64,000 nucleotides of DNA from a plasmid, in the sequence record OW849071.1; one strand, given 5' to 3'. This document shows, piece by piece, positions 1 through 64,000 of this stretch; within the stretch, counting starts at the first letter, position 1, and each line of letters begins with the position of its first letter. Both the position numbers and the translations under genes were made by a program. The notes beneath the pieces were generated by a model. That model ran no database searches. It saw nothing but the letters and a program-made list of their open reading frames with translations, and had not been told where the DNA came from.

Positions 1-11194: not shown

Positions 11195-13198
11195 TTAACG
11201 AACGAGGTGCAGGAAGTGCAGATGTTTTTCGTACTGGTCCAGTATGTCATTAATCAGCTGCTCCTGGTTCCAGCCCATCACATCATAATTTTGACCGCCT
11301 TCTTTGAGATATACCTCAGCGCGATAATATCTATGTTGTTCAGTCTGCTGCTCATTATTATCCATCGCGGCGAGCGCGAAGGTCGGTGAGCTATACCCGC
11401 GAAGCCTCACTTCATATATAAAATTCAGCTCGTTACCCAAATCGACTTCAAGACGAATACGATCCTCGACTGCGTCACTGATGTGGCTTATCGTCCCCTG
11501 CTTGTTCAGCTCTTCCTGAACCAGCGTCATGGCGGGCTGGATGACGTCGTCCATAAAACGTTTCACAAGAGATCGCTTCGGCAGATACGCGATATTGCGT
11601 AACCTTCTCTGCCAGGGAATTGGGTTACGTGCAGCCGTAGGAGCAATTGTCGCCATGCTCAGGCTTTCACGCTTGGTCAAATCCCGGCGCAAAGCTTTTA
11701 AAAGTCCGTATATGGATATCAGTAAGATCACTGAGAAAGGCAATGCACTCGCTATTGTCACTGTTTGCAGCGCACTTAGCCCTCCGGCAAGGAGAAGCGC
11801 AATTGCGACAATGCCCATGAGCGAGGCCCAAAATATTCGCTGCCAGACGGGTGTGTTTGCCACTCCACCTGTTGCCAGAGTATCAACTACCATTGCCCCC
11901 GAGTCAGCAGACGTGACAAAGAAGACGATGACCATCGCCATTGCGATGAATGACAGCACGGAAGAGAACGGGAAATGCTCCAGGAAATTAAACAGGGCCA
12001 GCGCCACATCCTGCTGAACAGTATTGGCGAGGTCTGTGGCCCCCTGGTTCATAATGAGATAGATCGCGCTGTTACCAAACACTGTCATCCACATTAGCGT
12101 AAAACCCGCGGGAACAAACAGCACGCCGGTGACAAACTCGCGAATGGTTCGCCCGCGGGAGACCCGTGCGATGAACATCCCCACAAACGGCGACCATGAA
12201 AGCCACCATCCCCAGTACAGTAATGTCCAGCCCCCCAGCCATTTGCTCGACTTAGGCTCATACGCGTAAAGGTTGAACGTTTTACTCACCAGTTCCGAAA
12301 GATAACCGCCCGTATTTTCCACAAATGACTTCAGCAGAAGCACGGTTGGTCCCAGACACAGGACCAGCGCCAGGAGCAACAACGCCAGACCCAGATTGAG
12401 CTCAGACAGGATACGTATTCCCTTATCCAGGCCGGACACCACTGAAATCGTCGCTAACCCCGTGATGACCACGATCAGAATAACCTGCACCGTTTCATTG
12501 ATGGGCACCCCGAAAAGATGGTTCAAACCGGCATTCACCTGCAAAACGCCGTAACCCAGCGATGTCGCGACGCCAAAGACCGTGCCTATAACAGCGAAAA
12601 TATCAACCGCATGGCCTACAGGCCCGTATATGCGATCGCCAATAATGGGATAGAGTGCGGAGCGCAGAGTTAAAGGCAGACCGTGACGGTAACTGAAGAA
12701 CGCCAGAATCAGCGCCACAATGGCATAAATTGCCCATGCGTGCAGTCCCCAGTGGAAGAAGGTCAGACGCATTGCTTCCTTGGCTGCCGCAACGGTTTCT
12801 GGCGTGCCAACGGGAGGCGAAAGATAATGCATTACAGGTTCGGCAACGCCAAAGAACATCAGGCCGATCCCCATCCCTGCCGAAAAAAGCATCGCAAACC
12901 AGGAATGGTAGCTGAAATCAGGCTGCGCATGGTCCGGGCCCAGCTTGATATCACCGTAGCGTGAGAGTCCAAGGAACGTGACACTTAGTAAAATCAGGGC
13001 CACAGCAAGGATGTAGAACCAGCTGGCATTCGTGAAGATTTGTTGCTGTAGTAGTTTAAAATTTTTGTCGGCGACATCCGGGAATACGGCGGCAAAGGCG
13101 ACAAGAAGGAAAATTAGCAAAGCAGATGTAAAGAATACCGCTTTGTTAATCTGGCTTGTAGACTTCTTCGGGATTGTATCATTATCACTCATAATCAT
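11195..13198 (-). CDS. BCCT-family transporter (betaine/carnitine/choline type)
   Basis: The 667 aa polytopic protein carries the BCCT signature region (WTLLYWGWWLSWSPFVGMFIARVSRGRTIREF) and a long cytoplasmic C-terminal tail as in BetT. Confidence 0.85.
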   Translation of the reverse strand: MIMSDNDTIPKKSTSQINKAVFFTSALLIFLLVAFAAVFPDVADKNFKLLQQQIFTNASWFYILAVALILLSVTFLGLSRYGDIKLGPDHAQPDFSYHSWFAMLFSAGMGIGLMFFGVAEPVMHYLSPPVGTPETVAAAKEAMRLTFFHWGLHAWAIYAIVALILAFFSYRHGLPLTLRSALYPIIGDRIYGPVGHAVDIFAVIGTVFGVATSLGYGVLQVNAGLNHLFGVPINETVQVILIVVITGLATISVVSGLDKGIRILSELNLGLALLLLALVLCLGPTVLLLKSFVENTGGYLSELVSKTFNLYAYEPKSSKWLGGWTLLYWGWWLSWSPFVGMFIARVSRGRTIREFVTGVLFVPAGFTLMWMTVFGNSAIYLIMNQGATDLANTVQQDVALALFNFLEHFPFSSVLSFIAMAMVIVFFVTSADSGAMVVDTLATGGVANTPVWQRIFWASLMGIVAIALLLAGGLSALQTVTIASALPFSVILLISIYGLLKALRRDLTKRESLSMATIAPTAARNPIPWQRRLRNIAYLPKRSLVKRFMDDVIQPAMTLVQEELNKQGTISHISDAVEDRIRLEVDLGNELNFIYEVRLRGYSSPTFALAAMDNNEQQTEQHRYYRAEVYLKEGGQNYDVMGWNQEQLINDILDQYEKHLHFLHLVR

Positions 13199-13343
13199 TT
13201 ATTCCATTAATTAAATCCGCACTGGATAGACGGTACTACCTTTCACAGAGTAGCAAAGTTCAACTGGCTATGCGGCGTTAATCGGAACGCATGGTGTAAT
13301 GAGTTCCGATACAAATCATCCGATATTCGGTAATGACTCCAAC

Positions 13344-13847
13344 TTACTGATAGTGTTTTATGTTCAGATAATGCCCGATGACCTTGTCATACAGCTCCAC
13401 CGATTTTGAGAACGACAGTGACTTCCGTCCCAGCCTTGCCAGATGTTGTCGCAGATTCAGGTTATGTCGCTCAATGCGCTGAGTGTAACGCTTGCTGATA
13501 ACGTGCAGCTTTCCCTTCAGGCGGGATTCATACAGCGGCCAGCCATCCGTCATCCATACCACGACCTCAAAGGCCGACAGCAGGCTCAGAAGACGCTCCA
13601 GTGTGGCCAGAGTGCGTTCACCGAAGACGTGCGCCACAACCGTCCTCCGTATCCTGTCATACGCGTAAAACAGCCAGCGCTGACGTGATTTAGCACCGAC
13701 GTAGCCCCACTGTTCGTCCATTTCAGCGCAGACAATCACATCACTGCCCGGTTGTATGCGCGAGGTTACCGACTGCGGCCTGAGTTTTTTAAGTGACGTA
13801 AAACCGTGTTGAGGCCAACGCCCATAATGCGTGCACTGGCGCGACAT
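13344..13847 (-). CDS. insB: IS1 InsB (expressed as InsAB' by -1 frameshift)
   Basis: The InsB signature [26 protein letters not shown]...LNIKHYQ is present. Confidence 0.85.
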
Positions 13848-14041
13848 CCGACGCCATTCATGGCCATATCAATGATTTTCTGGTGCGTACCGGGCTGAGA
13901 GGCGGTGTAAGTGAACTGTAGTTGCCATGTTTTACGGCAATGAGAGCAGAGATAGCGCTGATGTCCGGCAGTGCTTTTGCCGTTACGCACCACGCCTTCA
14001 GTAGCGGAGCAGGAAGGACATCTGATGGAAATGGAAGCCAC
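13766..14041 (-). CDS. insA: IS1 InsA
   Basis: The product matches Ins[43 protein letters not shown]. The start codon is GTG. Confidence 0.9.
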
Positions 14042-14261
14042 GCAAGCACCTTAAAATCACCATCATACACTAAATCAGTAAGTTGGCAGCATTACCGATT
14101 TTCGCAGGGTGGTGAAAAACAGAAAAATCCAACCAGAAGCAGCTTTTTGTCCGACTAAGAATCAAGGGTTAGAATGGATGAATTCCAACCCTAGAATGCA
14201 AATAGCCCATATAATAATTCCTTTCAGACAGGTACCGGTTAAGTGTAGCTGAGTCAGACAA

Positions 14262-14290
14262 AAAAGCCCCCTGACGGGGGGCAAAAATGT
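14262..14290. terminator. Bidirectional rho-independent terminator downstream of silE
   Basis: The sequence is AAAAAAGCCCCCTGACGGGGGCAAAAAT: a GC stem flanked by A and T runs. Confidence 0.5.
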
Positions 14291-14353
14291 AGCAACGTTG
14301 TTTCAGGAAAATCTATCAGGGAAAAGGTAACAGCACGGATACTACCGTCGCAT

Positions 14354-14785
14354 TCAGCCTGCATTGATCATGCGGCGGTGCGCTTCGGCCATGGCCTGAT
14401 GTGGGCCGGATTGCCCGTTATTCATGAATTCATGAGCAACCGCTGCTCTTTCATGCTCATTCATCGCCGCGTAAGACGTTGACGGGACGGTCGTGGATAC
14501 CGTGTTATTTCCCATCATCTTCTGATGACTTTCCACCATTTTCTGGTGAGCATCCGCCGAGCCGTTCGTCATGGTTTCATGAGCAATAATGGCCTGTTCA
14601 TGCTGGTCCATACCGGTCATACGAGGAGCAGTCCCCTGGATCCCGACAGGAGCCTCAGCAGACTGCATCTGGTGAGCAGGAGCCTGTGCATTGTTGACGC
14701 GATCATGGATATTCACGGTTTCAGTGGCCCAGGCCGATGAAATTAAACCAAAGCCCAGCAAAGATGCTAATACGATATTTTTCAT
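14354..14785 (-). CDS. silE: SilE periplasmic silver-binding protein
   Basis: The 143 aa product has a signal peptide MKNIVLASLLGFGLISSAWA and repeated His/Met motifs (HQMQ, HETM, HQKM, HEFM). An ATG at 14785 is preceded by a GGAGAG Shine-Dalgarno. Confidence 0.9.
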   Translation of the reverse strand: MKNIVLASLLGFGLISSAWATETVNIHDRVNNAQAPAHQMQSAEAPVGIQGTAPRMTGMDQHEQAIIAHETMTNGSADAHQKMVESHQKMMGNNTVSTTVPSTSYAAMNEHERAAVAHEFMNNGQSGPHQAMAEAHRRMINAG

Positions 14786-14989
14786 GATAACTCTCCATTT
14801 CTGAATTAGTGATGTCCGGGGAAGTACAACCGGTGTTTTCAGTTCCATAACTGAAACAAGTTCGGCAGCGTTTATTTCTCCGGAAGAGGGCTGGATATTC
14901 ATTTCCTGGCGTACTCTGACGCCGGGTATTGATGAAGCAATCCAGCCTTCCTGATAAGTTGCACTAATTATATCGAATGGCTTCTGTTT

Positions 14990-15012
14990 GCTGCATGACA
15001 GGCTAATGACAT
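14990..15012. promoter_or_regulatory. CusR/SilR-type box (palindrome TAATGACATCTTTGTCATTTA)
   Basis: The palindrome sits between silE and silS and matches the AAAATGACAAnnTTGTCATTTT class. Confidence 0.5.
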
Positions 15013-15035
15013 CTTTGTCATTTACATCTTTATTT

Positions 15036-16511
15036 TCAGCATTGGGTTTCCGGGATCATTTTCTCCAGTCTGGGCACGGATAAGATAAAACGCGTGGAGC
15101 GTACGTCTGATTCCACCTGCACTCTTCCGTGATGTGCTTCCACGATTGACTTCACAATCGCAAGGCCGATGCCGCTGCCTTCTCCTTTTCGTTGTCTGGA
15201 TGGATCCACCCGATAAAAACGGTCAAACAGCCTTGATAAATGTTCTTCAGGGATCGGTTTCCCCGGATTTTCAATCACAAGGTCAAAAAAGCTCTCCTGC
15301 TCTCTTATTGAGACGGTGATTGCCTGTCCCTCCGGGGTATAACGCAGGGCATTGGATAACAGATTATTGATCGCCCTTCTGAACATTTGTGGATCTCCCT
15401 CAACCAGGCAGGGCATCCCGTTAAATTTGAGCGTGATATTGCGTTCTTCGGCCCAGGCTTCGAAAAACTCGAAGACTTTCATGACTTCCGCTCTGAGGTC
15501 AAACATGACCCTGTCAGGTATCAGCTGATTATTATCTGCCTGTGCCAGGAACAGCATATCGCTGACCATTTTGGTCATCCGGTTATACTCTTCAAGACTG
15601 GAATAGAGGACATCCTCAAGTTCCCTCTGTGTTCGATCCTGACTCAGTGCGATTTCAGTCTGCGTCACCAGATTGGTGATGGGCGTTCTGATCTCATGCG
15701 CGATATCGGCAGAGAAATTGGCCTGGCGGGTAAAGACATCCTCAATCTTTCCAATCATATGATTGAACGAGATAACCAGTTGCTCCAGCTCAATGGGAAC
15801 GCGTGTCGGTTCCAGTCGCGCATCAAGATTCTCGGAGGTGATGTTTTTAATGGCATTGCTGACATTACGAAGGGGCAGGTGCCCCTGACGGACAGCGATT
15901 CGAATGATCAGAACAATCAACAGGCTTATCACGACGGCAATCGCAATCAGGTTCTTTTTCAGCGCATCGAGGTAATGGAGATGGAAATTAATGGATAGGC
16001 CAGTCAGCATGACATAGTTCTGCTGTTTGCCCTGAAATATCGCCTGACCAGAGGAGGCGATAATCCTGTATGTTTCCATCTTCATTTCGGACCCGGTATC
16101 CATCGGTCCCGCAGGATCCTCCACCGTCCAGAGAAAGACATCCCGTGCGCGGCTGTGCTCGCTAAAATCTGCTGAATTCACTGCCGGGCGTAGTGCCGCC
16201 CCCTGAGCTGAGCTAAAGAGCACTTCACCCCTGGGATTGAGGAGCAAAAGGGCAACGTTGCGGTAGCTGGCAATTGATTCCTTTATTTTGCTTACTTTTT
16301 TTTCATCCGGATCTGCCGGGGACTGGAGTATACGGCTCAGTGTGGTGCTGATTTGTTGCAGATCGCTGACATCCTGCTCGGCAAAATGCTTTTCAACAGA
16401 ATGCAGCATAAACCAGGTGAAGGCGATAAACGCCAGTATTGTGGACAGGCTGATAAAAAAGGTCAGCCGCAGAGCGAGTGAGAAAGGTCGTCTGGACGGT
16501 TTGCTATGCAT
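15036..16511 (-). CDS. silS: SilS sensor histidine kinase
   Basis: The 491 aa product has two TM helices, HAMP, an H-box ([10 protein letters not shown]) and a HATPase domain. It overlaps silR by 8 nt. Confidence 0.9.
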
Positions 16512-17187
16512 CCGGGATCTCCAGCATGTAGCCCACGCCCCGCACTGTCTGGATCAGTTTTGTCCCGTAATCGTTGTCTATTTTAGCGCGGAGTCGCTTT
16601 ACTGCGACATCAATCGCGTTAGTGTCGCTGTCAAAATTCATGTCCCAGACCTGAGAGGCAATCAGGGAGCGGGGAAGAACTTCTCCCTGATGGCGAATGA
16701 AGAATTCCAGCAAGCTGAACTCTTTACTGGTGAGCACAATGCGGTTCCCGGCGCGGCTGACTTTTCTGGATACGAGATCAACCGAGAGGTCAGCCACTTT
16801 AAGCTGGCTTTCCGTGATCATCGTGTTTCCCCGCCTGAGGAGGGTTCTTACCCGGGCGAGCAGTTCAGCAAACGCAAAGGGCTTCACCAGATAATCGTCC
16901 GCACCCAGCTCAAGTCCTTTGACCCTGTGTTCAATCGTGCCAAGGGCCGTCAGCAGTAATACCGGCATCCCCTTTCCGGCACTGCGCAGCATACGGATGA
17001 TATCCCAGCCGTTTACATCAGGCAGCATGATATCCAGGATGACTAAATCATACTCGGCTGTCATGGCAAGATGATATCCGGTCAGACCATTATCAGCGTG
17101 ATCCACGACGAACCCCGCCTCTGTCAGCCCCTTGCTGAGATATTCACCTGTTTTAATTTCGTCTTCAACGATTAATATTTTCATCAT
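16504..17187 (-). CDS. silR: SilR OmpR-family response regulator
   Basis: MKILIVEDE...D51 receiver plus winged-helix domain, 227 aa. Confidence 0.9.
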
Positions 17188-17261
17188 GCTCCCCGGCTGG
17201 CTGCTAATGTCATTTTATTGCGCCCACGATCGTTATCAACGGATTACAGCAAAAATGACAA

Positions 17262-17284
17262 CATTGTCATTATCCTGTCACCCG
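17262..17284. promoter_or_regulatory. CusR/SilR box in the divergent silRS/silCFBA promoter region
   Basis: AAAATGACAACATTGTCATTATC. Confidence 0.5.
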
Positions 17285-17373
17285 GCAAACAGAGAGCGTT
17301 CGGTAAAGTATCCCTATCAATACTCTGGATTTCGTTTGAACCATTTACCAGGTCTGCCTGTACGAGAAGCGTT

Positions 17374-18759
17374 ATGTTCAAATTAAAATTACTCAGCATC
17401 AGTACCATATTCATCCTGGCTGGTTGTGTTTCTCTGGCACCTGAATATCAGCGTCCGCCAGCTCCGGTTCCCCAGCAGTTTTCATTGTCTAAAAACAGTC
17501 TGACGCCTGCGGTAAACAGCTATCAGGATACGGGCTGGCGAAACTTTTTTGTCGATCCCCAGGTCAGCAGGCTGATCGGTGAAGCCCTGAATAATAACCG
17601 TGATTTGAGAATGGCTGCCCTGAAGGTTGAAGAGGCCCGGGCCCAGTTCAACGTCACGGATGCAGATCGTTATCCCCAACTGAATGCCTCATCCGGGATC
17701 ACATACAACGGTGGTCTGAAAGGTGACAAGCCGACCACACAGGAGTACGACGCGGGTCTGGAGCTCAGCTATGAGCTCGATTTTTTTGGCAAACTTAAGA
17801 ACATGAGTGAGGCTGATCGCCAGAACTACTTTGCCAGCGAAGAAGCCCGTCGTGCCGTACACATCCTGCTGGTCTCCAACGTTTCACAGAGCTATTTCAG
17901 CCAGCAACTGGCGTACGAACAACTCCGTATTGCGCGGGAAACGCTGAAAAATTATGAACAGTCCTATGCTTTCGTTGAGCAACAGCTCGTGACCGGGAGT
18001 ACGAACGTTCTGGCACTTGAACAGGCGAGAGGACAAATCGAAAGTACCCGCGCCGAAATAGCCAAACGAGAAGGCGATCTGGCTCAGGCAAACAATGCCC
18101 TGCAACTGGTGCTGGGAACGTACCGCGCACTTCCGTCAGAAAAAGGGATGAAAGGCGGGGAGATCGCACCAGTAAAATTGCCACCAAATCTATCTTCACA
18201 AATTTTGCTGCAGCGACCGGATATTATGGAAGCGGAATATCAGCTGAAAGCGGCTGATGCCAATATTGGCGCAGCGCGAGCGGCCTTTTTCCCCTCCATT
18301 ACCCTGACCAGTGGTCTTTCCGCAAGCAGTACGGAGCTGTCAAGCCTGTTTACGTCAGGAAGTGGAATGTGGAATTTTATCCCTAAAATTGAAATTCCTA
18401 TTTTTAATGCTGGCAGGAATAAAGCCAATCTGAAGCTGGCTGAAATTCGCCAGCAACAATCGGTGGTTAATTACGAACAAAAAATTCAGTCAGCCTTTAA
18501 GGATGTTTCCGACACGCTTGCGCTGCGCGACAGTCTTAGCCAGCAACTTGAGTCACAGCAGCGTTATCTTGATTCACTTCAGATAACTCTCCAGCGTGCC
18601 AGAGGATTATATGCAAGTGGTGCTGTCAGTTACATCGAAGTGCTGGATGCAGAACGTTCCCTCTTCGCTACGCAGCAAACCATTCTCGATCTTACCTATT
18701 CCCGACAGGTTAACGAAATTAATCTGTTTACCGCGCTGGGTGGCGGTTGGGTAGAGTAA
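17374..18759 (+). CDS. silC: SilC outer-membrane factor (CusC-like)
   Basis: An ATG at 17374 gives 461 aa with a lipoprotein signal (LSISTIFILAGC) and tandem OEP repeats. Confidence 0.9.
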   Translation: MFKLKLLSISTIFILAGCVSLAPEYQRPPAPVPQQFSLSKNSLTPAVNSYQDTGWRNFFVDPQVSRLIGEALNNNRDLRMAALKVEEARAQFNVTDADRYPQLNASSGITYNGGLKGDKPTTQEYDAGLELSYELDFFGKLKNMSEADRQNYFASEEARRAVHILLVSNVSQSYFSQQLAYEQLRIARETLKNYEQSYAFVEQQLVTGSTNVLALEQARGQIESTRAEIAKREGDLAQANNALQLVLGTYRALPSEKGMKGGEIAPVKLPPNLSSQILLQRPDIMEAEYQLKAADANIGAARAAFFPSITLTSGLSASSTELSSLFTSGSGMWNFIPKIEIPIFNAGRNKANLKLAEIRQQQSVVNYEQKIQSAFKDVSDTLALRDSLSQQLESQQRYLDSLQITLQRARGLYASGAVSYIEVLDAERSLFATQQTILDLTYSRQVNEINLFTALGGGWVE

Positions 18760-18787
18760 ATTTATTTAATTAATCAGGAAATTAAAA

Positions 18788-19141
18788 ATGCGTAATTCAC
18801 TTAAAGCCGTTTTATTTGGTGCCTTCTCTGTCATGTTTTCTGCCGGTCTTCATGCTGAAACACATCAGCATGGCGATATGAATGCTGCCAGTGATGCTTC
18901 GGTACAGCAGGTTATCAAGGGCACCGGTGTCGTTAAAGACATTGATATGAATAGTAAAAAGATTACCATTTCGCACGAAGCAATCCCTGCTGTGGGCTGG
19001 CCTGCAATGACCATGCGCTTCACTTTTGTTAATGCAGACGACGCTATCAATGCCCTGAAAACCGGCAACCATGTCGATTTCTCGTTTATTCAGCAGGGCA
19101 ATATCTCCTTACTCAAAAGCATTAACGTTACGCAATCCTGA
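18788..19141 (+). CDS. silF: SilF periplasmic metallochaperone (CusF-like)
   Basis: The 117 aa product has a signal peptide and a CusF fold motif (ITISHEAIPAVGWPAMTMRF). Confidence 0.9.
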   Translation: MRNSLKAVLFGAFSVMFSAGLHAETHQHGDMNAASDASVQQVIKGTGVVKDIDMNSKKITISHEAIPAVGWPAMTMRFTFVNADDAINALKTGNHVDFSFIQQGNISLLKSINVTQS

Positions 19142-19254
19142 TTATCAGTCCGGAGCGAATACATCCAGTGCGCCTGAACATTCATTAAGGGATTACTGTG
19201 AATGAATGATCGGGCGCATATGCCAGGTGTTTTGATTTTTCAGCGAGAAATTGT

Positions 19255-20547
19255 ATGGCTTCTTTAAAGATAAAATATGCTGCAATAATTATCAGCAGCC
19301 TCATAGCAGGGGGGCTGATATCGGTTACTGCCTGGCAGTATGTAAACTCATCACAAAAAACAGTACAAACCGAACAAAAGGCACCGGAGCGAAAGGTACT
19401 TTTCTGGTATGACCCGATGAAACCGGATACCAAATTTGATAAACCCGGAAAATCTCCCTTTATGGATATGGACCTGGTGCCGAAATATGCTGATGAAAGT
19501 GGCGATAAAAGCAGTGGCGGGATCCGTATCGATCCAACGCAGGTTCAGAATCTGGGATTAAAAACGCAAAAAGTCACGCGAGGAATGCTGAATTATTCCC
19601 AGACAATCCCGGCTAATGTCAGTTACAACGAGTATCAGTTTGTCATTGTGCAGGCGCGCTCTGACGGTTTCGTCGAAAAAGTGTATCCCCTGACGATTGG
19701 CGATCATGTGAAGAAAGGCACTCCGCTTATCGATATCACCATTCCTGAATGGGTTGAGGCACAAAGTGAGTTCCTGCTGTTATCCGGTACAGGCGGTACG
19801 TCAACCCAGATAAAAGGGGTTCTGGAGCGACTTCGTCTGGCTGGTATGCCGGAAGAGGATATTCAAAGGCTGCGTTCAACCCGCACAATCCAGACCCGTT
19901 TTACCATTAAAGCACCTATTGATGGTGTCATTACTGCGTTTGACCTGCGCACCGGCATGAATATTTCGAAAGATAAAGTAGTGGCTCAGATTCAGGGGAT
20001 GGACCCGGTCTGGATCAGCGCTGCAGTGCCAGAATCTATCGCATATCTGCTGAAAGATACGTCGCAGTTTGAAATTTCGGTACCGGCTTATCCGGATAAA
20101 ACATTCCATGTCGAAAAATGGAACATTCTTCCCAGCGTGGATCAGACAACCCGTACGCTTCAGGTCCGTCTCCAGGTTTCTAATAAGGATGAGTTTCTCA
20201 AGCCGGGCATGAATGCCTATCTGAAACTGAATACCAAGAGCCAGGAGATGCTGCTGATACCAAGCCAGGCCGTTATCGATACCGGCAAAGAACAGCGCGT
20301 GATTACTGTTGATGATGAAGGCAAGTTTGTGCCGAAACAGATCCACGTTCTGCATGAATCACAGCAACAGTCCGGCATCGGTTCCGGCCTGAATGAAGGC
20401 GATACCGTGGTGGTCAGTGGCCTGTTCCTCATTGACTCCGAAGCCAATATTACGGGCGCGCTGGAACGTATGCGCCACCCTGAAAAAACAGAAAGCAGTA
20501 TGCCAGCAATGTCTGACCAGCCTGTAAATATGCATTCAGGGCACTGA
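19255..20547 (+). CDS. silB: SilB membrane fusion protein (CusB-like)
   Basis: 430 aa with N-terminal anchor and MFP family features. Confidence 0.9.
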
Positions 20548-20557
20548 GGAGACGACG

Positions 20558-23500
20558 ATGATTGAATGGATTATCCGGCGCTCTGTCGCCAACCGTTTCC
20601 TGGTCATGATGGGGGCCCTGTTTCTCAGCATCTGGGGTACATGGACGATTATTAACACGCCGGTCGATGCCTTGCCTGACCTGTCAGATGTACAGGTCAT
20701 TATCAAAACCAGCTATCCCGGCCAGGCCCCGCAGATTGTAGAAAACCAGGTCACCTATCCACTTACCACCACCATGCTGTCCGTACCTGGCGCAAAAACC
20801 GTGCGTGGTTTTTCACAGTTCGGGGATTCGTATGTGTATGTCATTTTTGAAGACGGCACCGATCTGTACTGGGCCCGTTCCCGCGTGCTGGAATATCTGA
20901 ATCAGGTTCAGGGAAAACTGCCTGCCGGTGTGAGTTCTGAAATCGGTCCTGATGCCACGGGTGTGGGCTGGATTTTTGAATATGCCCTTGTCGATCGCAA
21001 CGGAAAACACGACCTTTCAGAACTGCGCTCTCTGCAGGACTGGTTCCTGAAATTTGAGCTGAAAACCATCCCGAACGTGGCTGAGGTCGCTTCGGTTGGC
21101 GGCGTGGTGAAACAGTACCAGATTCAGGTCAATCCGGTAAAACTGTCCCAGTACGGTATCAGCCTGCCCGAAGTGAAACAGGCACTTGAATCGTCTAACC
21201 AGGAGGCCGGTGGCTCATCCGTTGAAATGGCCGAAGCGGAGTATATGGTCCGTGCCAGCGGTTATCTTCAGAGCATTGATGATTTTAATAACATCGTCCT
21301 GAAAACAGGTGAGAACGGCGTGCCGGTTTATCTGCGGGATGTTGCCCGCGTGCAGACCGGGCCCGAAATGAGGCGTGGTATTGCCGAGCTGAACGGCCAG
21401 GGAGAAGTCGCTGGCGGCGTGGTGATCCTGCGGTCGGGTAAAAATGCGCGCGACGTTATCACGGCAGTGAGGGATAAACTGGAGACGCTGAAGGCCAGCC
21501 TGCCGGAAGGCGTTGAAATCGTGACCACCTACGATCGCAGCCAGTTAATCGACCGGGCGATTGATAACCTCAGTTACAAGCTTCTTGAAGAGTTTATCGT
21601 TGTTGCTGTCGTTTGCGCACTGTTCCTCTGGCATGTCCGTTCTGCCCTGGTGGCGATTATTTCTCTGCCACTTGGCCTGTGTATCGCCTTTATCGTCATG
21701 CACTTCCAGGGACTGAACGCCAATATCATGTCGCTGGGAGGGATAGCGATTGCCGTCGGTGCGATGGTGGATGCCGCCATTGTGATGATTGAAAATGCGC
21801 ACAAACGGCTTGAGGAGTGGGATCATCAGCATCCGGGTGAGCAGATTGACAACGCCACCCGCTGGAAGGTGATTACCGACGCCTCCGTGGAAGTGGGACC
21901 CGCGTTGTTCATTAGCCTGCTGATCATCACCCTGTCCTTTATTCCTATCTTTACCCTGGAAGGGCAGGAAGGTCGTCTGTTTGGCCCGCTGGCATTCACG
22001 AAAACGTACTCCATGGCGGGAGCGGCCGCACTGGCCATCATCGTCATTCCTATTCTGATGGGATTCTGGATCCGGGGGAAAATTCCTGCCGAGACAAGTA
22101 ACCCCCTGAACCGGGTGCTGATCAAAGCGTATCATCCTTTGCTGCTGCGGGTCCTCCACTGGCCAAAAACAACCCTGCTGGTTGCGGCCTTGTCCATTTT
22201 CACGGTTATCTGGCCACTGAGTCAGGTGGGCGGTGAATTTCTGCCGAAGATTAACGAGGGCGATCTGCTGTATATGCCGTCGACCTTGCCTGGCGTCTCT
22301 CCGGCAGAAGCTGCAGCGCTCCTGCAGACAACAGACAAGTTAATCAAAAGCGTTCCTGAAGTGGCTTCTGTATTTGGCAAGACCGGTAAAGCAGAGACCG
22401 CAACGGATTCCGCGCCGCTCGAAATGGTGGAAACCACGATCCAGCTCAAACCTGAGGATCAGTGGCGTCCCGGCATGACAATTGACAAGATTATTGATGA
22501 ACTCGACAGGACAGTCCGTTTACCGGGTCTGGCAAACCTCTGGGTGCCGCCTATCCGTAACCGTATTGATATGCTCTCAACCGGGATCAAAAGCCCGATA
22601 GGTATCAAAGTGTCCGGGACTGTTCTGTCCGATATCGACGCGACGGCGCAGAGTATCGAGGCGGTAGCCAAAACCGTGCCTGGCGTGGTGTCTGTCCTGG
22701 CTGAGCGACTTGAGGGCGGGCGCTACATCGATATCGATATCAACCGGGAGAAAGCTTCCCGGTACGGGATGACTGTGGGCGACGTCCAGCTGTTCGTCTC
22801 TTCAGCAATCGGTGGGGCTATGGTGGGTGAGACGGTTGAAGGCGTGGCCCGGTACCCTATTAACATTCGCTATCCGCAGGATTACCGTAACAGTCCGCAG
22901 GCGTTGAGAGAGATGCCAATCCTGACCCCAATGAAGCAGCAAATTACGCTGGGCGATGTTGCCGATATTAAGGTCGTTTCCGGACCAACCATGCTGAAAA
23001 CCGAAAATGCCCGGCCAGCCAGCTGGATTTATGTTGATGCCCGCGGCAGGGACATGGTGTCGGTGGTGAACGATATTAAGACGGCCATCAGTGAGAAAGT
23101 GAAACTGAGACCGGGGACCAGTGTGGCATTCTCAGGACAGTTTGAATTACTCGAGCACGCCAATAAGAAATTAAAACTGATGGTACCGATGACGGTGATG
23201 ATCATCTTCATCCTGTTATATCTGGCATTCCGCCGGGCTGATGAGGCCTTACTTATTCTGATGAGCCTGCCGTTTGCCCTGGTTGGCGGGATATGGTTCC
23301 TGTACTGGCAGGGCTTCCATATGTCAGTGGCGACCGGAACCGGGTTTATCGCCCTGGCCGGGGTGGCAGCAGAGTTTGGCGTGGTCATGCTGATGTATCT
23401 GCGTCATGCCATTGAAGCGCACCCGGAATTGTCCCGTAAAGAGACGTTCACACCGGAAGGCCTTGATGAAGCCCTCTATCATGGTGCCGTACTGCGTGTC

Positions 23501-23704
23501 CGGCCGAAAGCCATGACCGTGGCGGTGATCATTGCGGGTCTGCTGCCAATACTCTGGGGAACCGGTGCAGGTTCAGAAGTCATGAGCCGTATCGCGGCAC
23601 CCATGATTGGTGGGATGATCACGGCTCCGCTGCTGTCCCTGTTCATTATTCCTGCCGCCTACAAATTAATCTGGCTGCGCAGACATAAAAAAAGCGTGTC
23701 CTGA
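20558..23704 (+). CDS. silA: SilA RND efflux pump (CusA-like)
   Basis: The 1048 aa product has 12 TM segments and is an HME-RND family member. Confidence 0.92.
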
Positions 23705-23790
23705 ACCTGAAAGGGCACCCCCTGTGGGTGTCCTTCTTTACTGATTCACCCTGACGTCAGGGTTTATATCGATAATATACAGAGGTGAGT

Positions 23791-24231
23791 ATGAAAAAAG
23801 TGGTTCTAATGGCGCTGGCTCTCGGCCTTTCACTACCCGCGATGGCGAGTGAAAAAGTGATTGATATGTACAAATCTGAAAACTGTGGCTGTTGTTCCCT
23901 GTGGGGCAAAGCGATGGAAAAAGACGGGTTTGAAGTACGAACTCACGTCATGAATGATCAGGCGCTGTCAGCCCTGAAAGAAAAGCATGCTATTCCTGCA
24001 GGACTACGAAGTTGTCATACCGCGGTTGCCGGTAATTTGATCATTGAAGGCCATGTGCCTGCGACAACGATACATAAGGCAATGCAGTCTGGTTCGGGTA
24101 TATACGGTCTCGCCACCCCCGGTATGCCAGCAGGAAGTCCTGGAATGGAGATGGGAGCCCGAAAAGAGGCTTACGATGTTATCGCATTCTCACCGGATGG
24201 AAGTAAAAAAGTCTTCCAGCGAATCGAATAG
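23791..24231 (+). CDS. silG: SilG (ORF105-type) periplasmic CxxC protein, DUF411-like
   Basis: It has a signal peptide and an NCGCCSLWG motif. An AGAGG Shine-Dalgarno precedes the ATG at 23791. It occupies the canonical position between silA and silP. Confidence 0.7.
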   Translation: MKKVVLMALALGLSLPAMASEKVIDMYKSENCGCCSLWGKAMEKDGFEVRTHVMNDQALSALKEKHAIPAGLRSCHTAVAGNLIIEGHVPATTIHKAMQSGSGIYGLATPGMPAGSPGMEMGARKEAYDVIAFSPDGSKKVFQRIE

Positions 24232-24357
24232 TCAGCGGAACGGCTGATAACGGGACGCCGGTAGCAGGCACTCCTGTGCCGGCGATATTCGTGGTAATCG
24301 CATCCATGACATACCCTGAAGACAGAAGATGCTTCGGTATGCATAAGGAGAGTTACT

Positions 24358-26811
24358 GTGAAAAATGACAATGCAGTGCAACACAACAACCAGACTGCTT
24401 CTGAGCAGACATTATCCCCGGACGAGGGCCACGTATTGCATAAGGTGAGAGATCCCGTGTGCGGGATGGCCATCCTGCCCGACAGGGCGCACAGCAGCAT
24501 TCGATACCAGGACCACCAACTTTATTTCTGCTCCGCCAGCTGTGAGAGTAAATTTAAAGCCCATCCCGATCGTTATCTTACCGAAGATGCCAGTGAACAT
24601 TCCCATCACCATCACCATCACCACGATCATCACGAAGTCAGCCCTGATCAGATAAAACAGCCTCACAACCAGGCGGAAAAAGAGAATTCTGAAGGTGTGT
24701 GGACATGTCCGATGCACCCGGAGATACGCCGCAGTGGTCCCGGAAGCTGTCCTGTCTGTGGAATGGCACTGGAGCCGCTCGTAGCTACGGCATCCACGGG
24801 GCCGAGTGATGAACTTCACGACATGACAAGACGCTTCTGGCTGGGGTTGTTGCTGGCGTTTCCGGTTCTGGTACTCGAAATGGGATCTCATCTGTTTCCC
24901 GACTTGAGGAATACAGTACCGCCACAGTACAACACATGGCTGCAGTTGCTTCTGGCCTCCCCTGTCGTGTTGTGGTGTGGCTGGCCATTCTTCGCCCGGG
25001 CCGGAATGTCGTTACGTAACCGCTCCCTGAATATGTTTACCCTTGTTGCAATGGGGACCGGCGTAGCCTGGGTTTACAGCGTCATTGCAACCGTCTTCCC
25101 CTCCTGGTTTCCTGCATCGTTCAGAAACATGGATGGCCTGGTGGCCGTTTATTTTGAAGCCGCAGCAGTTATTACGGTGCTTGTTCTGCTGGGACAGGTT
25201 CTTGAGCTGCGGGCACGGGAACAAACCTCAGGCGCCATTACTGCGCTTCTGAACCTTGCCCCCAAAACCGCCAGACGGCTGGATCATGACGGTCATGAAA
25301 CGGATATTAATGCGGAAGATGTCCTGCCTGGCGATAAGCTCCGCATCAGACCTGGAGAGAGTATTCCGGTCGACGGTATCGTGATCGAAGGCAAAACAAC
25401 CGTTGATGAATCGATGGTGACCGGGGAGTCTATGCCGGTTACCAAAACGAAGGGTGACCCTGTCATTGGGGGGACGATTAATCAGACAGGTAGTCTTATC
25501 ATCCGTGCAGAGAAAGTCGGTGATGAAACGATGCTCTCACGAATTGTTCAGATGGTCGCTGATGCACAGCGTTCGCGTGCCCCCATCCAGAGAATGGCAG
25601 ACAGCGTTTCAGGCTGGTTTGTTCCTCTGGTGATACTTATCGCGGTTGTTGCTTTCTTGATCTGGTCTCTCTGGGGGCCCGAGCCCAGGATGGCGCACGG
25701 TCTCATTGCGGCTGTGTCGGTCCTGATTATTGCCTGTCCCTGCGCGCTGGGACTGGCCACGCCGATGTCGATAATGGTGGGGGTGGGCAAAGGCGCCCAG
25801 GCCGGGGTGTTAATCAAGAATGCCGAAGCCCTTGAGCGTCTTGAAAAAGTGGACACGCTGGTTGTCGACAAAACAGGCACGCTCACGGAAGGTTCGCCTA
25901 CGGTGACAGGGATTATCAGTCTCAGTCCGGGTGGGGAAATATCTCTTTTACGTGTAACAGCTGCAGTGGAAAAAGGTTCGCAGCATCCGTTGGGTATGGC
26001 TGTTGTCAGAGCCGCGCATGAAAAGGGGATCGTGATACCTGCCGTCAGTAATTTCAATGCCCCGTCGGGGAAAGGTGTCTCAGGCGATGTCGAAGGTCAA
26101 CGGGTTGTTATTGGTAATGAACTGGCTATGCAGGAAAACAGTATCGTTATTGATAATCAAAAGGCCGTTGCGGATACGTTGCGGATGGAAGGCGCTACCG
26201 TTATCTATGTGGCCACAGACGGGAACCTTGCAGGCCTGATAGCTATCTCGGATCCCGTGAAAGCAACCACGCCGGATGCGCTTAAAGCTTTGCGTCAGGC
26301 GGGGATCCGCATTGTTATGCTCACCGGGGATAACCAGCTTACTGCTGAAGCAGTCGCACGGAAACTGGGAATAGATGAGGTTGAAGCCGGGATTCTGCCG
26401 GATGGCAAAAAAGCAGTGATAACCCGACTGAAAGCGTCTGGCCATGTGGTTGCGATGGCCGGAGACGGTGTGAATGATGCCCCGGCGCTGGCAGCGGCTG
26501 ACGTGGGTATAGCCATGGGAACGGGTACAGATGTGGCAATAGAAAGTGCTGGCGTTACCCTTCTCAAAGGCGATTTGATGATACTCAACAGGGCCCGTCA
26601 TCTGTCAGAAATCACCATGAAAAATATCCGGCAGAATCTGTTTTTTGCGTTTATCTACAATGCTCTTGGGGTGCCTGTAGCTGCAGGTCTGCTTTATCCT
26701 GTGTATGGAATACTGCTGTCGCCAGTTATTGCGGCGGCGGCTATGGCCCTTTCCTCCGTTAGCGTCATTGCAAATGCGTTGCGTCTGAAAAGTGTCAGGC
26801 TCGGGAAATAA
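24358..26811 (+). CDS. silP: SilP P1B-type Cu/Ag-translocating ATPase
   Basis: The product is 817 aa. CPC ([10 protein letters not shown]), DKTGT and GDGVNDAP motifs are present, plus a His-rich stretch [10 protein letters not shown]. Confidence 0.9.
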
Positions 26812-26851
26812 CCCTGAATGAAGGGTCTGTTACTAACAGAAGGAGTCCGGT

Positions 26852-27049
26852 ATGAAAAGTACCACCTATGCGCTTATTGCTGTCGCCGCGATTGCGGCAT
26901 TTGCCCTCCTGCGCGAACACTGGTCACATGTGGCAGGTTACTGGCCATATCTGTTATTGCTGGTCTGCCCGCTAATGCATCTTTTCCACGGCCACGGAGG
27001 GCATGGAGATCATCAACATCAAGGAAGTGAAAACGATAAAAAAAATTAA
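26852..27049 (+). CDS. DUF2933-type small membrane peptide with His-rich C-terminus
   Basis: The 65 aa product has one TM helix followed by HLFHGHGGHGDHQHQG. It lies immediately 3' of silP, as in copper/silver islands. Confidence 0.55.
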   Translation: MKSTTYALIAVAAIAAFALLREHWSHVAGYWPYLLLLVCPLMHLFHGHGGHGDHQHQGSENDKKN

Positions 27050-27082
27050 TCCGGCAGACGGGGCCGCGTCGCGGCCCCGTTA

Positions 27083-27820
27083 TCATTCCAGGTATCGTTC
27101 GTAGTCTCTGGCATGCGCAAAGGCATGCTGTTCAAGTTTGTTATCAGCGGGTGCCGCTGCCCGGAACGCCAGTGAGTTAACAGGATTGTTATTGATGACC
27201 AGCTCGTAATGCAGATGAGGACCGGATGAACGTCCGCTGTTACCGGATAACGCAATAGCGTCTCCCCGGGTAACCCTGGCCCCTTTAGTAACGAGTATTT
27301 TATTGAGGTGGAGATAGCGAGTTTTAACACCGGCTTTTCCCGTTACTTCAACAAAATATCCCATGGTACTGTTGTATTCGGCCCGGGTGATTTTTCCGTC
27401 GATGACGCTGACTATTTTCGTGTTCATGGGCATGGAATAATCAATGCCATTATGGGGACTCACTTTTCCCGATACCGGGTTAAGTCTTGCAGGATTGAAA
27501 GGCGAACTGAGTCTTGCTGTGGCCGGTAACGGATAATCGAGACTGCCTTTCCCGGAAGTATCGGAAAGGTTATAGAACTTTTTATCTGATATACGATACG
27601 CCGTGTAATTAAATGAACCGGACGTAAATTTATAGGCCACGACACGTGATTTTCCCGCTTTCTTTTGCAGTACGAGTTTTAATGATTCATTTTTTTTCAA
27701 ATGCCGCAGATTAAACCGGGAAGGCAAGGAGCGCTGAAGAGTAGCGATCTCGTTCGATTCCAGCCCCGAGCGGGTGGCTGAAAGGTAGGCATTTTCTTTT
27801 ACGACATCGGTAGAATACAT
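27083..27820 (-). CDS. M23B family metallopeptidase (pcoG-like)
   Basis: The LytM/M23 signature is present: HNGIDY and GNSGRSSGPHLHYEL. Confidence 0.75.
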   Translation of the reverse strand: MYSTDVVKENAYLSATRSGLESNEIATLQRSLPSRFNLRHLKKNESLKLVLQKKAGKSRVVAYKFTSGSFNYTAYRISDKKFYNLSDTSGKGSLDYPLPATARLSSPFNPARLNPVSGKVSPHNGIDYSMPMNTKIVSVIDGKITRAEYNSTMGYFVEVTGKAGVKTRYLHLNKILVTKGARVTRGDAIALSGNSGRSSGPHLHYELVINNNPVNSLAFRAAAPADNKLEQHAFAHARDYERYLE

Positions 27821-28108
27821 TTACTGGAATTCGCCGTTAGCATGAACACTGCGGCGTATGCTAGGGGTTTTCAGGAGGCGTGTCATCTGTCAGTTAATCG
27901 GGAGCACCGTTGATGGTCGTCATTTTTGTAACATATCTTGTTTCCCGTTTGCTCCTGAAGCTCTGGGAACTGTATGACCAGCCCGACGGTGATGATTAAC
28001 GGGACTGAAACAGGTTACGGCAGAGCAATATGGGGCTCATGTCCTGCTACGTAACCCGTCAGTAAAGCCCTGCTGCGCACCTGACGCTAAGCACTAACCC
28101 GCCTGCAG

Positions 28109-28558
28109 TTACCTGGTCGAATACAGCCCGCGAAGCTTTCTTGCCTGCGTCTGATGTGCTTCCGCACCGGCATTATTGACCTGCTCATGCACGAGAGCGG
28201 CTTTTTCTCCGGCATTCAGTTCGTTAAAAGAAGAAGACGAGGTCTTTGAATTTGCATCACTGCCGGACAGCATTTTTTTATGTTCCTCAATCATTTTCTG
28301 ATGCGCATAGGACGCGCTGTTGTTCATAAATGAATGAGCAACAATGGCCCTTTCATGTTCATTCATTTCAGAGAATGAGGGCGTGTTGTTTTTATTAACC
28401 CTGTCCGGTAAGTTTTCATGCGTCGAGGAGTTCACATGACTGACGGCTGAGGCATTATTAACAAATCGATGTGCTTCATGGGCAATATCACTGGACTGAG
28501 CAAAAGCTGCCCCACAAAATAAAGCTGTAAACGCAGTGGTCGTGATTAATATATTCAT
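28109..28558 (-). CDS. SilE/PcoE-family paralog (pcoE1-like), His/Met motifs partly degenerate
   Basis: It has a signal peptide and repeated x(E/H)xxM/A motifs (HERAIVAHSFMN, YAHQKMIEEHKKM, AALVHEQVNN). It aligns to SilE/PcoE repeats but with fewer His. Confidence 0.6.
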   Translation of the reverse strand: MNILITTTAFTALFCGAAFAQSSDIAHEAHRFVNNASAVSHVNSSTHENLPDRVNKNNTPSFSEMNEHERAIVAHSFMNNSASYAHQKMIEEHKKMLSGSDANSKTSSSSFNELNAGEKAALVHEQVNNAGAEAHQTQARKLRGLYSTR

Positions 28559-28654
28559 GTGTAATTACCTTCTGAGGTACATAAAAGATGTCCTTATGAT
28601 CATATATAAAAAAATCAACCTGTGGAGAAGATGACGTAAATGTAATACAGCCAC

Positions 28655-28672
28655 GTACATTACACGATTGTA
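28655..28672. promoter_or_regulatory. Copper-box-like palindrome upstream of pcoA
   Basis: CATTACACGATTGTAATG is a perfect 7-bp inverted repeat. Confidence 0.4.
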
Positions 28673-28791
28673 ATGAATTTGTTTCTTAAGGTGTGCTAGA
28701 TTCATTTCATTGTAAGTGGATGAACCAGTAATTTAATTTAAATCGGTTCTCGAATTCTGTCAGTAACCATACTTTAAATAAGGGAATGCGC

Positions 28792-30609
28792 ATGCTGTTG
28801 AAAACGTCTCGACGAACTTTCCTGAAGGGGTTAACCCTCTCTGGCGTAGCCGGAAGTCTTGGCGTATGGAGTTTCAATGCGCGTTCCAGTCTGAGCCTGC
28901 CAGTTGCCGCATCCCTGCAGGGTACTCAGTTTGACCTGACCATTGGTGAAACGGCCGTCAATATCACGGGCAGTGAGCGTCAGGCCAAAACAATCAATGG
29001 AGGCCTGCCGGGGCCCGTTCTTCGCTGGAAAGAAGGTGACACCATTACCCTGAAGGTCAAAAACCGTCTTAATGAACAGACGTCCATTCACTGGCACGGC
29101 ATTATTCTTCCGGCCAATATGGATGGTGTTCCGGGGCTGAGTTTTATGGGCATAGAGCCTGATGATACCTACGTTTACACCTTTAAGGTTAAGCAGAACG
29201 GGACTTACTGGTACCACAGCCATTCCGGTCTGCAGGAACAGGAGGGGGTATACGGTGCCATTATCATCGATGCCAGGGAGCCAGAACCGTTTGCTTACGA
29301 TCGTGAGCATGTGGTCATGTTGTCTGACTGGACCGATGAAAATCCTCACAGCCTGCTGAAAAAATTAAAAAAACAGTCGGATTACTACAATTTCAATAAA
29401 CCAACCGTTGGCTCTTTTTTCCGCGACGTGAATACCAGGGGGCTGTCAGCCACCATTGCCGATCGGAAAATGTGGGCTGAAATGAAAATGAATCCGACTG
29501 ACCTCGCGGATGTCAGTGGCTACACCTACACCTATCTCATGAACGGGCAGGCCCCGCTGAAAAACTGGACCGGACTGTTCCGTCCCGGTGAAAAGATACG
29601 CTTACGGTTTATCACCGGCTCGGCAATGACCTATTTCGATATCCGTATCCCCGGGCTGAAAATGACGGTCGTGGCTGCAGATGGCCAGTATGTAAACCCG
29701 GTTACCGTTGACGAATTCAGGATTGCCGTTGCCGAAACCTATGATGTCATTGTGGAGCCTCAGGGTGAGGCCTATACCATCTTCGCACAATCCATGGACA
29801 GGACCGGTTACGCTCGAGGGACACTGGCCACGAGAGAAGGGTTAAGTGCTGCCGTTCCCCCCCTCGATCCCCGTCCTCTGTTGACCATGGAAGATATGGG
29901 TATGGGGGGAATGGGACATGATATGGCAGGAATGGACCACAGCCAGATGGGAGGCATGGATAACAGCGGAGAGATGATGTCTATGGACGGTGCTGACCTT
30001 CCGGATAGCGGGACATCCTCCGCGCCCATGGATCACAGCAGCATGGCCGGTATGGATCATTCCCGGATGGCCGGAATGCCGGGTATGCAAAGTCATCCTG
30101 CGTCAGAAACGGATAACCCACTGGTTGATATGCAGGCGATGAGCGTCTCTCCGAAATTAAATGATCCGGGTATTGGTCTTCGAAATAACGGAAGAAAGGT
30201 TCTCACGTACGCGGATTTGAAAAGCCGCTTTGAGGATCCTGACGGACGTGAACCTGGCCGTACCATAGAACTGCATTTAACCGGCCACATGGAAAAGTTT
30301 GCCTGGTCATTTAACGGAATCAAGTTTTCAGATGCCGCACCGGTGCTGCTGAAATACGGTGAGCGGCTCAGGATCACGCTGATCAACGATACCATGATGA
30401 CTCACCCCATTCACCTGCATGGTATGTGGAGCGATCTGGAAGATGAAAACGGTAATTTCATGGTTCGTAAACACACAATAGATGTTCCCCCTGGTACAAA
30501 ACGCAGTTACAGAGTGACAGCAGATGCGCTTGGCCGCTGGGCGTATCACTGCCATTTGCTCTATCACATGGAAATGGGAATGTTTCGTGAAGTCCGGGTG
30601 GAGGAATGA
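28792..30609 (+). CDS. pcoA: PcoA multicopper oxidase
   Basis: A Tat signal (SRRTFLKG), cupredoxin domains and a Met-rich region ([22 protein letters not shown]) are present. The ATG at 28792 gives a 605 aa product. Confidence 0.9.
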
Positions 30610-31505
30610 TGCGAATGAAGAGAAATTTGAAGGCCATACCTGTTCTGGTCGCCGGTTTGTTTACCTCACAGCTTTCTATTGCGGCGGGCTCCGTCTCTGC
30701 AGATCCCCACGCCGGGCACGACATGTCTGCCATGCAGATGCCAGCAGATGAGAATTTCACTGAGATGACGTCAATGGAGCCCATTGTAACTGAGAGCAGA
30801 ACGCCAATTCCGCCTGTTACCGATGCCGACCGGAAGGCTGCATTCGGCAATTTACAGGGGCATGCGATTCACGACAGTGCGATTAATTATCTGGTTCTGC
30901 TGGATCAACTGGAATGGCAACGGTCGGATAACACCAACAATTTCAGCTGGAGTGTTAACAGCTGGATTGGAGGCGACACAGATCGGATTTGGCTAAAGAG
31001 TGAAGGTGAACGAAGCAATGGGGAAACGGAGGCGGCTGAAGCGCAGTTACTCTGGGGACATGCGGTTGGCCCATGGTGGGATTTGGTTGCGGGTGTCAGG
31101 CAGGATTTCAGACCTGCTTCTGCCCGGACCTGGGCTGCTGTCGGTTTTCAGGGGCTGGCACTCTATAATTTTGAGTCTGAAATTACGGGTTTTGTCAGTA
31201 ATGGCGGAAAAGCAGCCCTTCGTCTGGGAGGAGAATACGACGTTTTACTGACTAACCGGCTCATACTCCAGCCATCCTATGAGGTGAATTTCTACAGTCA
31301 GGATGATGAATCGCGGGGTCGCGGCAGGGGACTGACTGACACAGAGCTGGGGCTCCGACTGCGCTATGAAATACGCCGTGAGTTTGCACCCTATATAGGC
31401 GTTTCCTGGAATCAACTTTACGGGAAAACATCCGATATGGCGAAAAGAGAAGGTGAGAAAGACCATCAGGTAGTATTCCTGGCGGGAGCCAGAATCTGGT
31501 TTTAA
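30606..31505 (+). CDS. pcoB: PcoB outer-membrane copper resistance protein
   Basis: It has a signal peptide and the CopB family C-terminus. It overlaps the pcoA stop. Confidence 0.85.
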
Positions 31506-31544
31506 CGCACTGATATAAAACACTCAACTAAACAGGTAAATAAA

Positions 31545-31925
31545 ATGTCGATTTTAAATAAAGCCATTCTTACAGGTGGCCTCGTTATGGGCGTTGCTTT
31601 CTCTGCTATGGCCCATCCGGAATTAAAAAGCTCTGTGCCACAGGCTGATTCAGCCGTAGCGGCCCCGGAAAAGATTCAGCTTAATTTCTCGGAAAATCTG
31701 ACCGTGAAATTCTCAGGTGCAAAATTAACGATGACGGGTATGAAAGGCATGTCATCACATTCTCCGATGCCGGTCGCGGCAAAAGTGGCGCCAGGCGCTG
31801 ACCCTAAATCGATGGTCATTATTCCGCGAGAGCCTTTACCCGCTGGCACTTATCGTGTTGACTGGCGCGCGGTTTCTTCAGATACGCACCCTATTACCGG
31901 TAATTACACCTTTACAGTGAAGTAA
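31545..31925 (+). CDS. pcoC: PcoC periplasmic copper chaperone
   Basis: The 126 aa product is CopC-like, with [13 protein letters not shown]. Confidence 0.9.
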
Positions 31926-31929
31926 TATT

Positions 31930-32859
31930 ATGAACGACCTGATTATGATTGTTATTCGTTTTCTTCTTTATCTGGATTTGATGGTAATATTTGGATTGCC
32001 ATTTTTTCAGATATATGGAATAAGCGGTGTCAGACATGAAACCTATAACCTGACTAATTTCAGGTCGTTTATAACCTTTGCTGTTGTTACAGGCATCATT
32101 CTTACTGGCATTAATATGCTCCTGGTATCTAATGCCATGAGTGGAGTAACTGACCTCAGAGAATTATCCATCCATGTTATCGAGATGGTGATAGAAGAAA
32201 CTGATGTGGGTATTAGCTGGATTGTCAGACTCTGTGCCCTGTTTACCACACTCGGTGCTTTGTTCCTTTACACTAATAAGAGAGTATTGTCCTGCCTGCT
32301 GATGACGATGAGTGGGGGCGTGGCGCTGGCTACACTTGCCTGGGGAGGACACGCCGTTATGCATGACGGTCTGCATTACTATCTCCATTTACTGAGCGAT
32401 CTGACCCATCTCGGCGCTGCAGGTGCCTGGACAGGTGCTCTGGTTGCATTTGCTATCCTGCTGATGCGCAGAAACGAGCATAATGCACAGAGCGTCATTG
32501 TGATATCTGACTCCCTGGCAAAATTTGCCACGGCAGGAACGGTGATTGTTGTAGCCCTGATCCTGAGTGCGCTGGTCAACTATCTGTATATTGCTGAGGG
32601 TAACTTAACTCCCTTATTCAACAGTTCCTGGGGGAGGATATTGCTTGCCAAGACGGCTCTGTTTGTTCTGATGCTTCTTCTGGCTGCAGCAAACCGGTTT
32701 CACCTGGGTCCCCGGCTTGAAGTTATGGTCAGGGAAGGGAATTATGATCGCAGCGTTGCCCTGATGCGAAACAGCATCCTGACAGAATTCGTTGTTGCGA
32801 TTATCATTCTGGGCGCCGTAGCGTGGCTTGGAATGCTTGCTCCGTCTCAGATCAGCTAG
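31930..32859 (+). CDS. pcoD: PcoD inner-membrane copper transport protein
   Basis: The 309 aa product has eight TM segments and belongs to the CopD family. Confidence 0.85.
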
Positions 32860-32913
32860 GGGACAGCCAAAGCTCATGCGTGAGATTTTTACTTTCATAT
32901 CAGCGAGTTGACC

Positions 32914-33594
32914 ATGCAGCGTATTTTAATCGTTGAAGACGAACAAAAAACAGGTCGTTACCTGCAGCAGGGACTGGTTGAGGAAGGCTATCAGGCCGAT
33001 CTCTTTAATAATGGCCGCGATGGTCTCGGGGCCGCGTCGAAGGGACAGTATGATTTGATAATACTGGACGTGATGCTGCCTTTCCTCGACGGGTGGCAAA
33101 TCATCAGCGCACTGAGGGAGTCCGGGCACGAAGAACCGGTCCTGTTTTTAACCGCAAAGGACAACGTGCGGGACAAAGTGAAAGGACTGGAGCTTGGCGC
33201 AGATGACTACCTGATTAAGCCCTTTGATTTTACGGAGCTGGTTGCACGTGTAAGAACCCTACTGCGCCGGGCACGCTCGCAGGCCGCAACAGTCTGCACC
33301 ATCGCCGATATGACCGTTGATATGGTGCGCCGGACCGTGATCCGTTCGGGGAAGAAGATCCATCTCACCGGTAAAGAATACGTTCTGCTTGAGTTGCTGC
33401 TGCAACGCACCGGAGAAGTGTTACCCAGGAGTCTTATCTCGTCCCTGGTCTGGAACATGAATTTTGACAGTGATACGAATGTGATTGATGTCGCCGTGAG
33501 ACGTCTGAGAAGTAAAATTGATGATGACTTTGAGCCAAAACTGATCCATACCGTTCGCGGTGCCGGATATGTCCTGGAGATCAGAGAAGAGTGA
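32914..33594 (+). CDS. pcoR: PcoR response regulator
   Basis: [17 protein letters not shown], OmpR family, 226 aa. Confidence 0.9.
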
Positions 33595-34991
33595 GGTTCA
33601 AAATTTCCCTGACCACACGCCTGAGCCTGATTTTTTCTGCGGTGATGCTTACGGTATGGTGGTTATCAAGTTTTATCCTGATTAGCACCCTGAATGGCTA
33701 TTTCGATAATCAGGACCGCGATTTTCTGACAGGTAAACTTCAGCTCACCGAAGAGTTTCTTAAAACAGAGACGTTCAGGAACAAAACGGATATTAAGTCA
33801 TTATCAGAAAAAATAAACGATGCGATGGTGGGGCACAATGGCTTATTCATTTCTATAAAAAACATGGAAAATGAAAAAATTGTTGAACTCTATGCCAAAA
33901 ATTCTGTTGTTCCAGCGGTCCTGCTTAATAAGTCGGGTGATATTCTCGACTATATGATCCAGACGGAAGAAAATAACACCGTGTACCGCAGTATCTCGCG
34001 GCGGGTTGCCGTGACGCCGGAACAGGGTAAAAGCAAACATGTCATCATTACGGTTGCCACGGATACTGGGTATCACACCCTGTTTATGGACAAACTCAGT
34101 ACCTGGCTGTTCTGGTTCAATATCGGTCTGGTCTTTATTTCTGTTTTTCTGGGCTGGCTGACCACACGTATTGGTCTGAAACCGCTACGGGAAATGACCA
34201 GTCTGGCTTCCTCCATGACCGTACACAGCCTGGATCAGCGTCTAAATCCCGATCTGGCTCCGCCGGAAATCTCTGAGACCATGCAGGAGTTCAATAATAT
34301 GTTTGATCGCCTGGAGGGGGCATTCCGGAAACTGTCAGATTTCTCGTCTGACATCGCGCATGAGCTGCGCACACCAGTCAGTAATCTGATGATGCAGACG
34401 CAGTTTGCACTGGCTAAGGAAAGGGATGTTTCGCATTACCGCGAAATTTTATTCGCTAACCTGGAAGAACTGAAAAGGTTGTCACGAATGACCAGTGACA
34501 TGCTTTTTCTGGCACGTTCAGAGCATGGTCTGCTGCGGCTGGATAAACATGATGTGGATCTGGCAGCCGAACTGAATGAATTACGTGAGTTGTTCGAGCC
34601 CCTGGCAGACGAAACAGGAAAGACAATCACGGTTGAAGGAGAGGGCGTTGTTGCCGGAGACAGCGATATGCTCCGACGTGCTTTCAGTAACCTGCTTTCC
34701 AATGCAATCAAGTATTCTCCCGATAACACCTGTACAGCGATACACATTGAGCGTGACAGTGACTGTGTGAACGTGATGATTACGAATACGATGTCCGGCC
34801 AGGTTCCCGCTAATCTGGAACGTTTGTTTGACCGGTTCTATCGCGCAGACTCATCAAGGTTCTACAACACGGAAGGCGCGGGGCTGGGATTATCAATTAC
34901 AAGGTCGATCATTCATGCTCACGGCGGCGAGCTGTCAGCAGAACAGCAGGGGCGGGAAATTGTGTTCAGTGTGCGTCTGTTAATGGATTAA
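33591..34991 (+). CDS. pcoS: PcoS sensor histidine kinase
   Basis: The 466 aa product has two TM segments, [14 protein letters not shown] and a HATPase domain. It overlaps pcoR. Confidence 0.9.
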
Positions 34992-35023
34992 TACCGTTAT
35001 TCAGGAGAAACCCGGAAGGTGAC

Positions 35024-35040
35024 AAAAATGTCATCGTTCA
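35024..35040. promoter_or_regulatory. Copper/Cus-box-like palindrome upstream of pcoE
   Basis: TGACAAAAATGTCA. Confidence 0.4.
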
Positions 35041-35207
35041 GTCACGCGATAAACAGAGGCGGTTTTTTATAATCAGCCATAAATCAGGACAGCGTGATAA
35101 TTCAATCGCCCGGTTCCTGGCGTGATGATCAACCAGCCCTGAGATCAAATGCTTTCTCTGTTATAAGCCGTTGATTGTTTGGGTATGAAAACACCGGAGA
35201 CCCAACC

Positions 35208-35642
35208 ATGAAAAAGATCCTTGTATCATTTGTTGCCATTATGGCTGTCGCTTCATCCGCCATGGCTGCAGAGACAATGAACATGCATGACCAGGTAAAT
35301 AATGCCCAGGCACCCGCCCATCAGATGCAGTCAACCTCTGAAAAAAGCGCTGTTCAGGGAGACAGTATGACAATGATGGATATGAGCGGTCACGATCAGG
35401 CTGCAATGACCCATGAAATGATGCAAAACGGCAACGCTTCTGCCCATCAGGACATGGCTGAAATGCATAAAAAAATGATGAAATCCAAGCCAGCAGCTTC
35501 TAACGAAACAGCAAAATCATTTTCCGAAATGAACGAGCATGAGAAAGCCGCTGTTGTACACGAGAAGGCGAATAATGGTCAGTCTTCAGTGATTCATCAG
35601 CAGCAGGCTGAAAAGCATCGCAGCCAGATCACCCAGAATTAA
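35208..35642 (+). CDS. pcoE: PcoE periplasmic copper-binding protein
   Basis: The 144 aa product has a signal peptide and HxxM repeats. A GGAGA Shine-Dalgarno precedes the ATG at 35208. Confidence 0.85.
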   Translation: MKKILVSFVAIMAVASSAMAAETMNMHDQVNNAQAPAHQMQSTSEKSAVQGDSMTMMDMSGHDQAAMTHEMMQNGNASAHQDMAEMHKKMMKSKPAASNETAKSFSEMNEHEKAAVVHEKANNGQSSVIHQQQAEKHRSQITQN

Positions 35643-35689
35643 CCCGCAGCTCCACTTGTCAGACCCTCATTTGACGCCGAAGTCACTGG

Positions 35690-35718
35690 CTTACGCTCCC
35701 GCCGGGAGCGTTTTTTTT
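35690..35718 (+). terminator. Rho-independent terminator after pcoE
   Basis: GCTCCCGCCGGGAGC stem followed by T8. Confidence 0.55.
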
Positions 35719-36079
35719 CGTAATTAATAAGTGTCATCAAAAGCATCCATCACCATTATCATAATTGGCCCTGATCAAATAAAATTTAACTTATGTTGCG
35801 CGAGAATTCAGTTCATGAAAAAAATATCAGTATCATATTGTTTTTAATTATTATTTTCGTTCCCGGTTATATCCTATATCCAGGGTTCATGCCGCGCCGT
35901 ATCCTGAGACTGGCTGAGAATACGAATGATCATAACCACCGAATGTGATGACACAAAATAGATCATGTGCTGTTCCACCGGCAGCGAGCAGATATTGTCT
36001 CCCAGCTCCGCGCGATGCGTGCCTATGTCATGCATGGCCAGAACGTCAAACACCGCTGCTATACTGTTACCAACGGTGC

Positions 36080-37814
36080 AAAACTGGGTCTTCCGCAACT
36101 TAGGTGGAGTTGTTTAAGCCAGAGGGCTCATGACTCGTCGTCGCAGTAACTCGAAGCCAGCTCGACCGTACATCTGCCGTTTCAGCATCTTCAGGCGGTT
36201 TACATGGCCTTCCACAACGCCATTACTCCATCTGCTGCTTATCGCTTCGTGTATTGCTGTTGCATCCGCTTCCATACCGGCCGCAACACGCTGAAGGTCA
36301 ATGAGCCCACTTTGACTGACGTCAGAGAACCATTGATTTAACTGCGATTTATTCTTCGTTTTCAACATTCGATAGAAGTCGAGCGACAGCTGTTGCGCCA
36401 TTTTCAGTTGCGGTTCTTTCTGGCACATCGATTCGATGAAGCGGGATGCATAGTTTTCTTCTCCTCTGATCATTCGCCAGGGCATTAACCAGCGGCTTAC
36501 TCTGGATGCTGAGGGGAGTCGAACTGGGGCGATAACGGGACTGTTAACCTGCTTACGCCACTTAGCCACAGCATCCCTGACCGTCGTTTCGCTCCCGGTG
36601 AAGCCAGCATTTACCATCTCCCGCCATAGCTGCCCGGCATTATGGTTACCGTTTATCCGTTGTTCTTCCAGCCATTCCTGCCATGGTTCAAGTAACCCGG
36701 GTCTGGGTGGCTTAGTTGATATTTCAGGGAACGCTTTTGACTGTATCCACCGGCGAACCGTCACCCGGGACAGTCCGGTGATACGCGATATTTCTCTTAT
36801 CCCACAACCCTTTTTATGAAGAGAGTCTACCTCAGCCCAGCGCTGATACCGTTTGTCACGTCGCTCTCGTTTAATACGTTCAGGGCGACGTAACGTTGAC
36901 GTTGGCACCAAAGACGCTTCAGCATTCTGTTTTTTGGGGGGATAACTCGGTGGCCACCAGTCGTATCAATGGCATGTGTCTGTACATCATGCGCTCCAGC
37001 GCATCACCAATATTCTTCAGCAGATGCCAGCGATCGGCCACCTGTATTGCCTGCGGTGCACCATCGCGAGCAGCTAACGCATAGATCCCCCCACGATCGC
37101 GTGAGACGACCTGTATTTCTGGGTATTTTTTGAACCATGCCGCCAGAGTGCGTTGCTCCCGGCCTGGCAGTAACACCAGGGGGCGATGGGTATCAAGATT
37201 TACGATCAGTGTGCCGTACCTGTGGCCCCGATGCCATGCCCACTCGTCAATACCAACATGCCTGGTCCGGTTCTCTGTTTGTTCCGGAGCTTGAACCACT
37301 CTGCGCAGTAAAGTATCCGCGCTGATCTGTATTCCTGAAGCTACTGCAGCTCGTCTCCCTGCTTCACCACCTGCGATAAGCCCCAGCTGATGCTGCAGAT
37401 TTTTCAGCAATGCAGAAGACTGCTGCTGCGGGCCTGCAAAGGGAGCAAGCGATTCAGCAAAAATTTTACGTGAACAGGAAGGGTTACGACAGTACCAGTG
37501 CCGGATGGCGAAGACTAACCAGAGGGCCTGGCCTGAGCATGGAAGATGCTGTACTCGCCTCCGCCGGCAACTATGAACAGAATGACTGTGCGTGAGGCAC
37601 TCAGGACATGATGCCGTTTTACGTGTGGCGCGGAGATGGAGGGTTATTCCATCAGTACCAGTAATCTGTCGGCAGGTTTGCCACCCGCGCGGTAGCTGTA
37701 AAAGTCTCTTAAGTGAGGCCATTTTGTTATACATAACTTAAAACAGCTTAGATCCTTGTTAACTAAAAAGTTTCATCAATTTTTGTCCACCTAAGTTGCG
37801 GAAGACCCACTTTT
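36080..37814 (-). mobile_element. ISL3-family insertion sequence
   Basis: Terminal inverted repeats of about 29 bp, AAAA(C/G)TGGGTCTTCCGCAACTTAGGTGGA, lie at 36081-36108 and 37786-37813. Confidence 0.7.
36114..37734 (-). pseudogene. ISL3-family transposase, split by a frameshift at a C6A6 tract
   Basis: The N-terminal zf-ISL3 plus DDE region lies in ORF 36919-37734. The C-terminal region (WSNGVVEGHVNRLKMLKRQMYGRAGFELLRRRV) lies in ORF 36114-36911 in a different frame. The junction is at the minus-strand CCCCCCAAAAAA run at 36930-36941. Confidence 0.65.
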
Positions 37815-38305
37815 TACCCGTTGTTGACAGCGGAGCACACCTTAACCCCGTGGTAAGCCTGATTTTTTATCTGATCGGGGCCTGCTCTTTCAGGGCAACC
37901 ATGAATTACATCGTGGCTCAGTTGTTAGGGGCCGGCGCTGCTGCACTGTGCCTGAAGGCTGTCTTTGGCCACTCCCTGCTGGCCGGGGTGACCCGGGTCC
38001 ATATGGGGGTATCACTGTACAATGCCTTTTTCATCGAAGGTGTCATGACTTTTATTCTGATTATGAGCATCCTAACGACCAGAAACCCCGCGATTATCAG
38101 CATTGCTGTTTTTCTTGATGCTTTTATTGGCGGGCCGCTGACGGGGGCAAGCATGAACCCGGCCCGTAGCTTCGGGCCGGCATTGGCCATGGGATACTGG
38201 GATAATCAGTGGCTGTACTGGGCCGCTCCGCTGTCTGGCGGGCTTGTAGCTGTTGCGTGCTGCCAGCTGTTTATGCCGCAACTGAAGTCACCCTCACCGG
38301 AATAA
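37815..38305 (+). pseudogene. 5'-truncated MIP-family aquaglyceroporin (AqpS/GlpF-like)
   Basis: Both NPA boxes are present (GAHLNPVVS, GASMNPARSFGPA). The first lies only about 17 codons from the ISL3 end, so the N-terminal TM1-TM2 are missing. Confidence 0.65.
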
Positions 38306-38321
38306 AGTCCCTTCCAGGACA

Positions 38322-38357
38322 GAATGCCTCTGATGAACAGAGGCATTCTTTTTTTCA
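38322..38357. terminator. Hairpin terminator between the MIP remnant and the GNAT gene
   Basis: GAATGCCTCTGATGAACAGAGGCATTC followed by T8. Confidence 0.45.
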
Positions 38358-38882
38358 GCAACCCACTGTCCGGCTACGCCTTTCCAGAATGAGAACATCT
38401 CTCCATTTTCCGTTCATTTCACCCACTTTTTCCCGGCAGCCGACTTCCCTGAATCCCTGGCTGCGATGTAAAGCAACACTGGCCTGGTTTTCCGGAAAGA
38501 TGCCAGCAAGTAGCGTCCAGAAACCCGCACTTTCCGAGCCCTTTATCAGCCCGGAGAGCAAAGCCCTGCCCGCGCCTTTTCCCTGAAAATGAGTACTGAC
38601 ATAAATGCTCAGCTCTGCGACACCGCGGTATGCATGCCGGCGGGAAAAAGGAGATAGCGCAGCCCATCCCACCACTCTGTTATCAACAGTGGCGACGTAG
38701 CGGCAGTCCTGAAGATGCCCTTCATTCCATTCCAGCCACTCAGGTGCTGCGGTCTGAAAGGTGGCGTTCCCTGTTGCAATTCCTTCCTGATAAATTTCCC
38801 TGACTGCACACCAGTCCTCTTCGTGCATTTTTCTAATGATGATCTCTGCCATTTCTCTGTACCGTATGTTTGCTGTATTCAT
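38355..38882 (-). CDS. GNAT acetyltransferase, phosphinothricin-acetyltransferase (PAT/ArsN1-like) family
   Basis: A PAT-type motif is present (HFQGKGAGRALLSGLI...NGKWRDVLILER). ars genes sit next to it. Confidence 0.7.
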   Translation of the reverse strand: MNTANIRYREMAEIIIRKMHEEDWCAVREIYQEGIATGNATFQTAAPEWLEWNEGHLQDCRYVATVDNRVVGWAALSPFSRRHAYRGVAELSIYVSTHFQGKGAGRALLSGLIKGSESAGFWTLLAGIFPENQASVALHRSQGFREVGCREKVGEMNGKWRDVLILERRSRTVGC

Positions 38883-39133
38883 AGGCAGTCAGAAAACGAG
38901 CCTGCCTGGGCTTCCCGGCGGCGGGACATAATGCGCCCGTCAGCAAAGGATGAAGGTCATTTTATTTTTAGCGGGAATCGGTTTCTACTGTGACGGATTC
39001 ATATGCATTTTTCCATATATATTGTGACGTACCTCATTTCTGAGAGGTATAAACACCGATCATGTTTTCTCCATGCCGCGTAAGTGTAAGGCCCCGGAGA
39101 TGGAGTCATATTATGGACGTGGTTGCGCTCACT

Positions 39134-39175
39134 ATATATTTCTATTATTCTGGAAATATAGAAATAAAATTACGA
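39134..39175. promoter_or_regulatory. Putative ArsR operator: AT-rich inverted repeat ATTTCTAT...ATAGAAAT
   Basis: The palindrome ends 10 bp before the arsR2 start codon at 39184. Confidence 0.35.
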
Positions 39176-39183
39176 GGAATGGG

Positions 39184-39510
39184 ATGGAGCTGAAAATCGC
39201 CGCGATGGTGCTGAAAGAACTTGGCCACACCACTCGTCTCGATATTTACAAAACACTCGTTAAGGCCGGACGTCAGGGACTGCCCGTGGGGGAACTGCAG
39301 CAACATCTCGCCATTCCGGCCTCGACCCTGAGTCATCATCTTTCATCGCTGATATCCGTCTCACTGGTTCGCCAGGAAAGGCAGGGGAGAACACTGTTCT
39401 GCCACGCCTGTTATGACAACCTTGCTGCATTGATTGCCTTTCTGACAGAAGAGTGCTGTGCAGACGAATATGCCCCGCCTGGTTTTATGTCACCACCGGA
39501 GAAAAAATGA
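39184..39510 (+). CDS. arsR: ArsR/SmtB-family repressor (C-terminal Cys type)
   Basis: A wHTH is present ([41 protein letters not shown]). C-terminal cysteines (FCHACY...EECCADE) replace the classical ELCVCD site. Confidence 0.7.
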
Positions 39511-40220
39511 TTGCTGAACTGAAAAATGTTGTTCCTGAGCTGTTTGATACAGGTCTCACCGGGGTCCGCCTGGGTGTAAAGACAGTTGACCATCCTCCCC
39601 GGATCCTGATGTTGTACGGTTCCGTTCGAGAGCGGTCCTACAGCCGTCTGGCCACCGAAGAGGCTGCCCGGCTTCTTACCGCCATGGGTGCGGATGTCCG
39701 CATCTTTAATCCTTCCGGTCTCCCTCTGCCGGATGATGCAGCGGATACGCATCCCAGGGTTATGGAACTTCGCGAAATGGTGCGCTGGTCTGAAGGGATG
39801 GTATGGTGCTCTCCTGAACGTCATGGTGCGATGACCGGCATTATGAAAGCCCAGATTGACTGGATACCACTATCAGAGGGCGCAGTACGCCCTTCTCAGG
39901 GAAAAACCCTGGCCGTCATGCAGGTCTGCGGAGGCTCCCAGTCTTTCAATGCGGTAAACCAGATGCGTATTCTTGGCCGCTGGATGCGAATGATTACTAT
40001 ACCTAATCAATCCTCGGTAGCGAAAGCCTGGCAGGAGTTTGATGAAGACGGACGGATGAAACCATCCCCGTACTACGACCGTATTGTGGATGTAATGGAA
40101 GAGCTGATGAAGTTTACCCTGCTGACCCGGGAGTATGCAGCGTATCTCGTCGATCGCTACAGTGAACGTAAAGAGTCGGCAGAAGCACTTTCCCGGCGGG
40201 TGAATCAGAGCAAAATCTGA
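39507..40220 (+). CDS. arsH: ArsH NADPH-dependent FMN reductase (organoarsenical oxidase)
   Basis: It carries [18 protein letters not shown] and the ArsH family C-terminus. An ATGA overlap couples it to the arsR stop. Confidence 0.85.
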
Positions 40221-40228
40221 GGGCTGGT

Positions 40229-40774
40229 ATGAGTGATGTAACGGCATTCAACAACTGCATGAGCGTGTTCTGGCAACAGCATGAAGCAGAGCTCTCCCGT
40301 TTTCTGGCATCAAGGACAGGCGATCGGGAGCAGGCAGCCGATCTGCTTCAGGAAGTCTTCCTGCGCGCCCGGGCCTGTGCAGACCGCTTCTGTGAAATGG
40401 AGAACCCGCGGGCCTGGCTGTACCGGACGGCGAGGAATCTGCTGACGGATGAGTACCGTGCCGCCAGAGACGTCGTGGTGCTGGAAGACGAGATCCCGCT
40501 GCCTGACGCCTTCCATGAGGCGGTTTCAACGCTGGAGATTTGCCTGCCTGAAACCCTGCAGGCCTTACCTGACGAGGAAAGATGGCTGATAGAAGAGGCC
40601 GATCTGAACCGGCGTCCCCAGCAGCGCCTGGCCGACGAGCTGGGGATCACGCTGACGGCGTTTAAGTCGCGCCTGCTTCGCGCCCGGAAACATCTGAAGA
40701 AGACGATGACGGAACTCTGCCAGGTGGAAGTGGATGATGCGTCTTCCGTCTGCTGCCATAAAAAAATGGATTAA
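40229..40774 (+). CDS. ECF-type sigma-70 family sigma factor with Cys-containing C-terminal tail
   Basis: Region 2 is LLQEVFLRA...NPRAWLYRTARNLLTDEYR. Region 4 is LPDEERWLIEEADLNRRPQQRLADELGITLTAFKSRLLRARKHL. The tail is CQVEVDDASSVCCHKKMD. Confidence 0.7.
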   Translation: MSDVTAFNNCMSVFWQQHEAELSRFLASRTGDREQAADLLQEVFLRARACADRFCEMENPRAWLYRTARNLLTDEYRAARDVVVLEDEIPLPDAFHEAVSTLEICLPETLQALPDEERWLIEEADLNRRPQQRLADELGITLTAFKSRLLRARKHLKKTMTELCQVEVDDASSVCCHKKMD

Positions 40775-40849
40775 CCGCGCATCTTTTTCCCGCCTCACTC
40801 GTTTACCTCAGTGTAAAGCCCCATCATTCAACACTGAGGTAAACAGTCC

Positions 40850-41212
40850 ATGTCAAAAATTGAGATCTTTGAAGCCGCAGGCTGCTGTGCGACCAGCAGC
40901 GTCGTGGTCAGCGATGAAGCCGTCAAATGGAACGCCAGCGCCGAATGGGCGAAAAAGCATGGTGTGAATATTCAGCGTTACAGCTTGGCAAAGAACCCGC
41001 AGCAGTTCCTGAATACGCCCGTCATCAGGGCCTTCCTGAACACGTCAGGAATGGAGTCCCTTCCCGCTACCCTGCTTGACGGCCAGCTGGTGATGGCGGG
41101 CAAGCTCCCGTCCCGGGAAGATATCGCCCGCTGGGCCGGTATTTCCCTCACGCAGGACTGGAATGAAGACAGCACGCAGCCGCGCTGCTGCAGCATTCCC
41201 CGTATGCCTTAA
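40850..41212 (+). CDS. arsD: ArsD-like metallochaperone paralog (Cys12/Cys13 present, Cys18 absent)
   Basis: It aligns with the minus-strand ArsD (AAGCCATSS versus AMCCSTGVCG; LLDGQLVMAGKLPSREDIARWAGI versus LLDGETVMAGRYPKRAELARWFGI). Confidence 0.65.
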   Translation: MSKIEIFEAAGCCATSSVVVSDEAVKWNASAEWAKKHGVNIQRYSLAKNPQQFLNTPVIRAFLNTSGMESLPATLLDGQLVMAGKLPSREDIARWAGISLTQDWNEDSTQPRCCSIPRMP

Positions 41213-41230
41213 TCCCGGAGGAGCTCAACA

Positions 41231-42987
41231 ATGACGATGCCATTTTTACAGAATATCCCCCCGTTTATCTTCTTCACCGGCAAAGGCGGCGTGGGGAAAA
41301 CCTCTCTGGCCTGCGCGACGGCGGTATGGCTGGCTGACCAGGGCCGGAGAACGCTTCTGGTCAGTACCGATCCGGCCTCCAATGTCGGTCAGGTCTTCAG
41401 CCAGACTGTGGGCCACCGGATCACTGGTATCCGCACCGTGGAAAACCTTGCGGCAATGGAAGTTGACCCGATGGCGGCCGCGCAGGCTTACCGCGATCGC
41501 GTGCTCGATCCTGTTCGTGAACTGATGCCTGCCGATGTCATCAGCAACATTGAAGAACAGCTTTCCGGTTCATGTACCACGGAGATCGCGGCGTTTGATG
41601 AATTTACCGCGCTGCTGACCAGTCATGAACTGCGCGAAAAATATGATCATATCGTCTTTGATACTGCACCAACCGGACACACCATCCGTATGCTTGAGCT
41701 GCCGGGCGCCTGGAGCGGGTACCTCGATGCACATCCTGATGCTGCGGCGAACCTCGGCCCTCTGGTGGGGCTGGAGAAACAACAGGACCAGTACGCTGAC
41801 GCAGTGAAAGCCCTCTCTGATACGGCACTCACGCGACTGGTTCTGGTTGCCCGCGCACAGGCGTCGACCCTGAAAGAGGTCTCCCATACCCACGAGGAGC
41901 TGTCGGCTATCGGTCTGCAGCATCAGCACCTTGCCATCAATGGCGTGCTGCCTCCCTTTGCCGGTGAACAGGATCCGCTGGCGCACAGTATTCTGGCGCG
42001 GGAGGAACGGGCCTTACGGGCCATGCCTGAAAACCTCGCGCATCTTCCCCGGTCGATGCTGTATCTGAAGCCTTTTAATCTGGTTGGTCTGGAAGCCCTG
42101 AGGGCGCTGTTTACAGAGAGCACACTTGTTCTGCCGGATCCGGGAGCCACGCTCACGACGGTCGATTTACCGGAGCTTGCCTCCCTGGTGGAGGACCTCA
42201 GCCGAGCGGGAAAAGGGCTGGTCATGACGATGGGAAAAGGGGGCGTGGGGAAAACCACGGTGGCGGCTGCGGTCGCGGTCTCGCTGGCCAGACGCGGTCA
42301 TAAAGTCCACCTGACCACCTCCGATCCGGCAGCCACCTGTCTTACACCCTGGATGGCTCGCTGCCAGGCCTTCAGGTCAGCCGTATCGATCCAAAAGCAG
42401 AGACTGAGCGCTATCGTCGCTTTGTGCTGGAAAATCAGGGAAAAGGTCTGGATGAAGAGGGACTGGCGGTACTGGAGGAAGATCTCCGTTCCCCCTGCAC
42501 CGAAGAGATTGCCGTGTTTCAGGCATTCTCCCGGATCATCAAAGAGGCCAACGACCATTTTGTCATTATAGACACTGCGCCCACCGGGCATACGCTGCTG
42601 TTGCTGGATGCAACCGGGGCCTATCACCGGGAAATGGTGCGCCAGATGGGGCAGGCTCACGATCACGTGATAACGCCAATGATGCAGCTGCAGGATCCGG
42701 AGAAGACCAGAGTCATTATCGTGACGCTTGCCGAAACCACGCCGGTACTGGAAGCGGCCGGGCTGCAGCAGGACTTACGCCGGGCCGGGATTGAACCCTG
42801 GGCGTGGGTCATCAATAACAGCCTCGCGGCCGCGAAGCCGTCCTCCCCGTTCCTGGTCACCCGTGCCCGTCGCGAACTGCCGCTGATCGACGACGTTGCC
42901 GGGCATTATGCACAGCGCATTGCCCTGACGCCACTGCTGAAGGACGACCCGGTAGGCGTGGACCTGCTGGCTGAAATGGCGGGCTGA
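41231..42987 (+). pseudogene. arsA: ArsA arsenite-stimulated ATPase, frameshifted (1-bp deletion near 42335)
   Basis: The first half and the start of the second P-loop are intact up to TTSDPAA. The frame is then lost, and ORF 42424-42987 in another frame continues the ArsA second half. The expected gcc-cac-ctg reads gcc-acc-tg. Confidence 0.75.
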
Positions 42988-43108
42988 CAGGTGGGGCGAC
43001 GCCCTACCTCCACTTAAAACATTTCCTTATACAGGTCATAAGATGAAGCGCTTAATCTGCCGTCGCGAATTCCGGTAGTGTGTCAGTCAACGTCACAGGA
43101 GTCATACA

Positions 43109-43645
43109 ATGCACATTATCAATGCTGAAGAGCAGCACATTCCCGCCATACGGCGCATTTACGCCCATCATGTCCTGCACGGCACAGGCAGCTTCGAGAC
43201 GGAACCCCCGGACACGCAGGAAATGCTTGCCCGGGTGAAAAATGTTCAGTCACGTGGATTTCCCTGGTATATCGCCCTGCAGGGGGAGACGGTCATCGGC
43301 TACTGTTATCTCTCCCGCTACCGCGAACGCCATGCCTACCGGTTTACGGTTGAAAATTCGGTGTACATCGATCCGGCTTATCAGCGGCAGGGGGGCGGAA
43401 AAGCCTTACTCGATCATGCCTTAACATGGGCCCGGTCTCAGGGATACCGCCAGATGATAGCGGTTGTGGGGGACAGTGCGAACGTCGCGTCTGTAGCGCT
43501 GCATCTTCGCGCCGGATTTACTGAAATCGGCACGCTGAAGGACATCGGTTTCAAGCATGGCCGCTGGCTGGACACGGTGTTGCTGCAGCGTCAGCTGGGA
43601 AAAGGGAGCTGTACGCTGCCGGACAGTCCGGTACCCGGACGCTGA
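43109..43645 (+). CDS. GNAT acetyltransferase, PAT/ArsN1-like family (second copy)
   Basis: YQRQGGGKALLDHAL...FKHGRWLDTVLLQRQLG. Confidence 0.7.
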   Translation: MHIINAEEQHIPAIRRIYAHHVLHGTGSFETEPPDTQEMLARVKNVQSRGFPWYIALQGETVIGYCYLSRYRERHAYRFTVENSVYIDPAYQRQGGGKALLDHALTWARSQGYRQMIAVVGDSANVASVALHLRAGFTEIGTLKDIGFKHGRWLDTVLLQRQLGKGSCTLPDSPVPGR

Positions 43646-43652
43646 GGCAGGA

Positions 43653-43674
43653 GAAAGGGGGCATCGCCCCCTTT
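43653..43674. terminator. Bidirectional terminator between the convergent GNAT and arsC genes
   Basis: GAAAGGGGGCATCGCCCCCTTTC. Confidence 0.55.
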
Positions 43675-43677
43675 CGG

Positions 43678-44103
43678 TTATTTCAGCCGTTTCCCTGCCT
43701 CATCTACTACTTTCTCGCCGTCTTCCTTAGCAAATGCGCCTTTTTGCGCATCCGGAAGAATATCCAGTACCACTTCGGAAGGGCGGCACAGACGCGTTCC
43801 CAACGGTGTCACCACAATCGGACGGTTAATCAGGATCGGATGCTGAAGCATAAAATCGATTAACTGATCGTCAGTAAACTTATCTTCCTCAAGCCCCAGT
43901 TCTTCATAAGGCTCGACGTTTTTGCGCAGCAAAGCCCGGACTGAAATGCCCATATCTGCAATGAGTTTGACCAGCTCATCGCGTGACGGTGGATTTTCAA
44001 GGTAATGAATAACGGTCGGTTCATTACCACTGTTGCGGATCATCTCCAGCGTATTACGCGACGTGCCGCAGGCCGGGTTGTGATAAATGGTGATGTTGCT
44101 CAT
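43678..44103 (-). CDS. arsC: ArsC arsenate reductase (glutaredoxin-coupled, R773 type)
   Basis: The 141 aa product starts MSNITIYHNPACGTSRNTL. Confidence 0.9.
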   Translation of the reverse strand: MSNITIYHNPACGTSRNTLEMIRNSGNEPTVIHYLENPPSRDELVKLIADMGISVRALLRKNVEPYEELGLEEDKFTDDQLIDFMLQHPILINRPIVVTPLGTRLCRPSEVVLDILPDAQKGAFAKEDGEKVVDEAGKRLK

Positions 44104-44115
44104 ATCAGTATCTCA

Positions 44116-45405
44116 TTACAAAGTGAAAGAGAGACGTAGCGCCAGCGCTGCCAGCGTTACAAACAGCACAGGCAGAGTCATGACGATCCCGGTGCGGAAA
44201 TAGTATCCCCAGGTGATGGTCATATTCTTCTGTGAAAGGACATGCAGCCAGAGCAGCGTTGCCAGGCTACCAATAGGTGTAATTTTAGGTCCCAGATCGC
44301 AGCCAATCACGTTGGCGTAGATCATCGCTTCTTTGATAACGCCTGTTGCGGTGCTTCCATCGATAGAAAGAGCGCCAACCAGCACGGTAGGCATGTTGTT
44401 CATGATGGAAGACAGGAAAGCCGTCAGGAAGCCAGTACCCAGCGTTGCAGCCCAGAGTCCTTTATCCGCAAGTACATTCAGCACACCTGAAAGGTATTCG
44501 GTTAGCCCGGCGTTGCGCAGACCGTAGACCACCAGGTACATCCCCAATGAGAAGATGACGATCTGCCATGGCGCACCGCGCAGCACTTTGCCAGTTTTAA
44601 TGGCATGGCCTCGTTTAGCTACTGCAAACAGGATCACAGCTCCAACAGCCGCAATCGCGCTAACGGGAATACCAAGCGGCTCAAGGACAAAGAACCCAAC
44701 CAGCAGAAGTATTAAAACTATCCAGCCGGTTCTGAAGGTTGCCAGATCTTTAATCGCTTTTGCCGGTGCTTTCAGAAGAGCCAGGTCGTAAGTCGGTGGG
44801 ATATCCTTGCGGAAGAACAAATGCAGCATAACCAACGTGGCAACAATGGCTGCAATATCCACCGGCACCATTACCGACGCATACTCGGTGAAGCCCAGTC
44901 CAAAGAAGTCTGCAGAAACGATGTTAACCAGGTTGGACACGATAAGCGGCAGGCTGGCTGTATCGGCAATAAACCCGGCAGCCATGACGAATGCCAGTGT
45001 CGTGCCTTTGCTGAACCCTAATGCCAGCAGCATGGCGATGACTATCGGCGTCAGAATAAGTGCCGCACCATCGTTGGCAAACAGTGCCGCCACCGCTGCA
45101 CCAAGCAGAACGATATACGTAAAGAGCAAACGGCCACGACCGTTACCCCAGCGCGAAACATGCAATGCCGCCCATTCGAAAAAGCCGGACTCATCAAGCA
45201 GCAGGCTGATAATAATCACGGCAATAAAGGTCGCCGTCGCGTTCCAGACGATATTCCACACCACCGGAATATCGCCCACATGCACAACGCCAGATATCAG
45301 AGCCAGTCCCGCGCCCAGCATTGCACTCCAGCCGATCCCTAATCCCTTTGGTTGCCAGATAACCAAAACAATGGTCAGGACAAAAATAGCGCCTGCCAGT
45401 AACAT
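44116..45405 (-). CDS. arsB: ArsB arsenite/antimonite efflux permease
   Basis: The 429 aa product has 12 TM segments and belongs to the ArsB family. Confidence 0.9.
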
Positions 45406-45452
45406 AAAACCTCCTGACAGGGCGACTTTGTCGCCCTGTAGATGTCAAAAAA

Positions 45453-47204
45453 TTAACTCATCAACTCTCTGAGCTTTTCAATACCGGCGGGCTCTGACGC
45501 CAGCACCGGAACAAGCGCTATACGGTCAGCATGCTGATTCTTAACAGCCTCAATCTGAGGCAGTTCCTGTTGAGCACGCTGACAAAGCAACGGAGAACGC
45601 GTATCCGCAATGGAAAGGCTGTTATTGATAATCCAGCCCCACGGATGAATCCCCGCTCTTTCAAGGTCAGCCTGCAGGTTTGCCGCTTCCAGCACCGGTG
45701 TGGTTTCAGGAAGCGTAACCAGCAGAACTTTGGTTCTATCCGGGTCCTGAAGCTGCATCATGGGGGTAGTAAAATGACCTTTACTCCCCATTTTTTTGGC
45801 AATCTCTCGGTGATAAGCCCCGGTCGCATCCAGCAACAGCAGCGTGTGTCCGGTAGGGGCGGTATCCATGACAACAAAGCGCTTACCCGCTTCACGAATC
45901 ACACGGGAGAAGGCCTGAAACACGGCAATTTCTTCAGTACAGGGAGAGCGTAAATCCTCTTCCAGTAACCGTTTCCCTGCTTCGTCCAGATCTCTTCCCT
46001 TCGTCTCAAGAACATGCTGGCGATAGCGTTCGGTTTCATCGTGAGGGTTGATGCGGCTGACCTGCAGGTTTTTGAGGCTGCCGTTCAGCGTTGTACTCAG
46101 GTGCGCAGCAGGATCAGAGGTCGTGAGATGCACGTCAAATCCCATGTCGGCCAGCCTGACGGCGATGGCGGCAGCCATCGTGGTTTTCCCTACACCACCT
46201 TTGCCCATCAGCATAATCAGGCCGTGTTCACTGCGAGCGATATCATCGACCAGGCCAGAGAGTGATAAGTTTTCAGGCGTGTACAGGATGTTCGTTACCG
46301 GGAGCGGTAATGCCTCAGAACGGGTAGCCAGCAGTCCCTTCAATGCTGAAACACCAACCATATTGACTGGCTGGAGTAACAGGGTATCTGTCGGTAGCTC
46401 AGATAAACCGGCAGGAAGATTTGCCAGTGCCTCCTGCTCACGTTGCCATATCGCCGCGGCCAGGGCGTCATGTTCAGCTTCGGCTTCAGGCAGCACACCA
46501 TTAATCACCAGATATTGATTTTTCAGGCCAATCTCAGCCAGTTCCTCATGAGTGCGGGCGACTTCCTGCAGCGTAGAATTTTGCAGTCGTGCAACCAGAA
46601 CCAAGCGGGTACGTTCAGGGTCGGATAACGCCTCTACCGCATGAGCATACTGCTCACGCTGCTTTTCCAGCCCGGCCATCGGGCCAAGACAGGAGGCACC
46701 ATCTGGATTGCTTTCAATAAAGCTACTCCAGGCACCAGGAAGCTGGAGAAGGCGAATCGTGTGGCCCGTCGGCGCGGTATCAAAAATGATGTGATCGAAA
46801 CGGGTCAGCAGGGAAGCGTCTGTCAATAAGCCGGTGAACTCATCAAACGCCGCAATCTCAGTGGTGCAGGCTCCTGAAAGCTGCTCGCTGATACTGTTAA
46901 CAACGTCATCAGGCAGAAGACCTTTGATAGGATCAACGATTCTGGCCCGATATTGCCGGGCGGCTTCCTGCGGGTCAATCTCCAGAGCAGAAAGCCCAGG
47001 AACTGCTGTCACAGGGCGAATCGTGTTACCGATAGCCAGATCGAATACCTGACCGACATTGGAGGCCGGGTCGGTACTGACCAGCAAAACCCGCTTACCC
47101 TGTTCGGCAAGGTGGATAGCCGTCGCGCAGGAAATGGAAGTTTTTCCTACACCACCCTTGCCAGTAAAAAACAGGTAAGGCGGGATATTCTGTAATAATT
47201 TCAT
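45453..47204 (-). CDS. arsA: ArsA arsenite-stimulated ATPase (intact)
   Basis: It has two homologous halves, each with GKGGVGKT and DTAPTGHT. The ATG at 47204 is preceded by an AGGAGG Shine-Dalgarno and gives 583 aa. Confidence 0.92.
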   Translation of the reverse strand: MKLLQNIPPYLFFTGKGGVGKTSISCATAIHLAEQGKRVLLVSTDPASNVGQVFDLAIGNTIRPVTAVPGLSALEIDPQEAARQYRARIVDPIKGLLPDDVVNSISEQLSGACTTEIAAFDEFTGLLTDASLLTRFDHIIFDTAPTGHTIRLLQLPGAWSSFIESNPDGASCLGPMAGLEKQREQYAHAVEALSDPERTRLVLVARLQNSTLQEVARTHEELAEIGLKNQYLVINGVLPEAEAEHDALAAAIWQREQEALANLPAGLSELPTDTLLLQPVNMVGVSALKGLLATRSEALPLPVTNILYTPENLSLSGLVDDIARSEHGLIMLMGKGGVGKTTMAAAIAVRLADMGFDVHLTTSDPAAHLSTTLNGSLKNLQVSRINPHDETERYRQHVLETKGRDLDEAGKRLLEEDLRSPCTEEIAVFQAFSRVIREAGKRFVVMDTAPTGHTLLLLDATGAYHREIAKKMGSKGHFTTPMMQLQDPDRTKVLLVTLPETTPVLEAANLQADLERAGIHPWGWIINNSLSIADTRSPLLCQRAQQELPQIEAVKNQHADRIALVPVLASEPAGIEKLRELMS

Positions 47205-47221
47205 ATGTCCTCCTGACATAT

Positions 47222-47584
47222 TCAGCAACAGGAAGTATTACCACCACAGCAACTGGTGGGAGCTAACCCTACCTTCTCCAGCGGAATACCGAACCAGCGA
47301 GCCAGCTCAGCGCGTTTTGGGTATCGCCCAGCCATCACCGTTTCGCCGTCCAGCAACAGCAGCGGAAGCCCTTCTGCGCCGGATGCATCGAGGAAGGCTT
47401 TCGCTTTCTCATTGTGAACAAAGCTCATGGGCTGCTGCGCCAGGTTGTAACGTTCAACCTGTACGCCACGTCCTTTCAGCCACTGCATATCAGCAGAAAA
47501 ATCAACCAGAACCTGATCGACATCTGAACCACATACACCGGTACTGCAGCACATTGCCGGGTCAAACACCGTTAACGTCTTCAT
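47222..47584 (-). CDS. arsD: ArsD metallochaperone/repressor
   Basis: MKTLTVFDPAMCCSTGVCG...SCCGGNTSCC, 120 aa. Confidence 0.9.
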   Translation of the reverse strand: MKTLTVFDPAMCCSTGVCGSDVDQVLVDFSADMQWLKGRGVQVERYNLAQQPMSFVHNEKAKAFLDASGAEGLPLLLLDGETVMAGRYPKRAELARWFGIPLEKVGLAPTSCCGGNTSCC

Positions 47585-47633
47585 TCTGAATACCTCATAC
47601 ATTCGAAAAAACACATATGTTCAGGCAAATTTT

Positions 47634-47984
47634 TTAGATGCAAACAGCCTTACCGCTACCAGAGCAGTTTGCCGATGCCAGCTTACGGGCGATGGCCTGT
47701 ACGTCGTCCTGTTGGCTTAACCAGGCCTGCTCAATCACCTGAGCAGCCCAGGAAGGAATATGCGGGGATAAGCGATAATGAACCCATTTCCCCTGCTTGC
47801 GATCCAGCAATAGACCGCTTTCCCGGAGCATTGCCAGATGACGGGAGATCTTGGGCTGGGACTCATCCAGCGCCGTGCAGAAATCGCAGACGCACAGTTC
47901 TCCCAGCTCCCTGAGCAGCAGGACAATACCCAGACGGGTTTCATCGGACAGGTTTTTGAAAAGCTTAAGGGCTGTAAGGGGCAT
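47634..47984 (-). CDS. arsR: ArsR repressor (R773 type)
   Basis: The 117 aa product carries the As(III) site ELCVCDFC and the HTH. Confidence 0.9.
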   Translation of the reverse strand: MPLTALKLFKNLSDETRLGIVLLLRELGELCVCDFCTALDESQPKISRHLAMLRESGLLLDRKQGKWVHYRLSPHIPSWAAQVIEQAWLSQQDDVQAIARKLASANCSGSGKAVCI

Positions 47985-48183
47985 TATTCCTCCTGTTCGG
48001 TTGCGTAAAGCATACGCCCGAAGACAAAAAAAACAACCATATATTCGGAAAATCGAATGTGTGAAAGTGTCAGATGACGCTGTCACGCTGGTATACGTCC
48101 ATTACTTTCCGGGGAAAATACATGTGTGTTACAGAGATCCGACTTAGCCAGAAATCGGATCTGCGCGGCGGGAAACCGGTAAG

Positions 48184-48300
48184 TGATATGATAATTAAGT
48201 CACACTCACAAAATCATACTTGATATGATATTTATCATTAACCGCATAATAATATCTGATATGATGTTTAAATGATGAATAACAAATCATATATAATATG
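48184..48300. repeat. Three tandem imperfect repeats of about 37 bp, each containing TGATATGAT...ATCAT, in the divergent arsR/orf intergenic region
   Basis: TGATATGAT occurs at 48184, 48221 and 48257, with a spacing of 37 and 36 bp. Each unit also carries an inverted ATCAT half-site. A degenerate fourth unit lies near 48296. Confidence 0.5.
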
Positions 48301-48341
48301 ATTTATCTTCTTTAATCACATAATCAGACGGAGCGTGCAGG

Positions 48342-48611
48342 ATGGATGAGAAAGTATTCTTTCACCTGAGTTATGAAACCATGCTTGGCGACACGGAAGA
48401 TTTTATTAACGCGTGTCTTGAACGGGCAAACCGTGCGGACTGCAATGATGCCGATGCGGAGATTGCCCGGGCACGCAGCGCGATCGAACTCTGGTACCAC
48501 CTGGCGATGGCGGGCCGTGCCCCGGAAGACGTCGCCGACAGGGACCATCTGCGCCTCACCGGAATGCTCCTGCGCGCTCCCACAGCAGAACAACGTTCAT
48601 GGCAGCAGTAA
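48342..48611 (+). CDS. Hypothetical protein (89 aa), first gene of a GC-rich three-gene operon
   Basis: It has balanced amino-acid composition, unlike the overlapping Arg/Pro-rich alternative frames. Its stop overlaps the start of the next gene. Confidence 0.5.
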   Translation: MDEKVFFHLSYETMLGDTEDFINACLERANRADCNDADAEIARARSAIELWYHLAMAGRAPEDVADRDHLRLTGMLLRAPTAEQRSWQQ

Positions 48612-49174
48612 CAACCTCCCGCAGGCCGTCGCCGCTGCAGCGACGGGTACTGATTGTGCTGGCCGCCCTCGATGCGAAACGTCCGGGGCCGGTGGCGACG
48701 CGGGATATCGAGCGGGTGCTGGAGCAGGGCGGGGACGCCCCGGTGTACGGACCGAACCTGCGCGCCTCCTGCCGGCGCATGGAAGCCGCGGGCTGGCTGC
48801 GCACCCTGCGCGCGCCGAACCTGCAGCTGGCCGTCGAGCTGACGGAGGCCGGTCGCGGCATTGCAGAACCGCTCTTCCAGGCAGAACGCGAGGCTGAAAC
48901 GGCACGACAACGACTGACCGACGTCCGGCGTCTGCCGTTACGCCAGACGGCTGCCGGTGACGCGGTGGAGCTGCAGCTGGGTGACGGCCATTACACCATC
49001 AGGGAAGCGGCCTACGTGATCCGTCTGGACGGTACCACCTGCCTGCAGCTGACGGATGCCGGCGGCATACGCCGGATAAAAGAGGGCGATCCCCTGCAGG
49101 TGGCCAGCTGGTATCAGGCCTGTTTTGATGCAGGCCTGCCGGTCATCGTTCAGGTGAATGAGAGCCGGGACTGA
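48599..49174 (+). CDS. Hypothetical protein (191 aa), possible N-terminal winged-helix DNA-binding fold
   Basis: LQRRVLIVLAALDAKRPGPVATRDIERVLEQGG resembles a PadR/MarR-like wHTH. The C-terminal domain is not recognised. Confidence 0.5.
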   Translation: MAAVTTSRRPSPLQRRVLIVLAALDAKRPGPVATRDIERVLEQGGDAPVYGPNLRASCRRMEAAGWLRTLRAPNLQLAVELTEAGRGIAEPLFQAEREAETARQRLTDVRRLPLRQTAAGDAVELQLGDGHYTIREAAYVIRLDGTTCLQLTDAGGIRRIKEGDPLQVASWYQACFDAGLPVIVQVNESRD

Positions 49175-49204
49175 TCGCCACCACACAAGGAACAGGAGCA
49201 TAAA

Positions 49205-49699
49205 ATGAAAGTCACTGAACCCGGACTGAATACGCTGATCGATAACCTGAACACCCTGATTTGTGAGGACAGCCTGCTCACGCGCCAGGAGCGTGAAACC
49301 CTGGTGCGGGCCGTGGCGGCCATCGGCGCCATGAAAGCACGCGTCAGCATGAAAAAAGGCGAAGCGCCGACCGTTGCCAGACGGGAAAAAAGGGAGAAAA
49401 AAGACCGCCAGCCTGATCCGCGTTTTCCGCGAGCCGGTCATCCCTGGCAGGAAGACGAAAAAACCTTACTGAGTGATGCGCTTGAACCGGTCCCGGATGA
49501 AGAGATCGGTACGCATCTTTTCTGGCTTTCCGAGAAACTGGGCAGAACGCCTTTCAGTGTTGCTTTCCAGATCGCGGCAATCAGGGAGCTGCAGGACGGC
49601 TGGGAGGAGCAGTTCAGGGAGATTTCGGATAAAATTCGCTTGTCCGGCCTGAGCATCAGTGATTATCTGAAGCAGAACGGCACGGGCCATAACGCCTGA
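49205..49699 (+). CDS. Hypothetical protein (164 aa) with a charged central linker
   Basis: It is co-directional with the previous gene, 30 bp downstream. No motif was recognised. Confidence 0.5.
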   Translation: MKVTEPGLNTLIDNLNTLICEDSLLTRQERETLVRAVAAIGAMKARVSMKKGEAPTVARREKREKKDRQPDPRFPRAGHPWQEDEKTLLSDALEPVPDEEIGTHLFWLSEKLGRTPFSVAFQIAAIRELQDGWEEQFREISDKIRLSGLSISDYLKQNGTGHNA

Positions 49700-49739
49700 A
49701 GAAATTTGCGTTACAGAAAAATTATATAACTGAGGGGCA

Positions 49740-50111
49740 GTGATGAAAACAGCGATATGGGTGGTGGTGTATTTCACGATGTGTTTTCTGCTTTTCACAG
49801 GCTGGATTTTCGCCTTTGCGCAGTATGCGCCCTATAACGGGCAGGAACACGCGTTTTCTCTGACGTATCTGCTTAATTTATTTTTTCTTCATGTAGTGAT
49901 GGTACCTTACTACGAGTTTTTTCAGACTGAAATATACAGCAATGTATTAATGAGTCTGGCAGATGAATCCGGTCAGATGATACGTTTTCATCACGTGGTA
50001 CCTGTTCTAGGGATATATAGTCTGTCCGCACTCTTAACTTTTGTAGGTTACATCATATATGCAAAATGGTTCACTCATAACCGGCTGAAAGGAAATCTTC
50101 TTCCAAAATGA
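49740..50111 (+). CDS. Hypothetical membrane protein (123 aa, about four TM segments)
   Basis: The ORF is AT-rich and hydrophobic. It lies directly upstream of the hha-like gene. Confidence 0.5.
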   Translation: MMKTAIWVVVYFTMCFLLFTGWIFAFAQYAPYNGQEHAFSLTYLLNLFFLHVVMVPYYEFFQTEIYSNVLMSLADESGQMIRFHHVVPVLGIYSLSALLTFVGYIIYAKWFTHNRLKGNLLPK

Positions 50112-50144
50112 AATTACCGGGACACCTCAGGATATAAAAAACCA

Positions 50145-50348
50145 ATGACGAAACAGGAATGGATTTTAAGACTACGCCGCTGTACATCTAAGGAAACTCT
50201 GGAAAGGATAATAGAAAAAAATAAATATTCCCTGACGGATGACGAACTTGAGCACTTTAATGCCGCAGTGGATCACCGGCTGGCGGAAATGGCAATGGGG
50301 AAGTTTTATGATAAAATTCCTGCAGGCGTCTGGAAATATGTTAAATAA
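50145..50348 (+). CDS. hha: Hha/YmoA-family nucleoid-associated modulator
   Basis: MTKQEWILRLRRCTSKETLERIIEKNKYSLTDDELEHFNAAVDHRLAEMAMGKFYDKIP aligns closely to Hha. Confidence 0.75.
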   Translation: MTKQEWILRLRRCTSKETLERIIEKNKYSLTDDELEHFNAAVDHRLAEMAMGKFYDKIPAGVWKYVK

Positions 50349-50396
50349 AACAGCCAGCATCAGTCTGTTCGCAGTTATCTCACCTGGAGCGCAATC

Positions 50397-50654
50397 ATGA
50401 ATATGATATTTGAACTGATTGGATTGTTACTTGTAGTCGGATGCGCATTCTTCACCACTTTTTTCTTAGCCGCAGTAGCAGGCACTATGGTAGTTATTTT
50501 TGGGTGGGGAATTTCTATTGTCACCCCGAAGTTGGTTACCTGTACTAATGATTGCATCACTACTGTTTTTGATGCCAAACCCTTTGGCTGGCTTCTGATT
50601 GTGTTTTCATTAACCATGATGTTCTTTATTATCAGAGGTATGATTAAACGTTAG
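50397..50654 (+). CDS. Hypothetical small membrane protein (85 aa, three TM segments)
   Basis: Hydrophobic ORF with a plausible start. Confidence 0.4.
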   Translation: MNMIFELIGLLLVVGCAFFTTFFLAAVAGTMVVIFGWGISIVTPKLVTCTNDCITTVFDAKPFGWLLIVFSLTMMFFIIRGMIKR

Positions 50655-50711
50655 ATTGCCTTTAGTGTGTAGTTAAATCATCATCATAACAGCGTTAATC
50701 TGAAACTGATA

Positions 50712-50984
50712 TTGCCGGAGGGGATCATCATGACGGGAAGAGGCATTAACACAGTACGTATCGGCGATGAAGTGAAGCACATCACCGAGCTCGATGCACT
50801 AACACTCATGCATGAATGGTCAAAGCTTAAAAAAGAAAATGCAGACCTGTATGACTATAACGGTCAGGTTAACCGGGGGTGGCGCGGCTTTATTCTTCGC
50901 ATGATGGGTATCCATTTGCCTGATAACGACCGTGTTCGTCTTCAGGGCATTAATGCCAGAAAAGACTCCATCTATCCAGAATGA
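50712..50984 (+). CDS. Hypothetical protein (about 85-90 aa)
   Basis: ORF only. No motif was recognised. Confidence 0.35.
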   Translation: MPEGIIMTGRGINTVRIGDEVKHITELDALTLMHEWSKLKKENADLYDYNGQVNRGWRGFILRMMGIHLPDNDRVRLQGINARKDSIYPE

Positions 50985-51090
50985 AGCCACGCCTGCAGCG
51001 ATAATGAGCTGACTATTGCAGAAGATCAGCCATCATCTTTCATTAAATGTATGATATTTAACATAAAACGCATTATCGGTACTTTGAAGT

Positions 51091-51150
51091 GTATAGCATT
51101 TGCTATACGTTCGTGTTGTGTTATTCTTGTATATCAATTGCTATACAAGA
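51091..51150. promoter_or_regulatory. Two palindromic operators upstream of the TA operon
   Basis: TATAGCATTTGCTATA is at 51093-51108. TGTATATCAATTGCTATACA is at 51128-51148. Confidence 0.4.
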
Positions 51151-51159
51151 GAGGTGTGT

Positions 51160-51896
<737 letters not shown>

Positions 51897-52091
51897 CTGG
51901 TTGCTGGAATGGGAAAGTAGCTGGTTACCGTCTTAACATATTGATTTTTATGTTATTTATTTTAATATTTAACATAATCTTTGTTATGCGCACCTGTATT
52001 GTCAGCACAAAGCGTTATTGTCGTCTCAGCACAATTCACACGCGTCGTGTACGCTAAGCCTTCATTTTGCTCAGCACAGGACCGCGATCTT

Positions 52092-53450
52092 ATGTTGGTG
52101 ACTATGACAGACAAAGAACTTTACCGGCTTGGCATCATTCAGCGAGTATTTGACCGGGCTTTGCTTCAGCGCGACGCAGCAGACATACTTAAGCTCAGTG
52201 TTCGTCAGGTGCAGCGTCTTGTGCGTCTGTACCGGACAGATGGCGCAACCGCATTTGCATCTTCCCGCCGTGGACGTCCTGCAAACAACCGGATCGATGA
52301 AGAAACACGCTGTAAAGCCCTGGATTTGATCCGGTGCCACTATTCAGATTTTGGCCCAACGCTCGCAACCGAAAAACTGGCTGAACGCCATCATATATAT
52401 CTCTCCGTTGAAACCATCCGTAACTGGATGACAGCCGACGGTCTCTGGCGTCCTCATTCCCGCCGGCGAACCCGGGTTTACCAGCCGCGCTATCGTCGCG
52501 ACTGTTTCGGCGAACTGGTTCAGATCGATGGCTCTCACCATGACTGGTTCGAAGGAAGAGCCCCAAAATGCTGTCTTCTGGTCTTCATGGATGACGCCAC
52601 AGGTCGCCTGATGCACCTGCGATTCTGTGATTCAGAAAACGCGTTTGACTACATGATGGCTACCCGGCAATACATTGATAAACATGGTAAACCTGTCGCA
52701 TTTTACAGCGACAAGCATGCGGTGTTCAGGGTCAGCGGACCCGAGAGCCGACGTACCGGCACAACCCAGTTCGGACGGGCTCTCCGGGAACTGGCGATCG
52801 AATTGATTTGTGCCAACAGCAGCCAGGCAAAAGGTCGCGTGGAACGGGTAAATAAAACGCTCCAGGATCGACTGATTAAAGAGATGCGCCTGCAGAACAT
52901 CAGCTCGGTTGCTGAAGCCAATCAGTGGATTGAACATTTCATGTCTGATTTTAACCGTCGTTTCTCCCGGCCGGCAAAATACCCTAAAGATCTGCACCGT
53001 GCGGTCACACAGAGTCCACTGGAGCTGAATGATATCTTCGCCTGGCAGGAGCTACGGACCTTATCGAAAGCACTGACTTTTCAGTATGATAAAGTCATGT
53101 ATATCATTGAACCCACCGAACAAAATACGCGCATAGCAGGTGAAAAAATTACCGTTTATGATTACCCTGACGGAAGCATTACTTTCCGGCATCAGCACCG
53201 GCCACTGGGTTATAAGATTTTCGATAAACTGACCTGCGTTGATCAGGGGGCGGTTGTTGATAACAAACGACTGGGTGCCGTTCTGAGGCTGGCACAGCAG
53301 AAACAGGACGAGCTGGAGGCTGAAGGAAAGCGAATGCGCAGTACAAAAATGCCCCGCAGGCGCGCTCAGGAGCGTGCACTGGAAGAGCTCAGGGCGATCA
53401 ACCCGGTGCTGGCCAGTCCGCAGGATTTTATCCCCAGCCTGAAGCGATGA
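52092..53450 (+). CDS. DDE transposase with N-terminal HTH and rve integrase core (IS481/ISNCY-IS1202-like)
   Basis: The HTH is LKLSVRQVQRLVRLYR. The DDE residues fall in QIDGSHHDW, FMDDATG and AKGRVERVNKTLQ. Confidence 0.7.
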   Translation: MLVTMTDKELYRLGIIQRVFDRALLQRDAADILKLSVRQVQRLVRLYRTDGATAFASSRRGRPANNRIDEETRCKALDLIRCHYSDFGPTLATEKLAERHHIYLSVETIRNWMTADGLWRPHSRRRTRVYQPRYRRDCFGELVQIDGSHHDWFEGRAPKCCLLVFMDDATGRLMHLRFCDSENAFDYMMATRQYIDKHGKPVAFYSDKHAVFRVSGPESRRTGTTQFGRALRELAIELICANSSQAKGRVERVNKTLQDRLIKEMRLQNISSVAEANQWIEHFMSDFNRRFSRPAKYPKDLHRAVTQSPLELNDIFAWQELRTLSKALTFQYDKVMYIIEPTEQNTRIAGEKITVYDYPDGSITFRHQHRPLGYKIFDKLTCVDQGAVVDNKRLGAVLRLAQQKQDELEAEGKRMRSTKMPRRRAQERALEELRAINPVLASPQDFIPSLKR

Positions 53451-53465
53451 GCCCTTCCCTCACCT

Positions 53466-53894
53466 GTGGATCTGATATGGCCGACAGATGAGAGAAAAAT
53501 GGACGACAACAAACCAGTGCTCCTGACACTTCACGAAGCGCTACGCCTGGATTTGATTGAAGCCTATATGGCGCGGGAAATCACGCTGGCAGAAGTGGCA
53601 GAGTCCATGGAGCTCACCCGTCGTCAGTGCTCCCGCCTGATTAAGCGCTATCGCGAGCTGGGGCCAGCCGGTCTGGTCAGCCGGCGCCGTGGAAAGCCCG
53701 GCAATCATCAGTTAAACACCACCATCAGAGATCAGGCACTGCAGCTTATTCGCTCACGCGGCCGGGGTATGAATCCGTCAGCCATCTGGCGAATTCTGAC
53801 CACAGAATACGGTGTCCGGATTTCAAAAGAGACCGTACGTAAACTGATGATAGCCGAGAAAACCTGGCAACCACGTTCTTCCTCCAAAGCCTGA
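53466..53894 (+). pseudogene. Truncated paralogous transposase (N-terminal HTH region only)
   Basis: It is 30-35% similar to the N-terminal 130 aa of the upstream transposase. It stops where the catalytic core should begin, next to the IS3 element. Confidence 0.5.
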
Positions 53895-54041
53895 CTCAAC
53901 CTTAAAAAGGCATTGTCCAGACTCTCCACTGACGTCAGGTCAGCTTTGTTTTCAGCACGACATTTCAACATTGGCTAGACATGTATTGTAGGGGCTCAAT
54001 GCTAATGTCTATTAGGGGGCTGCGGATGTTTTCCTGGACTG

Positions 54042-54767
54042 TTATGTTGTGATCCCAAGATGCTGCCGGTACTTCACAGGACTCATTGCACCTAATGATA
54101 GCTTGATACGTTTCTCGTTATACCAGCGTATGTACCTGTCCAGGAAGCAGATAAATTTTTCCAGCGTGATACCCGCCCAGTCTCTGCCATAGAACATTTC
54201 GTTTTTGATACGCCCGAAGAAGCCTTCACACGCAGCATTATCCGACGAGCATCCTTTGCGCGACATGGACCTTATAAGTCCGGAGGTGTTGATACGCTCG
54301 AGCCAGCCCGGCCACCGGTAATGGCCACCACGATCGCTGTGTATCACTGGTTTATCATGTTCGTTGAGCGTATCGAGTGCGTCATCGAGCATCGTATTCA
54401 CCAGCGTCGCGTCCGGGCGTGTTCCTATCGACCAGCTTACAACCAGGCCATCAAAGCAGTCGATAACCGGCGACAGATAGACTTTTCCAGCCGGAAGCTG
54501 GAACTCCGTAATATCGGTCAGCCACTTCTCATTTGGCCTGCAGGAACTAAAATCCCGGGCGAGTAAATTTTCCGGTGCCGGGCCGATTTCGCCACAGTAA
54601 GAGTTGTATCGTCGTCGCCTGGTGCGCTTAACAACGAGCTGCTCTTCTGCCATCAGTCTGCGGACAACCTTTTCAGAAATAACCCTGTTGTTACCGCGAA
54701 GCATCGCGTGAAGGCGCCGATAGTCGTAACAGCGGTAATTCTCCTCAAAGATATCGGCCATGATCAC
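54042..54767 (-). CDS. IS3-family transposase OrfB (rve DDE core)
   Basis: WLTDITEF...HSDRGGHY...SRKGCSSDNAACEGFFGRIK...LGAMSPVKYRQ. Confidence 0.8.
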   Translation of the reverse strand: MIMADIFEENYRCYDYRRLHAMLRGNNRVISEKVVRRLMAEEQLVVKRTRRRRYNSYCGEIGPAPENLLARDFSSCRPNEKWLTDITEFQLPAGKVYLSPVIDCFDGLVVSWSIGTRPDATLVNTMLDDALDTLNEHDKPVIHSDRGGHYRWPGWLERINTSGLIRSMSRKGCSSDNAACEGFFGRIKNEMFYGRDWAGITLEKFICFLDRYIRWYNEKRIKLSLGAMSPVKYRQHLGITT

Positions 54768-55270
54768 GCGTATTTCCGCATACTTATCGTACAGACGTTT
54801 TGGTAAAAATAACAGCTGCGGGCAAGTTGCAGAACGCTTAGCAACTCAGCAACGGGGTACTTTTTCTTAAGGGCATCAACTATCAGGGTTTTCTCCCTGT
54901 TTTTCAGTTTCAGAAAGCTGACGCCCAGATCTTTTTTTATCAGTTCATTCGCCTTTGTCAGTATGTCACGTTCGAGCTGCAGCTGATGAACCTGCTTCCT
55001 GAGACGCTGGATTTCACCGAGTAAAGCATCCTGATTTTTATCCTGAGGGGCTGACTTTCGTTTGCGCATGGATTGATAAGCCTCGTCACTGATAAGGTCT
55101 TTCTTCCATTTGTACAGGACCGGGACGCTGACGCCTATGCTTTGTGCAACTTTACGCGCGGTTCCACGTCGGTTACAGAGCTCCCGGACGGCCTGAGACC
55201 TCTCTTCCGGGCTGAAGCATTTGTTTCGTGGGGACTGAACCAGGCTTCGATGGCGGGCAGGAACTGCCAC
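54764..55270 (-). CDS. IS3-family transposase OrfA (HTH)
   Basis: ARKVAQSIGVSVPVLYKWKK plus a leucine zipper. The start is GTG. Confidence 0.75.
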   Translation of the reverse strand: MAVPARHRSLVQSPRNKCFSPEERSQAVRELCNRRGTARKVAQSIGVSVPVLYKWKKDLISDEAYQSMRKRKSAPQDKNQDALLGEIQRLRKQVHQLQLERDILTKANELIKKDLGVSFLKLKNREKTLIVDALKKKYPVAELLSVLQLARSCYFYQNVCTISMRKYA

Positions 55271-55383
55271 AGCAGCATGAGTGCGGCGATGCAGCCAGTG
55301 ATGACGAGCCAGCGCCGGATGAATCGATCCGGCTCCGGGCGGCTGTAGGGGTCGGGTAGGTCACGTCATTCTCCATGTTGAAA

Positions 55384-56346
55384 TCAGCGCCAAAGGCCGC
55401 CAGTGCGCCAGCGTGGCGGACGTGGTGATACGGTCACTTCGGGGTCGAAACGGGCCGATGGAAACGGCGGCATCGCGGGCGGCGGAGCTAGTTCTAGCAA
55501 GCGCTCAATGCGTTCAGCCGTCGCTGGATGCGTGCGCAACCAGGAGGGTTCCGGATTGCCCCATCCGGGCAGCAGCCAGGCGCGCCAGGAGCGGCTCACC
55601 CGCTCGATCTTGGCGAGCGCTGAGGCCAGCCCGTGCGGGTCGCCGGTCAATTCGGCAGCGAGCCGGTCGGCGTCGAATTCGCGCACCCTGGACAAGCCCA
55701 ACTGAGCCAGCAAGGCCAGCTGTGGCGCGACCGCAAGTAGAAGCAACGCGGGCCAATTGACTTCCGTGACTCCAAGCAATAGCGTTGGCAAACTGAGCAC
55801 GATCGCAAGCTGCCCCAACAAGGCCAGAAGATGGGTGAGCCGGCTGATGGAATCGGCCAAGCCCATGACACGCAAATCCTCGTTCGCAATATGCGCGATT
55901 TCGTGGCCGAGCACGCCGGTCAACTCGCGGGGCGTGAGGCTACGCAGCAGGCCGTCGGTCAGCGCGATGGCCGCGTGATGCTTCGAACCGGTGGCGAAGG
56001 CGTTGACGACCCCGCTGGGCACGTAGTGCGGTACCGGCACGGTAGGCAGCCCGGCCCGCGCCGCCAGTTCGCGCAACACAGCCCAAAGATCGGGCGCTTC
56101 ATCCGGGTGCAGGGGGCGTGCGCCATACAGCCGCAAGGTCAGCCCGGAGGCGGCCGCCGGTTCAAGCAGCAGGGTGAACCCCGCAGCCGCAAGCGCCAGC
56201 CAAAGCCCGCCGTCACCCAACAGCAGGCTGCCAGCGACGGCGGCAATTCCGAGCAGGGTCAGCACCAACAGCACGGTTTGCAGGCGATTGTGCCAGCGAT
56301 GCCGCGCGCCGACATTCTGCGCGTGGCGCAGATCACGACTGATCAT
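55384..56346 (-). CDS. M48/HtpX-like zinc metalloprotease (tLST-type)
   Basis: An HEIAH zinc motif and four TM helices are present. The likely start is MISRDL at 56346. The long ORF to 56427 overlaps the psiE stop. Confidence 0.7.
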   Translation of the reverse strand: MISRDLRHAQNVGARHRWHNRLQTVLLVLTLLGIAAVAGSLLLGDGGLWLALAAAGFTLLLEPAAASGLTLRLYGARPLHPDEAPDLWAVLRELAARAGLPTVPVPHYVPSGVVNAFATGSKHHAAIALTDGLLRSLTPRELTGVLGHEIAHIANEDLRVMGLADSISRLTHLLALLGQLAIVLSLPTLLLGVTEVNWPALLLLAVAPQLALLAQLGLSRVREFDADRLAAELTGDPHGLASALAKIERVSRSWRAWLLPGWGNPEPSWLRTHPATAERIERLLELAPPPAMPPFPSARFDPEVTVSPRPPRWRTGGLWR

Positions 56347-56821
56347 CTGAGCTTTCCCCGGCTGTCCGGTCATCGCGCTCGCGCAGCAGCCAGTAAGTCG
56401 CCCCGAGGGCCAGTGTCGCGCCTGCAAGCGCCGCGACCTTGGCGGGGCCGGTCTCCGGGTCGAGGATCACGAATTTACGCGCCAGGGCGATCAGCCCGAT
56501 CAGGATCACCGTCTTGACCTGGATGATGCTGTCGCGCCGCAAGGCCACCCTCACGATGGAATGCTTGAACTCCATGGCAATGAGCAGCGTCATGATCATG
56601 CCGAACACGGTCTGGAAGACCTTGTGATCGAGCGGATTGAATGCATCAATGATCAGCAGGCTGAAGACGATCGAGATCAGCTGCAGCAGCGAGACCACGA
56701 TGATAACGGCAATGATTGCGGACAGCGCGAGCGCGATCACCTGTTCAAAGCGCTCGTAGAACGTCATCACTGCCCATTGGGCGCGAAATGTTTTGATCGG
56801 GTCTGCTTGCTTTTCCTTCAT
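56333..56821 (-). CDS. psiE: PsiE-family phosphate-starvation-inducible membrane protein
   Basis: Four TM helices with ...AMEFKHSIVRVALRRDSIIQVKTVILIGLIALARKFVILD, similar to the PsiE core. The start is MKEKQAD at 56821. Confidence 0.7.
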   Translation of the reverse strand: MKEKQADPIKTFRAQWAVMTFYERFEQVIALALSAIIAVIIVVSLLQLISIVFSLLIIDAFNPLDHKVFQTVFGMIMTLLIAMEFKHSIVRVALRRDSIIQVKTVILIGLIALARKFVILDPETGPAKVAALAGATLALGATYWLLRERDDRTAGESSDDQS

Positions 56822-57082
56822 CGCCACTCCTCTCAATTCTGAAATACTTGTGCGCCCACAACTTGGTTGCACCCTTGTCTTTTTTGCCTGGTAGAGCGCG
56901 CTGTCCGCCTGCAGCATCACCTGCTCGACAGAGTGCAAACGGGGGTCAAGGAGAGCCCCCCCCATGCTGGCGCTATAGCTGATCGACACCTCTCCACACA
57001 CCACCGCTGTCGCCGCAGTGTCCTGACGAAATCGCTCCGCCCATACTTGGGCGCCTTCTATCGATGCCGCTTCCAACAACAC
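56822..57082 (-). pseudogene. 3' fragment of a GGDEF-domain gene, in frame upstream of psiE
   Basis: LLDPRLHSVEQVMLQADSALYQAKKTRV matches the C-terminal end of GGDEF domains. There is no upstream remainder of the gene. Confidence 0.35.
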
Positions 57083-57319
57083 AGCGAATTCCTCCCCCCA
57101 ATCCGGGCAGCCATGTCGGTTGCGCGAACATGTTCCCTCAACCGTGAAGCAAAGGGGTCGGTGATCACCATACGCAGCAACTGCTGCTCTATTTCCTTGC
57201 GAGAAGAGATGTCGAACAGAGTACCGACTATCAGTTGCCTGCCCGCGTCACCCAGCCATGGGCCTTGTTCCTCGAAAGTCGAGTTGCCAGAGGATCAGGT
57301 GAACAGATGGGCCGCGCCG

Positions 57320-57520
57320 TCACGCGAACGGATGGCCAGCGAGCGGGAGGGCAGTGCCGCCGCTGATGAGCAGTCCCCACGGCGTGGCCGACTGCTCATC
57401 ACGCTTGTAGACGCCCGCGTGACCTGCGGCCACGACCGCCACCGCGATCGAGGCCAGGGAGGCTGCCCATGCCAGTGCCAGGCCGATGGGGTCGGACACG
57501 GCAGCCTCGCCCGCCATCAA
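57320..57520 (-). CDS. Small hydrophobic ORF (66 aa) translationally coupled to the clpK stop
   Basis: ATGA overlap with the clpK stop, and a TM-like AAA/V-rich segment. Composition bias from the high GC makes this uncertain. Confidence 0.3.
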   Translation of the reverse strand: MMAGEAAVSDPIGLALAWAASLASIAVAVVAAGHAGVYKRDEQSATPWGLLISGGTALPLAGHPFA

Positions 57521-60312
57521 GATGCGTCACTCGCCTTCGCGGCATCCGGCTGCTCCGGCTCGGCCGGGGTCTGCGGTGGCTCTTTGCGTTCGAACACCAC
57601 GCGTTCGGCCTTGTCGTCCCAGCGTGCGCTGGCGTGATCGCCCTTGCCGATGCCGCCGCCGAGCATCTCGCGCGCCAGCGCAGTTTCCAGCTCGCTGCGG
57701 ATCAGGCGCTTGAGTTCACGCGCACCGAACTCGGGCTTGTAGCCTTCTTCCGCGAAATGGTCGATCAGCGTCTGATCGAAAGTGAGCGTCACGCCCTGGC
57801 TGGCGGCGCTGCGCGCCACGCGATCGAGCTGCAGGCCGACGATGTGGCGGATCTCCTCCTTGCCCAGCGCATGGAAGACGATGATCTCGTCGATGCGGTT
57901 GAGGAACTCGGGCCGGAAATGGCCGCGCAGCACGTCCATGACTCCGGCCTTGGTCTTTTCGTACTCCTCGCCGGCCGCCCCGCGCGCCTTCAGCCGTCGC
58001 TGGATGATGTCCGAACCCAGGTTGGACGTGGCGATGATGATGGTGTTGGTGAAATCCACCACCCGGCCCTTGCCGTCGGTGAGGCGACCGTCGTCGAACA
58101 CTTGCAGCAGGATGTTGTATACGTCAGGGTGTGCCTTCTCGATCTCGTCGAGCAGCAGCACGCTGTAGGGCTTGCGCCGCACCTTCTCGGTGAGCTGACC
58201 GCCTTCGTCGTAACCGACATAGCCCGGAGGCGCGCCCACCAATCGCGCCACGGTATGGCGTTCGCCATATTCCGACATGTCGATGCGCAACAGGGCGTGC
58301 TCATCGCCGTAGATCGATTCGGCCAATGCCTTGGCGAGCTCGGTCTTGCCCACCCCGGTCGGGCCCAGAAACAGGAAGGTAGCCACCGGTTTGCTGCCTT
58401 CACGCAGGCCGGCGCGGGACAGCCGCACGGCATCGGCCACGGCACGGACCGCCTCGTCTTGTCCCACCAGGCGCTCGTGCAGCCGTTGTTCCAAGTGCAG
58501 CAGCTTTTCGCGCTCTTCCACCGTCAACTCGTTGACCGGGATGCCGGTCAGGCGCGAGACGATCTGCGCCACGTGTTCCGCCTTGACCTCGGCACTGCCG
58601 GAGGCCCGCTCCCGCTCCCAGTCCTCGACGAGCTTCTTGAGCTCGGCCTCCTTGGCTTCGATGCGCTTCCCGAGCTCGGCGGCCTGGTCGTACTGCTTGC
58701 GCGCGGCCACGTAATCCTGTTCACGCCGCAGCTGGTGCAGTTCGGACTCCAGCTCCTGCACGGCCACCGGCCGGGCCGTGGCCGACAGCTTCACGCGCGC
58801 GGCCGCCTGGTCGAGCAAGTCGATTGCCTTGTCCGGCAGGAAGCGCGCCGTGATGTAGCGGTCGGACAACTCGGCCGCCGCGATGATCGCGTCCTCGGAG
58901 ATGCTGACCTTGTGGTGCGCCTCGAAGGTGTCGCGCAGGCCGCGCAGAATCATGATGGCCTGGGCCACCGTCGGCTCGGGTACCGTCACCGGCTGGAAGC
59001 GCCGCTCCAGTGCGGCATCCTTCTCGATGTATTTCTGGTACTCGTTCAGCGTCGTGGCGCCGATCAGGTTGAGTTCACCGCGCGCCATCATCGGTTTGAA
59101 CACGTTGGCCACGTCCAGCCCGCCTTCGCCACCGCCCTGGCCGGCACCGACGATGGTGTGCACCTCGTCGATGAACAAAATCAGCTCGCCCTGGTGCTCG
59201 GTCACCTCCTTCAGCACCTTCTGCACGCGCTCCTCGAACTCGCCGCGATATTTGGCGCCGGCCACCATGGCGTTGATGTTGAGTTCCACCAGGCGCTTGT
59301 CGCGCAAGGTCTCGGGCACTTCACCCGCCACCATGCGCTGCGCCAGCCCTTCGACGATGGCGGTCTTGCCCACACCCGGCTCGCCGATCAGCACCGGGTT
59401 GTTCTTCTTGCGCCGGGCCAGCACCTCGATGGTGGTTTCGATCTCCTGCGCGCGGCCGATCACCGGGTCGAGCTTGCCGTCGCGCGCCATCTTGGTCAGG
59501 TCGCGCGAGTACTTGTCGAGTTCTGGCGTGTTGGTCGGCGTCTCAGCGCGGCCATCCTCGGCGCCCTTGCCGACCACCTTGCTGACCTGTTGGCGCAGCG
59601 CCTGCGGCGTCAGGCCGTAGCGGCGCAGCAGGTTGGCGGCCAGCCCTTCGCCTTCCTCAGCCAGACCGATCAGGAAATGCTCTGGACCGACATAAGAATG
59701 GCCGAGTTCATTGGAGGCCACGAAGGCGCGGCTGAGCGCATCCTTCACGCGCGGCGACACGCCGATCTCGCCCTCGAAGGGCTTGTCCCCGCGCTTGGCC
59801 TCAGACTCGATCTGCCGCTTGAGGTCATCGACCTTGATCTTGAACTGACCCAGGATGGTCTTGACCACGTCGCTGTCGGCCAGCGCCAGCAGCAGATGTT
59901 CGGTATCCACCTCGGAGCGGCCAAATTCGGCAGCGTGTTTGGCGGCCTCCTGCAGCAAGGCTTCCGACTGTTCGCTGATGCGGCTGGCCAGCCCACTGCC
60001 GCGACGGCGCGGCGCACCCGAACCTGCGGCGGCGGGCTCGCCAAACGAGGCATCGACCACGTCATCGGTATCGGCGGCAACTGGCGTCGCGTCGTCGCCG
60101 ATGCGGAAGAAGTCACTGCCGAGGAAGTCCTCGAACAGGCCGCTGCGCGAGCCGAACAAGGCTTCCAGCGGCGAAACGGTGCGCTTTTGCTGGCGCACTA
60201 ATTGCCGGTAATGGTCGTCGCACAACAGCATGGTGCTGTGACGACCGTTGAGATTGGCTTCCACCCGCACGGTGGCGGGTTGGCCGCAGACCTGGCATTG
60301 TTTTCTGGCCAT
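57517..60312 (-). CDS. clpK: ClpK/ClpG stand-alone AAA+ disaggregase (heat-resistance ClpB-like ATPase)
   Basis: It has an N-terminal zinc-binding motif ([13 protein letters not shown]...CDDHY) and two AAA+ modules ([16 protein letters not shown]). An AGGAG Shine-Dalgarno sits 6 nt before the ATG at 60312. The longer ORF to 60375 includes repeat-encoded LVNLVNLVN. Confidence 0.9.
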
Positions 60313-60327
60313 GCTGATGCTCCTGAG

Positions 60328-60363
60328 AAGGTTGACAAGGTTGACAAGGTTGACAAGGTTGAG
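60328..60363. repeat. 4 x 9-bp tandem repeat AAGGTTGAC (last copy AAGGTTGAG) in the clpK leader
   Basis: The perfect tandem array lies immediately 5' of the clpK Shine-Dalgarno, read on the coding strand. A GACGAGGC...GCCTCGTC hairpin lies at 60366-60396. Confidence 0.65.
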
Positions 60364-60435
60364 GCGACGAGGCATCGCGAACCGCGACGCCTCGTCTCGT
60401 GCCGGGTTTTTCTTGTGACGAACGAGCCGGCGACG

Positions 60436-61005
60436 TCAGCCGTTGATCGGGATCGAGCGTCCCTGCTTCGGCGCGCTGACCTCGCGCTTGTCGATCGTGA
60501 CCGTGAGCACCCCGTTCTTGAACGATGCTTTGATCGAATCCTGGTTGGCGTCGTCAGGCAGGTTCAAGGCACGCTGAAAGCTGCCGTAGGAGCGCTCCAC
60601 ACGGTGGAAGCCACCTTCCTTCTTCTCCTGTTCCTGGCGCTTCTCGCCACGCACCATCAGCACGTCGTTGTCGAGAGTGATCTGGATGTCCTTCTCCTCG
60701 ACACCGGGCACTTCCAGGGCAATCTTGTACTGCTTGTCGGTTTCCTGGATGTCCAGGGCCGGCTTCAGCATGCCCGACCAATCGGATGGCCACTGCGGCA
60801 TGTTCAACGCCGGAAAACCGAAGCCCCGGAATGCGTCATCGAACAGCCGGTCGATTTCCCGATGCAGTTGCAGGATCGGGCTGACTGGCCCGCTCGCCGC
60901 TGGCAGGTCATTGCGCTGCACCGGCAGGGAAGAGACGGTCTGCTGCTCTTGCTGCTCGTTCTTGAACCAGTTCCAGGGAGCCAACTTCTTGAAATCGATG
61001 TCCAT
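60436..61005 (-). CDS. Small heat-shock protein, Hsp20/alpha-crystallin family (tLST sHSP)
   Basis: The alpha-crystallin domain is KIALEVPGVEEKDIQITLDNDVLMVRGEK...GVLTVTIDK. Confidence 0.85.
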   Translation of the reverse strand: MDIDFKKLAPWNWFKNEQQEQQTVSSLPVQRNDLPAASGPVSPILQLHREIDRLFDDAFRGFGFPALNMPQWPSDWSGMLKPALDIQETDKQYKIALEVPGVEEKDIQITLDNDVLMVRGEKRQEQEKKEGGFHRVERSYGSFQRALNLPDDANQDSIKASFKNGVLTVTIDKREVSAPKQGRSIPING

Positions 61006-61039
61006 GTCATACCTCCAGAAAAATTGGAAAACGAGTTAC

Positions 61040-61321
61040 TCAAGCCCTTTGCCTGCTGTGACGGGCAGTGCGCCCAGGCGACACGGGCTGCTCGGATGAC
61101 TTCTGCTGTTCACGCTTGCGCATCACCTCCTTCTTTGCTGCGGCTCGGGTCTGATCATTGATCCACTGATCGATTTCACTTTGAGGAAACCGCCACGTCC
61201 CGCCCACCTTGAAAGCCGGAATTTCCCCGTGCGCGGCGAGCCGATAAAGCGTCCGCTTGCCGACTTTCAAGTACGCAGCCAATTCATCGAGCGTGAAAAT
61301 CACCTGTAGGTGCGCTTTCAT
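61040..61321 (-). CDS. Helix-turn-helix (excisionase/MerR-like) DNA-binding protein, tLST orf1-type
   Basis: LDELAAYLKVGKRTLYRLAAHGEIPAFKVGGTWRF is an HTH_17-like motif. Confidence 0.7.
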   Translation of the reverse strand: MKAHLQVIFTLDELAAYLKVGKRTLYRLAAHGEIPAFKVGGTWRFPQSEIDQWINDQTRAAAKKEVMRKREQQKSSEQPVSPGRTARHSRQRA

Positions 61322-61342
61322 CCCTGTAGGTGCGCTTTCATC
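61304..61342. repeat. Tandem duplication (2 x 19-20 bp) of the first codons of orf1
   Basis: ATGAAAGCGCACCTACAGG occurs twice in tandem on the minus strand. The upstream copy gives MKAHLQG followed by a stop. Confidence 0.6.
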
Positions 61343-61410
61343 TCACCCTCTCCAATCGCGTCGCTTTGCGGTTCCGGCCAAGGAAATCCTTGTAATACTT
61401 TGTAAGATAT

Positions 61411-62167
61411 TACGCTTACCATGACAGCCTTCAAGAGTCAATGTACAGCGTTCTCCCGCCCCATTGATGCAGGTCAACTGCTCAGGCAAGGCGCAGCGGG
61501 GCGGTCTGATCAGGCAATGGACAGCGCCTGGCTCGTCAGCCTGCGTGTACCACAGGCGCCTCGATCAAACACCGATCCTCACGTTGTAGCCGAGTGCCCG
61601 CAGCCCCTTGCTCGTCTGCATGTTCCTTGGCGGAAACTCGTCTGGGCGCGCCCAGACGACGATTTCCCCGAGGCTGCTCAGGCTAACGTGCGGAATTGCC
61701 CAGTCGTCGCTGCGGATCGCGTTCCAGAGTCGGGCCGAAACACTTCCGTTGCCCCAGACAACGTAGTTCAACAGTATCCGTCCGGCCAACACACCTTCCC
61801 GACACCGCCGCCGAAGGCCATGGCCCATCAAGCGGATTTTCCATGCGCCCTCAGCGCCGTACCTACAGCAAATCTTTCAAGGCTCAGGTCATTCAGGAGT
61901 GTTCTGAACCCGGTGCCTCCATCGCAAACATCGCCTTGGGCTACAGCCTCAATGCCAACCTCGACCACAAATGGATTCGGCTGCCTACCCAGAAAACCAC
62001 GGCTATCCAGCCAGCGTTCATCCCGTTGCCTTCTCAAATGCTCGGCGTGGGTTCGCATACTCAAGCGCGCTGCTGCGATCATGAGTTTGATCCAGTCGGC
62101 CCGTAATAATGGGCACGATCCGTATGCCTATCTCAAGGATGTGCTGACACGGTTGCCGTCCCTGTAA
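61411..62167 (+). mobile_element. IS66-family element remnant (IRL, tnpA-like ORF, fused C-terminal end of tnpC)
   Basis: TGTAAGATATTACGCTTAC at 61411 resembles an IS66 inverted repeat (GTAAGCG class). RRTYSKSFKAQVIQECSEPGASIANIALGYSLNANLDHKWIR matches IS66 OrfA. ...IQSARNNGHDPYAYLKDVLTRLPS matches the TnpC C-terminus. tnpB and most of tnpC are absent. Confidence 0.6.
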
Positions 62168-62288
62168 CAGCCTGAAGTTGACCTGGGTAATCAAATACCG
62201 GTGTAGTGATTAGGAAACAGGGCTCGGATAACATCATGGCGCAGGTCACCCTGATCTTGACCCTCCATCTCCGAACAGCTTTTGTATC

Positions 62289-62345
62289 TTAAGTTAACGA
62301 TGTCCGCTGCCGGTATTCCCTCGGGGAGTGATATCCCAGCGCGCT
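62289..62345 (-). pseudogene. Terminal 19-codon remnant of a DDE transposase/integrase-core gene
   Basis: [19 protein letters not shown] followed by a stop resembles IS3-family OrfB C-termini. Confidence 0.3.
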
Positions 62346-62352
62346 GTGCGGG

Positions 62353-63065
62353 TGGCTTCCATTTCCATCAGATGTCCTTCCTGCTCCGCTACTGAAGGCG
62401 TGGTGCGTAACGGCAAAAGCACTGCCGGACATCAGCGCTATCTCTGCTCTCACTGCCGTAAAACATGGCAACTACAGTTCACTTACACCGCCTCTCAGCC
62501 CGGTACGCACCAGAAAATCATTGATATGGCCATGAATGGCGTTGGATGCCGGGCAACCGCCCGCATTATGGGCGTTGGCCTCAACACGATTTTACGTCAC
62601 TTAAAAAACTCAGACCGCAGTCGGTAACCTCACGCATACAACCGGGCAGTGACGTCATTGTTTGCGCGGAAATGGACGAACAGTGGGGTTACGTCGGTGC
62701 TAAATCACGCCAGCGCTGGTTGTTTTACGCGTATGACAGGATACGGAGGACGGTTGTGGCGCACGTATTCGGTGAACGCACGTTGTCCACGCTGGAGCGT
62801 CTTCTGGGCCTGCTGTCGGCCTTTGAGGTCGTGGTATGGATGACGGATGGCTGGCCGCTTTATGAATCACGCCTGAAGGGAGAACTGCACGTTATCAGCA
62901 AGCGATATACGCAGCGCATTGAGCGGCATAACCTGAATCTGAGGCAGCATCTGGCAAGGCTGGGCAGGAAGTCACTGTCGTTCTCAAAATCGGTGGAGCT
63001 GCATGACAAAGTCATCGGGCATTATCTGAACATAAAACACTATCAGTAAGTTGGAGTCATTACCT
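62353..63065 (+). mobile_element. IS1, 5'-truncated (lacks IRL and about 55 bp), inverted relative to the first copy
   Basis: IS1 homology begins at the GTG start of insA (62353). The right end ...CTATCAGTAAGTTGGAGTCATTACC is intact and ends at 63065. insA is 62353-62627 and insB is 62546-63049. Confidence 0.85.
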
Positions 63066-63256
63066 TCTTTGCCGCCGGACATTGTCCGGCGCAACACCAA
63101 ACGGGTCTGGCGGGCTGAGCCAATCCCGCAGGCAAATTCAGCCCTTACCGGATGGCTCAGCCCCCTACTCATTGGAATTGGATATTCAACTTTCAGGGGC
63201 TACTGCGCCAGACTTCAGTCTTTAAAGTGATTGACTTAGCGCCTGGCACACTCAAT

Positions 63257-64000
63257 TTATTTAGGTAGCGGGCCTAATTGCACCCCATCAGGATAATACT
63301 TCCAGCCATCGCGAATTTTGACATTTTCATCCCACGGAAGTTTGTATTCGCCATTGGCAAGATCGCGCACCCAGGTCAGGTAATTCTCGCGTTCGCCTCC
63401 CGGTTTGCCGACATAGCCCCGGCAGCCAAGGTTGAAAATATTGTTTTCCAACGCCCAGTTTTCACGCGCTTTATCCACCAGGCGCGGGAACAGCTCTGCG
63501 GTAACAATTTCCCATGGGTTGCGGTGCCCCTGCTGAATGACGTTACCGTCATAATTGCAGACCGTACCCTCGCCGAAGTAATAAAAGACATCGTCATAAC
63601 CGGCCAGATTCACCGAAACGGTATACATCAGGTTTTGCCAGGCATTCGTCCGGTTGGTCCAGATCCACTGATCGTTCACCTGCGTGGAATAGCCCGAAAT
63701 ACGGATATAGACATTGCAGCCTTTATAAGCAGCCTCACGCGCCAGTTCCGGGAACATGCCGTCATGGCATATGCAGACGGCGAGTTTAGAACCTTTAGGC
63801 CCATCGCATACCGGCATTCCCATATTTCCCGGCATCCAGGGCTCAATCGGAACCCATGGTTGCAGCTTGCGGTAATGCAGAGCGATATCGCCCCGATCGT
63901 TAATGATAATAGCGGTGTTGTACGGTGGAAGAGACGGGTCTTCATTGCGCTCCATTAAGGAAAATACCCCCCAGATGCCGTTGCGGATACAGGCCTCTTT
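63257..64000 (-). CDS. Nitrilase-superfamily aliphatic amidase/formamidase (3' part; continues beyond the window)
   Basis: The C-terminal 232 aa carry the catalytic Cys context ([13 protein letters not shown]) and resemble AmiE/AmiF. The ORF is open to the window edge. Confidence 0.65.

Follow-up and report, generated by a model that had tools for sequence, protein, structure and literature searches.

The window analyzed here, a 64,000-nucleotide (64-kb) stretch of the plasmid sequence OW849071.1, carries a second ars cluster on its plus strand (Table 1). Open reading frame calls and family scans recovered the gene order claimed in an earlier note on this DNA, namely arsR2, arsH, the gene for a 181-aa ECF sigma factor, arsD2, a frameshifted arsA2, and a GNAT gene. 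The stretch was 100% identical in hundreds of plasmids of Klebsiella and other enterobacteria, with 915 records at at least 99% identity, and chromosomal islands of E. coli carry ∼81%-identical versions in which arsA2 is intact.

Table 1. Features of the second ars cluster and its immediate surroundings
Feature	Position	Strand	Description
Imperfect 14-2-14 inverted repeat	39137-39166	.	TATTTCTATTATTC TG GAAATATAGAAATA; 18 nt upstream of arsR2 start
arsR2	39184-39510	+	ArsR/SmtB repressor; vicinal Cys pair C91-C92 near C-terminus
arsH	39507-40220	+	TIGR02690, 401.6 bits (cut-off 292.25); organoarsenical oxidase family
ECF sigma factor gene	40229-40774	+	SigZ-like/ECF238-type, 181 aa; Pfam Sigma70_r2 + r4_2
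ECF-type promoter motif	40779-40804	+	GCATCT (-35), TTT, 12-nt spacer, CGTTT (-10)
Perfect 14-bp inverted repeat	40801-40844	+	GTTTACCTCAGTGT / ACACTGAGGTAAAC
arsD2	40850-41212	+	ArsD family, PF06953 100 bits
arsA2 pseudogene	41231-42987	+	1-nt deletion after 42333, giving two ORFs
GNAT N-acetyltransferase gene	43109-43645	+	ArsN1b/PAT-like; last gene of the plus-strand unit
GC-rich hairpin	43653-43675	.	Lies where the GNAT and arsC genes converge
Canonical arsC, arsB, arsA	43678-47228	-	Convergent with the plus-strand unit

The reading frame of arsR2 is open from 39073, with the Met codon at 39184, and the product matched NF033788 with 63 bits, above the cut-off of 55. The best solved relative was AfArsR (6J05), whose Cys95-Cys96 align with C91-C92; no equivalent of Cys102 was detected downstream of the CC pair in this alignment, leaving ArsR2 without the three ligands of an AfArsR-type (type 2) site. 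In having a CC pair without a third Cys downstream, ArsR2 is similar to SpArsR, a two-Cys protein selective for MAs(III) (PMC11868830). Two additional Cys, C73 and C76, are present in ArsR2. The stop codon of arsR2 and the start of arsH overlap in the sequence ATGA, and the TIGR02690 score places the product within the ArsH family. Relative to the window's canonical ArsD, ArsD2 keeps Cys12-Cys13 and has Val at position 18, and its score of 80.6 bits lies below the cut-off of 90 for the ArsD metallochaperone family (NF033727; Cys12, Cys13, and Cys18). The deletion in arsA2, judged against an intact homologue, results in ORFs at 41231-42571 and 42424-42987. Cys113 and Cys422 of the metalloid site are kept and position 172 is Asn, as it also is in intact orthologues; arsA2 thus encodes neither the intact two-domain protein nor the Cys113/Cys172/Cys422 set of the ArsA pump ATPase family (TIGR04291). 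Intact copies of arsA2 were found in four related loci (L001, L002, L084, and L087). The GNAT protein scored 147 bits against the ArsN1b model NF040504, short of the cut-off of 210 for an ArsN1 arsinothricin N-acetyltransferase. A second GNAT, at 38355-38882, had an ArsN1a score of 148, under the cut-off of 170.

The sigma factor contains a sigma-2 and a sigma-4 region only (PF04542, residues 15-80; PF08281, residues 105-156) and has a size within the ∼170 to 200 aa of ECF (group 4) factors. It matched TIGR02937 with a score of 70.6, above the cut-off of 42.9, and its nearest solved chains were the ECF factors SigL, SigH, and SigE. In the databases, it is named only 'sigma-70 family RNA polymerase sigma factor'. 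The top NCBIfam match was SigZ (TIGR02959; 138.3 bits, cut-off 168.65) and extended over the full length of the protein, including the tail, and a second SigZ model (NF007215) gave a score of 119.4, below its equivalog cut-off of 212. As the best family match was full-length but below the cut-off, the protein was considered to be a relative of SigZ and not an equivalog. SigZ constitutes subgroup 9 of ECF238, and B. subtilis SigZ has neither an assigned function nor a reported phenotype (PMC7826278); membership of ECF238 is suggested for the plasmid protein by its relationship to SigZ. The Shine-Dalgarno sequence of the sigma gene, GAGG, overlaps the stop codon of arsH, the two genes being 8 nt apart. 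The entire gene, inclusive of the tail, is under purifying selection (dN/dS of 0.11 to 0.15 against four homologues), and the identical protein was present on at least 1,000 contigs. The earlier note had reported that no separate anti-sigma gene is present, and this held in domain scans of the window and of related loci. Downstream of the sigma gene, which is separated from arsD2 by 75 nt, no ORF encodes an anti-sigma domain, and no such domain was encoded at any locus examined, the downstream genes being arsD2, arsP, arsE, acr3, arsM, or a DUF2703 gene. This absence of a nearby anti-sigma factor conforms to ECF238.

Arsenic genes were located within 7 kb of the sigma gene in 29 of 35 genome loci encoding homologues with at least ∼38% identity, mostly upstream and on the same strand (arsR, LMW-PTP arsC, acr3, arsB, arsD-arsA, arsH, and arsJ). 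For the more distant SigZ-type loci, arsM, arsI, arsP, or an ars operon adjoined the sigma gene in 18 of 21, with arsM and arsI called by NF008823 and NF041414, respectively, both above cut-off. Such linkage was observed in 0 of 29 control ECF loci lacking a Cys tail. The linkage spans Gamma- and Betaproteobacteria, Bacillota, Chloroflexota, Nitrospirota, Verrucomicrobiota, and Bacteroidota. These comparisons indicated that the sigma factor is a true component of ars loci, as had been proposed, and not a chance neighbor. Some distant relatives form putatively self-regulated two-gene arsM-sigma and arsI-sigma modules, and no ArsR is encoded nearby. One related locus, L087, has a fuller, ancestor-like gene order that includes acr3. 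The plasmid copy is a reduced derivative in which acr3 has been lost and arsA2 is frameshifted.

ECF promoters had been anticipated upstream of both arsD2 and the sigma gene itself. A candidate for the former was detected 45 nt 5′ of arsD2, immediately after the sigma gene, and was the only match to the motif, and the sole significant site, in the window; none was found upstream of the sigma gene. A position weight matrix derived from 38 homologous sites, with the window left out, gave this site 30.6 bits, while the next site of the window scored 14.7, inside the range of shuffled sequences. The family consensus is bipartite, TGCATCC-TTT-N12-CGTCT, and occurs directly past the sigma stop codon in nearly all related loci; the −10 element of the enterobacterial version is CGTTT. 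The TGCATC-N16-CGTC spacing is the classical geometry of ECF promoters. The motif was present about once per locus of the clade and was absent from 434 kb of control loci. In related loci, it lies upstream of arsP, arsD2, acr3, arsH, arsM, or arsI and tracks the target gene, not the sigma gene: it remains with arsD2 where a DUF6630 gene has been inserted between sigma and arsD2 (L086), occurs at both acr3 and arsD2 in L087, and precedes arsH in L026. The same motif and the same layout, with the promoter right after the stop codon of the sigma gene and then the target, are shared by the NCBI-named SigZ genes of four Bacillota isolates. The site at 40779-40804 is predicted to serve the sigma factor as its cognate promoter and to drive arsD2.

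The arsR2/arsH overlap and the short arsH-sigma gap were counted as evidence of co-transcription. No terminator was predicted in the plus-strand unit ahead of 43653, and the hairpin at 43653-43675 is likely a bidirectional terminator. Three 81%-identical loci (L001, L002, and L087) keep the inverted repeat upstream of arsR2, with flanks that have diverged. Repeats of a 12-2-12 form are typical sites for ArsR/SmtB repressors, and by this analogy the repeat is a candidate ArsR2 operator. The second inverted repeat overlaps the −10 element and holds the arsD2 Shine-Dalgarno sequence. An RNA of 40801-40844 was computed to fold into a hairpin with a dG of −23.2 kcal/mol (z of −6.3), while folding computations for an RNA beginning at 40811 indicated that it was unstructured; L001, L084, L086, and L087 retain the outer stem but have inner stems that differ. 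In published RNA-seq data for pBIC1a, an identical plasmid, values in the absence of arsenic were 21 for arsR, 39 for arsH, and 47 for the sigma gene but 9 for arsD and 4 for arsA (PMC6286996), which fits a separate, inactive downstream unit.

The protein ends in ...ELCQVEVDDASSVCCHKKMD, exactly as quoted in the earlier note, and the tail (CQVEVDDASSVCCHKKMD), located after region 4.2 and kept in homologues, corresponds to the ∼20-aa Cys-rich extension of ECF238. Cys-rich tails without an anti-sigma are an already described trait of ECF238 (CorE/SigZ) factors (PMC7826278), and the idea of the tail as an ars-specific addition was rejected as this trait is family wide. The tail pattern is C-x10-CCH here and CC-x-[LV]-[ED]-x-D...[DN]-Y...C-x2-C in SigZ of B. 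subtilis and the NCBIfam family. Conserved residues are C10, C55, C105, C164, C175, and C176, with H177. Among 94 distinct sequences with at least 35% identity, C10, C55, C105, and C164 were near-invariant (90 to 94 sequences), while C175/C176 were found in only 79 to 80. In no fewer than four separate lineages linked to ars genes, all of which retained the promoter and targets, EG, AG, SG, AA, or RS stood in place of the CC pair. C10 and C55 were confined to the ars-operon clade, and the tail was unstructured in an AlphaFold model (pLDDT of 41 to 72). These results lent partial support to the proposal that three tail cysteines form an As(III)-binding triad: C164 is near-invariant, but the CC pair is not, and the triad was not a distinct conserved unit, as C10, C55, and C105 are conserved as well as C164.

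The findings probably reflect a two-tier switch within the ars module, which would comprise a working SigZ-like (ECF238-type) sigma factor and a cognate promoter placed after its own stop codon. The most likely cascade is one in which an ArsR2-controlled promoter drives arsR2-arsH-sigma and the sigma factor drives arsD2-arsA2-GNAT. The first three genes would form a single transcript from a promoter overlapped by the ArsR-type repeat, such that the sigma factor would be made only once a trivalent arsenical had released ArsR2. The sigma factor would then guide RNA polymerase to 40779-40804, a step well supported by the locus comparisons, resulting in expression of arsD2, the arsA2 pseudogene, and the GNAT gene. 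In a further step, for which the chances are evenly balanced, As(III), methylarsenite, or another thiophilic ligand would be bound by the clade-specific cysteines and would gate activity. The candidate residues are C10 and C55 in sigma-2 and, in sigma-4 and the tail, C105, C164, and usually C175-C176-H177; gating in the manner of CorE/CorE2 would make an anti-sigma factor unnecessary. More speculatively, read-through RNA from upstream might fold into the hairpin and mask the arsD2 ribosome-binding site, which would be exposed in sigma-started RNA beginning within the 5′ arm. As arsA2, the main downstream gene, is broken, the plasmid module may be only partly functional. The departure of the CGTTT element from the consensus CGTCT, the dispensability of the CC pair, and the unstructured tail of the AlphaFold model also weigh against this reading.

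The precedent for on-board gating is CorE/CorE2 (PMC6851896) of Myxococcus xanthus (former ECF44, now in ECF238), also ECF factors with a short Cys-rich C-terminal domain and no anti-sigma. These are encoded amid metal-resistance genes and are gated by metal on their own cysteines (PMC6851896, PMC8999054). The SigZ/ECF238 lineage is the only ECF lineage whose tail is thought to be an on-board sensor. In contrast to ECF44, where the CxC of the sigma-2/sigma-4 linker is strictly conserved, the plasmid protein has a single Cys105 (...LEICLPE...), no CxC being present in the alignment. It also has additional conserved Cys in sigma-2 (C10 and C55), neighbors arsenic genes instead of copper, zinc, or cadmium genes, and appears not to be self-regulated but to lie behind an ArsR-controlled operon. 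OrbS of Burkholderia cenocepacia, an iron-starvation factor of another ECF group, is reported to replace the anti-sigma with its own metal sensor, the ligand being iron (PMC9023288).

Arsenic responsiveness here does not require self-sensing by the sigma factor. With the gene following closely on arsR2-arsH and a conserved ArsR-type repeat upstream of all three, the arsenic signal could come from ArsR2. The sigma factor might, hence, be active once made and be controlled only through ArsR2-dependent transcription, with the conserved cysteines holding a structural zinc or stabilizing the fold and no arsenic being sensed; this is the strongest alternative to a gated two-tier switch but a rather unlikely one. 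The repeated loss of the CC pair is in accord with it, as are a possible Zn(Cys)4 site formed by the four invariant cysteines, the position of the gene behind arsR2-arsH or arsR-arsC-acr3 in nearly all ars-operon loci, and the absence of the cognate motif upstream of sigma in those loci. ECF factors under transcriptional control without an anti-sigma are an accepted class, exemplified by HrpL (ECF32), which is made on demand by another pathway and forms the second level of a cascade (PMC8999054); here, however, the controller would be an ArsR-family repressor, and the conserved cysteines are missing from HrpL-type factors. The restriction of C10 and C55 to the ars-operon clade argues against an ungated factor, as do the distant self-regulated arsM-sigma and arsI-sigma modules: an ungated positive loop would be locked on, and, with no ArsR nearby, these modules need some gate. 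Such stand-alone modules without another regulator make direct arsenic sensing by the sigma factor plausible.

Alternatively, the plus-strand module could be on its way out in this plasmid lineage and the sigma factor without a useful role. The loss of acr3 from the order seen in L087, an adjoining IS and truncated aquaporin gene, the arsA2 frameshift in all identical plasmids, a broken arsA2 in L083, and truncated or frameshifted sigma genes in some clinical copies (e.g., P0001 and P0003) are all suggestive of decay. Decay is nevertheless improbable, given that arsR2, arsH, the sigma gene, arsD2, and the GNAT gene are intact, as are the promoter motif and the hairpin, that purifying selection on the sigma gene between lineages is strong, and that the exact protein is so widespread. 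Even less probable is a thiol-redox switch, in which the sigma factor would not respond to arsenic itself but, through reversible disulfides (C10-C55; C105/C164 with the tail), to the thiol or oxidative stress that arsenicals cause. The cysteines do form two plausible intradomain pairs, thioredoxin-fold proteins (ArsE, ArsD2, and DUF2703) are regularly among the targets, and redox state is sensed by zinc-binding anti-sigma (ZAS) motifs whose Cys patterns are similar (PMC6851896), but the linkage is specifically to arsenic genes, not to redox genes in general. That a regulator with a non-arsenic function came to lie here by chance, for which only the generic database name speaks, is refuted by the neighborhood statistics, with linkage across many phyla and none in the controls, and has a negligible likelihood.

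It may be, at somewhat less than even likelihood, that members of the whole SigZ family act as one-component sensors for trivalent arsenicals, be it As(III), methylarsenite, or both; they would bind the metalloid through their own cysteines and thereby activate arsenic genes (arsM, arsI, arsP-arsE, arsH, acr3, and arsD-arsA) through the promoter TGC[AG]TCC-TTT-N12-CGTCT. If so, these would be the first sigma factors known for direct metalloid sensing, a function would be assigned to B. subtilis-type SigZ, and arsenic resistance would have a third class of regulator beside ArsR and ArsD. As in arsRDABC of R773, with its canonical ArsR/ArsD control, the plasmid unit opens with an ArsR-family repressor and a probable operator and has ArsD and ArsA homologues as downstream products; it differs in the sigma-promoter pair, which separates arsD-arsA from the genes under repressor control. 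Of the three cysteines that act as As(III) ligands in the canonical proteins, one is missing from each of ArsR2, ArsD2, and ArsA2 and, as arsH is also present, the enterobacterial module may be adapted to organoarsenicals (for instance, methylarsenite or roxarsone(III)).

The gene order read earlier on the + strand from the sequence alone, with a sigma factor gene lying between arsH and an ArsD-family gene in a second ars cluster, was borne out by an ORF listing and by Pfam and NCBIfam scans (see the table). The arsA copy of this module (arsA2) is split by a one-base deletion after position 42333 relative to an intact homologue. To the left, the ars region borders on a frameshifted ISL3-type transposase gene and a cut-down aquaporin gene, signs of rearrangement at this boundary. 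The module is flanked by two different GNAT acetyltransferase genes.

Features of the second ars module and of the adjoining DNA in OW849071.1
Feature	Position	Strand	Basis and remarks
ISL3-type transposase	36114-36911 and 36919-37734	-	Frameshifted into two ORFs; upstream of module
MIP/aquaporin gene	37796-38305		N-terminally truncated; adjoins the ISL3-type transposase
Second GNAT gene	38355-38882	-	Upstream of module; nearest ArsN1a, under curated cut-off
arsR2	39184-39510	+	ORF listing, Pfam/NCBIfam scans
arsH	39507-40220	+	ORF listing, Pfam/NCBIfam scans
Sigma factor gene, 181 aa	40229-40774	+	ORF listing, Pfam/NCBIfam scans
ArsD-family gene (arsD2)	40850-41212	+	ORF listing, Pfam/NCBIfam scans
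arsA2, split in two	41231-42571 and 42424-42987	+	ORF listing, Pfam/NCBIfam scans
GNAT gene	43109-43645	+	ORF listing, Pfam/NCBIfam scans; nearest ArsN1b/phosphinothricin acetyltransferase, under curated cut-off
GC-rich hairpin	43653-43675		Directly 3′ of GNAT gene; common to the convergent arsC-arsB-arsA
Canonical arsC-arsB-arsA	43678-47228	-	Convergent with the + strand module

A genome scan with homologue alignment yielded 35 loci, chiefly from Beta- and Gammaproteobacteria, containing a homologue of the sigma factor with at least 38% identity. Genes of ars type were present within 7 kb of the homologue in 29 of these loci, demonstrating that the neighbourhood noticed in this plasmid is conserved in other genomes. 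The usual order was arsR, an LMW-PTP arsC, acr3 (or arsB, arsD-arsA or arsH) and the sigma gene, typically followed on its 3′ side by genes for an ArsP-family permease (PF03773) and the thioredoxin-like protein MTH895/ArsE. Enterobacterial variants, with the orders arsR2-arsH-sigma-acr3-arsD2-arsA2 in Citrobacter amalonaticus and sigma-arsD2-arsA2 in Cedecea, show the probable origin of the plasmid version. The C. amalonaticus chromosomal locus (L087, 6001-10111) contains a fuller module with an acr3 pump gene between the sigma gene and arsD2, and by comparison the plasmid module looks like a derivative minus acr3.

When the DNA 3′ of sigma stop codons was read, a bipartite motif emerged with the consensus cTGCATCC-TTT-N12-CGTCT, whose geometry (TGCATC-N16-CGTC) is that of a classical ECF promoter. 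This motif occurs once in the window, at 40779-40804, 5 nt past the sigma stop codon and with its 3′ end 45 nt before the arsD2 ATG; the region upstream of arsD2, one of the two places where the earlier note proposed to look for an ECF promoter, contains a predicted site. A weight matrix built with the window left out gave this site 30.6 bits. The runner-up in the 64 kb scored 14.7 bits, which is inside the range of shuffled sequences, and no site of 14 bits or more was detected in 434 kb of control ECF loci. The motif tracked the target gene rather than the sigma gene: in L086, a locus with an unrelated gene inserted between sigma and arsD2, it was kept with arsD2; in L087, acr3 and arsD2 had one copy each, with a terminator between them; and in Marinobacter it was present 5′ of arsH and, divergently, of arsP. 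In what was in effect a wrong-spacing control, and hence not informative on the real motif, a motif with a 13-nt spacer gave 47 matches in metagenome contigs, approximately the chance expectation, only one of which was near a sigma/ars locus. This match, which lies 3.1 kb downstream of sigma in the arsR-arsD-arsA-sigma locus of contig Ga0247838_1005904 (L130), could represent a version of the promoter with a naturally different spacer. The correctly spaced motif had 11 matches in viral contigs, several being the same phage sequence, and none was near a sigma or ars gene. Phages seldom carry ars genes and, hence, the viral scan was uninformative.

Within the ars-operon clade, the sigma gene itself had no copy of the motif on its 5′ side, indicating that the sigma factor is not self-regulated there, contrary to the proposal of the earlier note. 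The arsR2 and arsH genes overlap, and the gap between arsH and the sigma gene is only 8 nt, which argues for transcription of sigma from the ars promoter 5′ of these genes. ArsR2 probably has as its operator a conserved 14-2-14 inverted repeat directly 5′ of arsR2 (39137-39166). A sigma-70 promoter scan upstream of arsR2 detected nothing convincing; a weak candidate, TTGCGC-17-TATTCT at 39123-39151, was found by eye. Published RNA-seq values for the identical plasmid pBIC1a in the absence of arsenic were similar for arsR, arsH and sigma (21, 39 and 47) and dropped at arsD and arsA (9, 4 and 4) (PMC6286996), consistent with a separate downstream unit.

The best-supported reading of these sequences is a two-tier cascade. 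Relief of repression by ArsR2 would result in production of ArsR2, ArsH and the sigma factor, and the sigma factor would then initiate transcription of arsD2, arsA2 and GNAT at the 40779-40804 motif. An extra layer may be provided by a perfect 14-bp inverted repeat (40801-40844) that overlaps both the predicted −10 element and the Shine-Dalgarno sequence of arsD2. When folded as RNA, the −10 region pairs with the arsD2 ribosome-binding site (ΔG −23.2 kcal/mol, z −6.3), while a predicted RNA begun ∼7 nt past the −10 element has no 5′ arm and is unstructured. The hairpin could block arsD2 translation in read-through transcripts only. Its outer stem was kept in four diverged enterobacterial loci, with differing inner stems. 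As an ArsR2 operator this palindrome was rejected, its half-sites being unrelated to the 39137-39166 repeat and its arms 16 nt apart.

The sigma factor consists of sigma-2 and sigma-4 regions only, and a PDB sequence search placed it among ECF factors. To our knowledge, no structure of CorE or SigZ exists; an AlphaFold model had a good core (mean pLDDT, 84) and a low-confidence tail. The best family was SigZ (TIGR02959), with 138 bits against a cut-off of 168.65 and a match reaching the end of the tail. SigZ and CorE2 have both been reclassified into group ECF238, defined by a Cys-rich C-terminal extension of ∼20 aa and by having no anti-sigma factor (PMC7826278), and self-contained ECF factors of this kind, with a Cys tail, are already known. 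In the CorE-like subgroup, the linker also contains a CxC motif that is strictly conserved (PMC6851896, PMC8999054), whereas alignment of the sigma factor detected no CxC and only C105 at this position; hence, it is not CorE-like in the strict sense.

Conservation of the cysteines was counted over 94 distinct sequences of at least 35% identity. C10, C55, C105 and C164 were present in 90, 92, 94 and 90 sequences, respectively, the exceptions being truncated or frameshifted entries, while C175, C176 and H177 were present in 80, 79 and 77. A neighbour-joining tree placed replacements of the CC pair (by EG, AG, SG, AA, RS or CS) in four or more separate lineages, all of which were still linked to ars genes and had kept the motif and its targets. 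The three tail cysteines put forward in the earlier note as an As(III)-binding triad are, therefore, not the conserved unit. C10, C55 and the CC pair are markers of the ars-operon clade, and the only cysteines general to the wider family are C105 and C164; in SigZ proper, CC is found at 163-164 together with a distal C-x2-C. The thiols of every variant would suffice for an S3 site, and just as well for a structural zinc site or disulfides.

Distant Cys-tailed relatives (25 to 37% identity), many of them named SigZ by NCBI, were detected in Bacillota, Chloroflexota, Nitrospirota, Verrucomicrobiota, Bacteroidota and Cyanobacteria, and their loci exhibited a GCGTCC variant of the same promoter motif. 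Neighbouring genes encoded arsenite methyltransferase (NF008823; 285 to 356 bits, cut-off 263), ArsI/CadI C-As lyase-family enzymes (NF041414; 143 to 146 bits, cut-off 116), ArsP, a DUF2703 thioredoxin-like protein or an entire arsR-arsB-arsC operon. Linkage to ars genes was observed in 12 of 15 genome-scan loci, in both of two further protein look-ups and for all four NCBI-named SigZ genes from cultured Bacillota, as compared with none of 29 control ECF loci that were similar in identity and had no Cys tail. Judged by these neighbourhoods, the arsenic link extends across the whole SigZ-type family, which is large, a profile search having returned 953 clusters (50% identity) at an E value of ≤1e-30. 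Several distant loci were two-gene modules (promoter-arsM-sigma or promoter-arsI-sigma) that are self-regulated by layout, with no ArsR-type regulator among the scanned neighbours. Such stand-alone modules argue for a gate built into the sigma factor itself. Any such gate is unlikely to be the CC pair, which has been lost repeatedly. Minimal modules of motif, arsM or arsI, and sigma were present at the distant loci L038, L147, L149-L151, L046 and L061, in unrelated genomic surroundings; no further ars gene or ArsR was nearby in any of these. A DUF2703/'DF family (seleno)protein' gene adjoined SigZ in a Bacillaceae locus (L043, 8684-9274), a cyanobacterial locus (L044, 7291-7965) and Salicibibacter (L152, 4641-5171), where it closes an arsR-arsB-arsC-sigZ operon. 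This thioredoxin-like protein is a candidate new arsenic-related protein.

ArsR2, ArsD2 and ArsA2 have each kept two of the three canonical As(III)-ligand cysteines; missing are the equivalent of AfArsR Cys102 in ArsR2, Cys18 (Val) in ArsD2 and Cys172 (Asn) in ArsA2. This pattern was conserved in two comparison loci (L001 and L084), while the canonical copies in the window (arsA at 45453-47228 on the - strand, with arsD and arsR upstream) keep all three ligands. The two-Cys pattern suggests two-coordinate ligands, such as methylarsenite. ArsR2 resembles in this respect SpArsR, a two-Cys ArsR reported to respond to methylarsenite and not to arsenite (PMC11868830), and trivalent organoarsenicals are acted upon by ArsH and ArsP (PMC6205960). 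By analogy, the module, with its paralogous set of two-thiol sites, may be aimed at organoarsenicals.

In the textbook view, arsenic resistance is under the control of repressors (ArsR and ArsD). The word "sigma" is absent from two broad surveys of ars genes (PMC6205960, PMC4435449), and "arsen" from the main text of the ECF reclassification, whose supplementary group descriptions might name such neighbours. No literature was found tying this sigma family to arsenic or describing the promoter motif or the ars-operon clade. In many phyla, ars loci incorporate a sigma factor together with a predicted cognate promoter, and one such locus is on a large Klebsiella plasmid among the commonest in clinical isolates. 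The arsenic link offers a concrete and cheap route to testing what the orphan SigZ family does, with this protein as a candidate for the first metalloid-sensing sigma factor. As a compact and probably host-independent pair, the sigma factor and promoter could serve in biosensors for arsenic or organoarsenicals.

The 4.7-kb module was 100% identical across hundreds of large plasmids of Klebsiella, Enterobacter, Salmonella and E. coli, with nucleotide matches in 1441 records, 915 of them at ≥99% identity. Modules of ∼81% identity with an intact arsA2, also convergent with arsRDABC, were present in E. coli chromosomal islands. The exact sigma protein was found on at least 1000 contigs, under no database name more specific than "sigma-70 family RNA polymerase sigma factor". 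Altered copies were observed in three Klebsiella entries (P0001, P0003 and P0057), the aberrant forms being a tail frameshift (216 aa, with an unrelated C terminus), an N-terminal truncation (168 aa) and an ArsH-sigma fusion call (252 aa), which may reflect true decay or errors of sequencing or annotation. The GC content of the window is 0.61 to 0.66 in 55000-61000, 0.36 to 0.41 in 3000-10000 and ∼0.5 elsewhere, and these shifts suggest mosaic mobile DNA.
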